A DNA stretch of 64,000 bases from an uncultured Planctomycetota bacterium (GTDB lineage Bacteria > Planctomycetota > Planctomycetia > Isosphaerales > Isosphaeraceae). The stretch lies in contig CAWJTV010000015.1 in NCBI GenBank assembly GCA_963845755.1, forward strand, positions 1 to 64,000, in the 5' to 3' direction. Every line of letters begins with the position of its first letter. The stretch's first letter is position 1. The translations under genes and the position numbers were made by a program. The notes below the pieces were generated by a model that saw only the letters and a list, made by a program, of their open reading frames with translations, ran no database searches and was not told where the DNA came from. Positions 1 through 64,000 of the stretch are shown here, one piece after another.

Positions 1-215
1 TTTTTTTGCGCCAGTCGCCGTGCGAGGGCCTTGGCGGCAATCTTGTGGGCGAGGGCGCGAATCCGGAATTCGTTGTCGCCGAAGACGTGGGCATCGTCGG
101 TGGTGGCGAGGGTGGCAGCGAGTTCGCCGATCTCGGCGTCGACGGCCTCATGGATGGCTCGGGCGAGGTCATCGATCTCGGCCTGCTTCTCGGCTGACAA
201 GGGAGCGGCTGGCAT
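1..215 (-). mobile_element. 5' part of a probable ISKra4-like transposase (runs off the window start)
   Basis: Minus-strand ATG at 215 gives MPAAPLSAEKQAEIDDLARAIHEAVDAEIGELAATLATTDDAHVFGDNEFRIRALAHKIAAKALARRLAQKK and ends in an A-run at the window edge. It resembles the short N-terminal ORF of planctomycete ISKra4-type elements. A putative element end GGTGGGCGTCTTGAAAGTTGGTGG lies at ~306-283. Confidence 0.55.
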
Positions 216-479
216 GACAGACTCCGTTTCCTGGCGCAATTCTCCTCAACAACGTCCGCAATCCCTCTTGTGTACAAAAAATCCACCAACTTTCAAGACG
301 CCCACCGCGTCGGAGGCGACTTGGAAGAAAAATGTGGCGGCGAGTTCGCTGTCCGTGTAGTTTAACAATTGTTGCCCTGAGGGCCGATTGGTTAGAATGA
401 ATCGGCCATCGCCCGGGACTCCCCCTCCCGGCCAGATCGTTGCTTCCCGCCCGGAGAACCTCGCGCTGAGGAGTTCACG

Positions 480-2114
480 ATGAGGATGCTTCGCCCGGCC
501 CTTGCGTTCGCCACCGTGCTCCTGATGGGAATGGCTGTTACTAGTGCCGCAGATCTGTTCCCCATTGATCGCCCGATCGCGGAAGCCGTCGATCATTATC
601 TGGATGAGACCATCCGCAAGGAGGGGGTCAAGGCGGCCCCTATTGCGGATGACGCGACGCTGGTACGTCGTCTCACACTGGATCTCGCCGGACGTATCCC
701 GTCCGCTGCCGAGTCGCGCGCTTACCTGGAATCGACCGACCCCGAGAAGAGGTCCCGGCTGGTCGATCGACTGATGGCGTCGCAAGGGTTCGTCCGGCAT
801 CAGGTGACCGAACTCGACGCCATGCTCATGGCCGGGAGCAAGGGGAACCTTCGCGAGTACCTGACGCGAGCCGTCGGCACGAACCTCGCCTGGGACCAGA
901 TCTTCCGCGAGCTGATGCTCCCCGACCAGACCGACAAGACCCAGAAAGCCGCCGTCGAATTCCTCCGCGGGCGCGTCAAGGACGTCAACCGACTCACGGC
1001 CGAGGTCAGCTCCACGTTCTTCGGGGTAAACATCAGTTGTGCCCAGTGCCACGACCATCCGCTGGTCCTCGACTGGAAACAAGACCACTTCTACGGGATG
1101 AAGGCATTCCTGGACCGCACTTACGTGACGGGCAACGGAAATAATGGCTTCCTGGCTGAGCGCGGGTCGGGAACAGTCAAGTTCAAGACGACCGAGGGTG
1201 TCGAGCGCCAGGCCCGGATGATGTTCTTGACCGGCCATAAGGTGGAGGACGCTGGGGCGAAAGACCTGTCTCCGGACGAGCTTAAGAAAGAGAAAGAGGG
1301 GCTCCAGCAGTCGAAGAAGGCGAAGACGCCTCCGCCGCCGCCGAAGTTCAGCGCCCGAGCCAAGCTGGTGGAACTGGCACTCCAGCCGGGAGACCGGGAC
1401 TTCTTCGCGCGGTCGATCGTCAACCGCGTCTGGCACCGGCTCTTCGGCCGCGGACTCGTGATGCCGCTCGACCAGATGCATTCGGCAAACCCGCCTAGTC
1501 ACCCCGATCTGCTCGGCTGGTTGGCGCGCGATACCATCGAGCACAAGTATGATCTCCGCCGATTGATCCGCGGCCTCGTACTGAGCCGTGCCTATGCCCG
1601 CGATACTCGCTGGGACGGCGAGGAGCCGCCTCGCCCGTCACTGTTCGCCGTGGCCATTGTCCGGCCGCTTACACCGATGCAACTGGCCTGCTCGCTCCGT
1701 TTGGCGACCGCCGACCCGGCCAGCCTCTCGGCAGATCTGAACCCTGCGGAGTTGGAGAAGCGGCTCCTGGCGCTGGAAGAAGGAGCTCGAGCGATGGGCG
1801 CGGTGCTGCTCGCGTCATCAGGCGATTCCCAGATCGGCGTGGCCGAGGCCCTGTTCTTCAGCAATGGGAAACGCATCCCGAAGGATCTCCTTTCCGACGG
1901 CGAGGGCCATCTGGTCAGCCGCCTGAAACAGATCGCCGAGCCTGCCGAGCAGATCGAGCTGGCCGTCCGCAACGTACTCTCGCGCACGCCCGACGACGAA
2001 GATCGGCGGTTGCTCGGCGCGTACCTCACGGAGCGCACCGACCGCCCCGAGGACGCGTGCCGTCAGGTCGTCTGGGCTTTGTTGACGTGTGCCGAATTCC
2101 GCTTCAATCATTGA
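480..2114 (+). CDS. DUF1549/DUF1553 (PSCyt2/PSD1) domain secreted protein
   Basis: Signal peptide; LVRRLTLDLAGRIPS, CAQCHDHP, IVNRVWHRLFGRGLV, NPPSHPDLL and C-terminal WALLTCAEFRFNH motifs. Confidence 0.92.
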   Translation: MRMLRPALAFATVLLMGMAVTSAADLFPIDRPIAEAVDHYLDETIRKEGVKAAPIADDATLVRRLTLDLAGRIPSAAESRAYLESTDPEKRSRLVDRLMASQGFVRHQVTELDAMLMAGSKGNLREYLTRAVGTNLAWDQIFRELMLPDQTDKTQKAAVEFLRGRVKDVNRLTAEVSSTFFGVNISCAQCHDHPLVLDWKQDHFYGMKAFLDRTYVTGNGNNGFLAERGSGTVKFKTTEGVERQARMMFLTGHKVEDAGAKDLSPDELKKEKEGLQQSKKAKTPPPPPKFSARAKLVELALQPGDRDFFARSIVNRVWHRLFGRGLVMPLDQMHSANPPSHPDLLGWLARDTIEHKYDLRRLIRGLVLSRAYARDTRWDGEEPPRPSLFAVAIVRPLTPMQLACSLRLATADPASLSADLNPAELEKRLLALEEGARAMGAVLLASSGDSQIGVAEALFFSNGKRIPKDLLSDGEGHLVSRLKQIAEPAEQIELAVRNVLSRTPDDEDRRLLGAYLTERTDRPEDACRQVVWALLTCAEFRFNH

Positions 2115-2174
2115 TCCATCGGACCCTACCCATCCGACCTGACTCGACGGTCGGGACACGCCGGAGCGCAACCC

Positions 2175-3492
2175 ATGGCCGAGATCCGTCGCTCGTCGTT
2201 CTGCGGCTCACCGGACCATTCTCTCAACCGTCGCGGCTTTCTGGGCAATCTTGCCCTCGGCGCCACGGCGTTCGCGGCCGACATGACCGCCCTCAACGTC
2301 CTCACCTCGCCGGTGCTGGCCGACGAGCTGAAGCGGAATCAGAAGCATGTCATTCTGCTCTGGCTAGCGGGCGGGTCGAGCCAGCTCGAGACCTGGGACC
2401 CCAAGCCGGGCGCACCCACCGGCGGCCCGTTTCGCTCCATCCCGACTTCGGTCCCGGGAATCCATATCTCCGAACTGATGCCGAGGATGGCGGCGCGGAT
2501 GCACAACACGTGCATCATCCGCTCGCTCAACACCAAGAACGGCGACCACGCTGGTGGGGCGCGGCTGATGATGCAGGGACGACGCGACGACCCGAGCGTC
2601 CGGTATCCCGACCTGGGCGCGGTCCTGGCCCGCGAGCTGGGTCAGGCCCATAGCCGCGTGCCCGACTACGTCACCTTCTATTCGGCTACCGAGGGCCGTG
2701 GTATGGCGCCCGGCACGAGCGGGTTCCTCGGCGAGCGTTATGCCCCGATGGCTCTGACGACCAGCATGACCCCCGATAACCTCCGCCGACTTGACGAGAT
2801 CACCGACCTCGACCATATCCACCGCGCCGAACTTCGCGACTTGCTGAGCAGGCGGTTCACTCGCGGGCGGATGTCCTCGAGCCGCCCTGGGCAGCCACAA
2901 TGTGGCTTACGAGCGCGTTCGCGGCTTGATGGCCAGCGAGACGTTGTTCGACATCACGCGTGAACCTCAGAAGGTCCGGGAGCGCTACGGTCCCACCCAG
3001 TTCGGCGAGCAAGCCTTGGTCGCTCGCCGGCTGATCGAGGCCGGCGTTCCGTTCGTGCGGGTGGCCCGGGCATGGTGGGATAGTCACGGGCAGAATTTCG
3101 AGACCCATCAAGAGCTCGTCCCCGAGCTGGATCACGTGATGTCGGCGCTTCTCGACGACCTGAATTGCCGGGGGTTGCTCGAGAAAACCCTGGTCATCAC
3201 ACTCGCCGAGTTCGGCCGCACACCCGAGATCAACCCGAGCCTTGGCCGCGACCACTTCGCCTCCGCCTGGAGTGCGACGCTCTCGGGCGCCGGGGTCCGC
3301 GGCGGCTCGGTATTCGGCAAGACCGACACGAACGGCCGGAAGGTCCTCGACGGCGAGATCGGCCCCGCGGAGCTGTTCGCCACCATTTACCGCGCGCTGG
3401 GAATCGACCACCAGAAACACTACATGGTCGGTGTGCGCCCCGTGCCGCTCACCGAACCCGGCACCGAGCCCGTTCAGGCCGTGCTTGCCTGA
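2175..3492 (+). CDS. DUF1501 domain protein (Tat-exported), frameshift near 2880
   Basis: NRRGFL Tat motif, LWLAGGSSQLETWDPKP in ORF 2175-2963, continuing as WDSH, EFGRTP, GRDHF in ORF 2902-3492. Confidence 0.9.
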
Positions 3493-3546
3493 GAATCCGG
3501 ATTCTTCATCGCAACGCCGAAATTCGAACGATCTGAGGTCCCGACC

Positions 3547-4551
3547 ATGTACGGCTCAAGTCCGGAGAAGGTCAAAGTCGTCAAGCCATTATCCCGCACG
3601 GAGATCGTCTTCGGCCTGGCGAGAAAGCCGCACACCGGCCATATCTTCTTCGGCGGGTCGGACTTCGCGGTCTGGGACCTCGACCTGGACAAGGAGAAGT
3701 TGGAGCCGAAGGAGCTGGGCCGTCATCAGAGCTATGTGACCAGCCTGGCGCTGGCCGGGACGACCCTCATCTCCGGGGGGTACGACGGCCGGCTGATCTG
3801 GTGGAATACCGAATCCGGATCGCATGTCCGCGCGGTCGCCGCCCATTCGAAGTGGATACGCTGCGTGAAGGCCACGCCCGACGGGAACATCCTGGCCAGC
3901 GTCGCCGATGACATGATCTGCCGGCTCTGGGACGTCGCCTCGGGGCGCATGATTCGCGAGCTGCGCGGCCATGCGGAGATGACCCCGCACGACTTCCCCT
4001 CGATGCTGTATGCGAGTGCCATTTCCTCGGATGGCCGCCTACTAGCCACCGGCGACAAGGTCGGCCAAGTCAACATCTGGGACATCGAATCCGGACGGAG
4101 TCTCGCCACGCTTGAGGCCCCCGTGTTGTACACCTGGGACCCGGTCCAGCGGCGGCACTCGATCGGCGGAATCCGAGCGCTGGCCTTCTCGCCCGACGGG
4201 TCGCGGCTCGCCGTGGGCGGCATCGGCAAGATCGGCAACATCGACCACCTGGAAGGCCGGCCCCGCGTCGAGTTGTTCAACTGGCAAAAAGGCGAGCGGA
4301 TCTGTGAGTTCTCCGGCGAGGGCAAGGGTTTGGTGGAACGCCTGGAGTTCCATCCTCGGGGTGACTGGCTACTCGCGGCCGGCGGCTACAGCGACGGATT
4401 CCTCCTTGTCTGCGACCCGGCCGCCAAGAAAGTCCTCGCTCAGATCAAAGTACCGATGTACGTCCACGACTTCGAGCTGAACGAAGGCAGTGACCGGGTC
4501 TACGCCGTCGGTCACCACAAGATCGCGATCTTCGAATTGAGCAACGGATAA
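3547..4551 (+). CDS. WD40 repeat protein
   Basis: Repeated GH...WD units (GRHQSYVTSL, AHSKWIRC, LRGHAEM); typical third gene of DUF1553/DUF1501 operons. Confidence 0.88.
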   Translation: MYGSSPEKVKVVKPLSRTEIVFGLARKPHTGHIFFGGSDFAVWDLDLDKEKLEPKELGRHQSYVTSLALAGTTLISGGYDGRLIWWNTESGSHVRAVAAHSKWIRCVKATPDGNILASVADDMICRLWDVASGRMIRELRGHAEMTPHDFPSMLYASAISSDGRLLATGDKVGQVNIWDIESGRSLATLEAPVLYTWDPVQRRHSIGGIRALAFSPDGSRLAVGGIGKIGNIDHLEGRPRVELFNWQKGERICEFSGEGKGLVERLEFHPRGDWLLAAGGYSDGFLLVCDPAAKKVLAQIKVPMYVHDFELNEGSDRVYAVGHHKIAIFELSNG

Positions 4552-5006
4552 GTGAGACCGACAGTGGAAGGTGAGGGCGTTCTCCGTGTTCCGGGATCCC
4601 CGGAGAGTTCGCGTTTGTTCCCGCACTGGAATCGCAGTAGGCGGAGCTCCGCGACTTACACCCAGTCCTCCCGAGCGACCTCTCGGACGCTTGGGTTCAG
4701 CCTCCGATTCACGGGGGCGGCTGGACGATGTTCGGGCTGTACGCGGTCGGACCGGAGATTCCTGCCGCGTGTGCATGATGTCCCAGCACCGCGCGGCGAT
4801 CCTCCAGATTCCGGGGTTATCGTAGAAGATGACGTCCGTGTGAGCGACAGGGAGACCGCCTGAGCCGTTCGACTCGCGCGCATCAAGGCGCGTGTCTGTC
4901 GTCTGCGCCGACCCGAGCGTGAAGCGCTCGAGAGCCGTCCGCCTGAGAACAGGTGGAATAACAGGTGAGCGCCTATCGAGAAAGGGTGGAATGACTCCGC
5001 AAAGCA

Positions 5007-5066
5007 TTGTGGCTTAGGGAGTTGCGTCAAGAGGGCGCGCGATTGACGCAACTCGTTAAGCCACAA
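5007..5066. repeat. 24-bp imperfect inverted repeat with 12-bp spacer
   Basis: TTGTGGCTTAGGGAGTTGCGTCAA (5007-5030) versus TTGACGCAACTCGTTAAGCCACAA (5043-5066), 22/24 complementary. Confidence 0.8.
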
Positions 5067-5538
5067 GAGTTTCGAGCCGAATGCTGCAAGACCAGTGACG
5101 GTACGGATTTCAACCTCACACGCGATCTTGCTTCTGGCGATCGTAACTCAAACAGGTACCGACGAGAGGAAGTGCAAGATGGTCGCAGGATCGATGGCAT
5201 GGGCGTGATTACACCGGCCTGAGAGGCCCGATCTCGGAATTGGACCTGCCTACGATCCGCAGCCGCCTTGCGCGGGGCAGTTTGAACCGGGCCCGGCGAG
5301 GTGAGGGATTCCTACTGGGCGGATCGGTCCGCGCGCTGGCTCGTAAGGGGCCGCGAGCCCGGTTTCAGGACTAGCGAGATCCACGAGATTCGAGCCGATT
5401 CGATGACGGAACTGCTGAGATCGTTGGCGGCGGGCGAGCGTGTTTCCGAACGGACCACGATCTGGGCGTGCTTGCAGGGCAACTCACAAATCTGTCGCGG
5501 CTTCAGTTCGTCATCCGAGGGATGGTTGTGAGGTTCAC

Positions 5539-6303
5539 TTAACGAGGGCTTGGGCCGGATTTCGCCGGATCGTCGTGGAGCGGACTGGCGTCCCAGACCT
5601 TCGCCGTCCCGTCGTCACTCGCGGTCACGACCCGCGAGCCGTCCGGGCTGAACGACGCCGTACTGACATCCTCGATGTGCCCCTTGAGCGTGAGCAGTTC
5701 ATGATGGCAGAGGCGATAGATGTATCGCCATTTCCAGCCGCGGAGGTCGGCCCGAGTGCTGTCGAGCAAGGCCAGCGCGGCGGGGATGTTGGCCTGCTGC
5801 GACTCCTCGAGGTCCTTCGTCTCCGCAATGCGATCCGAGTCGGCCTGACCCCGGGCCTGTTCCGCGGCCCGCCCCTGCCAGACGGCCGCACCTCCCAGGC
5901 CGCCGAGCAACACCGCCAGCATCCCGAGCAGAAAAACAGCGGCCAGCGTCGGCTTCCGCTGGGCCCACTTGGCCACCCGCTCGACCACCCCGGCCGGACG
6001 CACACTCACCGGCTGGCCGGCCGCGAACCGGCCAAGGTCAACCGCCAGCGCCCCCGCCGTCGGATACCGCTGGGCCGGGCCCTTCCCGAGACATTTCAGG
6101 CAGATCAGCTCCAGGTCGCGGGGGGCGAAGGGGTTGGACTTCTAAGGAGGTGAGGGCGGGGACGAGCGTACTTGCTCGAGCGTCTCCGCGACCGAGTCGT
6201 TTCCAATCGGGGCGTTTCCGGTCAGGAGGGCGTAGACGATCGCACCGAGGCCGTAAACGTCGCTCGAGATCGTCACGGCCCCGCGGCGCCCGGACGCTTG
6301 TCC
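5539..6303 (-). pseudogene. Remnant of a Ser/Thr kinase-WD40 gene
   Basis: QASGRRGAVTISSDVYGLGAIVYALLTG (kinase subdomains VIII-IX), DLELICLKCL region, a TM helix and one WD40 unit (TLKGH...AKVWD). The 5' end is missing and the reading frame is broken. Confidence 0.8.
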
Positions 6304-6442
6304 TAGGTCCACGCAATCGGGAAAGTGGGGATCGGCGGACGGAGCCACTTCCTCCAAGAAAACCGGCGGGTCCATGTCCTTGTAGGAGCCGACTCCGTCC
6401 GGCGACATTCGGCTTCTCTTTCCCCTTGGCGTGGACCGATTT
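6304..6442. repeat. 139-bp palindromic REP-doublet/MITE-like element, copy 1
   Basis: Outer arms GGTCCACGC...GCGTGGACC and an inner inverted pair containing TGTAGGAGCCGACTCCGTCCGGCGA; about 10 mismatches to the copy at 33638-33776. Confidence 0.85.
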
Positions 6443-6743
6443 AGTATCCTCCGACGGGCCTGTATTCCCCTTCGGAGGATGGAGGCCGGGGGATGGGGAA
6501 ATAGGCGGTAAGTCGTCTGCCGAGGAACTCCCGGTCTCGGATCCCTTCGGCGGCAGCGATTGCTTCGGACTGCCGGCTCATGTCTACCCATCCAAATCCT
6601 TTGCCGCGGCCTGATGAGGCGTCCTTACAAACCTCTACGCCCACCACGCTACCGAAGGGGAGAGCCAACCGTTTTAGGTCCTCGCCAGTGATTTCGTCGT
6701 AGGGCAGGTTACCGATATATAGTCTCCAGCGTTCGTCGGTCAT
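6441..6743 (-). CDS. RRM (RNP-1) RNA-binding protein
   Basis: RNP2 LYIGNL and RNP1 RGKGFGWVDM; GGAGAGG RBS before the ATG at 6743. Confidence 0.85.
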   Translation of the reverse strand: MTDERWRLYIGNLPYDEITGEDLKRLALPFGSVVGVEVCKDASSGRGKGFGWVDMSRQSEAIAAAEGIRDREFLGRRLTAYFPIPRPPSSEGEYRPVGGY

Positions 6744-6996
6744 GTCCTCTCCCGAGATCTGCGGAAATGGATCCGACGAATCGGTCCGCGCCGAGCCGAT
6801 CCGGCCGACACCCTCGCCTTGCCGTTGCCGGACCGATCCAGTATGCCAGGCCCGACGTCCTCCGTGAAGGGTTCGGCGTGACTGTTTCGGGCTTCGGGCG
6901 GCTTTCTTGATCTCCTGATCAACGACCGTGACCGTCACTGTACCCTGGAACCAACCCCGCATCCTCCTCGGCGCGGGTCCCCGGGGAGATCCTCGC

Positions 6997-7224
6997 ATGC
7001 CTACCGCGTACAAGGTGGTTTCCCCCGATGGCGTACCCCTCGGCGACGCGGAATCCATCGATGGGGTCGTCGAAGTCGTAAAGCGTGCGGCTCCGGGGCG
7101 CTACGTGATCCAGAGGGTCTCGGTCGATCCCGCCACGGGCGATCCACAGTTCTGGGACTGGGGAGCGATCACCAAGTCTCGCAAAGGGAAGATCACTCTG
7201 GATCTTCCGCCGTGGATGGACTGA
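6997..7224 (+). CDS. Small hypothetical protein
   Basis: GGAG RBS; 75-aa ORF with protein-like composition (MPTAYKVVSPDG...PGRYVIQRV...DLPPWMD). Confidence 0.6.
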   Translation: MPTAYKVVSPDGVPLGDAESIDGVVEVVKRAAPGRYVIQRVSVDPATGDPQFWDWGAITKSRKGKITLDLPPWMD

Positions 7225-7275
7225 CACAGTCCGATCGGGTCGTTGGGAATCCGATCGGCAGAAATGACCGGACGC

Positions 7276-7524
7276 TCACCACCGAGGCTTCCGGGGCTCG
7301 AGGGCGTCACGGACCGCCAACTTGACGACCTCGGGATGGATCCCCGGGCCGACCCGTCGCAACACTTCCTTCTCGATCGCGTCGGGTTGACCACCGATCT
7401 GGGCAGCGAAGTCCCTGCCCCAGCCGTGGTCGAATGTAGCCATCTCCGCCAGGCGGGCGGCTTCTCCATAGGCGATACGATAGCCGAGGCGCAACTGGGG
7501 ATCTTCGGGGAGTTCTCGCAGCAT
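7276..7524 (-). CDS. Small hypothetical protein (start uncertain)
   Basis: Protein-like ORF ending VKLAVRDALEPRKPRW. Confidence 0.4.
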   Translation of the reverse strand: MLRELPEDPQLRLGYRIAYGEAARLAEMATFDHGWGRDFAAQIGGQPDAIEKEVLRRVGPGIHPEVVKLAVRDALEPRKPRW

Positions 7525-7624
7525 CTCCTTATCATCGGCCCGGGAAAGCGATGGGGTCAAGCGTACACCGGTTGCAGAGTTGCTGTCTGTTCCATAATGC
7601 CGATTTGTAGGTAGAAAGCGGATG

Positions 7625-7830
7625 TGAACCAAACCCAATCCCAACGACGTGACCGATGCCCAGTGGGCTTCTCTCGAGCCGCTGCTTCCTCCCGCCTCGA
7701 AATAGGGGCGGGCCCGCAAGACCAGGCTCGTTGACAATATCGATGCGATCCTCTACCGGAACCGCAACGGCTGTACCAGGCGGGCGTTGCCGCTTGACTT
7801 TCCGACCTGGAGGACGGTCTACAAGTCCTT
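7625..7830 (+). pseudogene. Degenerate IS5-family transposase N-terminus
   Basis: Translates as PNDVTDAQWASLEPLLPPASK*GRARKTRLVDNIDAILYRNRNGCTRRALPLDFPTWRTVYK, a decayed version of the YPSDLTD-EW...GCxWRxLPxDFPxWxTVY motif. Confidence 0.75.
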
Positions 7831-7873
7831 GACAGCGAGGCTGACGGAAAAGTTTCCTAAACGCATGCTCAGA

Positions 7874-7965
7874 GGGTGTCCCGCGTGTAGTTGAAATGTG
7901 GGGAGCTCCCGCGGACATTTTCACGCGACGCCGAGTCGATATCCAGTCCCTTGTTCTCGGACCGA
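7874..7965 (-). mobile_element. Isolated right end of an IS256-like element
   Basis: GGGTGTCCCGcgtgTAGTTGAAAtGTG is the inverse of the IS256 end at 18849. Adjacent 7921-7965 resembles the transposase 3' end at ~17657-17700. Confidence 0.6.
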
Positions 7966-8223
7966 GGAAGCCAGGCTCTTCATCAGAGTCCGTATCCCGC
8001 GATGGGTTTCCAGTCAGCGGTGGTGGGATGGCACCGCCCCGCGTTCATCGGACAGTATGACGAGCGAGATCCGACTCGGGTCCCCTTACTGGAGCCACGG
8101 CGCGCAGAGGGATTCCGACCCATCCGTCCCTGGACGCGCCCGAGGAGGGCTTCGACCTCCGCCCCGAGCGCCTGCCAGGCCGTCCGCTCGCCTCGACCCC
8201 GTTCGACCTCGAGTCCCGCGGTC

Positions 8224-8814
8224 TCAGGGTTCGTTCCTGGTCCCATCGGTGGGCTTCGCCAGCCTGGTCCGCCATTCGGCGGCCCTGTCCTTCTTGCCCC
8301 ATTCCTCGTAAAGCCGGATGACGCGTTCGGCGCCCTCCGCGAGGCGCGGCCGGTCGGGCGGGGGGATCCTGGCCTCGCGGGCCTTCATGCCCTCGTAGCC
8401 CGCGACGATTAGCGGCTCGGCCTCGGCGTATTTCTTCTGGCCTAGCAGGCTGCCGCCGAGCAGGCTGCGGGTGTTGAAGGTGGTCCACCCGTCGGGCTGA
8501 CTCTTCTCGCGGATGGCCAGGCACTCGCGCAGGATGGCCTCGGCCTCGGCCCACTTGGCTTGCTGGATGAGGCTCAGGCCCAGGGGGCCAGGATACCGGC
8601 AGTGCGGGGGTCGGCGGGCCCGAATCGCCGGCGGGATGGTTCCAGCGCGGCCCGGAACAGCGGCTCGGCCCTGGCACCGCGGCCGGACTGGTAGAGCAGA
8701 TTGGCCAGATTGAGCGTCAAGTCGAGGGTCATGTCGCCGTCCGGCCCGTGCCGCCTTCCGGGAGCCCTCGAGCGCCTGGCGGAACAGCGGCTGCGAGCCA
8801 CCTGGCGTGATCAA
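8224..8814 (-). pseudogene. C-terminal TPR fragment of a kinase-TPR protein
   Basis: AEAEAILRECLAIREKSQPDGWTTFNTRSLLGGSLLGQKKYAEAEPL...GYEGMKARE; frameshifted, no N-terminus. Confidence 0.75.
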
Positions 8815-8859
8815 TGGGGCTCTGCACCTTCCCGTGGGTTCTGTTGTCTCTGCTGACCA

Positions 8860-8980
8860 CTAGTGGGTCATTCGGCTTGCCTGTCGCCATAACGCTGTCG
8901 TTTTGACGCCGGAAAACACGGCCTGACCCTTCGGTAGACGACTTCGGGAATGGCCACGAGCAACCCGAATGACCCACTAG
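8860..8980. mobile_element. 121-bp CTAG-bounded MITE-like element
   Basis: 31-bp terminal inverted repeats starting CTAGTGGGTCATTCGG (27/31 match). Confidence 0.8.
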
Positions 8981-9075
8981 TAGGCCCCGCACAGCTCAGC
9001 CAGCGCGGCCCGCGCCTCGGGCGCAGTGGAGTTGACCGCGTGAGCTACCCGGCTCCAGTGGGTCGTGGGAAGGCC
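8981..9075 (-). pseudogene. N-terminal fragment of an ECF sigma factor
   Basis: F(P)TTHWSRVAHAVNSTAPEARAALAELCGAY* aligns with the start of the intact sigma at 15146-15886 (FPTTRWSQVVAAG...AREALAALCSAYW) and ends at the MITE. Confidence 0.75.
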
Positions 9076-9764
9076 AGCAGTGGGGGGCGACTCGTTCAAA
9101 TCGCAGACTCCTCGAGGCGATCAACTCATGGGTCGACTGCGGCCGCTCCGGGTCGCCATCACGCACCAACCGTGACTCAGGCTCTTCGCAGCCTGAGTCG
9201 TTGACCCCGGACCCGCCTGCAGCCAGTGGGGCGGGGTTCTCGCCGACAGGACATCCGCGGACGTTGCAGTCCTTAACGCCGACGGGAAAGGTCCTGGCAG
9301 TGGCGTTCCGTGATGTTACCACACACGGCTGAAACTATCTCCCGAACAGTGAAGAATCCGGCTCGCCGCGCCCCCCTCGTCGGAAACCTCAAGGGTGGTT
9401 TGCAACTCGCCGAGGTGGGGGAAGGTGGCAATCCTCGCGGCCGGCCCGGCACCCGGGACACCTTCTCATCGAACTCGAGCTGGAACAGCACCCAGTGATT
9501 CCCGGAGCCCTGGTTATTCAGCAAGTAAACGTGACCGGATTGCGGCACGACGTTACGGGGGCTGGTGAACTTCGCCGAGGTTGGGTCAACTCCGAGTCAG
9601 TCCTTGAGCTTGCCAGGACCCAGGTCGGCGATAGTGCACGGCATTGAGGCGGTATCGAAAACGACCTGTCCGGGGTTGCCCGCAGCTCCCGGACGGAGGT
9701 CGTTTCCTGGGCAGAGACCGATGACGGCGTGACGCGGGAGGCCCATCGGGTACCGGTGACGCGG

Positions 9765-10529
9765 TCATTTCCGTTTGGGCGCTGCCGGGACGGCGGGGGC
9801 TGCGTCGAACTTGATCGAAGCCTTGGCTTCCTTGTAAGCCAGCCAGAGGATCAGGTGGTCGAAGTTGGCACCGCCGGTCAGCGGGTTTTGCTCGTCGGCC
9901 GGGAGCGGGTTCATCTTGGCGGCGAACTCGATCGCGAGCTTTCTGGCCTCGTCGGATTTCCCTTGTCGGAAGAGGCTCATCGCCCGGTAGAATGCCGAAG
10001 TGCCCGTCAAGAGAGGATTATTCGGGGCGGCCCCCGCGGCGGCGAGCAGGGCCTCATCGGCGGCGGCATCATTGCCGCTGCGGTATTCGGCCATGCCGAG
10101 GGCCAGCAAGGACCACGGTCCCTGCGCCTCACCCTCAAGGTCCTTCGCCCCGGCGCGACCCAGAGCGAGCACCGCCTCGAGTTCCGCCTTGTCGGTAGAT
10201 GGTAGGATACTGCACGCCTTCGCGGCGTCTTCGGCCGCCCACCAGTAGTTGGTGCCCTCGGCGAACGTGAGTATCCACTGCCGCGTAGTGGCGAGTTCCT
10301 TCTCCTGCCCGAACCACGCCTGGAGGGCGGCAACCTTCAGAGAAAGTGCTGTGTCGTTGAGATTGGCTTCGGACGCCGTCAGCAGCAGCGGGACCGCCTT
10401 GCCCGTGAGGCCCTGGTTGATGTACGACTGGGCCAGGTCTTGCGGTGCGTATAGGGGGTTCACGGCCGCGGCGGTGAGGTTTGGGTCCGGCTCGGGAGCC
10501 TTCGCCGGCATCGGACTCGCGGCAGGCAC
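9765..10529 (-). CDS. Orphan C-terminal helical/TPR-like module of kinase-TPR type
   Basis: LKVAALQAWFGQ...LALGMAEYRSG...FYRAMSLFRQGK...LILWLAYKEAKA; in frame with the upstream ORF across a TAG. Confidence 0.65.
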   Translation of the reverse strand: MPAASPMPAKAPEPDPNLTAAAVNPLYAPQDLAQSYINQGLTGKAVPLLLTASEANLNDTALSLKVAALQAWFGQEKELATTRQWILTFAEGTNYWWAAEDAAKACSILPSTDKAELEAVLALGRAGAKDLEGEAQGPWSLLALGMAEYRSGNDAAADEALLAAAGAAPNNPLLTGTSAFYRAMSLFRQGKSDEARKLAIEFAAKMNPLPADEQNPLTGGANFDHLILWLAYKEAKASIKFDAAPAVPAAPKRK

Positions 10530-10535
10530 GGCCTT

Positions 10536-11282
10536 CTAGGGGTGCCCTTGGGCCCGCTCGAGCAGGCTGTCAACGTCGGACCAGAGCGATTGCCATTCCT
10601 TCCGCTCGGGCTCGGGGAGCCTGGCCAGGGCCTCAGGGTCGCGGACGGCGGCCAGATTGGTGTCGACCTTCCTCTGCTTGAGGTTCTGGACGACCTGGGC
10701 TCGCGCGCCCAAGTCGCCGCCATCTATCAGCTTCGAACAGGCGTCGCGCTCGGCCTTGAGCCAGTCGAGGGCCTGCGACCGCATCGGTGCCGAAGGGTGC
10801 AGCCAGACGACCGTGCCCCTCTTGCCGGCCAGCTCGTGCCACTTCCGGTACATTGCCAGGGCCCCTGCGTCGTCGCCGCGAGATTTGAGGATCCCGCCAA
10901 GGTTGGAGTGTGCTTCAGCGTAGTTGGGCTTGAGACGGATCGCCTCGCGGGACTCGGCGCTGGCCTCGTCGAGTTTGCCCTGACCCTTCAGAGCGCTGCC
11001 GAGATTGCCGTGCGCCTCGGCATGGTCAGGCATGAGCCGGATCGCCTCGCGGGACTCGGCGACGGCCTCATCCAGCTTGCCCTGTCCCTTCAGGGCGTTG
11101 CCCAGGCCGTAGTGGCCTTCGGCGTCGTCAGGCTTGAGCCGGATCGCCTCGCGGTAGGCGGCGACGGCCTCGTCCAGTTTGTACTTCCACATCAGGTTGT
11201 TGCCGAGGCGGCAGTAGCTATCGGCGTGATCGGGAGCGAGTCGAATCGCCGAGCGGGATCCGGCGATGGCCTTCACCAGCAT
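10536..11282 (-). CDS. TPR repeat protein / duplicated kinase C-terminal module
   Basis: 34-aa repeats (REAIRLxPDxAExHxNLGxAL..QGKLDEA) followed by QALDWL...VRDPEALARLPEPERKEWQSLW. Confidence 0.8.
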   Translation of the reverse strand: MLVKAIAGSRSAIRLAPDHADSYCRLGNNLMWKYKLDEAVAAYREAIRLKPDDAEGHYGLGNALKGQGKLDEAVAESREAIRLMPDHAEAHGNLGSALKGQGKLDEASAESREAIRLKPNYAEAHSNLGGILKSRGDDAGALAMYRKWHELAGKRGTVVWLHPSAPMRSQALDWLKAERDACSKLIDGGDLGARAQVVQNLKQRKVDTNLAAVRDPEALARLPEPERKEWQSLWSDVDSLLERAQGHP

Positions 11283-11285
11283 GCG

Positions 11286-14200
11286 TTAGCGCTCCGCTTC
11301 CTTGCCTATCTCCTTCATAGAATCGGCGCCGATGATATCGAAAAAGGCATCGATCTCCGCCCAGAGCGATTGCCATTGCTTCCGCTCGGCTTCGGGGATC
11401 TTGGAGAGAGCGGTGGCGTCCCGGAATCCGGCCAGGTCGCTGCACTCCTTCAAGTGCCTGAGCCCCCCAAAGTTGTAGCCGCGGGCATATCCGCCGATTG
11501 TTGATCTCGAGCACCGCCCGAGGTCGGCGCGGAGCCAGTCGCGGGCCTCGGCGCTGAGCCGGTTCCTGGCGGCCTCGTCGGGGCGCGGGTCGTCCTCGCC
11601 CTGAGCGATAGCAGCCAGGGCGGCGGGGCAGGCGGCGTGGTGCCTGGTGAAGGTGTCCCCGTAGATCATGTAGATACCAGCATGCGTTGGCTTGTCCCCG
11701 CCGAGCCTGGGGTCGATTTTCATCGCCTCGGCCCAGAACCGCGCGGCGGCGGCGAACCGTCTCGTGTCAAAGCACATCCGAGCCAGGTCCAGGCGCTCGG
11801 CGTTGTCTTTCGGGGAGGATTCGCCCTTCAGGACGACGGTAAGACGCTCGGCCAGCGCCGCCCGCCGTTCGGCCTCGACGACCCACAACCTCGAGGGGTG
11901 GGGCCAGCCGGGCTGTTTGCTGCCCAGCTCGTGCACCCTTCGGAGCAGGGCGAGCGACCCGGCGTAGTCGCCTCGAGCCCGGAGGATTCCGCCCAGATTG
12001 AGGTGGGCCACGGCGTTGTCGGGCTCGAGTCGGATCGCCTCGCGGTAGGAGGCGATAACCTCGTCCAGTTTCCCCTGGGCCTTCAGGGCGAGGACGAGGG
12101 CGGAGTAGTACCTGGCGACTTCGGGCCTGATCTGGATCGCCTTGCGGTAGACGGCGATGGCCCTGGCCCTGTCGAGCGGGCCTCCATCTTTCAGCGAATC
12201 GCCGAGCAAGTAGCTGTACTCGGCGATCGCTTGATCCAGCGTGCCATACTCCATGGTTAATGAACCCGGGGGACCGGGCCAGTGCGAGCCCCGGCTGGGG
12301 TCGAGCCGCTTCACCGTGTGGAGTTCGGCGATGACCTCCTCGAACTTGCCCTGTCGCGCCAGAGGAAAGACGCGATTGTAGTGGGCCGTGGCGACGACGG
12401 TGGGCCTGAGCCGTTCCGCCTCGCGCTCGGCGGCCTCGGCGGCTGCGAGCGCCTCGCTCGCCTCCCTGGCCAGCCCCTTGGCCTTGAGCAACCGGCCCAG
12501 GCAGCCGAGGATCGTGGCGTTGCCGGGGCGAAGAGCGTTGAGATCGCGGTGCACGGCGAGGGACTCGTCAGAATCGCCCCGCTTCTCCAGGGCATGGGCC
12601 AGCTCATGGGCGGTTTCGGGTCGGATCGCTCGTGCCGCCGTGTAGAAGCGAATGGCCTCGTCGAGCCTGCCCCGGCGGAATTCCAGCACCTTCCCCAGCT
12701 CGTGGTTGATCCAGACATCACCGGGATAGAGCTGCTGGGCCCTCCGCAGCACCGACTCGGCCACCGTGCCATCGTCCGTGCTACGCTGCATCAGAGCGGA
12801 GCCCAGCAAGTGCAGGCTGATCGGGCCCAACTCCTCGAACTTGGCCGCCCTGGCCAGGGCCTGCAATGCTTGTTTCTCATGCGCCAGGTTCTGAAAGGAA
12901 TTCTGGAATCTGTCCCGCAGCGCGTTGCGCCAGGGGTCGGGGTCGGCGACGCGGGCGGCCTCAATCAATGCCGGCAGATTGCGTCTGGCCCCGCCTTTCG
13001 TTCTGCAAATGTTCGCCCAGTCGTCAAGCGCCGTGGCCAGGGCCAGTGCCACCGACGGCCGGCGAGCCTTGATCCTGGCCCCCGCCTCGGCCGCTTTCGG
13101 GCTGCCGAAATCGATCCCGGCCGCGCGGAAGGCCTCGGCGTAGTCGTGGTCGGTGATCGAGCCGTCCGGGTCGTCGGCTTCCGCCGCGCGGATAGCGACC
13201 ACGCGATCGAGCAGCGTCTTGTCGCGCTGGGCCGCGTCCAGCCCGGCCTGGATCTGCGTGCGCAAGGCCAGCAGACAGGGCGCGGCGCCCTCATCGCCGG
13301 CGGCTTCCGCCTGTTTGACAGCGGCCAGTGCGACCTGCCACCGCGTGAGGTCCTCGGGGTTGGCGCTGGCCTCCTTGAGGAGCGTGTCCGCCCGGCTCAC
13401 GACCCGGTCGCTCGCCGCCTCCCGCTCGATCTGCTGCCGGACCCGTTCGGCCCGCTGCTCGATCTGCTGCCGCTCCTGTTCGGCCCGCTGCTGGAGGTAG
13501 TACGTCGTGCTCAGCCCCCCCAGCGTGATCAAGGCCAGGACCGACGCCGCCAGCGCGAGCTGCACCTTGCGCCGCCGCCGCTCCTCGATCGCTCGCGCCA
13601 CGGCCACGGCGCGCTCGCGCTCGGCCGCCTGCACTCGCTCCTGCACGCCCGCCTGGTAGGACGTGATCCGGTCGGCCACCTCCTTGGCGTCGCGCGGCCG
13701 GCCCTCGGGCTCGACCGCAAGGCAATCCTTCGCCAGGGCGATCAGCTCGGCCTCGGAACCGCAGCCGTCCAGCCGCGCTACCGCGTCGGCCGTGGCGCCG
13801 TCGGCCGCCTTGCGGAGGATCTCCGTCCCGGCCCGGCCCGTGAACGCCGGCTTCGCGGTGAGGACCTCGCAGAGGATCGAGCCCAGGGCGAAGACGTCGG
13901 CCCGCTCGTCGATCCGATCGGTCTGGCCCCGCGCCTGCTCGGGGGGCATGTAGCTCGGCGTGCCCATGATCGAGCCGGCGCGGGAGAGATCCCGGTCCGA
14001 GCCGCTCCCCGCCGTCGTGATCAGGGTCTCCTGGGGCAGCTCCTTCCCCGCCCTCGCATCGGCGTCAACCCCGCCTCGCGGCAGGACCCGTGCCAGGCCC
14101 CAGTCCATCACCTGGACCTCGCCGAAGCTGCCGACCATCACGTTCGAGGGCTTCAGGTCGCGATGGATCACGCCGCGGGTGTGGGAGTAGGCCATCGTCT

Positions 14201-14817
14201 GCGCGATGGCGGCGAAGATCGACAGGAACCGGGGCAGGTCGTCGGCCGGCCCGGAGCGGGCCTCGAGCAGGTCGGCCAGCGTCTGCCCTTTCACCAGCTT
14301 CATGCTGAAGAACGGCCGGCGGTCGGCGAAGGTGCCCAGCTCGTAGATCGGCACCACCCCCGGGTGCTGGAGCTGGCCGCCGATCTGCGCCTCCTCGACG
14401 AAGCGGCGGACCAGGTCGGCCTTGTCGCGGAGGTCGGCTCGCAGGACCTTGATCGCGACGTCGCGGCCCAGGTCGGGGTCGCGGCCCTTGAGGACGGCGC
14501 CCATGCCGCCGCGGGCGATCTCGCCGTCGATCCGGTAGCGGATCGACGTGTCGGCGTCGGTGGCATCGGGTCGGACGACCGGCCCCGGGGTCTCGTCGGG
14601 CGCCGTGTCGCGCAGAAGAACGCGGGGGACGGTGCCGATGCTCTGGGAGATGGTCTCGAGGACGCCGGGTCCGGCCGGCTCGACGATGCCAGTCGCCTCG
14701 TGCGACGAGGCGACATGCTGGGGAGCGCGGCCCCATCAGGCAATTGGGGCAGAGCCCGCGCGGGGCGTTGGCGGGCAGCGTCGCGCCGCAATCCGGGCAC
14801 GTTCGTTCAGATTTCAT
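11286..14817 (-). CDS. Ser/Thr protein kinase with N-terminal zinc ribbon, TM segment and TPR repeats (frameshift near 14725)
   Basis: CPDC..CPNC, GEIARGGMG, VAIK, HRDLKPSN, DWGLA, GTPSYMPPEQ; TM helix; TPR repeats. Confidence 0.92.
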
Positions 14818-14958
14818 GGCAAAGTCCTCCCCGGGTTCCCGATGACCCCTCGTCGTCGTCCTCTACACATCAGAACGGGAAATCGCCCCCGAGGTCACAC
14901 GAATCCGCGCGGATTTATCGACACTCCTCGCGGATCGCCACCGCCGGAGGCTCCCCCA

Positions 14959-15080
14959 CTCGTTCCCACGGTCCCCCGTGGGAATGCCGTCTGCGACGCT
15001 CCGCGTCGTCCGACCGGGATCGCATCCCAGAGGACGCCGAGCGTCCCGGACGGCATTCCCACGCAGAGCGTGGGAACGAG
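14959..15080. repeat. REP-like palindromic repeat
   Basis: CTCGTTCCCACG..CGTGGGAATGCCGTC ... GACGGCATTCCCACGCAGAGCGTGGGAACGAG nested inverted repeats between the sigma and kinase genes. Confidence 0.85.
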
Positions 15081-15145
15081 TTTAAGTCCTTTGCTGTCTC
15101 CAGGTTATCATGAAAGCCCTGTGGTGTTCGGCAAGGAGTCTCGAT

Positions 15146-15886
15146 TTATCGAGCGAGGGCTGCGAACAGGGCCCGGACCTCGTCTTCGACTTCGGCCGGG
15201 TCGGCCACCGTGCGGGCGATCTCCTCGCGGAGGATCTCGCCGTACCGTTTTCTTAGGCGCGAGGCGGCCATCTTGACGGCCCCCTCGGTCATCCCCAGCT
15301 CGGCGGCGATGGAGGAGAGCGGGATATCGCCCCGACCCCCGGTCAGGGTCGGGAGCAGGTGGGACATCAGGGCGGACTTCCCGGCCGCTGTCGATTCGGC
15401 CTCCAGTCGCGCGACGGCGTTCTCCAGCAGGCCGGTGGCCCAGCGCCGCTCGAACAGCCGCTCGGCCGTCCAGTCGTTGACTGGCTCGGCCGAGTAACGG
15501 CCTTCCGCAACGATGCGATCGATGGGGATCGGCACGGCACCGCCGCCCCGCTTGGCGGCCCGGTCGCGATCGCGGCAGTCGGCCAGATGATGGGCACAGG
15601 CGGCCATCAGGAACGAACGGAATCGGCCGCGTTCCGGCGCGACCGCCGCCAGGCCGTCGCGGTCCAGGAGGGTGAGGAACGTGCCCTGGACGAGGTCGGC
15701 GGCCTCGTCGGGCGGATGTCCCTTGCGACGGACGAAGGCGTAGAGGGGATACCAGTAGGCCGAGCACAGCGCGGCCAGGGCCTCGCGGGCCGCGGGGCCG
15801 GCGCGATCACCGGCGGCGACGACCTGGCTCCATCGCGTCGTCGGGAACGGGGCATTCGATGACGTTTCGGGACGCGATGCGGGCAC
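15146..15886 (-). CDS. ECF sigma-70 factor, planctomycete kinase-associated type
   Basis: FPTTRWS, YWYPLYAFVRR, RGRFRSFL, region 4 IAAELGMTEGAVKMAASRLRKRY; GTG at 15886 with a GAGG RBS. Confidence 0.9.
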   Translation of the reverse strand: MPASRPETSSNAPFPTTRWSQVVAAGDRAGPAAREALAALCSAYWYPLYAFVRRKGHPPDEAADLVQGTFLTLLDRDGLAAVAPERGRFRSFLMAACAHHLADCRDRDRAAKRGGGAVPIPIDRIVAEGRYSAEPVNDWTAERLFERRWATGLLENAVARLEAESTAAGKSALMSHLLPTLTGGRGDIPLSSIAAELGMTEGAVKMAASRLRKRYGEILREEIARTVADPAEVEDEVRALFAALAR

Positions 15887-16200
15887 GGTTGACCTCGCCA
15901 CCAGCTCGGGAGCCAGCGTGAATTCGCATCTTCGCCGATCCACGCGTCAGCGTACTCTACGGCATGTCGGACCGGCGTCGCAACCGGCGGCTGCGAGAAC
16001 GCGCCTCGACCGGTCCGGGTCCGGGAGCCGAGGCGCTCGATCCGCCACGGCTCGTGAGGGCGCCTGCGTGACTCGGCCCAGCACGAACTGGTCGCTGTGG
16101 GCAGGGACTTCGCGGCCGGTCACTGGCGATGGCGCCTGGGAGGCGAGCCTGCCGGACGGGGCAAATCCCCGCCGGGCGAGCGGGGGGCTGGGGTGGTAAG

Positions 16201-17518
16201 GGCGCGCTCAACAATAAGTTACCGAAATTGGTATTGACGGACGACGGCAGGTTGGATGATATTTCCGAGGATGCCGAACACACAAGTCGTCGAATGGATT
16301 CGTGAGAAGTATTCCGCGATTGTCGGGGACTTGGATGAGCGCGCTCGAAGGCGATGGGCCGCAGTGGAGGCGCGGTCGCTCGGTTGGGGCGGCATCGAAG
16401 CGGTGGCTGCTGCTACAGGGATGTCGGACCGCACGATTCGAACCGGGATTCGGGAACTGGATGATCTCAACTCGCCACCGCCGACCCAACAACGCCGGTC
16501 TGGCGGCGGCCGTAAATGCCGCGAGTCCGAGCAGCCGAAGCTCGTCGAAGCCCTGCAGAAGCTGGTCGATGCCGGCGCGCGAGGCGACCCCATGTCGCCA
16601 CTCCGATGGACGTGTAAGAGCACGCGGACGTTGGCGGATGAGCTGGCGCGAGACGGGTTCGCGGTGAGCGCCAACACGGTGGGCCGACTCCTGCATGAGT
16701 GCGGCTATAGCCTGCAAGCCAACCGCAAGACGATCGAAGGCAAGCAGCATCCGGATCGTGATGCACAATTCCGACACATCAGCAAGCGAGTCACCGCCTT
16801 CCAGCGTGCGGGACAGCCGACCATATCGGTGGATACGAAGAAGAAAGAGCCCCTGGGAAATCTCAAGAATCCGGGTCGCAGTTACCGGAGGAAGGGAGAC
16901 CCCAAGAAGGTCAAGACCCATGACTTCCCGGACAAGAAGCTCGGCAAGGCGGTGCCGTACGGGGTCTACGACCTGGCCCACAACGAAGCCGGCGTGTCGG
17001 TGGGGATCAGCCACGATACGGCCGAGTTCGCGGTCGCCGCGATTCGTCGCTGGTGGGAGCGCCTGGGGCAACCCAGATATCCGCGAGCGACGCGGTTGCT
17101 GATCACGGCCGACAGTGGGGGCAGCAACAGCCCGCGAACGCGCCTCTGGAGGTGGGCCGTTCAACAGTTCGCCAACGAAACGGGCCTGGCAGTGGAACTT
17201 TGCCACTATCCACCGGGCACGAGCAAGTGGAACAAGATCGAGCATCGGCTCTTTTGCCACATCACCCGCAATTGGCGAGGTGTTCCCCTGGAGACCTTGG
17301 AGATCGTCGTCAAGCTGATCGGCTGCACGCGAACCAAGGAGGGCCTGGAAGTTCACGCTTGGCTCGACGAGAATCACTACCAGAAGGCAAAGACCGTATC
17401 CAGTATGCAATTATCCGAAGTCCTCATACGCCGTAACAGTTTTCACGGCGAGTGGAATTATCAGATACGACCGCACAGAAAACAGAGCCAAATTCGGTAA
17501 CTTATTGTTAAGCGCGCC
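16201..17518 (+). mobile_element. Intact ISAzo13-family insertion sequence
   Basis: 31-bp TIRs GGCGCGCTyAACAATAAGTTACCGAAwTTGG flanked by TAAG direct repeats (16197-16200, 17519-17522). Confidence 0.92.
16271..17500 (+). CDS. ISAzo13-family transposase
   Basis: GDPMSPLRWTCKS, ISVDTKKKE, LLITADSGGSN, PPGTSKWNKIEHRLF, FHGEWNY. Confidence 0.93.
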   Translation: MPNTQVVEWIREKYSAIVGDLDERARRRWAAVEARSLGWGGIEAVAAATGMSDRTIRTGIRELDDLNSPPPTQQRRSGGGRKCRESEQPKLVEALQKLVDAGARGDPMSPLRWTCKSTRTLADELARDGFAVSANTVGRLLHECGYSLQANRKTIEGKQHPDRDAQFRHISKRVTAFQRAGQPTISVDTKKKEPLGNLKNPGRSYRRKGDPKKVKTHDFPDKKLGKAVPYGVYDLAHNEAGVSVGISHDTAEFAVAAIRRWWERLGQPRYPRATRLLITADSGGSNSPRTRLWRWAVQQFANETGLAVELCHYPPGTSKWNKIEHRLFCHITRNWRGVPLETLEIVVKLIGCTRTKEGLEVHAWLDENHYQKAKTVSSMQLSEVLIRRNSFHGEWNYQIRPHRKQSQIR

Positions 17519-17656
17519 TAAGTCCCCGTGGCGTTCGGGTCGGGCGGGTCGGAAAGGGGCAGTCCCCGGGGAAAGAGCTGGAATCCGGCGCCCCATCGCC
17601 GGGAGCCACTTCCGTCCCGCTGGTCGTCATGAGGGGAAGGAGTCCCCCTGGCCCTC

Positions 17657-18849
17657 CTAACGCGACGCCGCGGTCGATTCCAGACCGTCGTGCTCAGGTC
17701 GATTCCTCCAGGGCTTTGATGAGCGTCGGTAGGGCCCGATGCCCCTTGACCCGGCGGAACTTCCTCTCGGCGCGCAACAGCCCCGCCACGCACGACCGCC
17801 GCCGCATGTCGCCGTCACGCCAGCGGGTCACGCGCGCCGTCACACGCCGCCTCACCGAGAGGGCCGGCTCGATCGGGTTGGTCGTCGCCAGCGTCCGCCG
17901 CAGCGCCCCCGGCACGCCCAACCGCACCACCGTCAGCGTCTCCTCCAACAAAGGTTGAAGGCTGAAGGCTGAATGAATTCCGTTCGGACTCATCCTTCAT
18001 CCTTCCACGAATGTCCAGGCCCCGCGCTTGCAGGTCCTCCAGCAGCGCCACACAGACCGTGGCGTTCTCGGTGGCGCCTTGGCGCAGGCCGAGGACGCGC
18101 TCGGTGCCATCCGCGGTGATCCTCGCCGCCACGATCATCGTCTCGCCAGCGTACTCGACGCCATCGATCATGAGCTCCGGGAAGCTCGTGCCGTCGAAAC
18201 GGCGTTCGGCCAGGGCCTTGACCTGCGCCGCGGAGGCCCGGACAAAGTCCCGGCTGACGCTGGATTTCTTGACTCCGAAGCCGTCCGGTGTGAGGTCGAT
18301 AACGTCGGCATAATCACGAGTGCTCACACCACGGGCCATTCGGCGAAGCACGGCCTCGGGCATGGCATCGGGAAATTGCAGTCGGACGTAGGTCTCCATC
18401 GAGACCTCGCCGCCCCCGTCGGTGCCCTGCACGCGGGGACGGGCGATGGGGATCTTCTGACCAGCGAGGGTCGCCGTACCGCGTTGGTGGCCGTACCGGG
18501 TGTGTGTCCGGTGGGGCTGACGCTCATAGCGTGGCCCGCACAGCCGCGTCACCTCGTCCTCCAGGAGGCTCGAGGCGACCAGCATGCCCAGTTTGAGCGC
18601 CAACCTCTCCAGGGAATCCTGCATCAGGCCGAGCAACTCATCGCGATCAGGGAGAGCTGGATCTCGCGGTCGGCTGCCCCGATGGGGACAGCAGGCTGGG
18701 CCGGCTCGGGCTTGTGGGAGTCGTGTCGCTTCGCATCGGCTCGTTTCAAGGCGGTTCCTCTTTCCTCGTCAAGGGAAAAGCCGCGTCCAGTCTAGCGACC
18801 GGACGGGAGGAGCCGCCCACTTCACTTTTCAACTAAGATCGGGACACCC
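17657..18849 (-). pseudogene. IS256-family element with internally deleted transposase
   Basis: EDEVTRLCGPRY, RGVSTRDY, LMIDG, GLRQGATEN, then a jump to LEETLTV...TTNPIE...AERKFRRVKG; left end GGGTGTCCCGATCTTAGTTGAAAAGTG at 18849. Confidence 0.88.
17950..18008. repeat. Heptamer-repeat hairpin element
   Basis: AAGGTTG-AAGGCTG-AAGGCTG ... CATCCTT-CATCCTT at the IS256 deletion junction. Confidence 0.75.
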
Positions 18850-19096
18850 TCAGATCCTGGTCGAACCCGACGCGCCGTACCCGGAGTGAATTCCCGGGCC
18901 GCGATCATATTTAGGATCACTGATGCTTATGCTTGCCGTGCGTCTACCGTTTTCTGCCGTCCAGCATCCCTGACGGCTGACGTGGCGATTTCCGCAAATA
19001 CCGATGAAGACCGAGGTTGTGAGTTCGACAGAGAGAATACTTGATAGCACGCGATCATTTGGCGTAACATATTGATCGGCATCGAGGTTGCGGCGT

Positions 19097-19163
19097 GGGG
19101 ACTTGGGTTCTGAGCTTGCCTCTCACGGTGGAAGTCGCAGGTTTCGAATCCCGCGCTGTCCCT
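19097..19163 (+). pseudogene. Degenerate tRNA-like sequence (CTC/Glu-like anticodon loop)
   Basis: CTCTCAC loop, T-arm GCAGG-TTTCGAAT-CCCGC, GGGAC/GTCCC ends; D-arm and anticodon stem are poor. Confidence 0.45.
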
Positions 19164-19496
19164 TAGACTTACGGCGATTACTGCCCCGATCCTTCAGGAA
19201 TCGTCGTTGATCTGAGGGTAAATCGGCACGGTGGACGTCTATCCCGAGTCACAGAGACCGGGACGTGACCAACCTGTCAGGCGTCATTCGCCACGGGTGG
19301 CCATTGACGGCGGGTTCTCGCGACGAGAGTTCCGGCATCACGTCGTCGATTCAAGCGTCCAGCACGCGACCAGCCTCGGGGATTGACGAACGGCAACGGC
19401 TTTTGGTTCCTGACTTTATTGAATCTCCCCTGACTCTTTTGCTTCCCCCATTCGCGTGTGATTGATGGCCGCAGGGTTGATCCGTCCCCGTGAGGC

Positions 19497-20387
19497 ATGC
19501 CGATCGTCATGAGTGAGGAAGCCAGCGAAGTCCCGGCGTTCGCGTGCTGCTCGGTCGGGATCGGCCGTTGGTTCTGGGTCGCTTGGGAGAGCGAGTCCGA
19601 CGCCCGATCCCTCGCGCCCGCCCTGGCCTCGGGATACGAGTCGTCCGCCGCCCGAGCCGAGGGGAAGGCCGTCGAGCGGGTCGGCCGCGAGCTGAAACGA
19701 CTTCCCGGCAAGTGGGCGTCCGGTTACAAACGTCGCGGTGGCCTCGGGGGCCGCGCGCCGAACACGGAGGGAACGGCCGGGGACGGCGACGCGATCAGGC
19801 CCAGGGCCCGAATCGGTCGCCCGGGCGGACTCTCCAGGCGGGACGACGGAGCGACCCGTCTCGCGTTCCTGTATTCCGCGGCCGAGCGCGAGCCGCCCGA
19901 TTCGCTCGGGCACGTCGCGGTGGCCAGACATCGGATTGTGAGGCAGAACGCCAGAAAGATTTACGTCAACTGCGATCCCTTCGACGAGGACGAATGGGCA
20001 CGTCGAGGTGAACGAGGCGGGGAACCGTCGGGAGACGCGCCGAAGACGCGCACCCTGGCCGTCGATCGCGTCACGCTGAGGACGGAGGGGCGATTCCGCC
20101 GCCGCCATGCCCGGCGCGATCTGTTCTTCTACGCCAGCGAGCAGGACGGCATCCGAGACGTGGAGGCGGGCCTGACGGCGAAGTACGCCTGGTGCGCCAC
20201 GCTCGGCGTACAGTTCCCTTGCTCGGCGGACTCCATCAAGGCCGCCTACCGACGATTGGCCTTGACTTCACACCCGGACGCCGGCGGCGATCCCGCAGAA
20301 TTCCGCACAATCGAGCAGGCCTATCGCGAGGCCCTCGCTTACTTCGCTCAGGCTGCCGACGCAACATCCCTCTCCGGTCCCGGATAA
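19497..20387 (+). CDS. C-terminal J-domain protein
   Basis: LGVQFPCSADSIKAAYRRLALTSHPDAGGDPAEFRTIEQAY (HPD motif). Confidence 0.85.
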   Translation: MPIVMSEEASEVPAFACCSVGIGRWFWVAWESESDARSLAPALASGYESSAARAEGKAVERVGRELKRLPGKWASGYKRRGGLGGRAPNTEGTAGDGDAIRPRARIGRPGGLSRRDDGATRLAFLYSAAEREPPDSLGHVAVARHRIVRQNARKIYVNCDPFDEDEWARRGERGGEPSGDAPKTRTLAVDRVTLRTEGRFRRRHARRDLFFYASEQDGIRDVEAGLTAKYAWCATLGVQFPCSADSIKAAYRRLALTSHPDAGGDPAEFRTIEQAYREALAYFAQAADATSLSGPG

Positions 20388-20629
20388 CCGGGTGATTGCC
20401 ACACCAATACCGTCATAAAGCCGCTGATCGCCTCGCTGGGCCCGAGAAAGACAAGAGAATCGTCGATCTGCTGAGTTGACGATTCCCTTCGTCGGAAACC
20501 GGTTGCGTAGCCCATCTGGACGAAACAATCGGCAGAATCAGTAGAATTGCTAAAGTTACTCCCTTGCGACGACGATCCTATCCCAGATCGGGCGCGTGCC
20601 CGTCCAGACCATCACAGGGGAGAGAACTC

Positions 20630-21055
20630 ATGGCTCGTCCATCGATCCGTGCGGCGGTCGTCTCGGTTGCATTTCTGGCCTTCGCGACTTCAACGCTGCT
20701 CGCCGGGCCGAACCGGGTCAACTCCATCGAGCGTTTCGGGATTGGCGGCTACATCCAACCGGTCGGGCTGCACCACGGGTTCCACATCGAACGCATTGCG
20801 CCTGACTCCGCCGCCCAGAAGGACAGGCTCCAGCCGCACGACGTCATCGTCAAGGTTGATGGCGAGCCCATCCGTAGCATCGATCACCTGCGGGCGGTCC
20901 TTGCCGAGGCATTCGCGGACGACGGCGAGGTGACAATCACCTACATCCGGGGCGGCTCGCTCGTTCACCACGATCTCCACTGCAACGTCAAGAAGGCTAC
21001 AGCGAAGACTGCCAAGAAACGTAAGACCGATCCGGACGACGTAGAGATTCGCTGA
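20630..21055 (+). CDS. Secreted PDZ-domain protein
   Basis: Signal peptide; IERIAPDSAAQKDRLQPHDVIVKVDGEPI. Confidence 0.85.
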   Translation: MARPSIRAAVVSVAFLAFATSTLLAGPNRVNSIERFGIGGYIQPVGLHHGFHIERIAPDSAAQKDRLQPHDVIVKVDGEPIRSIDHLRAVLAEAFADDGEVTITYIRGGSLVHHDLHCNVKKATAKTAKKRKTDPDDVEIR

Positions 21056-21077
21056 ATCGGCGGCAGAAGCAACGGCG

Positions 21078-21490
21078 GTGGCTGACCTGCTGCTGATCCT
21101 GAGCGGGCGGGTCACGCGCCAGCGACGAGGACTCACGCATCGCCGCACGCTCGATCTGGACGGGCGGCCGCTCTATTCGGCCGGGGTTGGTCTAGCAGGA
21201 AGACCAGACGGCATCGTCGAAGAAAACGGGCTGCCGATCCCGGGGGAGTGGAAATCGACTCTCCGGGTGGACGACAGCCACCGAGTTCGACTCGGCGCCT
21301 GCTTCATCCGCCTCGAAGCAGAGACCGGCGTCCGGCCGCCTCATGATTACATCGTGCTGGAGAACCGTCGGCGCGTCCGGATCGAGAATACCGAAGGCCT
21401 CCGGGGCCGCGTGCTGCAAGTCGCGGACCGGACTCGGGCACGGCGCGGGAATCTGGTCGAAATCATCCAGGTCAACCAACCACCGGCCCA
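21078..21490 (+). pseudogene. Decayed, truncated solo Cas4-like PD-(D/E)xK nuclease
   Basis: LYS..GLAGRPD.IVEENGLPIPGEWKS...HRVRLGACFI.LEAETGVRPPH.YIVL. It stops at QVNQPPAQ, where the C-terminal Cys cluster would be expected. Confidence 0.6.
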
Positions 21491-21884
21491 GAGCTGGGTA
21501 TACAGGACTGGAACAGATATATTCAATTCGGCGATTATTGCTTTCGGCGAGTTGCCTTCTACAAGAAGAAACGCCGACTCCTCTCACCCAACCGCGACCC
21601 GAAGAAGTACGGCATCATCGGCGAATTCTGGGAGCGGCCCAAGGCAGCCCTCGGGCAGCACGTGCGCAACACGGAGAAGAAGATTGCCGAGAGTTTGAGC
21701 GCCTCTGATGTACGGCGGCCGGCTGAGCATGTCCACCGGCTCATCGGCGGCGACTACCCTTCGTGTGTGGGACCTCGCGCGGAAATTCGGAACTTCGGAT
21801 AGAACGCCGACACCCCGTGATCCAGGACTGGATCAAGCGGACCTTCTACCCCGACTCAGAGTCTATCCCAGAAGGGGCCGGTCC

Positions 21885-21952
21885 GGGCGAGCGGGGGCGT
21901 CAGCCCCCTGTCTTGGAGGTCCGTCGCTCACCGGACAGGGGGCTGACGCCCC
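21885..21952. repeat. REP-like palindrome interrupted by IS481 (remainder at 23333-23347)
   Basis: Removing the IS restores GGGCGAGCGGGGGCGTCAGCCCCCTGTC...GACAGGGGGCTGACGCCCCCCGCTCGCCC. Confidence 0.8.
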
Positions 21953-23332
21953 TGTCACCCGACAGTAGGTTTTGCCGCGAATCCCGACATAAAGGTTTTG
22001 CCGCATGGACACCCGGCGGTCCCTACTTCCGTCCCGACAATCGCAACCCGCGGATCGACTCCGCGTCGATCTCGGGGGCCGGCCGGGCCCGCAGCTGCTG
22101 GCCCCCGCCGTCGTTGATCAGCCACTCGCCGTGCCCCGGGTCGAACTGGACCCAGACGTCCCGGCCCGCATACAACACTCCTACATAGATATTCCTGTTA
22201 TAGATCGACACCTTTCCCTGGCTGTCCACCCGGCGCGGCACGGCCCACTCCGCCAGGTGGTCGCGCACCCGCCCCAGGCACCACGCGCCGGCCTCGTCCG
22301 CCTCGCGGTAGGCGCGGCCGCTGTGCGCCAGACCGGGGAACAGCTCCCAACGGCTGTGTCCCCCGGCGACGGGATACCGCTCCCGCTGCAGCCGGTCGTC
22401 GGCGTCCAGGCGGGCCTGCAGCTCCGCCGGGTTGCCGCAGGCGTGCGGCTCCGCCCACCGCTTGGCCGTCCCCTGCGACCGCTCCACCACGCCGTTCTGT
22501 TGCGGCCGCCGCGGGTCGTTCCAGATCACGCCGACCCCCAGGCCGATCAGCCACAACGCCAGCGCGGGGGGCAGGTCGCTCCAGGACCCCCACGGCTTGC
22601 CGTTATCGACCCGCATGCGGCGCGGCAGCCCCCACCGCTCGAAGGCGCGGCAAGTGCCGCTGCACCTCGGCCTCGGGGACGTGGGCCCAGTAGTAGTGGG
22701 GGGAAAACCGTGGTGCCCAGGAAGGCCCCCGTATATTCATCCACCAGCCGCAGCCAGCAGGCGCCCTGGCCGTCGGCCGTGCGGAGTTGCTCCGCGGCGT
22801 CCCTCTGCCAGATGTCATGCGGGGCGATGGCACGGTCGGCGGCCGACGGCGACCGCCGTCCCCCCGCCGCAGGCGGGTGCCGCTGGCGGCGGAACCAGCG
22901 CTGCAACGTGCGGCTCGCTGGGCACCGTCGCCGGGTCGGCCTCGGTGGCCAGGCGGACGCGGATGTAGCCCGCTCCCCAGGTCGGATGCTGCTGTCGCAG
23001 GGCCAGGGCCTGGGCTCGGAGCGGGTGGTCGTCGTCGGGCCGCCCCGGACCGGGCCGATAAGCGGTCCCCTGAGGGCTCGCCGGGTCGCGAGCCCGCTGG
23101 AGCAGGTGCCGGACCGTGCGGGGGCAGAGATGCAGGGCGTCCGCGATGGCCGCCGCGGTCTGGCCGCGACCGGATCGTAGCAAGATGAGGCGCCGGGTTG
23201 TCGGCGGGAGTGGAGCGGGCATAGTGACCCTCGCAGGAGTTGGCAGGATCGGACCATCACAGACTACCCCCCGCCGCGAGGCGGCAAAACCTTTTTGTCG
23301 GGATTCGCGGCAAAACCTACTGTCGGGTGACA
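21953..23332 (-). mobile_element. IS481-family element; transposase 23222-22023 with frameshifts
   Basis: TGT...ACA ends, ~50-bp TIRs with two internal GGTTTTGCCGC copies, GCCCC 5-bp direct repeats; HTH, HPTWGA, WQ.DA, RVDNG.PWG, PQQNGVVER. Confidence 0.88.
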
Positions 23333-23658
23333 GCCCCCCGCTCGCCCTTCTGGGACAGACTCTAAGTGGGGCTTGTCCCATGACTCCTCCGGCGACAATA
23401 CACTTGCCTGGACTCTTGCTCGCTAAATGTCTGCATCTCTTGAATGCTATCAGAGAATCAATCACCATCCCCCTCACCTAGTCGATGTCGTTCGGGGCCG
23501 TATCCCCATGAATGGGAGTGCGCCGGTCTAGGATGTGCACGCACCAGTTTCCATCGAGAGGTAACGATCCCTGGAGAATTCAGGTCGGTTTCGGGTGATG
23601 TGTGATCCTCAGCTACCAAGATAATAAGGGAGAGAGCATGTCCGTTCACACCCACACC

Positions 23659-24060
23659 ATGAGGAATTGGTTTGCCGAGGCGCTGGTGCTATTGCCGGTA
23701 CTGCTCCTGCTCAGTTGGGCCTGGGCGCCGCCATCGAAGGACCTGGCGTTGGCCCGTGTCAGTGGCCAGGTAACCTGCGCCGACCGGCCAATCAGCGGCT
23801 CGATCTATTTCCTGCCGGATGATGAGCGCCGGCCTGTTGCGGTGGGCATCGTGAATCCCGACGGCTCATTTCAGTTGTACCTCAATGGCCGACGGGATCG
23901 GCGAGGGGCCCTGCCCGGAACCTATCGAGTCGTCGTCCGGCCGCGCGTTTCGGATAAGACGGCTCCCCGCGTTGACAGCAAGTATCAGGATGCCCACACT
24001 ACAAACCTGCTGGTTCATGTCAAACCGGACTGGAATCACGTTCGCTTGACATTACAATGA
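23659..24060 (+). CDS. Small exported beta-sandwich protein (carboxypeptidase-regulatory-like, planctomycete type)
   Basis: N-terminal hydrophobic segment; VSGQVT...IYFLPD...DGSFQL...GALPGTYRVVV...KY. Confidence 0.7.
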   Translation: MRNWFAEALVLLPVLLLLSWAWAPPSKDLALARVSGQVTCADRPISGSIYFLPDDERRPVAVGIVNPDGSFQLYLNGRRDRRGALPGTYRVVVRPRVSDKTAPRVDSKYQDAHTTNLLVHVKPDWNHVRLTLQ

Positions 24061-24132
24061 TGGTTCATCCGGATTTCGCGCGCCGACCGATCAGGAAGCC
24101 GCGAATTGGTGACCACGAAGCCGCCACGAATC

Positions 24133-24329
24133 GCCCCGAAGGGGCCCCGACAAACCAGCCCGGGGCAACGCCCCGGGGACGTGTCGCCCACCCCAATCCC
24201 TGCCCTGAAAGGGCCAGACAAACCGGGCCGGCGGCCTGCACCGGTGTCGCCCTTTCAGGGCATTTTCCCGTTGGGGGCTCCGTTCCCGGGGCGTTGCCCC
24301 GGGCTGTTATGTTGCGGCCCCTTCGGGCC
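24133..24329. repeat. REP-like composite palindrome
   Basis: GCCCCGAAGGGGC, GCCCGGGGCAACGCCCCGGG and GCCCTGAAAGGGC units mirrored on the right half. Confidence 0.8.
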
Positions 24330-24585
24330 AAGGATTCGCCGTGGGCGAGGCCATATCACAACTCCACCGTTTTCAAGACCGGCGCGCGCCGGATCCGGAT
24401 GAACCACAATGATCCCCGATCCCCTACTCAGCCGCTCCAACGGCCTGGCTTATCTGAGTGGCAGAGAAAGAACCGATTCAATAGAGACAAGTGTAAAATC
24501 TAGGATGGGTGCAAGTCCTCGCCACACCGGGCTATGTGTTCCTTGAATGCGGCATCATTGACCTCAATGCCTCCAATGAAAGTGG

Positions 24586-25080
24586 ATGATGGGGAGCGTT
24601 TCTGGTTTTCCTTCAAGTTCGATCATCACTCGCCTGGACGATCTCCCTTTCAATCGCTTCGCGGAGATGCTGGCGGAGAGCGAGGCCTCGGGCTATCGAT
24701 TCCTCAGCCGTGTGGTCGATGAGTGGAATAGCGGCGCCAGCCGCTTCTCGCGTCCCGGCGAGGCATTGCTGATCGCCGAGGTGAATTCTCAATGGGTGGG
24801 TGTCTGTGGTCTCAGCATCGATCCTTATCTCAATGATCCGCGCATCGGGCGGGTGCGAAATGTTTACGTTCTGGCCGGTTGGCGTCGGTGCGGGATCGGT
24901 CGCCGATTAGTCCAGAAGGCGATTTCGCTCGGCCGCGGCCATTTCGAGCGACTCCGCCTGCGTGGAGAGGACGCAGGACCCGCCAGACTCTACGAATCAC
25001 TCGGTTTCCGCCCGTGTGATGGCATCGCGAATTGCACGCACATCATGGAGCTGGGCATCGGAACGGGCGACCTTCGTTGA
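24586..25080 (+). CDS. GNAT N-acetyltransferase
   Basis: RNVYVLAGWRRCGIGRRL acetyl-CoA motif; ARLYESLGF. Confidence 0.85.
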   Translation: MMGSVSGFPSSSIITRLDDLPFNRFAEMLAESEASGYRFLSRVVDEWNSGASRFSRPGEALLIAEVNSQWVGVCGLSIDPYLNDPRIGRVRNVYVLAGWRRCGIGRRLVQKAISLGRGHFERLRLRGEDAGPARLYESLGFRPCDGIANCTHIMELGIGTGDLR

Positions 25081-25143
25081 TCGGCCGGGATCCCTGGCAA
25101 CGCTCGACCGTCGCCTGTTGGATCCTCGGTGTCGCTCGGCGAC

Positions 25144-26295
25144 TCATCGACCTTGTACTGGACCAACCTTGTCGGGGGCTGGCGACCGGAAGAAGGGGTC
25201 GTTCGCGAGCTGATGGGCGAGCGCTTCGTACCCTTCGGCGAGCGGATGGCTGGCATCGCCATATTGCTCGCTGGGTAGCGGCGGCGGGACCGCGTGGGGG
25301 ATTCTCTTTTCGGTCAACCACGCCGCGATCGTGGCCTTGACCTGCTGATAGCGTCGCAGACTCGCCGGAGTAAGCAGATGCTCATTAAAGGGTCCGACGA
25401 GTACGAACACCCGGTTTCCTCGTTCAAGAAGGAGCTCGACCACGCCCCGGAAGGCCTGCCATTGCAACGACGTATCCAGCTCGACCCAGGAATAGTCCTG
25501 CTTCGCGATGCCGCTCTTATACCAGGGCTGCGATGCGTGTCGGCGCGAATTGTCCGAGGGAGGTAGTCCCCGGCTGAGCGGCGTCAGCGGGTTGTCATAA
25601 GGGTGCTCCAGGGTCCAGCCGGGGATATCCGCCCGGTCGTAGTACGCTTGTTGCAGGTGGGCCGTCCAGGTGCTCAGGGGCAACCGACGCTCCACGAGGA
25701 CGCCCAGGCGCGGCGAAATCTCCGCCTTGTAGGCCGGAATGCTCGGCGCGAACTGCGGTACCAGCCGAGGGTGGTTGAAGTCGTCCGTCCGGTCGTCTTG
25801 CAAGTCGGCCCGGCGCGAGCTCATCCACAGCGGGTTGCACTGGATCAGGACATTCTTGCCGGAAATGCTCTCGGCGTAGAACTCGACCAGCCCACCGAGC
25901 GCCAGAGGGTGGGCGCCGTCCAGGCCGAGGTTGGCGAACCGCTCCTGCCCGGCCAGAACGTTGAGATAATGGGCCAAGGTCTCCTGACGGGTCGCGTACT
26001 CGCCCCAGATGACCGAATCACCGATGAGCAGGGTGTCGTAATGGTCGGAGGCCAGTCCGGCATAGGACTCGTAGAGCCAGTAATCGTTGCTCAGGTCGTG
26101 CGGGATCCGATAATCGGGCTCCAGCGCGAACCGTTCCGCCCGTCGCCACAACGAGGGGGTGAAGATGAAGATCGCAATCGCGAAGAGCGCGAGGCCGAGC
26201 CACTCCCGGCCGGTGAGGCGAATGCCATTGGAGAGCGCGATCGCGTCCGGCTCGACCGACGACCGGTTTGTCCTGTGACTCTCCGGCTCTTGCAT
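25144..26295 (-). CDS. Membrane-anchored SGNH-fold protein (AlgJ/PatB/DltD-like acyltransferase)
   Basis: N-terminal TM helix; LIGDSVIWG (block I), NLGLDG (II), QCN (III), GDASHP (DxxH); directly downstream of the MBOAT gene. Confidence 0.75.
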   Translation of the reverse strand: MQEPESHRTNRSSVEPDAIALSNGIRLTGREWLGLALFAIAIFIFTPSLWRRAERFALEPDYRIPHDLSNDYWLYESYAGLASDHYDTLLIGDSVIWGEYATRQETLAHYLNVLAGQERFANLGLDGAHPLALGGLVEFYAESISGKNVLIQCNPLWMSSRRADLQDDRTDDFNHPRLVPQFAPSIPAYKAEISPRLGVLVERRLPLSTWTAHLQQAYYDRADIPGWTLEHPYDNPLTPLSRGLPPSDNSRRHASQPWYKSGIAKQDYSWVELDTSLQWQAFRGVVELLLERGNRVFVLVGPFNEHLLTPASLRRYQQVKATIAAWLTEKRIPHAVPPPLPSEQYGDASHPLAEGYEALAHQLANDPFFRSPAPDKVGPVQGR

Positions 26296-26318
26296 CGTCC
26301 ACACTCCATACGGCTCGA

Positions 26319-27765
26319 TTAGAACTGGAAATAGATGAACTGTTTGGTGCTCGGCTGGGCCACGATCGCGATGTAGGCGATCATGAGCGCCGCCAGGCCC
26401 AGGCGCACGGGCTGCACGTCGAGCCACCCTCTCAGCGACGACCGGCTGGTGTAGAGGAGCTGATAGACCCATACGGCCATGACAAGAACACCCATCACCA
26501 GCGGGAAGCGCGGGTCCGCCCAGCCGGTCGTGAAGATCCGGCTGATGATCACCCAGGCGTCGGTCAGGCTCTGCGCCGGAAGAAGATCCAGGTGAACGTG
26601 ACGAACGTGAAGACGGCCAACTGCTTGACCGGACGCGGAATCCGTTCCCGGTAGAATTCGGTCTGCTCTACCTCGCGGGTCAGGCAGCGGCCCAGCGCGT
26701 GCAATCCGCCCCAGACGACGAACGTCCAGGCCGCACCGTGCCAGATGCCCGAGACGATCATAGTAATGAACATATTGATGTAAGTGCGGAACGTGCCATG
26801 GCGGCTGCCGCCCAGCGGGAAGTAGAGGTAATCCTTGAACCACGTGGACAGGCTGATATGCCAGCGGTTCCAGAAATCACCGAGGCCCGTCGCCGCGTAG
26901 GGGTTGTTGAAGTTCAGCATCATGCGAAAGCCCATCAACGAGGCGATGCCGCGGGCCATGTCGGTATAGCCGCTGAAATCGAAGTAGATTTGCCAGCCGA
27001 ACGCCACCGTTGCCAGCAGGAGCGCGGCGCCTGGTACAGTCCGGGGTTACCGTAGACCGGGTCCACATACTGGGCCAGGTAGTCGGCCAGCGCCACCTTC
27101 TTGAAGAACCCCACGAGGAACAGCGACAGTCCATCGGTCAGGTCCTGCCGCGTGATCGTCGGGGTCCGCTGGAGCTGAGGCAGCAGGTTATGGGCACGCT
27201 CGATCGGACCGGCGACCAACTGGGGGAAGAACGAGACGAATGTCAGGAACCGCACGAAGCTGCGCTCGGTCTGGATGACGCCGTTGTAGGCATCGATGGT
27301 GTAGCTCATCGACTGGAACGTATGGAAGGAGATGCCGATGGGCAGGATCACCTTGGTGAAGAATCGATCCTCCGGGACGCCCAGGAGCGAGAGCAGGGCG
27401 TTGGGATACGCGATGGGGTCGGGCAGCATCGCGGAGAACCCCAGATGAGCCAGGAACGAATTGAGGTTTTCGGTGATGAACCCGGAGTACTTGAAATAGC
27501 CGAGGAAGCCGAAGTTGCTGACCAGGCTGACCACGAGCCAGAACGTGCGCGTCCGCGTGCTCCGTTCCATCAGGAGGACCATGAGATAATCGATCGCCGA
27601 CGTCCCGAAGAGCAGCAGAAGGTACCAGGGATTCCACCACCCGTAGAACGTGTACGAGGCGATCATCAACCAGATGTTCATCAACTGGTTGTTTCGGCGG
27701 ACGAGGAGGTAGACGGGATAGACGATCAGGAAGAAGACGAAGAAGACCCAGGTGTGGAAGAGCAT
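26319..27765 (-). CDS. MBOAT O-acyltransferase, AlgI/PatA type (two frameshifts, ~27025 and ~26578)
   Basis: LPIGISFHTFQSMSY, FFPQLVAGPIER, FDFSGYTDMA, FWNRWHISLSTWFKDY, SGIWHGA, C-terminal FIYFQF. Confidence 0.92.
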
Positions 27766-27801
27766 GGTTGCCTCGAAAGGATGAAGCAAGATACGTTTGA
27801 A

Positions 27802-28675
<874 letters not shown>

Positions 28676-28679
<4 letters not shown>

Positions 28680-29731
28680 TTCGCCGCCCCCTCCTTGACC
28701 ACGACCCAGCTCGGTTGCTTGCAGGACTTGCCATCGTCGGTAATGGCGACCCAGCGATTCTTCTGCGTCGCGTCGGCCACGCACACGTTCCAGCCCGGTG
28801 CCTCGACTCCGGGGAATTCCGGCAACAGGCCCTTCAGGTTCCGACCCTTGAACTTGGGCCCGCGCGTGAACGTGAGGTATTTCATGTCCGGCGACCAGGT
28901 GATGTGATAGGTCTCGACGGGGTTCTTGCTCTCGACGACGTCATGGACGTTGGTCGCTTTCGGAGTTGAACTCGACAGGTCCAGATCCGCGACGCCGGCG
29001 CAATAGTCGCCGTGACCCCAACAGACCTTCTTGCCATCGGGGCTGATGTTGGGCCGGCAGCCTTCGAGCTTGAGATCGACGACCTTGTTGCCCTCGGCCT
29101 CGATGGCCAGGATGGTGTGGGAGAACCCCATGCCTCCGTGAACCGTGGCCACGAACCAATTGCCGTCGGGCGAGCAGTTCAGGGTGTAGAGATGGTGCAA
29201 CTTGTGGTTGACGTGTTCGCGCGTCTTGCCGGTCTTGAGGTCGAAGAGGAACAGTCCATGGGTCGCGGCATCGAAGTAGGTGAATTTCTCGAATTCGCCC
29301 TTCATGTAGGCGATCTGGGTCCCATCGGGGGTCCAGCAGGGCTCGCGGCCGTTCTCGGCGACCTTGGTGCGGCCCGTACCGTCGCTGTTCATGTAATAGA
29401 TGTTGCGGACCTTCGCATCTCCCTTGCCCTCATCGGCGACGAAGCCGATCTTGGTGCCGTCGGGTGACGGCTTGGGGTACAGCTCATCCATGTCCGCGGT
29501 GCGCGTCAGATTGGCGGAGTGGGAGCCATCGGCGTTGCAGAGGTACAGCTCCCAGTTGCCGTCACGGTTCGTTTCGTAGACGATCTTGTGCCGGTAGTTC
29601 GCGAGGTCGGCCAGCAGGTCGCTGGAACCATCCGCCGGTTTCTCCCCGGAAAACGCATCCGGCGGGTAACCGAGGAGAACCGTCGCCGTCGCGAGGACGG
29701 CCAGCCCCAAGGCAGTTCTGAAGCGATTCAT
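28676..29731 (-). CDS. Secreted TolB-like PD40 beta-propeller protein
   Basis: Signal peptide; repeated P..SPDG.KI units; stop overlaps the next start. Confidence 0.85.
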
Positions 29732-29804
29732 GGTGTCTCCTCGAGCGTTGATCGCCCTCGGGCATTTGAAGGATGAGCAAGTCTCTGTGTGATCAATCAA
29801 TCGG

Positions 29805-31541
29805 TCATTCTTCCGAGGGATGCCAGTCCGGCAGGGTATTCGACCCTTCCCGGGTCATTTGTACGAACTCCTCTTCGTCGGCGTCCAGACCTTTCAGGCA
29901 AATCTGCCACGGGCCTTCGGGCGAAGGTGCCCGGCAAAAGAGGATCATCGTCCCATCGGGCGAGTAGCGGGCATCGTGCTGAACGTCGGCGCCGAAGGTC
30001 ATCTGTTCCCAGTTCCTGCCGTCCACATCGACCTGGTGGATGTGGCCCTGGACCGTCTGGCAAAGGACTTTCTTGCCGTCCTTTGACCATTGCGGCGTAC
30101 AGCAAGGCTCGCCGGCCTTGAGCCGGAGGTTCTCCTGGCCGTCCAGGCTGAGGATGAAGATGCCAATGTCCCCCAGGTGCCGACTGGCGACGGCCAGGTG
30201 TTTGCCGTCCGGGGCGAAGGATGGAACTCCGCAGCGCTCCCATTCCTTGGGAGTGACGCGTCTCTCCTGGCCGGAGGCGAGGTCTCTGACGAAGGTTTGG
30301 TTGTCCTGGATCAAGAGGATCGACTTGCCGTCCGGCGCCCAGCTCCCCTGCGATCCCTTGGTGACGAAATGCGGCTCGGAGCCGTCGCGATTCATCAGCC
30401 AGATCTCGGGAAAGCCGCCGCGCAGCGTGGTGTAGAGGATCTGCTTACCGTCGGGTGAAAAGGTCGGATCGGCGTCGGGGTCACTCCCGCTGGTGAGCGG
30501 TTTCGCACCCTTGCCACTGGCGTGCATGGTCCAGATTTTCAGCGTGCCGCCGCGATCGCTGACAAAAACGATCGTGCCCTTGAGACGGGCCAGGTCGATC
30601 CGGCCGGAACCCGGCTCGGGACTGACCACGGGCGCGGACACTCCGCCAGCCGGCTTAGCCACGGCGTTGGTCGGGACCCGAACTGCCTTCGGGCTGGCCG
30701 CCACCGCGACCGGTGGATCTCCCGCAACGGCCCTCCGCGCCCGCCGGAAACCATAACTGTCGGCGCCGAAGCAGGCGTCGGAGTAAACCGGGAACTCCTT
30801 GTGACGGTAGGCCGCCCGGAGCTTCTCGGCGGTGCAGTCCCACGCACCGCCGCGCAACACGCGCATCTCACCGGTCAACGGACCATGCGGGTTCTCCTCG
30901 GAACCCTCGTTGTAGTAGGTTTCGCCGTAACGGTCGTGGCACCATTGCCAGACGTTGCCGTGCATATCGTAAAGCCCCCACGCGTTGGGCTGCTTCTGGC
31001 CGACCGGACGGGTTTTGCCTTGCGAATGTGGCTTGAACCAGGCATATCTCGGGAGCTCGGTCTCGGGACCGCTGAAACCATACTTGCCGGTGTTCCCGGC
31101 GCGACAGGCATACTCCCATTCCGCCTCGGTAGGGAGCCGATAGCCGTTGGCGCCGAAGTCGCATTCGAAGGTATCCGCGTTGTAGCAGGGCGTCAGCCCA
31201 TCCCGCTCCGAACATCGGTTACAGAAGGTGATCGCGTCGGTCCACTGCGTCTTCTCGACCGGATTTCTCTTGCCCTTGCGCTTCGAAGGATTGAAGCCCA
31301 TGACCGCTTCGTAGAAGTCCTGGGTCACGGGATACTTGTCGAGGTAGAACGCGTCGACCGAGACCGTATGCGGCGTTTCGTCGGGACGACCCGCTCCGTC
31401 TCCCATGGTGAATGTGCCGGCCGGGATCAGGACCATCTCGCTGGCGACGGCCTCGGTCGCCGGGCTGCCGGACTCCCTCCGCCCGCAGCCGGAGACCACG
31501 ATCACGACAGCCAGTGGCGCCCACAACCTGCTCCTCGACAT
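29805..31541 (-). CDS. Lipoprotein: FGE-sulfatase domain fused to a PD40 beta-propeller
   Basis: VSGC lipobox; RLPTEAEWEYACRAG, GLYDMHGNVWQW; C-terminal FVSDRGG and SPDG repeats. Confidence 0.88.
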   Translation of the reverse strand: MSRSRLWAPLAVVIVVSGCGRRESGSPATEAVASEMVLIPAGTFTMGDGAGRPDETPHTVSVDAFYLDKYPVTQDFYEAVMGFNPSKRKGKRNPVEKTQWTDAITFCNRCSERDGLTPCYNADTFECDFGANGYRLPTEAEWEYACRAGNTGKYGFSGPETELPRYAWFKPHSQGKTRPVGQKQPNAWGLYDMHGNVWQWCHDRYGETYYNEGSEENPHGPLTGEMRVLRGGAWDCTAEKLRAAYRHKEFPVYSDACFGADSYGFRRARRAVAGDPPVAVAASPKAVRVPTNAVAKPAGGVSAPVVSPEPGSGRIDLARLKGTIVFVSDRGGTLKIWTMHASGKGAKPLTSGSDPDADPTFSPDGKQILYTTLRGGFPEIWLMNRDGSEPHFVTKGSQGSWAPDGKSILLIQDNQTFVRDLASGQERRVTPKEWERCGVPSFAPDGKHLAVASRHLGDIGIFILSLDGQENLRLKAGEPCCTPQWSKDGKKVLCQTVQGHIHQVDVDGRNWEQMTFGADVQHDARYSPDGTMILFCRAPSPEGPWQICLKGLDADEEEFVQMTREGSNTLPDWHPSEE

Positions 31542-31645
31542 CAGTTATCCTCTCTCCGTTCTGGGAGCTCCGAATCGCCCGATCGGGAATCTCGAACGAC
31601 ACGCCAGGACCCTGGGATTTGCGCACTTCGGGTCGAGATTCCGCG

Positions 31646-33499
31646 TCAATGCCGCGCCCCTTCATGGTTCGCCGGATTACGTAGCGCCTCCTGCGTCCGG
31701 GCGCGGATCTCGGAGGCGATCGGGGCCACGCGGGGATCCCGGGCCACGAGGATTCCCGCTCGTTGCCGCAGGGCCTTCACCACCCAGCGACATTCGCCCG
31801 ACAGCTCGTCCTGGTTGTCGCCGATCTCCACCAGCGCCCGGGCGTACGCCCGGCATTGCTTCAGCGCGTCGGGGCCGTCATTGTCCAGGACCTCCTTGCG
31901 GAAATCCTGATTCATCCGCGCGACATGCTCCGGCGTCTTGATCTTGGCGGCGCGAGCCGCGACCCGCGCGTCGATCTCTCGGGTGAGCGCGTCCATCTCC
32001 GCGATGAACTCGGCCAGTTCCGGATGCACCGCCTTCTGGCCAGCGAGGTACTCCTGCATCTTCTTGCCGAACTCGACGTAGCGCGTGATCCGGCCGCGGA
32101 TGTGCTTGACGAACGTCAGCCCATTATCGAGGATCTTGTCGATCTCGGCACGCTTCTTCTTCTGCTCCTTCCTCTGGTAGATGGGCGTGAGGGTATCGCG
32201 CACCTCGCAGGTTGCCTGGCCCTTGTATTCGGATTTCTGCCCTTCCAGGTCGAGGATGTGCTGGCACGGGCCGACGCCCAGGGTATTGCGCATCACGTCG
32301 ACCACGGTGTACATATCCAGGGGCGTTTGTGCCACTCGGTTGATCGGATAGATGACGACCGGCCCCTGGAGTTTGAGGACGCGGCTCTTGAGGGGTTGCA
32401 GGTAGCCGCGCTGGTCGGGGTCCGACCAGCACGGGTAGGGGTACTGGCCCAGGACCGTGTTCCATCGCATCCGGTTGCCAGGGATCTCCTCGTCGCCGCC
32501 GCCAAGCCAGGAGGGCTTGACGTACTCCCCGTCTTTCCGCGCTTGCAACAGCATTTCCCAACTGTCGGTCAAGTCATTGGAGCGGGTGAAATCGACGCGC
32601 CACTGGGCCGAGAAGGGCATTTTCCAGTCCATGGGGATGACCTTGCCGGTGTCGGCGGTCTTCACGTCGCGCGTGTGCCAGATCTTGGGGGCTTCCATCA
32701 GTGCCGCCCAGATCGGCTTGCCTTCGAAGCCGATCTCGGACCCCGTGATGATGCGCCGGTCATCCTGGCCGGAGAGCGTGATCTTCATGTCCTTTTGCCG
32801 ATTCTCAAAGACGCACATGGCGATGGCGTCACCCTCGCCGATCAGGTGCAGGAAGAAGTTCTCGCTGGGCAGCTCGACCGCATCCAGGGGCAGCCGGGTG
32901 GCATCGATGGTGATGTCGTCGGCGAAGAAATCCGGAAGGACACCGAAGCGACCCGGGCACTCGACTCGCAGCTTGCCCGCCCCGGTCCCCGGCACCGCCT
33001 GGACGGAGACATCGCCCCGCTTGATGCGGAACTGACCAGCGACCTCGACGCCATTTGCGGTCTTGAAAGTCGCTTCCAGGCAGGCGCCTCCTCGGGAGTT
33101 CTCGACGACCGCCATGCGCTCCACACGAGTGGCGGGCTCTCCCGCGGCCGTCAGTAAACGCAACCGCAGCCGCGCGGTCGCGCGGCCCTGCTTCACGGCA
33201 TGGACTTCCACGGCCGAATCCTGCCGGCGCAATACGGCGACGACCCGGCCATTGCTCAGGATGGCGTCGCCTTTGAACGAATCGGGCGTCTCTCCCAACG
33301 GTATGGCGGTCCAGTCATTCTGGCCCGCCAGGGCCGATGGCACCAGAGCTTCCGCGGCCGGCTGGCCCGTGTCCCAGACGACGATGCCGGTCCTCGGCCT
33401 GGCCGGGGACGTTGGCTGCGCGGCGGGGCTCCAGGTCGCACCCATCTGCGCCAGGGCCATGAGAGGTACGACGATTCGGGCAACCACGGGCCATCGCAT
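31646..33499 (-). CDS. Large secreted hypothetical protein
   Basis: 617-aa ORF with signal-like N-terminus, beta-rich middle and helical C-terminus; no family recognised. Confidence 0.75.
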   Translation of the reverse strand: MRWPVVARIVVPLMALAQMGATWSPAAQPTSPARPRTGIVVWDTGQPAAEALVPSALAGQNDWTAIPLGETPDSFKGDAILSNGRVVAVLRRQDSAVEVHAVKQGRATARLRLRLLTAAGEPATRVERMAVVENSRGGACLEATFKTANGVEVAGQFRIKRGDVSVQAVPGTGAGKLRVECPGRFGVLPDFFADDITIDATRLPLDAVELPSENFFLHLIGEGDAIAMCVFENRQKDMKITLSGQDDRRIITGSEIGFEGKPIWAALMEAPKIWHTRDVKTADTGKVIPMDWKMPFSAQWRVDFTRSNDLTDSWEMLLQARKDGEYVKPSWLGGGDEEIPGNRMRWNTVLGQYPYPCWSDPDQRGYLQPLKSRVLKLQGPVVIYPINRVAQTPLDMYTVVDVMRNTLGVGPCQHILDLEGQKSEYKGQATCEVRDTLTPIYQRKEQKKKRAEIDKILDNGLTFVKHIRGRITRYVEFGKKMQEYLAGQKAVHPELAEFIAEMDALTREIDARVAARAAKIKTPEHVARMNQDFRKEVLDNDGPDALKQCRAYARALVEIGDNQDELSGECRWVVKALRQRAGILVARDPRVAPIASEIRARTQEALRNPANHEGARH

Positions 33500-33637
33500 G
33501 AGGCATCCCCTTGCTCAAGGTCGCTGCAAGAAACCCCGGTCCTTCCACAATTCAATGTCTCGGACGGACGATTCGCGGGAATCGATCTCGACACGAACAG
33601 CGCGATTCTACCCCAACAGACGATGGCTGACACTATA

Positions 33638-33776
33638 TAGGACCACGCAATCGGGAAAGTGGGGATCGGCGGCCGGAGCCGCCTCCTCCCAGAAAACCGG
33701 CGGGTCCATGTCCTTGTAGGAGCCGGCTCCGTCCGGCGACATTCGGCTTCGCTTTCCCCAGAGCGTGGACCGATTT
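33638..33776. repeat. 139-bp palindromic REP-doublet/MITE-like element, copy 2
   Basis: About 93% identical to 6304-6442, same orientation. Confidence 0.85.
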
Positions 33777-34189
33777 CTTCATGTACTCCAGCCGGTCCGA
33801 CACCCGACGGCAGAAGTCGAGCTGGCCGAGAAAGAAACCGAGCAGATCCAGAACGTCTTTCGGGATCGGGACCGCACGCACCTCGGCGTCCGCCTGGTCG
33901 AGCTCCTCCGGACCGAAGACCAGGTCGCCGGGCACGAACTCTTCCGCCGACCGGGCCGAGGCAATCCGTTCCGCGAGCACTGTCAGATTCGCCCCGCAAC
34001 CATCGAGGGAGCGCCAGCCTCCAACTCCGCGAATGGGGAGAGGAGCGCATGGGAGCAGATCCACTCGTAGGCCCTGCGAAACTTCCCGGGCAATCCTTCG
34101 CGCGTAGCCGGTCTGAACTGGAGGCTTCCGTCATCCGAGAGTGTCGCCCGACCGTCGAGCCAGGAACTGACGAGTTGTTCGGCATCCAT
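33777..34189 (-). pseudogene. Remnant of an uncharacterised gene (possibly MoxR-like AAA ATPase), internally deleted and 3' truncated
   Basis: MDAEQLVSSWLDGRATL...AYEWICSHALLSP joined out of frame to VLAERIAS...VRAVPIP.DVLDLLGFFLGQLDFCRR; ends at the repeat. Family assignment is from recollection only. Confidence 0.5.
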
Positions 34190-34344
34190 CGGCTTCGCCC
34201 CGCCGGCACGGCTTCAGACCGACGATCGCTGGGGACGGGTTTCGAAAAGCACCGGTTATCCCACGGACACCGATTCTATTCGATGGGTTCGCATTTTGTC
34301 TGCCCGACGGACAGTCTTCCGGTCGCTTCCGTCCGCCGGCGCGC

Positions 34345-35322
34345 TCATCGCGGGGGGCTCGAGCCGTTTCCCGCTTCGAGCCAGAGGCGAACCAGATGGC
34401 GGCGACGCTCGGGTTCGGGGTGGTCTTCGAACGCCGTCCGGTTGTGGAGGATCCAGCGGTTATTGATGAAGTACACCTGGCCGGGTTCGAGGGAGAATTC
34501 CGCGCGCAACGCGGGCCGGTTCAACACCTCGTCAAGCCGGTCGAGCGCCTCGGTCTGGGCTGGGGTCAGGGGTTGGCCGGCCTTCCCGTGCCCGGCCTCG
34601 ATCCAGTAGCGGAGATAGCGGAAGAGCGGCTCGGGCCCCTCGCGTTCGATCACCGGCCGGAGGACAGTGGGCGTCTCCCCCTCCCGGACACCCCCCCGAC
34701 GGTCCACGTGGAAAGGCCGGCCGAGTGTCTCGAGCGCATCGGGATGTTCGTGGCGGAGCCGCTCGACGACGGCCAGGCCGTTCACGAGCTGGCTCACACC
34801 CCCAGCTCGCGCTGTCTTCAGGCAAAGCAGGCCGACATAATCGACGACGGTCTCACCGAAAGAGTTGTCGGTGTGGAAGCTGCTCTCGTAATTAGTGACG
34901 GAGAAGCGGGCTCCCTTCGCGACTTCCTGGCCGCTGTCCCGGACGTCGTACAGGAGTGTCCCCTGCACGTTCTGGACAACAGGCTCGCCGAGCAGTTGAC
35001 CGATCATCCAGTAGAGAGCGATCGCCTCCCGCTCGGAGATCCGCTCCACCGGCAGCCGGTCGAGGACGACGAAGCCGTGCCCCCGTTCCAGGTCGTGCTT
35101 CGCGGACGTCAGGTAGCCACGCAGGGCCGTTCTGTCTTGCTCCGTGAGACGCATGCCAGGAATCGGTCCTTCGCCCCAGGCTCGCTCCTCAACCAAGGAT
35201 CGCAGGTGGGCCATCAAGGCGTCTGGCAAGAGACAACTCCAACCGGCTGTGTCCCCTACAGTCGCGGCAGTCCACGATTTCGGGCCAACGGCGGGCTCGT
35301 TCGAATCGGTTTCGCTGGGCAT
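34345..35322 (-). CDS. TauD/TfdA-family Fe(II)/2-oxoglutarate dioxygenase
   Basis: FHTDNS (HxD), LLCL..A..GG.S, NNRWILHNR, RRHLVRLW. Confidence 0.88.
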   Translation of the reverse strand: MPSETDSNEPAVGPKSWTAATVGDTAGWSCLLPDALMAHLRSLVEERAWGEGPIPGMRLTEQDRTALRGYLTSAKHDLERGHGFVVLDRLPVERISEREAIALYWMIGQLLGEPVVQNVQGTLLYDVRDSGQEVAKGARFSVTNYESSFHTDNSFGETVVDYVGLLCLKTARAGGVSQLVNGLAVVERLRHEHPDALETLGRPFHVDRRGGVREGETPTVLRPVIEREGPEPLFRYLRYWIEAGHGKAGQPLTPAQTEALDRLDEVLNRPALRAEFSLEPGQVYFINNRWILHNRTAFEDHPEPERRRHLVRLWLEAGNGSSPPR

Positions 35323-35339
35323 GAAAGATTCCCAGTCTC

Positions 35340-38036
35340 TCAAGGGGTGATGAGGTAGTAGATCGAGCTCGGGAACCAGGCGGATCTCTCTTGCCGTCCC
35401 GGTTGACTTGCCCGGCTCGCCGTTGAAGTCGAGCGCGGTCACCTTGAGGTGGGAGGCGTCGGCTCGCTTGAGCTTCACCACACCGTCGATCTCCTTCACG
35501 AGCCAGGGGTCGTGGCCGGTGCTCGCGATCTTCTTCTCGCCGCCCGGCGCCGGCTCGGTGCGGAAGTCGGTGGGCTTTTCCTCGGACATGACTTGCAGGA
35601 GGATGCGCCGTGAGGTCGCCAGGGGCAGGCCGTCGAGGCTGACCGCGACGATGTGGCCGAGTTCCATCTTCGACGCGATGCTGAGGTCCTTCAACTCGGC
35701 CGCGCCCGCCTCGCGGAGGGCGCCGCTGATCCCCTGCGCCGCGGGCGCGTCGATGGTGAGGACACCCTTGCCGTAGTCAAGCCGGAGCTGGCCCGTGGTG
35801 CTGCTGACCACCTGGCGCCGGCGGTCGATGAAAGGCTTGAGGTCCTTCAGCCGCGATGAGCCGCCTCGTTCGGTGAACCGGACGTTGGTCCGCCCGGCGA
35901 AATGGACGAGGGGGTCGATCACGTTGCCCGGCTTGAGGGTCGTCCCTTTCGGAACGTCCTTGAGCCGAAGCTCGTCGAGCGCCGCGTCCTGGGGCAGGGG
36001 GGTACCCTTGAGGTCGAGGAGGTCGCCGACCTTCAGGTCCAGGTCGACCAGCAGGTCACCGGTCGCGACGAGACCCTTGCGGTAGATCAGGGCGGCGGCT
36101 GGGAACTGGCCCATCATCGCGGGCGACATCAGCGTCCAGGGCTGCATGAAGAAGCCCGGCTTGACCGACCAGGCCGCCGTGTCGAGCGCGAAATGGACGA
36201 TGGCGTCGCTGTCCTGCAAGGCGCCGTAGGCCGCGTAGAACAGCGGGGCCTCCGATCGGTAGCGGTTCGGTCGGTTCCAGGTCGTCTCCGAGATCATCGA
36301 GGGCTTGCCGTCGTAGCTGGGATCCATCGCCGGGTGGACGAAGACCTTGGGCTTGCCGGGCTCCTCGGGGTCGAAGCGCAGCGCGCTGCGATCGGCGTAG
36401 GTGTGCCCGTCGCGGACCGACCACTCCGACGCCTCGCCCCGGCTGCGGCAGCCGAAGTAGCCATGCCGGTCGATGAAGTCGGTGACGGTGTAGCTGTACT
36501 TCTCGAGCGGGCCGAACACCTCCGGGCTGGCGGTGATCCAGTTCGACGCGGTGATCACACCCCGGAAACCCAGCCCGCGCAGGAACTCGTACATCTCGCG
36601 ATAGAACCCGCGCTGGCTTTCGACGAGGAACCGGACCGTATCCTTGTCGCGGCCGGTCTTCTCGTTGAACATGTTCCAGAGGGGCCGGAACCCCACGCGA
36701 ACCTCGGCCGGGCGATCGCGGCCGATCTTCTGGCCGCCCCAGGATCGCAGTGCCCGGTCGATCGAGCCATACTTTTGCTTCAACCAGGCGCCGAACTGGG
36801 TCTCGATGAGCCGCAACTCGGGGTCAGGGATCGCGTCGGAGTTGAACGTCCAGAAGAGATACGAGTCCTCGTTGAGGATCTCAAGGCCCGCCACGGCCGG
36901 GTCGTCGATTAACCGCGGCGGGTCGAGGGGTTGGGCGTCAGGAGCAGGGCCTTCCACCAGTCCTGGTAGTGCCGCTGGAATTCCTTGTTGAAGAAGAGCG
37001 CCGCGAACGCCACTTTCTGGCCGTCATAGCCCTTCAGCCAGGTCGTATCGGGCTTCGGCCTCAGCCAGAGCGGGAAGAAAATCGAGAAGTGGCTGTAGAT
37101 CCCCTCAGCCTTCATTGCCTCGACAGCGTCGAAGGCGTGTCGCACCGCAGCCATGTCAACGTCGCCCTTCTCATCGAAGTAACTGTGGTGGACGCGGACG
37201 AGGTTCACGCCGTGTTTGGCGAGCATCCGCGCCTCCGTTCGGAGCTCAGCCAGTGCCTTGCTCGACGGCCCGTTCACCGCCCAGAACCGGACCGGCTCGC
37301 CCGACCGAGAGTGCACGAACTGCGATCCCCTGACTCGAATGAAGCCGCCATCGCCGGCCGCCTTCTCGTTCAGCGATCGCAGGTTGATGCCGCTAGACGG
37401 GGAGAAACGGTCGGGCTTTGGGTCGAAAGCGAACCAGCCCTTGTCTGCCGCGGCCGCGCGGCGGGAGAACTCGGCGAGCTGGTCGGGCTTCACGGCGCCC
37501 CGCGGTGTAAACGGCTCGTTGGCGAAGACGAAACAGTCGATGTAGCCGTGATTATGATTAGGGCTGTCCATCCGGAACCGGATCGTATTGGTTCCCTTCT
37601 TCAACGAGACCTGACCGGCCCGCGCCCAGGCGAGGAAGCGCAAGTCGGGCTTCTCGTCGGCGGCGATGTTGGTCGAATCGAGCCCCCGATCGACGTCGAT
37701 CGCCGTCCAGGAGCCGTCGTTGAGCCGGTACGAGAGCCTTGCCTGTACGGGGTTGGCCCGCACCCAGAACTCGTAATCGCCGGCCGAGGGAGCGGTGAAC
37801 TGATACACGGCCTCGCCAGGCTGTTCGTGGAAGTTGCTGATCAGATCGCCGCCGGAGAGCTGGTCGCGCTTGACCAGGTCATACCAGTACGGGTGCCGGT
37901 GCATCGTAGACGAGGCCGGCTTTTCGCCCTCGACCCAGATCCACGCCGACCGCGCGGGCGGGGTCGGGACGATCACGGCCAGGACGAGGAACGCGCACCG
38001 TACCGGCCATCGGATGGAAACGGCCCTTGATTTCAT
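35340..38036 (-). CDS. Secreted glycoside hydrolase-like protein with N-terminal CBM-like domain (frameshifts ~36915 and ~35372)
   Basis: WVEGE CBM-like start, VRFWAVN, GVNLVRVH, EILNEDS (acid/base-like), DRHGY, PSMISE (nucleophile-like): clan GH-A pattern. Confidence 0.72.
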
Positions 38037-38203
38037 CTTCGACCTCGTTGCAACCGGGTTTTCGTGTGAGTCCCCTCATGGAGCCGATCGATCATCGGTT
38101 CAAGATAAAGAGTAAATGCTGCCCTTGCCTAAATAATAAATCAATTATATAAATACTCAAATATATTACTTTATAAAATTTCTTAAGATCCCCTCACGCC
38201 TTC

Positions 38204-40105
38204 TCAGCCGGGCGGAACGAACTGGGACAGAAGCAGGGTGTAGACAGCCTGGTAGTAGATGGCGGGTTCGGTAATCTCCCACGAAGCCTCGTTCGCACCG
38301 CGCTGGGCGTTCCAGGCTGCGTTCCAATCGCGGTAGGCTTTCATGGGCGGCTCGCCATGGGGGGGGCGAATCCACTCGACGCTGAAGAACTTGTTCGGGC
38401 CACCCGCCAGGTAACCCGGCGCGGGCCCGTAGCGGCTGCCCTGACCGTCGTAGAGCGGCGAGCCGTCGTGGAACCAGAGATGGTAGATCTCGGTGACGCA
38501 CCGATCACCGCCCGCGTGGGCCATGTTGGTCAGGTAGCAGAACGCGAGCGGGTTGCGGCCGTGAATGAAGTGCAGGTAACCGGCCATGATCTCGCGGTAG
38601 GCCGGATGCTGTTCGGGGTTCAATCCCAGGGCCATGGCCATCAGGAGGATGCGGCCCCAGCGGCCCTTAACCTGGTTGCTGCCCCAGCAATAGTGGTCCG
38701 CGTAATGAAAGGCGAGGTAGGGATCATCCGGCCCGCCCGTCGCCCCGCGGATCGCCTCCGCCATGTGTGCCAGCGCGTTACGGAACCGCCTGGTCACGGC
38801 CGGCGTCGCACCCGGGGTCGTGGAGTAAACGAATAGGGCCTGCGTCAAGGCGACGTGGTTGAGCGGGTCAACCTGCTGACCGTCTCGGAACGGATGCAGA
38901 CCATTCTCCGCCGTCGCCGCGACGTTGGGTGCCCAGCGGTTGAACATACGCCTTGAAGGCCGGATCGCCCACGGTCTTGAAGAGTTGGGCCGCGGCGTTT
39001 ACTCGAGACCGGCGGTCGGCATTGATGTTGCTGCCCGCCGGGGTCGCCGCCAGGGTCTTGTCGCCATCCGAGCCGTCGGCCGGATCCATCTGGGGGTGGG
39101 CCTCGAGGTAGGCCCAGGCCCGCGCGCGGCGCCGCGAAGGCGGTCCGAATAGCCGGGGAACGTGCGATCGTAGCGAACGTAAACTCGCGTGGCCTGGGCG
39201 AAGCTGGCGGCGGCCGTCGCGGTCGCCCATGTGGTCTTGGCGGAGTAGAACCGAGGTTGCCTGTCGGTGTTGGGCGGATCCGGGCCGTTATCGAAACTAC
39301 GCCCAGCGACTCGATTGAAGACCCCACCATCGGTATCCTGCATTTTCAATAGCCAATCGAGCTCCCACTTCACCTCGTCGAGCAGGTCGGGGACGCCGTT
39401 GCCACTCTCCGGAATAGTCGTGTCGTCAGGGAAGATTCGTGGATGAAGCTCATAGGCCCACAGGAGATCGAAAAGCGTGGTTTCCAGGTAGGGCACGTAC
39501 TTGTTGGGGTCTCCCGCGTCGAACCAGCCGCCGAGCAGGTCGCGTGGGCGACCTAGCGACTCGCCTCCCTGCGTGTACCGCGCCGCGCGGTCTTGTTCCG
39601 GCCCGAGTTGACCGCCGCGGTGATGCCAGTTTCCACCGTACTGGGCCAGGATCGGCGTCCCGCTACGTTGGTAATAGAAGGTCCGCACGGAATCCCTCAG
39701 GACCAGCCGGTAGACGTCGTCGGCAATCCGGAACGGGAACGAGCGGACTCGATTGGCGGGATCATAGAGGTAGTAACTGCCGGAGGCGCGGACGTCGCTG
39801 AAGTCCGCGTACCAGACCCGATCTCCGCACAGTTCGCTGACCTTGCCCCCGTTCCATGGCTTTAGATTTCCGCGATGAGCCACCGTGCCATCGGCCTGTC
39901 GTCGCACCTCGTATGTAGGACCGGGACGGTAGCGCGCACCCGCGTTCTGCCCCCGGACCGCCTCGGCGAAAATCGCCGTTTTCCCGGCCCGAGGCAGCCA
40001 CCCGAACTGGTCGATCGTGATCTGGGGCGTGACCACTGCGTCATCAGCCTGGGCCATCTTGGTGAAAAGGAATGCCGGGAGACTCACCATCAGCCAGAAC
40101 GCCAT
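38204..40105 (-). CDS. Glycoside hydrolase family 9 with N-terminal Ig-like domain (frameshifts ~39130 and ~38950)
   Basis: IDQFGW, FYYQRSG, GGWFDAGD, DEVKWELDWLLKMQ, WGSN, GRNP, PGYLAGGPN, EPAIYYQA. Confidence 0.9.
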
Positions 40106-40259
40106 CAGTGCGCCACGGCGCGACCTACAACGAACTGGCCGTCCTTTCGTCGTCAACACCGGTCCCTCCTTCTCGACACTAAACCCGGCGGCCAACCCTC
40201 GAGGCGCCGCCAGGGCCGTCTACCGCACAAGACCGCCAGGTCATCGTAACATCCAGAGA

Positions 40260-41310
40260 GCCAGAGGACGTCTACCTGGCCACCGCCTGCCGACCAACTG
40301 GAGGTTGTGGCCGGCCCCGGGGGACTGGTCGTGGGAGTCGGCGGCCTGATCCAGCCGCGGGCCTTGGGCGTCGGTTACGACATCATCGGCAAGTTGCTCC
40401 AGGGCGATTACGTCCCGACGGCACCCGTTGGACTGATCGTCGTCAAGGCGGTGATCTGGTCGATGGCGCTGGGCTCGGGCACCTCGGGAGGGGTCCTGGC
40501 ACCGCTGCTGATCATGGGATGTGCTCTGGGTGCGATGATCTCCCGGTTCCTGCCCGGCGGTGATGCAGCTTTGTGGCCCCCTTGTCTGCATGTCCGCGGC
40601 GCTGGGCGGCACGATGCGATCTCCGCTGACCGGTGCCATCTTCGCCCTCGAGCTGACAAATGAGGTCCGGATCCTGCCCGCGCTGTTGATCGCCTCGGTG
40701 ATGGCCTATGGCCTGACTGTGTTATTGATGAAGCGCTCGATCCTCACCGAGAAGCTCGCCCGCCGGGGCTACCACATCCAGCGCGAGTACAGCGTCGATC
40801 CGCTCGATCGCATCAGGGTCCTCGAGGTGATGACGACGAACGTCGTGACAATCCCGGCCTCGCTGCCGGTACGTGACCTCATCCGCGACTATTTCCTCGG
40901 CCCGAGCTCGCGCAAACATTCCTGCTACCCAGTCCTCGGACGAGAAGGCCAGTTCCTGGGGATGATCACCGAGTCCAATCTGCTGGATCACTGGCTGGTC
41001 GTCGGCGTCGGAGGGAACAACGGCTCCGACCGGCTCGGCGCCAGTCCCATCATTGCTTACGATTTGATGAATCCCTCGCCGATGGTCGCCTAGCCCGACG
41101 ACTCCTGCCGCGAGATGGCGGAGCGGCTTGCCGTGTTGAACAGAACGAAGCCTTGTGGTCGTCTCTCCAGAGGATCCGATACGATTCCTGGGGATTCTAG
41201 GTGTTGCCGATTTGCTCAAGGCGCGGCAGTGGGCGCGCGAGGAGGAGGGAAAACGCGAGCGGTTCTTCGGCCTGCGCGGAGTCGCCGGCGGGGCAGAGAC
41301 ATCGTCGTAG
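40260..41310 (+). pseudogene. ClC chloride channel-CBS gene remnant (5' half missing, frameshifts and stop)
   Basis: LGVGY, GSGTSGGVLAP, MRSPLTGAIFALELT, SILTEKLARRG, CBS domains. Confidence 0.82.
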
Positions 41311-41641
41311 AACGCCATTCCTCGTCGATCGCGACCACGTGACGACGAGCGTTCGACCATGGGATCGAAGCGGTCCATTTAACCGCGCATGTCAGTACGA
41401 TCGCCCTGATCGACTAGGTCGTCGAGGTTCATCGGGTCCCACACTCGCTTGTCGCAACTCTGGGGCCCGGTCTCCTGGCCGTTATGTCCGAGCTCCTTGG
41501 TCTGTGTCAACCCGGTATGACCAGAAAGACGGCCAATCTGCCGAGGAGGCCTTGTCGAATGCCAACGGCGTTCTCAACGGCCGCCGATCCGGTATGATAA
41601 CCCGCATCAATCGACAACACCGGCCTCGAGGAGGGCAAGCG

Positions 41642-42582
41642 ATGTGCGGTCCGCCGTTCGATCATGGTGAAGAGGACGTCTCCCCCGAGCGGCCTGGAGC
41701 TGGGTCGAATCCCTCGCGACGAACCTTCCTGGAGCGATCGGCCGCCACGGCGATCGTCCTGAGTACCGGCTCCGGTCCGCGCCGGCCGGAAGGGGAACCG
41801 ATCCCCCGCGCCCGGTGAAAGTCATCGACTGCCACGCTCATCTCCAGCACCATAGCCGCTCGACCTGGGAGACGGATGATCGGAAACTGATCGAGGCGGC
41901 CGACCGTCTGGGGATCGATCAGCTCTGTTGTTCCTGCCTCACACCCCGGCGCCCGGCGACGGCCGAGCAGTTCCGCGAGTGCAACCGCTGGGTCCTCGAG
42001 GCCACGAGGCGCTTTCCTGGCCGGGTCCTCGGCTATTGTTACGTGAACCCCGGCTATACGCGGGAGGCGCTCGAGGAGATCCGCCGTTGCGTCCGCGATC
42101 GTGGGTTCATCGGAATCAAGCTTTATAACGAATATCGATGCACCGAGCCGGTGGTTTACCCGATCGTCGAACTGGCGATCGAACTGGGCGTGCCGATCCT
42201 GCACCACGCCGGGCATCTTCATTACGTGCTCCCCGACCAGCCCCGGATCTCCGACGGTGGCCGGCTCGCCGAGCTGGCCGGTCGCTTCCCCGAGGCCAAA
42301 CTCATCTGCGCCCACATCTGCGGCGGTGGGGATTGGGAGTGGACGATCAAGGCCCTCCGGAACGCGCCAAGCGTCTACCTCGACACCAGCGGCAGCGTTC
42401 CGGATGACGGGGTCGTGGAGCTGGCGGCTCGGACACTCGGCGTCGACCGGCTCCTCTTCGGCTGCGACATGTCCATGACCGCCGGACTGGGCCGGATCCG
42501 AGCTGCCCAGTTGGGCGAGGCCGAGAAGCAGAAGATCCTGGGCGGCACGATGGCCGCGATTCTGAAAGGACGGAAGGCATGA
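41642..42582 (+). CDS. Amidohydrolase_2 family protein; probable Tat signal separated by a frameshift (core 41815-42582)
   Basis: SRRTFL upstream; IDCHAH, GIKL, ILHH, AHICGG, YLDTSGS, LFGCD. Confidence 0.85.
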
Positions 42583-43355
42583 TCATCGACGTAAACGCCT
42601 ACCTGGGGCATTTCGCCTTCCGCCGACTGCGGCATCGGACCGCTACGGAACTCCTGGGCCTGATGGACTCGAAGAAGATCGACAAGGCGGTCGTCTCCAG
42701 CGCCAGTGCCATCACGTATCGCAACCCACAGGCGGGGAATGAAGACCTGGCCGCAGAAGTCGGGCGTCACCGCGATCGGCTCATCCCCTACGCGGTGATC
42801 AATCCGTTCTATGCCGGCTGGCGCGACGACCTGAAAATCTGCCGCGACGACTTCGGCATGAGTGGGATTCGTCTCTACCCCAAGTGGCACAATTACGGCC
42901 TTGCCGATCCACATTGCCAGGATTTGATCCATGCGGCAACAGAGCGTCAAATGATCGTCTCGATTCCGATGCGCGTGGAGGACGTACGGCAGCGGAGCTG
43001 GCTGGTGGACGTGCCCGAGGTCCCCCTGACCGAGATCGTTTCCCTCATCCAGTCCTTCCCCAACTCGCGATTCGTACTGCTCAACGGCGAACGGTATGTG
43101 AGCTCGCCACTGGGGCGCAAGGGGAGCGGCCTGCCGGCGAATTACCTCATCGAGTTGTCCCGCATGGACTCGATGCTGGCCGACGAGATCGGCCAGCTCG
43201 TGGCCAACCTGGGGGCCGAGCGAGTGGTCTTCGGCACGGGAATGCCATTCCACTATCCCGATCCGGCCCTGCTCAAACTTGAAGTGCTGGATGCGAGCCC
43301 GGCGGACAAGGCATTGATTTCGTGGCAGAACGTGGCGCGGTGGTTGCCATCATGA
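42579..43355 (+). CDS. Amidohydrolase_2-like protein lacking canonical His ligands
   Basis: IDVNAYLG, GIRLYP, FGTGMPF; start overlaps the upstream stop. Confidence 0.8.
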   Translation: MIIDVNAYLGHFAFRRLRHRTATELLGLMDSKKIDKAVVSSASAITYRNPQAGNEDLAAEVGRHRDRLIPYAVINPFYAGWRDDLKICRDDFGMSGIRLYPKWHNYGLADPHCQDLIHAATERQMIVSIPMRVEDVRQRSWLVDVPEVPLTEIVSLIQSFPNSRFVLLNGERYVSSPLGRKGSGLPANYLIELSRMDSMLADEIGQLVANLGAERVVFGTGMPFHYPDPALLKLEVLDASPADKALISWQNVARWLPS

Positions 43356-43971
43356 GTCGGAGCGCGACGGCAGTCGTCCGACCTGGCGATCGACATGGAG
43401 GCTGGTCACGATCATGCGAGATTGGTCACGGTGGACGGCGCCCGCACTGGTCACCCGCGATGATCCTGGAATCAGCTTCGCGGACGGGTTGATCACGCTC
43501 CGGCTCTTCCCGAACTGGGGCTTCCGGGTTCCATGCCGATTCCAGGTGGATGTCCCCAAGATCAGGAGAGGTGATGGTAATTGACGGCACATCACGTTTT
43601 TCGGATCGTAGAGTCTTCCTTGAATGCTACTTTCATCACCGACAATTAGAGCACGATGTTCGACCGTCTTCGTCGACCCTCATCTGTCCATCTCCAATCC
43701 GCTGACGTTGCGCTCGCGTGTTCAAAAACGGATGGGTCAACCGCATACTTCTCGATTCTGGTTCAGGCCACAAAAAAATGTACCGAACGAGCATCACAGT
43801 CTTGTATTAGAGGCTTTTCGGCGACGGAGCAACGAAGTGTTCGTGTGAAAATGTTGCGAATAAGCAACACAACCTTGTTTGTGCGCTCGACTCGATTTAT
43901 AACGTCGGTCAGCGAAATCGTCCTGGGCAAGATTGCATCCTCGCTCCATCTCGGGGAAGAGGGGTATCTCG

Positions 43972-44949
43972 ATGCGCGCCTCAAGAGGCGTCTCCCGTTT
44001 CGTGTGGCTCGCCGTCGTCATCTTCCTCGCCGGGATCATCGGGTCGCCGAGGTCCGCCCGAGCCGGCAGGCTGGGTCTCCTCGTTCCGTCGTATTTCTAC
44101 CCCGGAACCGGCGGTCCCGGCCGCGTCGGCGACGGCTGGGCCGCGATGACGGCCGCGGCCAGCCAGGTCCCCGTCACCGCCATCCTGAATCCGAACAGCG
44201 GACCATTACCCGGGCCGCCCGATCCGAACTATGTCGGCGCCATGACCAACCTGGAAAATGCGGGCGGCCACGTCGTTGCTTACGTCTACACGGATAACGG
44301 GAATGAGAATGGAACTGCGCCCCTCGCCACTGTGGAGGGCCAGATCGCCACTTATATCAGTCAATATGGAAAGCTGATCAATGGTTTCTTCCTCGATGGG
44401 ATGTTTATCACCCCGAGTACCCTGTCGTATTATCAAAGTCTTACTAGTTATATCAAAGGTCTTGGCGCTTCCTACACGATCATCGGGAATCCTGGTCAGC
44501 CGTTCCTGAACGGCGTCGCGCCCCAGGACTACTTGTTGACCGCCAACGTCTTCAACATCTTCGAGGGGCCGAACACGGCCCCCAGCCCCGGCGCCCCGGG
44601 ATTCAACGATTATCCCTACGGCGTGACCTGGTTTCAGGGTTACCCGAGCAATCGGTTCTCGAACGTGATCCTTGATGTCCCAGATTCGGCGACCATGCTC
44701 GCCGACCTGGGCAAGGCGGTTCGATTGAACGCCGGCTATGTTTATATCACCGACCAGTCCGGAGCCAACCCCTACAGCCAGTTGCCGTCTTACTGGGACG
44801 AGGAGGTTTCCGCTATCGCATCGGTGCCGGAACCTCGAGCCTTGACGAATTTTGCGTCGGCCGCTGTGTGCGGGTCCCTCGTCATGACCCTTCGGTGGTG
44901 CCGCCGCCGGCGCCGGGCACAACCCTGTGACGAAGCCTCGGTGGTGTGA
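43972..44949 (+). CDS. Spherulin-4 (GH135-like) protein with PEP-CTERM-like tail
   Basis: LLVPSYFYP, ILNPNSGP, GFFLD, IGNPG, FEG, YVYITD..NPY..LPSYW; VPEP + TM + basic tail. Confidence 0.85.
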   Translation: MRASRGVSRFVWLAVVIFLAGIIGSPRSARAGRLGLLVPSYFYPGTGGPGRVGDGWAAMTAAASQVPVTAILNPNSGPLPGPPDPNYVGAMTNLENAGGHVVAYVYTDNGNENGTAPLATVEGQIATYISQYGKLINGFFLDGMFITPSTLSYYQSLTSYIKGLGASYTIIGNPGQPFLNGVAPQDYLLTANVFNIFEGPNTAPSPGAPGFNDYPYGVTWFQGYPSNRFSNVILDVPDSATMLADLGKAVRLNAGYVYITDQSGANPYSQLPSYWDEEVSAIASVPEPRALTNFASAAVCGSLVMTLRWCRRRRRAQPCDEASVV

Positions 44950-45265
44950 GTCTGGCGCGGTGAAGAGTCGGACCTGACACAGTGGAATCACGCCTTTTGC
45001 ATCCTCGCAAACGGGAACACGGGTAGAGATGGTAGCGGTGGAGTTTTCGTCCAAGCCCCGCCCGATCCGAATCGATGAGATCACATCGAGTAATCGCCAT
45101 TCATTCGTCTGACGATACGGCGTGACCGAGGTGACCAGGCCGGTGCGCGGAAAACTCGTGTGTCGCTGGGATGCGATCAGGAGGATCGGCGCGAAAGGAA
45201 TCTTGACGGTTTGCCCGACAAGATTGATGGGAAGAGAAAGCAAATCCGATCAAAGCCGGCACTGG

Positions 45266-46650
45266 CTAGTCCAGGTGGGACACCGCGTCGACCTCGTCCT
45301 CCCAGTACTTAGGGAGCGTGTTCCACTGGTTCGGCGGCTTGGCATCGGAGATGTAGAGGTAGCCGATCCGCTTGAGGATGGCGTCCTTGATCAGCGCGCG
45401 CATGGCGTCCTGGCTGGCGATGTTGTAGGGCAGCGCTGCAAAGCGGGTCGGATCGTAAACCTTGAGGGCCGCGGTTAGCTCGAACTGGTCGAAGCCTTCA
45501 AAATTCTGGAAAACGCAAGTCACATTCGAGACGGCGTTCGCGAGGTAAGCTTCATCGCAGGGGATCCCTGGATTCGTGATCACCAAGGGATCGTGGAGTT
45601 TCTGCCGCGCGTGGTCACGGATTCGCGTGTAAATCGCCGCGTGCTGACCCTCGCGCGGTTGCTGGTCGAAGAAAAAGCCATGGACTTGGGGATAGAACCG
45701 GACCCAGCGATCGATGTCCTTCTTGATCTCGTCCAAGGCGCGATCGGCATACTGAGTGTTGACGTAACCAACCAGAGTGACACCGCGACGACTGGCCTCG
45801 GTGAAGATCGTGGCATAATCGAGGTTACGTTCTTCGCCCGGTCCGCTGGCGGGGTTGGCGATGACAACGATCTTCACCTTGGACGCGGCTGCGATGAGCC
45901 GCTGCCACTCTTTCCGGCCGGCACCGACCGGGTAGATATAGGCAGGCACGAGCAGTTGCAGTCGGTATTGCTTGGCGGCGAGGGGGGGTTGGGGTTCACC
46001 CACCCCTCGATCGGCCGGCTGTCCGGACGTCCCGGCATCGGTCGAGGTCCTGGGGTCGCCGCCCGATCGGCTTGTGGTTTTCGACGTTGCGGATGGGGTC
46101 CTGGACGCGACGGCCGGTGCCGGTTTGTCGGGGCTGGAATCGGAATCTTGCGGTTGGGTTGGCTGTTGCACAAATTTCCAACCGGAAGCGTCGGCGCCGA
46201 TCGGGTCCACAGGATCGCCAGAAAAGCCAGAACCGTCAGCCCGGCGGCCCCGCCGGAGAGCGCCCAGAGCGTCTGGCTCCGTGAGAGGCGAGGCGCCGGT
46301 GAGGGGGTATTCGCCACCGTCGGCGAAGCCGCCGGTTTCGGGGCGTTCACGGACTGCGGCGCCACCTGGGGATATGAACCCGGAGGCAGGACCGCCGTGG
46401 GCATCACCTCCGGGTCACTCCCGCTCAGTGTGCGTGCGGTCGCACGCGAGGCTTGGGATTGGCCCGCACCCGCCGCGTCGGTCGGGTACCACCACGACGG
46501 GACCTCCTCATTCGCGCTCCCGCCTGAGGTCGAGACCGGCGTCTGGCCAATCGACAGTGCTGCCCCGCAGACGGGACACTTCGTCCGTTTCCCAGCGTGC
46601 CGGTCCTCAGCTTTGAACGCCCTCCCACAGTCGCAGACCACTCGAATCAT
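45266..46650 (-). CDS. Zinc ribbon-TM-spherulin-4 (GH135-like) protein (frameshift ~46210)
   Basis: CDCG...CPVCG, TM helix, then LLVPAYIYP, IANPASGP, GFFFD, ITNPG, YISD..NQWNTLPKYW. Confidence 0.82.
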
Positions 46651-47136
46651 CGCCTCTGTCCCCCAGGGAGCATATTCACCATAAATACTCCCAATCACGG
46701 AATTAAGGACGCAGTCCTATGCGGCTTGATGGATGGCAACATCGATGGTATACACATTCGCGACTCGATGCAAGAACCTGGAAACGTCGCTCGGGAAAGA
46801 ATGTCTGGTCGGCATTTCCGGGATCGGGCCAGCGGAGCCAGACCTCATCGGCAATTCCCGTCCGATTCGTGAGATAGGACCAAGGGAAACGGGCATCAGC
46901 ACCCAGACGAGCCGAATCCGCGACCTGACGGATTCGCTGTGTTTACTCGTAGGTCTTTGCTACTTTCATTGATTTGTGACACCGCGATCATCCATGATTC
47001 GAATATTCTCTACCTTCGGCGCCGCCGCGCCAAGACGATCGTTTCGCATACAGCACGCCGAATTGGCTGAGGCGCCCGGACGACTGATCGGGGATGACCG
47101 AAAACCTGACGCGGCCTTCGATCGCAACTCAACCGG

Positions 47137-47422
47137 ATTCAGGACTCGCGATTCAACATTCCAAAAGAGGATACGGTTGCGAGGACACCGGGTGATCTCG
47201 CTGCCACGCACCCGCAATCGGAACGGCTCCTCTGGCCGATCCGCGGCCCGTGGGAGCGGTCGTCGCAGAGCGTCGCCAGCGGACGTTGCCAGGTAGGACC
47301 GAAAGAACGAGCATCGCCCGTACCCACCGATACTCCCTTTGAGGGGAACCCGTTTCTCTTGCGATCGTCTCAAGAAAGGAGATGACTCGGAAACCTTGAA
47401 TGTTGAATCACGAATCTTTAAT
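47137..47422. repeat. Distant 27-bp inverted repeat pair in a divergent intergenic region
   Basis: 47137-47163 versus 47396-47422, 22/27 complementary. Confidence 0.6.
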
Positions 47423-47711
47423 CCCATATCTGCGTAGGTCGCAGGGATCCTACTTTGAGTAAGACGCGAGCGAGCCAAACTGAGCCATTTGGACCTGGCC
47501 GTCGCCGACTTGATTGCGGGAACACCCTCCTACGATGACGTCGATGCAATCCTCGTGCCAGACTCCAACGAGGCTGCTCGCTGATGTCGTTGGGGGACTT
47601 CTGGTTATGGAGTGATTGAGGGTCGTCGTCGAAGAGAGTAAACTAATAGGTCATCGAACCCCGACGGTATGATGGTTTGATCGGCATGACGACGCAGCTT
47701 CAGGATGCACC

Positions 47712-49511
47712 ATGCTCGACCCTCAGGCGTCGCGATTTTGGCAGGCCGGTCTTCTCAGCGGACTGATGGACGTCGAGGGACTGACCGCCTGTTGGAACGC
47801 GATTTCGCCCGCCAAACGCGACTCTTCCGAGCACATCGACCGACGGCTTGCGCGGCAGGCGGTCCAGACCAACGCGCTGACCCTCTGGCAGGCGCAGCAG
47901 CTCCTGGCGGGGCGCACCAGCGGGTTCAAGGTCGATCGCTTCGTGCTCATGAACCTGATCGGTCAAGGCGGAATGGGGCGCGTCTACCTGGCTCGGGACA
48001 CCCGGCTCAACCGCCATGTGGCCTTGAAGATCCTCGCGCCCGAGCGGATCAACAACACGCGGGCGATCGCGCGATTCCAGCGTGAGGCGCGAGTCGGCGC
48101 CCAGTTGCAACACGAGAACCTGGTGCGCGTCTACGATTTCGGCGAGTTCAACGGCCGTTTCTTCCTGGTGATGGAGTACATCGAGGGCAAGACCACCGGC
48201 GCCTTCATCCAGGAACAAGGCCCAATGCCGCCGGCCACGGCGGTGCGACTGGTCCGGCAGATCGCTCTGGGGCTGGAGCACGCCCACCGCAAGGGACTGA
48301 TCCACCGGGATGTCAACCCGTACAACATCCTGGTCACACACGATGGTACGGCCAAACTGGCCGACCTCGGGCTGGCCATCGAGGTGGCCGACGAGGAACG
48401 GGTCACGCGCGAGGGGGCGACCGTCGGTACTTTCGACTATGTTTCACCCGAGCAGGCGCGCCACTCCCATGCAGCGGATATTCGCAGCGACATCTACTCG
48501 CTGGGATGTACCCTCTACCACATGATCGCCGGCCAGGTCCCGTTTCCCAGTCCCAGCCTACCCGAGAAACTCTTCGGGCATCAGGCGCTGGAGCCAACGC
48601 CGTTGAACCAGTTGGTACCGGGTCTGCCCGAGGGACTGATCGAAGTCGTCCGCCGGATGATGCGCAAGTCGCCGGACCAGCGGTATGCCACACCGATCGA
48701 GGTCGCGCAGGCGCTGGAGCCCTTCGTGGACGAACCCGCCGGGGTCACCGGCCGCGTCGATGCGGCGCGATTCTTCGCCCAGCCGGAACCGCAGAGCGCG
48801 GAAATCCCGGCCCAGGTCGCGGCCTTGGCGCGCGCCGGGCAAGGGAACCCGGCAGTCCCGCCGGGATCGCGATCGCCGCTAGTTGACGAGGCCCCGAGGA
48901 TCGCGGCAGCGACGACGCCATCGGCAGCGGCCGTGCTCCAACGATTCGGTCCCCTTTCTAATTTGGCAAGTGCCCCGGGCGCGACGACGGCTCGTGGTTC
49001 TTATCCGGAATCTGACACCCACGCCACCGACACTGCGGCCCCGCTGCTTAGTCCCGTGGACGATGGCGACGAGGACGAGGAGGAGATCCCACTGATCCTG
49101 GATCCCGGTCCGGAACCTTCGCTGGGCGAGTACGTGTCTCGGCTCAGGTCGTTCTTCTTGCTCGGCTCCGCTTCAGCGACCACGCGGGCGCCCGCGGGGA
49201 CCAAGTCGGACACCTCGAGCTTGACATCCGGAGACTCCGCCCCGATGTCCTGGCCAGCGCATTCCTGGTTCTTGGGGCTGATTCTACTGGTCGCATTAGT
49301 GACGGTCCTGGTCATCGCACTGGCACTGCTCGGTCTGCTTGGCAGTGCTTCAAGGGGACCGGCCGACTCGAGCCAGAACGCCTCGGCCCGCACGAGTTCC
49401 TCCTTCGCCGCCGGGCCCGCCATCCCGCCAGCCACCCGCGATCTCGACCGGGGAATCCGCTTTCTTCCCGGCAGACAGGGCGCACCACTCGGCGCGAGCC
49501 GTCTGGGCTGA
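47712..49511 (+). CDS. Ser/Thr protein kinase with C-terminal TM helix
   Basis: IGQGGMG, VALK, HRDVNPYN, DLGLA, GTFDYVSPEQ, SDIYSLG. Confidence 0.93.
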   Translation: MLDPQASRFWQAGLLSGLMDVEGLTACWNAISPAKRDSSEHIDRRLARQAVQTNALTLWQAQQLLAGRTSGFKVDRFVLMNLIGQGGMGRVYLARDTRLNRHVALKILAPERINNTRAIARFQREARVGAQLQHENLVRVYDFGEFNGRFFLVMEYIEGKTTGAFIQEQGPMPPATAVRLVRQIALGLEHAHRKGLIHRDVNPYNILVTHDGTAKLADLGLAIEVADEERVTREGATVGTFDYVSPEQARHSHAADIRSDIYSLGCTLYHMIAGQVPFPSPSLPEKLFGHQALEPTPLNQLVPGLPEGLIEVVRRMMRKSPDQRYATPIEVAQALEPFVDEPAGVTGRVDAARFFAQPEPQSAEIPAQVAALARAGQGNPAVPPGSRSPLVDEAPRIAAATTPSAAAVLQRFGPLSNLASAPGATTARGSYPESDTHATDTAAPLLSPVDDGDEDEEEIPLILDPGPEPSLGEYVSRLRSFFLLGSASATTRAPAGTKSDTSSLTSGDSAPMSWPAHSWFLGLILLVALVTVLVIALALLGLLGSASRGPADSSQNASARTSSSFAAGPAIPPATRDLDRGIRFLPGRQGAPLGASRLG

Positions 49512-50305
49512 TGGTCACTCAGATCGCGTTGCACGAGTCGGGACTCACGAGACGAGCGATTTTGCGGCCTGAATCGGTCTTGAGCAGGAGATTCGCCTGG
49601 TCCGCATCCAGGATGACCGTCCGCCGGGAGTGGATCGGCGCCCCTCACCGCCGATTCTCTGCTCCTCTCAGCTACCGACGGCCCGGAGACGGAGCAGGGA
49701 TGGTTGGTCATCAACCATTTTCCATTGGGACTGAAACTCAGCGGCTCTGGGCCATGGCGACGCAGGGCGATTGGCACCTGAGACCACCCTGTCTACCCGC
49801 CGGGCAGTCTACGAGGGTTCCGCCCGTCGAAGCCGGCTGCGATCCCAGGCACGCTTCGGCTCGCCCTCTGAGGCGCCCGGGTCGGCGGGGTCGGCGGGGA
49901 GTCGCCGAACCCGGGAGAGCCCAGGTACCGCGCCGAGTCCGGCCGCTCGTCGCGTTCCTTCGTGAGAATGAGCACAGGGCCGACGAGAACGCACAAAGAC
50001 GACCTCGGGCAATCTTTACGGCACATCCCGGCCCCAAGCAGGAGTACGCTCAACAAGACGTGCAACCTGCCACTTTCACGGCTCTGAAACATGTCTGGGT
50101 CTGCCTGAACGATCGAATGAGCCGACGGCCGTCTTGGGGGCCTGGCGCTTGCCGCGTGGCGGCATGTCCGATCCACACGCGATGTGGCGTTGGGGTCGGC
50201 AGCGGGCACGGGTTGGGCACGAACGAGAACTTCTCACCGGTGGGAGCCGGTGAGGAGTGGCTCGTGTCGATCGAGAGCAAGCGAAGGCCGATTCCCCGCT
50301 TGAGA

Positions 50306-53300
50306 CTACTCCTGGCCGCGCTTGGCGACCGATTCTCTCGGCTTGATGTCTTTCATGACCTCGGCGACCGCCACCTCGAGCTGGCGGTCGCGGCCGGCGA
50401 GGTTGTCCTCGGGGGAGTTCTCGACGTAGATGTCCGGCTGGACGGCGTGGTTCTCCATGTTGGTCCGGGCCGAGTCGGCCAGGAAGACGCCGACGCCGGG
50501 CGTCCGGATCGTCGAGCCGTCAATCAAGGAGTAGCTCCCGGTCCCGATCACGGCGCCCATCGTCGGCGTGCCGACCACCTTGCCGAGCCCGAGGGCCCGG
50601 AAGCCGGCGGGGAACATCTCGGCGTTGGAAGCACTCCGCCAGTTCTGAAGCACGACCTTCGGGCCGAAGTAGCCGGTGAAGGGGCGCTCGGTCGGCTCGA
50701 CCCGCGCGGCTGCCAGACCTCATATGGGCGCTGGACCAGGATCGCCAGCAGCTCCTGCTCGATGTTGCCGCCGCCGTTCCAGCGCTCGTCGATGACCAGG
50801 GCCTCCTTGTGGCGGAACTCGGCCAGCTCCTTCTTGAACTTTGCCAGCGAGGACGGATCCATCGCCTGGATATGCAAGTAGCCGACCCGGTCGCCAGATA
50901 GCTTGTTCAACTCGCTTGCGCCGCTCCTTGACCCAGCGATCGTAGCGGAGGCCGTTGAAGGCGGTTACCGAGATCGGCTCATACTTGACCTTCCAGGCGC
51001 CTTCCGGCGCGGGCTTGTCGTTGAGCGTCAGCTCGACCTTGCGATTGAGCCGGCGGCCGAGGAACGCGTAGTAATCATCGCCGGCCTTCACGGGCTTGCC
51101 GTCGATGCCGATCAGGTAGTTCCCCTTGGCGACCTTGATCCAATCCTTGTCGGCCGGCCCGTCCTCGTAGACATGGGCGACCTTGTAATGGCCGTTCGCC
51201 GCATCCGCCTCGAGGTCGAGGCCAAGGTGGCGCGTGATGACCGGCGTAGCCTCGCCCGCGCCCGCGGTCCGGCCGCGACCGGCCGAGGCCCCGGTGTGTG
51301 AGGCGTTCAACTCGCCAATCATCTCGTTGATCACATTCATCAGCTCGTGCCGGTCGGCGACGTAGGCCACCAGCGGCTTGTACTTGGCACGCATGGCGTC
51401 CCAATCGGTGCCGTGCAGCTTCGGATCGTAGAAGCGATACTTCATGCAGCCGCCAGGCGTCGTCGAACATCTCGTCCCACTCCTGGGGCTTCTCGATCCG
51501 GACGGTGACGTTGAAGTTGATCCGTCGCTTCACACCGCCGCCCGCTCCCGCGGCACCGGCGGAATCGCCGCCATCGCCGCCACCCCGCAAGCCGCCACCC
51601 CCGCCACCCCGGCCGGCCATCGCGGCGAAACCGCCGGCGCCACCTCCGCCTCCACCACCGACGTTCGTCGTGTAGACGGACTCGCCTTCCTGGAAGTAGA
51701 GGGTCCGGCCGTCTTTGGTGAGAGCGAGGTGTGAGATGCCGCCGCGGAACCCGCCCCGGAACCCGCGCGGCCGGTCATCGCCCTCGGCGCCGGTGGCTCT
51801 AGGCGTGGCCGTGGCGAGCCGAGTCATCCGCTTGCCATTATCCTGGATCGAGTAGATCGAGGTCGTGCCGCCTCCGCCCCGGGCGCCTCCGCGCCGCGGC
51901 CACTCGCACCTCCCGCGGCTCCTTCCGAGGCGACGAAGATGACCGTGCGGCCGTCGCGGGCCGGCAGGTAATTGAATACCGAGCCAGCCCGGGTGACTTG
52001 CCGGGTGCGCCGCTTCAGGCCGGCATGGTCGATCTGGGGCGTCTTGGGTGTCACCACCCGCGCCGGTGCTCCCCGACCTGCGGCCCGGTCCCGCTTCCGG
52101 GCGCGGTTCCGGCTCGTCGGGGTCGCTGGTCAGCTTCTCCAGCGGCACGCAGAAGATTTGCGACGTCGGCCGAGTCTCGCCGCCGAACTCGCCCTCGCGG
52201 CGCGTGAAGTACACCTTGGTGCCGTCGGCCGAGAACCGCGGGTTGGACTCGTCGGCCGAGTCGAACGTGATCTTCTTCTCCTCGCCGCCGGCGCTGGGGA
52301 TCAGGTAGATGTCCGTCGAACGGGTCAGGTCGGCCTTCGAGTAGGCGAGCAGCTTCCCGTCCGGCGACCAGGCGGGCGTGCCGATCGGCCCATAGACCGT
52401 CGCGGTAATCTCCTTAAGATTCTTGCCGTCTGCGCTCATCGTGTAGAGCTTGCGGTCCGACGTGGTGAACGCGATCGACTTGCTGTCCGGCGACCAGGTG
52501 AAGGACGACTTGAGGGCATCCAGGTCGGTGACCTTCTGAGCGGTACCGGAGCCGTCGGCGGCGATGATGTGGATCTCCTCCCGGCCACCGGGGTCGGTGA
52601 CGAAGGCGATCCGCTTCCCGTCCGGGGAATACACCACGTCCCGGTCGCGAGCCGCGCCCTCGGTCAGTTGGCGAAGCTCGCCCCCCTCTTCATCCGTCGG
52701 CACGCTGAACAGCTCGCCATGGACGCTCAGCACGATTCGCTTGCCGTCAGGCGCCAGGTCGAAATCGTTGACCGTCCCGTTGAAGTCGCGGAACTCGGTC
52801 AAGGTCTCCTGCGTCTCGGCGGCGATTTGAAGCGCGATCGGCTTGACTTCCCGGCTGGCGACGTCAAGCTTCCAAATGCCGAAATCGTGCTCGAACACGA
52901 TCGTCTTCCCATCGCCGCTCATGCCCGGGAAGCGGACATCGCCCGCGGTGAAGCGGGTCACCTGCTCGGCCGTTCCGTCGGTCTCGCGCACCCTCCAGAT
53001 GTTGGTTAACCCCTTTCCTTCCCGGTCGCTGACGAAGTAGATGAAGCCATCATGGCCCCAGAGTGGCCAGGCGTCCATGCCATCGAAGCTGCCCACGTCC
53101 TTGAACGTCCGCGCGGCCAGATCCATGACCGTGACGTCACTCTGATAAGCACCCCGGTAATACTTCCGCCAGTAAGCCTGGGATTTGCGGTTGATGGCCA
53201 ACTTGGTTCCGTCCGGTGAGTACGAGCCGGCGACACCCATGTCCGGTCCGGCGTCTCGGGGTAGGCCGCCCTCGATCGAGACCACGTACAACTTCCCCAT

Positions 53301-53693
53301 GAAATCCTCGCCGCGCTGACTGGCAAACAACACGTTTTTCCCATCAGGCGTCCAGTCCAGTACGGATTCGTCGGCGGAATGGACCGTCAGGCGCCGGACT
53401 GCCCCGCCGCCGGCCGGGATCAGATAGACGTCCATGTTCCCCTCGCGGTCGGAGGAGAACGCGATCCATCGACCGTCGGGCGAGAACTGCGGATAGATAT
53501 CACGGGCCTTGTGCACAGTCAAACGCTGGAGATTCTTCCCATCCTCATCGGCCGTCCAGATGTCGCCAAGATAGGCAAAAGTAAGCTTGCCTGCATGGTA
53601 ATCCGGGTAACGGACCAGTCGGGCTTCGCGGGCGGTCGCCAGGTGAGGGATGCTGAGGAGCATGGTCAGGTAGAGCGGGATGCGTCTCATCAT
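50306..53693 (-). CDS. Tricorn-like S41 protease (PD40 propellers, PDZ, S41 core); several frameshifts
   Basis: YLGDIW, WRKYYRG, YRFYDPKLHG, MIGELNASH, GYLHI, DERWNGGG, SASNAE, GKVVGTPT. Confidence 0.88.
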
Positions 53694-54290
53694 GGATGTA
53701 TACTCTGAGGGGATCAGGGAATCGCAACCTGCGGGGACGTTCGTGGCAAAGGATGTCCAAAGTCCACCCAAAATAGGCGACAACGAATGCAGCGAGGGCC
53801 CGCCGGTTCAGTTCGGGGGCGAGAATCAACCGAAAGCCGGTCGCGACACGTGATGGACCGTTCTCGACGGCGCCGTCCGCCGGCTTCGGCGTCTCGGATT
53901 TCTCGGCATGATCACGATGGAGGGCCAGGTTGTCGAGACCCTGGCGCAACCAGAGTCGGAATCAAGACCCCAGGATCGGCCATCCGGTGGGTTTCTTGGT
54001 ATTGAGTTAGGCCATCGCGTATCTCTCTGTCGCTAGATAATATTGACTGCGCTCTGGGTTGTTGCCGCAAGCACTCATTCGGTGATCAACCACCCCCCCC
54101 TGCGACGAAGACCGTGGACACTCTGTTCAGAGCAGAGAATCGATCGAACCGCGACTGTGAAGTGCGGCCCGAGGCCCGACGTGATTCAGCCGCTCCCTCT
54201 CAGTCATCGTTCTCTGGGTTTGTAGCATGAAGGCGGTGCTGTGAACCTTCATCCAGTCCTTTGTCCGAACTCGATCGAGGATTCTCGAAG

Positions 54291-55907
54291 ATGATCCGGC
54301 GAATTCGCGAGATGTTGCTGAGCCTGACCAGCATGTTAGTCGCAATCGTCGCCCTCTCCTCCTTGCTCATAGCGAGCTACTCCCTGGAGACCTGGCCGTG
54401 GGGCGTCCATCGGCCAATCCGGGAACAGTACGAATTGCGGGTGGTGCGTCGTGTGAAACTGGCTCCGACCTTGAGTGCTCCCGGGCGAGTGGAGAGCTCC
54501 CGCAGGACTCTGATCCGATGCGAGCTCGAGAACATTTCCGGTGGCTCGGCCAGGACCAGTACAGCCTCGACCATCCTCTGGCTGATTCCGGAGGGGAGCA
54601 TGGTCAAGAAAGGCGACGTTCTGGCCAAGCTCGATGTGTCCGGTTTCGACGAGATGCTTCGTCAACAAACGATTCTTGTCGAGCAGGCCAAGTCCAGCCA
54701 CCTCCAGGCCACGCTCGATCACGAGATCGCCCAACTTGCGGTCAAGGAGTATCTCGAAGGCACGGTGCCGGAAACCGTCTCGCAGATGGAGAGCAGCCTC
54801 GCGCTGGCGAGCTCGGACAAGACCCGGGCCGAAGACCGCCTGGACTGGACCAAGAAAATGAACCAGAAGGGGTACGCCTCGATCGCGCAGATCGAGACCG
54901 ACAAACAGACTGTCACGACCGCGGAACTCGCCCTCCAGAGACAGGTCGGTTCGTATGATTTGTTCATGCGGTTCACGCTGCCGAAGACGCAGAAGACCCT
55001 GGAAGGCGATGTGAAAGCCGCATTGACCTCGCTGCACAACGAACAGGTTCGCCTGCAGCGACAACTCGAACGGTACGAGACGCTGAAGAAACAGGTTGAC
55101 AATTGCACCATCCGCGCTCCTCAGGACGGCGTCGTCTACTATCACCAACCTCGCCCCGGACGGGGTGGACCCAACTCCCTGGATCAGCCGATCGAGGAGG
55201 GAATGGCCGTACGACAGAAACAGGAGATCTTCTATCTGCCGGACCTGTCGGATATGGAGATTCAGATGGCACTGAATGAGTCGATCGTGGCCCGGATCTC
55301 CCCCGGCCTGCGGGCACAGGTCCGGTTCGAGGCCGTGCCGGATCTGGTGCTCGAGGGCGAAGTCGCCACCATCAATCAGATTCCCCTCCAAGGTTCGCGA
55401 GAGGAAGACATCCGCAATTTCGTCAGCATCGTCAAGCTTGACCGGAGTGCTCCCGGCCTGAAGCCGGGCATGACCGCGCAGGTCTATGTCAGCCTACCTC
55501 AACGCGAGGGCGTTTTGGTCGTCCCGCATGAGGCGGTCGTAACCGAGGAAGGTCGCAGCGTCTGCTTCCTGCCGCGCGAAGATCACCTGGAGCGTCGCGA
55601 GGTCAAAGTGGGAGAAGGCACCTCTGATTTGATCGAGATCACCGAAGGACTCACCGAAGGCGATGAGGTCGTGCTCAATCCACCCGTGCGGGCAAGTCGC
55701 CCCCGCTCTTTGGCGGGTTTCGACGATTCCATGCCCTGGCCGGCCGCCGATTTCTCCAAGGTCGCCCCCTCGGCGAAGTTCGGAAATCGGGGTGGCCGAG
55801 CGTCCGCAGACCCCGGCGAACCCCGCAAAGGCCGCCGCAACGGCGGCGACCCGACCAGAAAGGGACGCGGGCGAGCACCTCGCAACACCGATCCTGCGAC
55901 CGAGTGA
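54291..55907 (+). CDS. Efflux periplasmic adaptor (membrane fusion protein)
   Basis: TM helix, IPEGSMVKKGDVLAKLD, coiled coil, TIRAPQDG, LKPGMTA, EITEGL.EGDEV. Confidence 0.88.
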   Translation: MIRRIREMLLSLTSMLVAIVALSSLLIASYSLETWPWGVHRPIREQYELRVVRRVKLAPTLSAPGRVESSRRTLIRCELENISGGSARTSTASTILWLIPEGSMVKKGDVLAKLDVSGFDEMLRQQTILVEQAKSSHLQATLDHEIAQLAVKEYLEGTVPETVSQMESSLALASSDKTRAEDRLDWTKKMNQKGYASIAQIETDKQTVTTAELALQRQVGSYDLFMRFTLPKTQKTLEGDVKAALTSLHNEQVRLQRQLERYETLKKQVDNCTIRAPQDGVVYYHQPRPGRGGPNSLDQPIEEGMAVRQKQEIFYLPDLSDMEIQMALNESIVARISPGLRAQVRFEAVPDLVLEGEVATINQIPLQGSREEDIRNFVSIVKLDRSAPGLKPGMTAQVYVSLPQREGVLVVPHEAVVTEEGRSVCFLPREDHLERREVKVGEGTSDLIEITEGLTEGDEVVLNPPVRASRPRSLAGFDDSMPWPAADFSKVAPSAKFGNRGGRASADPGEPRKGRRNGGDPTRKGRGRAPRNTDPATE

Positions 55908-56106
55908 TGAGCCGGATTCCCATCCGAGGATGGACTTGGTGAAACTTTTGTTTTACAATGAGCTTCGATGGACTTGGGGTCGAGTGGCCACCCACGCCGG
56001 ATCCCAGGTTATACGAATGGATAGGCTCTCCGCTCGGACCGGCTAGATCTGTCGTTTCGTCGAGATCATGGCAGGGAGTTGGAGAGCGGCGCGATGAGGT
56101 TACCCC

Positions 56107-57594
56107 ATGCAAGGGCGACGCAGTTCCCGGCTGGCATCGATCGGAGTCTGGTTGATTCGGCTCGCCAGCGTGCTGGCGGTGGTCGGAGGCTTGGTATTCG
56201 GATGGGCGCGATATCACGGCCGGAGGCCACCGGGTGAGCGCTACGCGATCACGGGCGTTCGACGGACGAACCTCTACCCGACCTTGATCGCCAGCGGGCG
56301 GGTCGAGAGTGCGAAGCGGACCTTGATCCAGTGCCAGCTCGAGAATGTCGCGGTGGGCGTCCGGGGCCAGCGGCTCTCGGCAGGCGGGGCATCGACCCTG
56401 ATCCGCCTGATCCCCGACGGCACGCTCGTGAAACGAGGCGAGGTGCTGGCGGTCCTGGACTCCTCCGATTACGAGGAGCTGGTCCGTCTCCAGCTCATCA
56501 CCGTGGAGCGGTCCAAGGCCGACCTCCTTCAAGCCCAGCTCGACCACGAGATCGCCAGGCTGGCGGTCCTGGAATTCCGCGAGGGGACGATGCAGGAGAC
56601 TCTCGAGGACTTCCGGGGCAGGATTACCCTGGCACGATCCGACCTGGAACGCGCGAACGACCGCATGAATTGGTCTCGAAGCATGAAGCAGAAGGGCTAT
56701 GTCTCGGTGAGTACCGTCCGAAGCGACGAGTTCGCCGCGGCGCGGGCGGAAGAGACCCTGAAGCAGGAAGAGTCGGCCTCCGAGCTCTTCCGCAAGTACA
56801 CGGCGCCCCGGACGCTCCGCGAACTGGAAGGCGCGGTCGTCGGAACCGGGGCCACCCTCAGTTATCAGCAGCTTCGCACCCAGCGCCATGTCGCGCGCCT
56901 GGCCATGCTGGAGAAGCAGGTTGTGTCATGCACGATCCGGGCTCCGCATGACGGCTTCGTCATCCATGCGAATGACAACCGCCGCCAGATCATCATCGAG
57001 GAAGGGATGCCGGTTTATGAGAGGCAACCCCTATTCTACCTTCCCGACCTCAACGAGATGGAGATTGTCGCACAGCTCCACGAGTCCATCGTCAAGGAGG
57101 TCCGTCCGGGCATGGGGGCCAAGGTCGAAGTGGAGACGTTTCCCGACCGCGAGATGGAAGGACTCGTCGAAGCGGTCTCGCCCCTGCCCACGCTCCAATG
57201 GCGGACCGATGTCCGCTACTTCGACGCGATCGTGAAGATCGCGAAATCCCCGCCCGGTCTCCGGCCGGGAATGACCGCGCAGGTTGAGATCACGATGCCG
57301 AGCCGCCAGAATGTCCTGACCATCCCCACGGAAGCCGTGGCGTCGGATGAGGGTCAAGATATCTGTCTTGTCGTCCATGAAGATGGATTGGAACGGCGCC
57401 AGGTGAAGTTGGGACAGGTTACGCGTGAGATGACCGAAGTCACCGATGGACTGCGCGAAGGGGAGCAAGTGGTCCTCAATCCGAAGCAGGAAGACGCCGG
57501 TGTCGACAATCCGATCGACGCGGTCGATGTGGTCGGGTCCGGCGAACTGGCGAATTCGGACTCCGCCGCAACAGAGGTTGCCGCAGCGCGGTGA
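56107..57594 (+). CDS. Efflux periplasmic adaptor (membrane fusion protein), paralog
   Basis: IPDGTLVKRGEVLAVLD, TIRAPHDG, LRPGMTA, EVTDGLREGEQV. Confidence 0.88.
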   Translation: MQGRRSSRLASIGVWLIRLASVLAVVGGLVFGWARYHGRRPPGERYAITGVRRTNLYPTLIASGRVESAKRTLIQCQLENVAVGVRGQRLSAGGASTLIRLIPDGTLVKRGEVLAVLDSSDYEELVRLQLITVERSKADLLQAQLDHEIARLAVLEFREGTMQETLEDFRGRITLARSDLERANDRMNWSRSMKQKGYVSVSTVRSDEFAAARAEETLKQEESASELFRKYTAPRTLRELEGAVVGTGATLSYQQLRTQRHVARLAMLEKQVVSCTIRAPHDGFVIHANDNRRQIIIEEGMPVYERQPLFYLPDLNEMEIVAQLHESIVKEVRPGMGAKVEVETFPDREMEGLVEAVSPLPTLQWRTDVRYFDAIVKIAKSPPGLRPGMTAQVEITMPSRQNVLTIPTEAVASDEGQDICLVVHEDGLERRQVKLGQVTREMTEVTDGLREGEQVVLNPKQEDAGVDNPIDAVDVVGSGELANSDSAATEVAAAR

Positions 57595-57963
57595 GGATCC
57601 GAACGGTTGAAGAAATCGCACAAGCCCACCGATCCGAAACTATTCCATTCTCGATCCGAACTATCGCCCGCTGACGGCTCCAAATCCGTTCGCCGGCTGC
57701 CGAACGGTCCGACTGTATCGGCCGAGGACGTGGAACCGGGTCGATGATTGTCTTTCTGATTCATCTCGCACCCGTCTACCGACCGAATCCACATTCGGCG
57801 TGGACCAACGCGCGGTGCTGGTCGCCGTTGTGGAGTCTGAATCCATCGAGGCCTCCCGCTGTCACTAGCCATTCAACGTATCGCGCCGATCCGAGCGGGC
57901 GTGGTCATCCGGCGGTGAGGACGACTCACCCGATCGCGAAGAGCCTTGAGCGAGCGAGAGCCC

Positions 57964-58491
57964 ATGAGTTCCCGGCGCGCCCCATCCCAATCGACGCACT
58001 CCGCTTCGCCCTCCGGACCGGCGATAATCAATGCGATTCTGGTCGGATCAGCGATCCTCTGGGGAGTGAGCCTGCTGGTGAGACATGGCCGTGTCACCTG
58101 GCCTCCCTACGCGCTGCTTTCCAGTCTGGCCACCGTGGCCGGCTGCCTCGCCTTGGTCGGGCCCATCATCTTGTTCCGCTCCTCGGAGATTGAAGGGAGC
58201 CTTGGTGAGCTGGGTTGGCTGTCTGCAGGACTGCTCGTCTGGCTGTTCGACCTGGTTGCAGTGTTTCAGGGTCAGTGGAAAAGCGTCCACTGGGCGACAC
58301 CGATCTCCGATCGAACGCTGGGGCTGATGGTCCTGGCCGTTCTGCTAGCGGGGTGGAAGTGCGGACTGGCTCAACGGAACTGGTCGTGGACCAACGTGGC
58401 CGGATGGATGCTGAGCGTATTCTGGGTCGCGATGGCCGTCTGCTCGTGGATCCTCTCGCCAGCGGCACGGGCGACCGTCGCCACGCTCTGA
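57964..58491 (+). CDS. Hypothetical membrane protein
   Basis: About five hydrophobic helices. Confidence 0.7.
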   Translation: MSSRRAPSQSTHSASPSGPAIINAILVGSAILWGVSLLVRHGRVTWPPYALLSSLATVAGCLALVGPIILFRSSEIEGSLGELGWLSAGLLVWLFDLVAVFQGQWKSVHWATPISDRTLGLMVLAVLLAGWKCGLAQRNWSWTNVAGWMLSVFWVAMAVCSWILSPAARATVATL

Positions 58492-58673
58492 TCCTTGACG
58501 GCATCGGCCACGAAGATTAGCCTCGATGGATACCTTTCTCCCGGCATTCGGGTCGGGAGGGGATTGAGACCCGATCACTGCGATCATTCGGATCGGGCCC
58601 GGTGTGCGACGGGCGGCACCGGCCTCGATCGTCATTCCCGCTCATAAACCACGCGACCATGTCCACCGGGAGG

Positions 58674-59513
58674 ATGTCATCTGTGGCGACCGATCAGAAA
58701 ACCCAATACATCGCCGACGAAGCGATCCCAGCCATCGAGAACGAACTGCCGACTTACCGGGCTATCAGCAAGCCTGCGACCTTCAGTCTCCTCTGCGGGA
58801 TCCTGGCCTCCTTCGCTTTTGCCAACTTGTTTTTCCTGGTATTCGCGGTCTTCGCCGTGATTCTGGGCGTACTCGCCAACCTGGCGATCCGTCGCCATCC
58901 TGACATCCTGACCGGCCGCCGTCTGGCCAATGGCGGCATCTGCCTGGGCATCACCTTCGGATTGGTCGTCACGACCTACACCATCGTTCAGTCATTCCTC
59001 TTGACCCGGGATGCCACCCAGTTCGGAAAGCACTATGCCGAAGTCCTCCAAAAGGGCAGTTTCGGCGACATCCTTTGGTACGGCCTCTATCCCGATGCAC
59101 GGAAGAACAAGACGCCCGAGCAAGCTTTGCACGACTTCGAGACCACCAAATCGAAGGACCGCATGGTCATGGAACAGAAGATCGGACCGTTGCAGAAACT
59201 GAAGAAGCAACTCTCTGCGACTGACGGCGGACATCTCCATTTCGTGGACATCGAAAACCATGATATCGACCAGAGTGGTGGCCAGCTCGTCTACTACGCA
59301 CTCGCACTCTACGAGGTCGAAGGGTCGGCTGTGAAAGGATCGCCCGGCCCCACCCAGCACGCATTGGCGATCTTCAAAGGAATCCCCAAGGCCAAGGGTC
59401 GCGGTTATGAATGGTGGGTCGACGACCTGAGATTCCCCTACGAGCAGAAGTCCTTCAAGGTACCCGACAAACCGGTCGACGACGGCCACGGCCACGCCGG
59501 CACCGGCCACTGA
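58674..59513 (+). CDS. DUF4190-like membrane protein
   Basis: SLLCGI...ILG.LA..AIRR...LTGRRLA.GGI.LG; His-rich tail. Confidence 0.7.
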   Translation: MSSVATDQKTQYIADEAIPAIENELPTYRAISKPATFSLLCGILASFAFANLFFLVFAVFAVILGVLANLAIRRHPDILTGRRLANGGICLGITFGLVVTTYTIVQSFLLTRDATQFGKHYAEVLQKGSFGDILWYGLYPDARKNKTPEQALHDFETTKSKDRMVMEQKIGPLQKLKKQLSATDGGHLHFVDIENHDIDQSGGQLVYYALALYEVEGSAVKGSPGPTQHALAIFKGIPKAKGRGYEWWVDDLRFPYEQKSFKVPDKPVDDGHGHAGTGH

Positions 59514-59606
59514 TCGCCGAATGGTGCGATCCCTGTAATGGGTGGTTGCCTTGCTGAAATCGCGAGCGAAGCGACAAGTACCATTCCCCCGAGGCTTCGG
59601 GACCGC

Positions 59607-60013
59607 TTACCGTTCCGGGGCATAGGTCGAGCAGCAATGTTCGGTCTCCCAGAGCACCACTTCGACGATGGGCAAACCGGCGTCTTGCGCGTGCTCGTAG
59701 ATTAGCCGGGCGATATTCTCGGCCGTCGGGTTGCAGTCCATCACGAAGACACGCTCGCCACGATCGCGAAGCACGGGAAGTAGGGGATCGTCTCGGCAGA
59801 GCAACATATTGTGATCCAGGTTCTCATCGATCCATCGCTGGACCTTTTGCTTGATCTCCACGAAATCGACCAGCATCCCGCCGCGTCAAGTTCGGGGCCC
59901 TGGAGGGTGATGACCGCGCGGCCGTTGTGGCCGTGAAGGTGCCGGCATTTCCCCTCGTAGTTGAGAAGACGGTGGCCGTAGCAGAAGTCGATCTCCCGAG
60001 TCACACGGTACAT
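59607..60013 (-). CDS. queD: 6-carboxy-5,6,7,8-tetrahydropterin synthase (frameshift ~59880)
   Basis: FCYGHRL...KCRHLHGHN, GMLVDF, LDH, NPTAENIA, LWET. Confidence 0.9.
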
Positions 60014-60158
60014 TAGCCTACGAGTCCTTGAAAGCGATTCGGCCTTTCGCCGGCTGGAATGTCCAGAAGCGCGGATCAGCTCCTTCAGTCCTGCGTTTTT
60101 CGAGACGTACGTCCGTGGGCTCTTTCTGTCCCAGGGACGCGGCTCAAGGATACGAGGA

Positions 60159-60824
60159 CTAACGGGCGTACACAGTGCGATCCGTCACGCCCGCGTCCTG
60201 GAAGCCTTTCTTCCTCTCGGCGCATTTATTACAAGCACCGCAGTGGAGACCGTCGATCGGGTTGATGCAGGAGAACGTCAGGTGGAGGGGTAGGTCGCTG
60301 CCACGTGCGATGACTTCGGCCTTGTGCAAGCAATCGAAGGGCCGAATCAGTCGTAATGCGCCGCCCATCGCCTGATTCAACAGATCCTCCAACTTCCGGA
60401 AGAAGTCCGGCGTGCTGTCCGGGAAGGGGTTCGAGCCGAGCGACCCCAAGGCCAGAGCTCGGATCCCGCGGAGCCGGCACCAGATGGCCGCCTTGACGGT
60501 AAGGAGCAGGTTCCGCCCCGGCAGATACACGGCCTCGTCCGCAGTCTCGGAGCCGGGGACAGCCCGCCCGTCTGTGCTCCAGTGAGAGCCATAAACCTCG
60601 GCAATGGGTTCATCGAGGACGATCAGACCATCCAATCCCTCCGCCTCGACGTGGGAGAGGAACTGGTTTAGTGCGGCGATCTCGGAGGCTTCCCATCTCA
60701 GTCCTGAGCGGATGTAGAGTGGTACAACTCTCGGGTACTCGCGCAACAGGTCCACACAAAGGATGGCGCTATCGAGCCCTCCGCTGATCAGGACGGCGCT
60801 GGCGGGCTGATCCAGTCGGGGCAT
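60159..60824 (-). CDS. queC: 7-cyano-7-deazaguanine synthase
   Basis: SGGLDS, YLPGRN, FPD, TFSC...HCGACNKCAER. Confidence 0.9.
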   Translation of the reverse strand: MPRLDQPASAVLISGGLDSAILCVDLLREYPRVVPLYIRSGLRWEASEIAALNQFLSHVEAEGLDGLIVLDEPIAEVYGSHWSTDGRAVPGSETADEAVYLPGRNLLLTVKAAIWCRLRGIRALALGSLGSNPFPDSTPDFFRKLEDLLNQAMGGALRLIRPFDCLHKAEVIARGSDLPLHLTFSCINPIDGLHCGACNKCAERKKGFQDAGVTDRTVYAR

Positions 60825-60921
60825 GGCTCGAGACCGACGATTGCGAGGAAGTTCTGTCGTGTTCCAGTGGGGTCCAGGTCTGCCTATTCTAGGCAGGTGC
60901 CGGCCGACCGGCAACATGCCG

Positions 60922-62268
60922 TCAGCGGGGCTCGTCTCGCGATCGGTGTCGATCCACCCACTCGAGGGCCTCTTTCTTGCTATGGATCTGGGCTTCCAGT
61001 TGGGCTTCTCGGACCCGATCGAGCAGATCCTTGAACTCCGGCCCCGGCGTCAATCCATGCCGAACCAGGTCGTGCCCGGTCAAGAGCGGCGGAGGATTGA
61101 TCGGTCCGGTGGGCTGAGCCTCCAGGTAGTAGCGAGCGTAGTCGACGTGTTCGGTATTCCCCGTCGAGGCCAGCGCGTCGGCGCGATGAAGCATCAGCAG
61201 TTCCTCGATCCCCGGCTCCGCCAGGACGCGCTTCAACTTGGATTCGCGGAGCCGCTTGGCCTCACCCAGGTACTGGTGATAGGCGACGAGCCAGGTGATC
61301 TGCTCGCGTTCCGTGTTGGAGAGTTTGAGAGACCGGCACACGCGGTCGGCGATCCGGGCACCCGCCTGTTCGTGGTTATGGAAGCTGTATCGGGCGTTCT
61401 GGAAAACTCGCGTCGATGGCTTGCCGATGTCGTGCAGGAGCGCGGCGAACGCCAGAATAAAAGGCGGTTCCGGTGGCAGCAACGAGAGGACCAGCAGGGT
61501 ATGCTCCCAGAGGTCCCCTTCGGGCTGAATGGGCTTGCCCTGGAATAGGCCTTTCATCCGGACTACTTGCGGAAGGATCGCGGCCAGGACGCCGGTCTCC
61601 AGGGCAAGTTCCATGGCACGGGTCCGAGAAGGGTGAACGAGCATCCGCCGCAGCTCTTGCGCGATCCGCTCGGCCGAAACGGTGACGACCTGGCCGGCCA
61701 TCGCGCGGATCGCCGCGATCGTGGCCGGTTCGATCTGGAACCGGAACCGCGCCGCGAGGCGGACGGCCCGAAGCAGCCGCAGCTTGTCCTCGCGGAAGCG
61801 GGCTGAGGGATCGCCGATGGCGCGAAGGACCCGCTGTTCCAGGTCCTCGCGGCCCCCAACATAGTCGATCAGCCGGTTCGTCAGGGGATCCAGAAACATG
61901 CCATTGATCGTGAAGTCGCGCCGCGCTGCGTCGAGCTCGGGGGAGCCGAAAACGACGGACTCGGGCCGACGGCCATCGACGTAGGCCCCATCGCTCCGAA
62001 ACGTGGCGACCTCGACCTCCACGCCATGGTGACGCGGGTCGCGGACCCGCACCACCCCGAAGGAGATGCCGACGGGCACGGATCGGTAGGGCAAGACCTT
62101 CATGACTTGCTCGGGAGTCGCGGCGGTCGCCACGTCGTAGTCCGCCGGCGTCTGGCCCAGGATCAGGTCGCGGACGCAGCCACCGGCCCAGAGCGAGAGA
62201 TAGCCCGCCTCGACGAGCCGCCGGACCACTCGCAAGGCGAAATCGCGGCGTGCCTCGGCGTCAGTCAT
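60922..62268 (-). CDS. cca: CCA-adding tRNA nucleotidyltransferase with HD domain
   Basis: GGCVRD, DYDVAT, EVATFR, RRDFTIN, EDKLRLLRAVR, LLHDIGK. Confidence 0.9.
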   Translation of the reverse strand: MTDAEARRDFALRVVRRLVEAGYLSLWAGGCVRDLILGQTPADYDVATAATPEQVMKVLPYRSVPVGISFGVVRVRDPRHHGVEVEVATFRSDGAYVDGRRPESVVFGSPELDAARRDFTINGMFLDPLTNRLIDYVGGREDLEQRVLRAIGDPSARFREDKLRLLRAVRLAARFRFQIEPATIAAIRAMAGQVVTVSAERIAQELRRMLVHPSRTRAMELALETGVLAAILPQVVRMKGLFQGKPIQPEGDLWEHTLLVLSLLPPEPPFILAFAALLHDIGKPSTRVFQNARYSFHNHEQAGARIADRVCRSLKLSNTEREQITWLVAYHQYLGEAKRLRESKLKRVLAEPGIEELLMLHRADALASTGNTEHVDYARYYLEAQPTGPINPPPLLTGHDLVRHGLTPGPEFKDLLDRVREAQLEAQIHSKKEALEWVDRHRSRDEPR

Positions 62269-62920
62269 CGGGGGCGTCCTCCGATTCCGTGCCCTGCGAC
62301 GCCTCGTCAACGTCCGGCGAGTCCGCCGGCTCGTCCCCGTCGGCCGACCCCTCCTCGGGCGCCGATACAACCCGGAGCGCGACCTGCGTGCTCCCGTAGC
62401 GGCGAATGTCCCACGTGTCAAATTCCGGTAAGATTCGCCCATCGAGGATTCGCCCGGACTCCAGCGCCACGACCGACCCGGGGGGCAGTTTCTCGACAAT
62501 CCGGGCGAACATCTGGTTCAGGTATCGAGCATGGATCTCGTATTCGCGATAAGGCGGGTCGAGAAAGACCACGATCGGGCGATCGTCGGGGGGCTGGAAG
62601 GACCTGGCCCATCGGTAAGCGTCACCGTGCCGGACCTGGGTGCGGTCCTGGTACCGGAGCGTGGCGATGTTTCGGCGAATCAGGCTCACGTTATCCCGGT
62701 CCCGCTCGAGGAAGATCGCGTGCCGAGCCCCGCGGCTCAATGCCTCCAATCCGAGGGCTCCCGTTCCGGCGAAGAGGTCGACTACGTCGCGGTCGACGAC
62801 CAATTCCCCCAGGATGTTGAAGAGCGACTCGCGGACCAGATCACTGGTCGGTCGAGTACCAGTCAACGCCCGTGGCCCATCGATCTTGTGCCCGCGTCGC
62901 TCTCCCGCGATGATCCTCAT
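62261..62920 (-). CDS. rsmD: 16S rRNA m2G966 methyltransferase
   Basis: MRIIAG, RPTSDLVRESLFN, DLFAGTGALGLEALSRG, FLDPPY. Confidence 0.92.
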   Translation of the reverse strand: MRIIAGERRGHKIDGPRALTGTRPTSDLVRESLFNILGELVVDRDVVDLFAGTGALGLEALSRGARHAIFLERDRDNVSLIRRNIATLRYQDRTQVRHGDAYRWARSFQPPDDRPIVVFLDPPYREYEIHARYLNQMFARIVEKLPPGSVVALESGRILDGRILPEFDTWDIRRYGSTQVALRVVSAPEEGSADGDEPADSPDVDEASQGTESEDAPDD

Positions 62921-63068
62921 GCCTGCACAGCCCCGTCGCGTTGAATGGATTGAGTTCGCACGGCATATCAGAACAAGGATCGGATCGGATCGGCCCTCCG
63001 TGATTCGCCGCTCATTCCGATCTTACCAAACCTGGGCCCGACTCAGAGAACGGTGCCTCGCCTGGTCT

Positions 63069-63206
63069 CTAGAGCGCTCAACGCTTGGATGAAGATCGCC
63101 GGACGGAGCCGGCTCCTACAAAACGACGGTGGTCCGGCCGGAAGTCCGGGGGTAGGAGGGGGCTCTGTCCCCCGACCGTCAGCCACCCAAGCGTTAATCG
63201 CTCTAG
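63069..63206. repeat. 138-bp CTAG-bounded element enclosing a GTAG-type REP doublet
   Basis: Outer arms CTAGAGCGcTcAACGCTTGGaTG and their inverse; inner TCGCCGGACGGAGCCGGCTCCTACA ... GTAGGAGGGGGCTCTGTCCCCCGA. Confidence 0.8.
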
Positions 63207-63535
63207 GATCGCACGCCATCAACCGGGGATGGTCCGATCTCCTGGTCAGAATTCGTGAAACGATGCGGGTCGAAGATTTCTCGCGGCCCAAGAAAACGGT
63301 CCGATCGGCCCCGCGATGGCGCTATTCATTAGAGGACGAGATCGCGGTCTGCGCCTTGTTCGCAACGCGACACCTGGCTCGCAACACGCCACCTGCCGCG
63401 GATTCCGCCAGCCTAAAATGTGATTTTTGTTTAAACTCTGGCCGATCTCGCTAGAATGAGGTGCTGGTATTGGGGTTGTATCAACTCCAGGACAACACAA
63501 TCCGTGGATGCATTCACGCCTTGCGGAGTGACCAT

Positions 63536-64000
63536 TTGAGTATCCAACAACGTGCGCATGTCCGTGGTTCGGTTCGTCGCCTGGCGTTGTGGGTGACGAT
63601 GCTGTTCCTGTCGCTGTTCGTCCCCGGGACATTCAGCCTCGGGCAAGACAGCCCGGCGGTGGCGCGGTTCGAGGATCAGGTCCAGCCAGTTCTTGTAGAT
63701 TACTGTTACCGCTGTCACGGTCTTGGAATGACTAAGGGCGGTATCTCGTTCGATGGATGGGATTCCGACACAACAATCCTGAAGAATCGCGACCTGTGGT
63801 GGGCGGTTCTCAAGAACGTCCGAGCCGGGATCATGCCCCCAGCGAACAAGCCCCGTCCCGATCCGAAGGAGATGCAGGCCCTCGCCAATTGGATCAAACG
63901 AGACGTATTCGGCCTGGATCCGGACCAGCCGGATCCCGGTCGGGTGACCGTCCGGCGCCTCAATCGGGTCGAATACCGCAACACGATCAAGGACCTGATG
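63536..64000 (+). CDS. DUF1592/DUF1587-type planctomycete cytochrome c protein (partial)
   Basis: Signal peptide, CYRCHG heme motif, MPP, VTVRRLNRVEYRNTIKDL; runs off the window end. Confidence 0.85.
   Translation, partial: MSIQQRAHVRGSVRRLALWVTMLFLSLFVPGTFSLGQDSPAVARFEDQVQPVLVDYCYRCHGLGMTKGGISFDGWDSDTTILKNRDLWWAVLKNVRAGIMPPANKPRPDPKEMQALANWIKRDVFGLDPDQPDPGRVTVRRLNRVEYRNTIKDLM

Follow-up and report, generated by a model that had tools for sequence, protein, structure and literature searches.

Six closely spaced genes on the minus strand of the window (the whole stretch of 64,000 nucleotides that was analysed), here called g1 to g6, occupy positions 25144..33499 and belong to a gene cluster that recurs across PVC genomes. 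Our favoured explanation, which we hold with moderate confidence, is that the cluster specifies a PVC-wide extracytoplasmic acylation, most likely O-acetylation, in which a PatA/PatB-type relay is genetically tied to periplasmic glycan-handling proteins. The cluster, in which unstudied sugar-binding-like helper proteins accompany an acyl-transfer enzyme pair of ordinary type in the membrane, points to a modification of the cell envelope. In the proposed route, the MBOAT protein g5 would take an acyl group from cytoplasmic acyl-CoA, and its conserved His would load it onto the Tyr of the protein's own FIYFQF C-terminus, on the outer side of the membrane. The membrane-anchored g6 would then receive the acyl group on its block-I Ser and use it to acylate a hydroxyl group of a polymer in the envelope, likeliest a glycan; the proteins may also form a physical complex.

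A preliminary description of this DNA had proposed an uncharacterised system built on an MBOAT/SGNH pair, and both the co-oriented arrangement (from open reading frames and their translations) and its recurrence in PVC genomes bear this out. Its further suggestion, that no described pathway would match, holds for the whole gene combination, of which we found no description in the literature, but not for the core, which is of the PatA/PatB type. As the core matches a described type of pathway, the novelty lies in the accessory proteins and the substrate. Since neither the cluster nor the window nor the related loci encode an acceptor polymer, a synthase or a glycosyltransferase, we infer the glycan target from three observations: the matches of g1 to beta-supersandwich domains of carbohydrate enzymes, the CBM_4_9 modules of its relatives, and the match of g4 to TvpA.

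The predicted acyltransferase pair

The PatA/AlgI-type MBOAT gene g5 (26319..27765, minus strand) is read in three frames (27765-~27026, ~27025-26577 and ~26576-26319). Its middle piece matches the Pfam MBOAT family at 7e-17 (62.1 bits, cut-off 27) while staying under the cut-off of the NCBIfam DltB model, and the catalytic-His motif is kept (FWNRWHISLS). For the intact homologue L001:15944-17389, the closest solved relative is DltB (8jem, 1.3e-29). At the C-terminus, FIYFQF (26322..26339, minus strand), with the stop codon directly after it, matches the FXYXXF acyl-tyrosine shuttle motif of PatA, and FIYF[QD]F followed by a stop ends the MBOAT in all 19 homologous loci that hold the MBOAT C-terminus. 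This shuttle is shown for PatA and DltX in PMC12148441, where NgPatA ends in FIYANF.

The gene for the SGNH-type partner, g6 (25144..26295, minus strand; 383 aa), begins 23 nt beyond the stop codon of the MBOAT gene. Both the GDS and the DxxH first claimed for it are found in its translation (26014-26022 and 25246-25257, minus strand), and an alignment of 15 sequences has G92-D93-S94, N122/G124, N154 and D347/H350 invariant in every one, so that SGNH blocks I, II, III and V are kept along with an N-terminal transmembrane helix as membrane anchor. The window's own g6 matches nothing in Pfam, NCBIfam or PDB sequences. Of 15 members of its family, six match Lipase_GDSL_2 (best 7.7e-6) and two match DltD (0.084), and its Atlas neighbours are DUF1574/LB_356, DltD and GDSL_2; Pfam and Atlas together weakly suggest a place in the SGNH/DltD/DUF1574 clan. 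The operon had been described as having no synthase, carrier protein or ligase, and a Pfam scan indeed finds none; the absence of a carrier protein and a ligase is normal in PatA/AlgI-type systems.

Conservation of linkage and HDAC fusions

With g1 as the sole query, 80 related loci were collected. Where at least 7 kb of sequence was available on both sides (27 loci), MBOAT together with g6 occurs in 14, an FGE gene in 19 and PD40 in 14, while 13 have neither MBOAT nor g6 within 10 kb. An FGE gene starts within 1 kb downstream of g1 and on the same strand in 33 of the 64 loci that have at least 1 kb of downstream sequence. Taking all 80 loci together, the 654,554 bases situated no more than 3 kb from a match to g1, MBOAT or g6 contain 60 FGE-type domains and the remaining 470,282 bases a single one, an approximately 40-fold higher density near cluster genes than in the rest of the same loci; such an arrangement is far from random. 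When the 829 ORFs were clustered, only four families, all of the cluster, recurred widely, in 78, 44, 23 and 18 loci; the most frequent of the others was present in nine. As the preliminary description anticipated, FGE-fold, PD40, MBOAT and SGNH genes accompany homologues of the 617-aa protein g1 in the various PVC lineages, and several gene orders occur.

An HDAC-type deacetylase is fused to the FGE lipoprotein or follows it in 7 of 25 MBOAT/g6 loci and in none of the 55 others. The fusions are PD40-FGE-HDAC (L067), FGE-PD40-HDAC (L034) and FGE-HDAC (L012, L025, L049 and L079), directly upstream of MBOAT; for the L025 fusion, the best 120 database matches all carry both domains. In other lineages, a zinc deacetylase of the HDAC type is thus attached to the g4-type lipoprotein, which links the accessory proteins to acetyl chemistry. 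HDAC enzymes usually cleave N-acetyl amides rather than O-acetyl esters, so this enzyme does not necessarily undo what the MBOAT/SGNH pair does.

A possible, though rather doubtful, alternative takes peptidoglycan as the target: in PVC bacteria the cluster would do what PatA/PatB does in O-acetylating peptidoglycan, with the TolB-like propellers and lectin-like lipoproteins tethering the machinery to the wall and the HDAC variants carrying out N-deacetylation, the second classical modification that gives lysozyme resistance. The relay is built like that of PatA/PatB, the lack of a polymer synthase would be natural for a substrate produced elsewhere, PD40/TolB-type repeats are present, and the cluster is spread over PVC lineages. 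However, g6 matches neither the PatB family nor the solved PatB sequence, no peptidoglycan enzyme recurs beside the cluster in the loci, and the CBM_4_9 modules on g1 relatives, together with multi-copy, tandem g1 genes, better fit diverse polysaccharide ligands than a single unvarying wall polymer. Among the papers listed by a full-text literature search, none, to judge by the listing, deals with acetylation of the planctomycete wall.

It is less probable still that g1 with g2, g3 with g4, and MBOAT with g6 are separate units, brought together only by regional synteny in planctomycete genomes rich in gene families. The 13 well-flanked loci lacking the relay genes and the many lone g1 copies speak for this, and from them we conclude that g1 also works without a nearby relay. 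Against mere synteny, the linkage is kept with three or more different gene orders and in each of the three branches of a rough tree of g1, and it survives rearrangement, with g1 at either end, inserts of 1-2.4 kb and, in L018 and L065, divergent orientation. It also reaches Lentisphaerae, Kiritimatiellia and Limisphaerales, and both the density of FGE domains near cluster genes and the restriction of HDAC fusions to the neighbourhood of MBOAT argue in the same direction.

Frameshifts in the MBOAT gene

If both frame changes in g5 were real, the system would be dead in this organism. At site 1 (27025..27026, minus strand), a DNA alignment with L001, L011, L024 and L002 shows GCGCC-GCGCT against GCGCCGGCGCT, one G fewer than in the homologues, and at site 2 (26576..26577, minus strand) the window has GG where L001 and L002 have GGG. 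A decaying pseudogene cluster would account for two frame changes in one gene, and DUF1501, GH9 and an upstream hydrolase-like ORF are also split elsewhere in the window; nevertheless, we regard such decay as improbable. At both sites a single G is missing from a short run of Gs, the independent MAG locus L011 shares the gap at site 2 exactly, and several MAG loci of one series (MFD isolates: L022, L024 and L028) show many such breaks. Outside the shifts, g5 is 80-96% identical to intact homologues, and the other five genes of the cluster are intact. Taken together, these features fit systematic indel errors, so the two 1-nt frameshifts are probably assembly errors and g5 would be intact in the organism.

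The g1 family

The gene g1 (31646..33499, minus strand) encodes a secreted 617-aa protein with a signal peptide that has no match in Pfam, NCBIfam or PDB sequences and founds a family that is likewise unmatched in Pfam. At E<=1e-3, 1588 homologues were found among 8000 scored candidates, and 1120 cluster representatives (50% identity) pass the same threshold; the C-terminal HEGARH is invariant among close relatives. In some genomes g1 is multi-copy, tandem copies included, and many copies stand alone. The AF2 model (pLDDT 91.5, pTM 0.87) has an N-terminal beta-supersandwich (~residues 40-390), predicted with confidence to be galactose-mutarotase-like, and a C-terminal helical bundle (399-606). 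Foldseek matches the model to beta-sandwich domains of GH38, GH2, GH101, GH129, YidC-P1 and OpgG with probability 1.0, the likeness being limited to the beta domain (TMq 0.20-0.25), and recognises no catalytic domain in it. Of 13 long family members that were scanned, 7 carry CBM_4_9 modules. This new-family protein probably binds the same polymer that the relay would acylate.

The carbohydrate-enzyme likeness also invites a catabolic interpretation, in which g1 would be an unrecognised carbohydrate-active enzyme of a glycan-utilisation locus, the FGE and PD40 proteins would capture the substrate, and g6 would be an acetyl-esterase that removes acetyl groups from imported polysaccharide. We consider this quite unlikely. 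The g1 beta-supersandwich does resemble accessory domains of GH38, GH2, GH101, GH129 and GH81 enzymes and lyases, CBM_4_9 fusions occur, and in the window GH9 and another hydrolase-like gene (Pfam) are situated just upstream; but g6 is always paired with a shuttle-motif MBOAT, the signature of outward acyl transfer rather than hydrolysis, g1 lacks a recognised catalytic domain, and the loci have no recurrent family of transporters or hydrolases.

FGE-fold lipoproteins and PD40 propellers

The fusion protein g2 (29805..31541, minus strand; lipobox VVSGC), whose gene sits directly downstream of g1 at many loci, joins an FGE-sulfatase domain (Pfam, residues 34-268, E 1.5e-46) to a PD40 beta-propeller (4.6e-20), and scores far under the cut-offs of the TolB and GldK models. 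The secreted PD40 (TolB-like) beta-propeller protein g3 (28676..29731, minus strand; Pfam PD40 2.2e-12) likely starts at the ATG at 29731, its ORF being open back to 29800; its orthologues, 60-83% identical, adjoin g4-type genes. The ATG of g4 (27726..28679, minus strand; lipobox APLSC; Pfam FGE-sulfatase 2.6e-54) overlaps the g3 stop (ATGA), and its last ~30 residues, which overlap the MBOAT start, are unconserved. Among solved structures, g4 best matches TvpA (2y3c, 5.1e-38), a lectin-fold ligand binder, followed by FGE (1.2e-21) and PorK (3e-21).

The motifs quoted earlier for these proteins (AGFSDACLARDAIGFRC and PVYSDACFGADSYGFRR; KPCYNEDTGACDFEANGY and TPCYNADTFECDFGANGY) are present in the translations, with SDAC at 30771-30782 in g2 and 27867-27878 in g4 (both minus strand). 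Alignment to Streptomyces FGE (2q17) likewise upholds the claim that both domains lack the CxxxxC pair; g2 of the window has a single Cys (WDC) where the first Cys of that pair would stand, a position that is unconserved, the g2-type consensus there being S at 48%. The SDAC Cys, whose conservation had been put forward as a check, is kept in 96-97% of the 56 FGE-domain sequences compared, which include both gene types, and is one of six Cys each conserved in at least 91% (g4 positions 121, 133, 141, 160, 215 and 271). Because their number is even and the proteins are exported, these Cys would be more readily explained by three disulfides than by a free thiol; g4 Cys 121 and 160 would sit at the places of structural disulfide cysteines in human FGE. 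In our reading, g2 and g4 are probably non-catalytic, lectin-like binding modules, and the PD40 propellers of g2 and g3 are probably scaffolds.

The mechanism first proposed, with the SDAC Cys as periplasmic acyl carrier or catalyst, is therefore very hard to sustain, despite the conservation of this Cys and its location, by alignment, within the C-terminal region that is the ligand-facing part of the fold in TvpA-type proteins: the six co-conserved Cys suggest disulfides, g1-FGE pairs also occur at loci that lack an MBOAT altogether, and the tyrosine shuttle of g5 with the Ser/Asp/His of g6 completes the relay without the FGE proteins, the Tyr and the SGNH Ser being the two carriers shown for PatA/PatB in PMC12148441.

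About 100 nt upstream of g1 lies a promoter-like site (33605..33633, minus strand) that is a weak consensus match only, the consensus scan having found three such sites where 1.5 were expected.

The cluster and its probable acyl relay

The cluster occupies 25144-33499 and consists of six genes, all on the minus strand. The first, g1 (31646-33499), encodes a 617-residue protein that carries a signal peptide and matches no model in Pfam or NCBIfam, and is followed by g2 (29805-31541), a lipoprotein with the lipobox VVSGC in which an FGE-sulfatase domain (E 1.5e-46) is joined to PD40 repeats (4.6e-20). Then come g3 (28676-29731), a secreted PD40 protein, and g4 (27726-28679), a second FGE-sulfatase lipoprotein (2.6e-54) whose ATG overlaps the g3 stop codon. 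The set is completed by the MBOAT gene g5 (26319-27765) and by g6 (25144-26295), which starts 23 nt past g5 and whose product has a membrane helix at the N-terminus as well as GDS and DxxH motifs. The motifs quoted for these proteins in the preliminary description were all found in the window translations. HMM searches of the window found no second copy of g1 or g6 and no HDAC; the 20-40 kb part of the window matched no Rfam family, and a promoter/terminator scan gave nothing above chance levels.

The middle piece of g5 matches Pfam MBOAT (PF03062) with 62.1 bits (cut-off 27), the whole gene being readable only across two frameshifts, and contains the family's catalytic His motif, FWNRWHISLS. 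In an intact g5 homologue this motif aligns with FWNRWHMSLS of DltB (8jem), the closest solved relative (1.3e-29). In window g5 the stop codon comes directly after FIYFQF, and FIYF[QD]F plus stop is the C-terminal end of the MBOAT in all 19 loci that contain that end. Anderson et al. (J Biol Chem 2025, PMC12148441) describe PatA as auto-acetylating the invariant Tyr of a C-terminal FXYXXF hexapeptide, with acetyl-CoA as the source, and the SGNH protein PatB as using the resulting acetyl-Tyr peptide as its donor. The C-terminus of NgPatA is FIYANF, the FXYXXF motif of the Dlt system sits on DltX, and the authors conclude that the mechanism is common to bacterial MBOAT/SGNH pairs, among which they count the Alg and Wss systems (PMC12148441).

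The g6 protein has a single N-terminal helix, and all 15 aligned sequences share its residues G92-D93-S94, N122/G124, N154 and D347/H350; on our reading of the alignment, these would be the GDS of SGNH block I, the G of block II, the N of block III and the DxxH of block V. Window g6 itself has no match in Pfam, NCBIfam or PDB (none in PDB with the single sequence; best profile E 0.031). Among the 15 family members, six match Lipase_GDSL_2 at E ≤ 1 (best 7.7e-6), two match DltD at E 0.084, and none matches a PatB-family profile. The nearest named Protein Atlas clusters, at 0.93-0.97, are DltD (0.93), GDSL_2 and DUF1574/LB_356, DUF1574 being described in PMC9487903 as a family of the SGNH clan with unknown function. 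Support for the family membership of g6 at the sequence level is weak.

Since g5 carries both the His motif and FIYFQF, and g6 the matching features, the relay would be complete with these two proteins. We regard a PatA/PatB-type acyl relay, leading from the His and C-terminal Tyr of g5 to the Ser of g6, as very probable.

Reading-frame breaks in g5

The reading frame of g5 switches twice in the window. DNA alignment with homologues places the breaks at ~27025/27026 and ~26576/26577 on the minus strand, and at each of them one G has been lost from a short G run. As the explanation, we prefer systematic indel errors to gene decay. In L001, one of the related loci retrieved with g1 as bait, and in similar homologues the MBOAT is in a single frame, and, shifts aside, the window pieces are 80-96% identical to intact relatives. 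An independent MAG (L011, 16906-16996) carries a single-base gap in the MBOAT GGG run that is identical to the one at the second site (compared over window 26540-26625), which suggests that sequencing or assembly goes wrong systematically at this motif. Comparable breaks abound in three further MAG loci with MFD isolate names (L022, L024, L028).

Other genes of the window are also interrupted. A DUF1501 gene is split over two frames (2115-2960 and 2848-3489, covering positions 2-176 and 185-389 of the Pfam model), a GH9 gene lies in two pieces (38999-40195 and 38204-38947) with the middle of the model missing, and a hydrolase-like ORF (36909-38036) runs into an 870-residue ORF (34345-36957) that ends in a TauD dioxygenase domain of 240 residues. 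These split genes suggest frequent indel errors, or decay, in the assembly.

FGE-fold lipoproteins and PD40 proteins

Alignment to the Streptomyces FGE 2q17 upholds the earlier observation that g2 and g4 lack the catalytic CxxxxC pair of true FGE: 'swkspadalrst' of g4 stands opposite 'SYLC-HDSYCNR' of 2q17, which holds the catalytic pair after the RGGS motif, and no Cys is conserved at this site across 56 sequences. A single Cys of g2 (in WDC, residues ~234-236, window 30834-30842) does lie at the place of the first catalytic Cys; it is not conserved, because the g2-type consensus there is Ser (48%).

The preliminary description had assigned the role of acyl carrier or catalyst to another Cys, that of the SDAC insert shared by the FGE domains of g2 and g4. 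Its conservation is confirmed (96-97% in an alignment of 56 FGE-domain sequences), but so are five further Cys, at g4 positions 121, 133, 141, 160 and 215, each conserved in at least 91% of the 56. Six conserved Cys in exported proteins suggest three disulfides, and two of the six are at places that we take to be those of the structural disulfide cysteines of human FGE. With the relay apparently complete in g5 and g6, and disulfides the suggested use of the six Cys, the proposed role in acyl transfer is not borne out.

The best solved match of g4 is the Treponema denticola variable protein TvpA (2y3c, 5.1e-38), ahead of true FGEs (1.2e-21), PorK (3e-21) and PvdO (3.1e-15). TvpA-type proteins belong to the FGE subclass of the C-type-lectin fold, which is described in PMC5006420 and PMC6328139 as serving them as a ligand-binding scaffold. 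In the TvpA-type variable proteins of diversity-generating retroelements, in PorK/GldK/GldJ and in PvdO, as in g2 and g4, the FGE-sulfatase fold occurs without the catalytic Cys pair, in a lipoprotein with a ligand-binding or structural role; Pfam found no reverse transcriptase among the window ORFs. A lipobox-like motif precedes the FGE domain in 36 of 48 FGE ORFs. Our reading is that the FGE-fold lipoproteins are binding or scaffolding modules, rather than enzymes or acyl carriers.

None of the named equivalogs applies. Against the GldK/PorK model, g4 scores 128 and g2 89.9 bits (cut-off 350), and the cluster, unlike the PorK/GldK system, has no PorL, PorM or PorN partners. The PvdO model gives 79 against a cut-off of 500. 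As exported proteins with PD40 beta-propeller repeats, g2 and g3 resemble TolB; unlike TolB, they have no match to its N-terminal domain and lack a Pal/TolA context, and they score 121.8 and 56.5 bits, respectively, against a TolB cut-off of 343.15.

g1 founds a large protein family

At E ≤ 1e-3, 1588 of 8000 scored candidate proteins are relatives of g1, and the best 120 of them are 68-91% identical to it, those with a name being called 'hypothetical protein'. Family representatives form at least 1120 clusters at 50% identity, also at E ≤ 1e-3. An AlphaFold2 model computed from an alignment of 114 sequences drawn from these representatives has a pLDDT of 91.5 and a pTM of 0.87, and shows a beta domain (~40-390) followed by long helices packed into a bundle (399-606). 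It supersedes an earlier model from a shallow 20-sequence alignment (pLDDT 60.7; no Foldseek match at E ≤ 0.001, TM at most 0.15).

Foldseek of the new model against PDB gave 65 matches at E ≤ 1e-3 (probability 1.0, TMq 0.20-0.25), to the beta-supersandwich domains of GH38 mannosidases, GH2 beta-galactosidase, GH101, GH129 and GH81, as well as heparinase, alginate lyases, OpgG/MdoD and the YidC periplasmic domain 3bs6 (TMt 0.47 over 240 columns). The fold of the g1 beta domain is thus that of galactose-mutarotase-like domains (GH38, GH2, GH101, GH129, OpgG/OpgD, YidC P1), from which g1 differs in its 6-13% identity, in having no attached catalytic domain and in its unmatched helix bundle. No catalytic domain was recognised in the Foldseek matches, which cover the beta-supersandwich only, and no CAZyme-type Pfam domain was found in g1. 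Nor does it belong to a sequence-level family in Pfam, NCBIfam, PDB or Protein Atlas searches: its profile has only chance matches among PDB sequences (E 0.2-0.4), and in the Atlas it falls into unnamed Planctomycetota clusters, the nearest named ones (0.76-0.78) being weak leads.

Longer members of the family carry additional modules, and in seven of the 13 scanned these are one to four N-terminal CBM_4_9 domains (P0244, P0247, P0250, P0297, P0316, P0346 and P0361); in another, P0256, TPR repeats stand in their place. Given the beta-supersandwich matches and the CBM_4_9 modules on its relatives, g1 is probably a glycan-binding or glycan-handling protein. Its last six codons (window 31646-31663) spell HEGARH, which is invariant in 20 of 20 aligned close homologues, though not in distant ones, and which suggests a docking or sorting signal. 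A complex prediction for g1 residues 30-617 with the g2 FGE domain (residues 20-290) scored 0.00 against a mark of 0.32 in a run that included no folded controls, and speaks neither for nor against binding.

Conservation of the cluster

The g1 alignment, as sole bait, was used to scan one genome per species; this yielded 193 relatives, and the analysis went on with the best 80 loci, many of them on short contigs. Apart from two MAGs labelled Anaerolineales, they carry the labels Isosphaerales, Gemmataceae, Pirellulaceae, Planctomycetaceae, Thermoguttaceae, Brocadiia, Lentisphaeraceae, Victivallales, Kiritimatiellia and Limisphaerales. The closest of these best 80 is in an Isosphaerales MAG, with a g1 81% identical to that of the window.

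Gene content was determined by tblastn with the window proteins (E ≤ 1e-6), and bears out the six-gene cluster as first described, together with its conservation. The window order g1-g2-g3-g4-g5-g6 recurs in six loci (L001, L008, L011, L022, L024, L028) and, with inserts, in three (L002, L029, L035), while four have the order g3-g4-g5-g6-g1 (L012, L025, L049, L067). A third type of module consists of PD40, a distant g1 paralogue (23-31% identity), g1 and FGE (L044, L056, L065, L072, L075, L078-L080). At least 1 kb of sequence downstream of g1 is available in 64 loci; in 33 of these, an FGE-type gene on the same strand begins no more than 1 kb beyond g1. Where at least 7 kb is available on both sides (27 loci), FGE is found in 19, PD40 in 14, and MBOAT together with g6 in 14, the remaining 13 lacking both MBOAT and g6. 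MBOAT contexts occur in all three main branches of a rough neighbour-joining tree of g1 (85 sequences, BLOSUM62 distances, no support values).

Clustering of 829 filtered ORFs gives g1 (78 loci), FGE/PD40 (44), MBOAT (23) and g6 (18) as the widely recurring families, the next being present in nine loci. The FGE-type domains are concentrated around these genes: the sequence up to 3 kb from a match to g1, MBOAT or g6 (654,554 bases) holds 60 of them, the other 470,282 bases a single one. Full-text literature searches outside subscription journals returned no description of this combination of genes.

g1 is also frequently solitary, and multi-copy in some genomes. The other recurrent neighbours of lone copies form lineage-limited sets of two to four loci (PT-HINT, Rce1-like, DUF2617, PQQ propeller, transglutaminase-like and others), among which we found no common theme. 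In one locus (L049:8202-15157), four tandem g1 paralogues, ~50-54% identical to window g1, lie between g6 and an FGE-PD40 gene, and in two (L012:11752-15378, L016:1986-5384) g1 adjoins genes for large HZS_alpha middle-domain proteins that also have lectin-like domains, of the Laminin_G_3 or F5/8 type C kind.

HDAC fusions in related loci

Directly upstream of the MBOAT gene, four loci have a fusion of FGE and Hist_deacetyl (PF00850; E 1e-66 to 1e-105), at L012:5461-7152, L025:5203-7077, L049:3709-5613 and L079:1111-3000. The same place is taken by a PD40-FGE-HDAC gene at L067:4730-7408, an FGE-PD40-HDAC gene at L034:11737-14529 and, at L048:11010-12104, a separate HDAC gene right after an FGE lipoprotein gene. 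HDAC is thus present in seven of the 25 loci with MBOAT/g6 versus none of the remaining 55. The L025 fusion has the lipoprotein signal LLLAC and the motifs PPGHHA, DWDVHHGNG and EGGY, presumably the HDAC catalytic motifs. Both domains are present in all of its best 120 database matches, some of which have PD40 as well; where a name is given, it is 'SUMF1/EgtB/PvdO family nonheme iron enzyme' or 'AcuC-like/FGE'. Through the fusion, the FGE lipoproteins are linked with acetyl chemistry next to the MBOAT, and the wide distribution of the fusion suggests deacetylation outside the cytoplasm. To our knowledge, an exported HDAC-family enzyme would be unusual.

Relation to known systems and function

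The cluster most resembles PatA/PatB, the peptidoglycan O-acetyltransferase of Neisseria and Campylobacter, in its MBOAT with a C-terminal FXYXXF acyl-tyrosine motif and in the putative SGNH transferase encoded by the next gene, with one N-terminal anchor helix, a block I Ser and a block V Asp/His. As there, and apparently in PatA/AlgI-type systems generally, a carrier protein and ligase have no part in it. In sequence, however, g6 matches neither the PatB family nor the solved PatB, and unlike the PatA/PatB locus the cluster contains g1, FGE-fold lipoproteins and PD40 propellers, with HDAC in some lineages. PatA/PatB is accompanied by the esterase Ape1, in whose place the cluster has other accessory genes.

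With the Dlt system of teichoic acid D-alanylation the cluster shares a DltB-related MBOAT, which at 110 scores far under the NCBIfam DltB cut-off of 375, and the DltD-like architecture of g6. In contrast to Dlt, it has no DltA or DltC. For DltX, Anderson et al. cite Schultz et al. (2023). The shuttle motif is fused to the cluster MBOAT, whereas in Dlt it is described as residing on the DltX microprotein (PMC12148441). The AlgI/AlgJ/AlgF/AlgX (alginate) and WssH/WssI (cellulose) systems likewise combine an MBOAT and an SGNH-like partner with periplasmic accessory proteins. Among the latter, AlgX of alginate acetylation carries a carbohydrate-binding module. Unlike the Alg and Wss genes, which lie in polymer-synthesis operons, the cluster is linked to no synthase, and its accessory folds (FGE/C-lectin, PD40 and that of g1) are unrelated. 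We know of no acylation pathway that uses these three kinds of accessory protein.

We propose that the relay would acylate an envelope polymer, probably a glycan, and that the lineage-specific periplasmic set of lectin-like, propeller and g1 proteins would handle that same polymer, with peptidoglycan and a secreted polysaccharide as candidate targets. As a whole, we lean slightly towards this proposal; functional coupling of the accessory genes to the relay, taken by itself, we consider somewhat more probable. A more far-reaching interpretation, which we regard as rather unlikely, would make the cluster the core of a PVC-specific reversible periplasmic acetylation system. The MBOAT with its Tyr shuttle and the SGNH protein would be the writer. 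The eraser would be an HDAC-type zinc deacetylase with a lipoprotein anchor, absent from the window but in many lineages joined to the FGE lectin domain. FGE-fold lectin lipoproteins, PD40 propellers and the new g1 family would serve as reader or scaffold, and the target would be either a secreted protein, g1 for example, or an envelope polymer as yet unreported in these bacteria. If true, exported HDAC-family enzymes and an MBOAT relay would together be a novel mode of regulating the envelope.

Peptidoglycan, alginate, cellulose and teichoic acids all receive modifications from MBOAT/SGNH pairs, with effects on lysozyme resistance, biofilms and immune recognition. We are aware of no such pair studied in Planctomycetota, Verrucomicrobiota or Lentisphaerota, whose envelopes have long been disputed. 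For the system proposed here, an acylation relay with accessory proteins acting on one polymer, the relay chemistry can be predicted residue by residue, and g1 adds a large, confidently modelled new family. The acceptor, once found, would bring to light a so far unknown way in which a major environmental phylum modifies its envelope, and would also give a function to the FGE-like proteins now annotated "SUMF1/EgtB/PvdO family nonheme iron enzyme".

Surroundings of the cluster in the window

Elsewhere, the window has planctomycete-like content, with PSCyt2/PSD1 and DUF1501 proteins, Ser/Thr kinases and an ISAZ013-type transposase. The latter (DDE_Tnp_ISAZ013, 1.7e-137) and a Mutator-family transposase are encoded ~7 kb from the cluster, at 16238-17497 (plus strand) and 17818-18768 (minus strand). 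Two Spherulin4-family genes face each other at 43903-44946 (plus) and 45269-46414 (minus). The propeller part of the g2 profile has just one other match in the window, a 910-residue protein with many PD40 repeats (1.6e-48) encoded at 51078-53807 on the minus strand.
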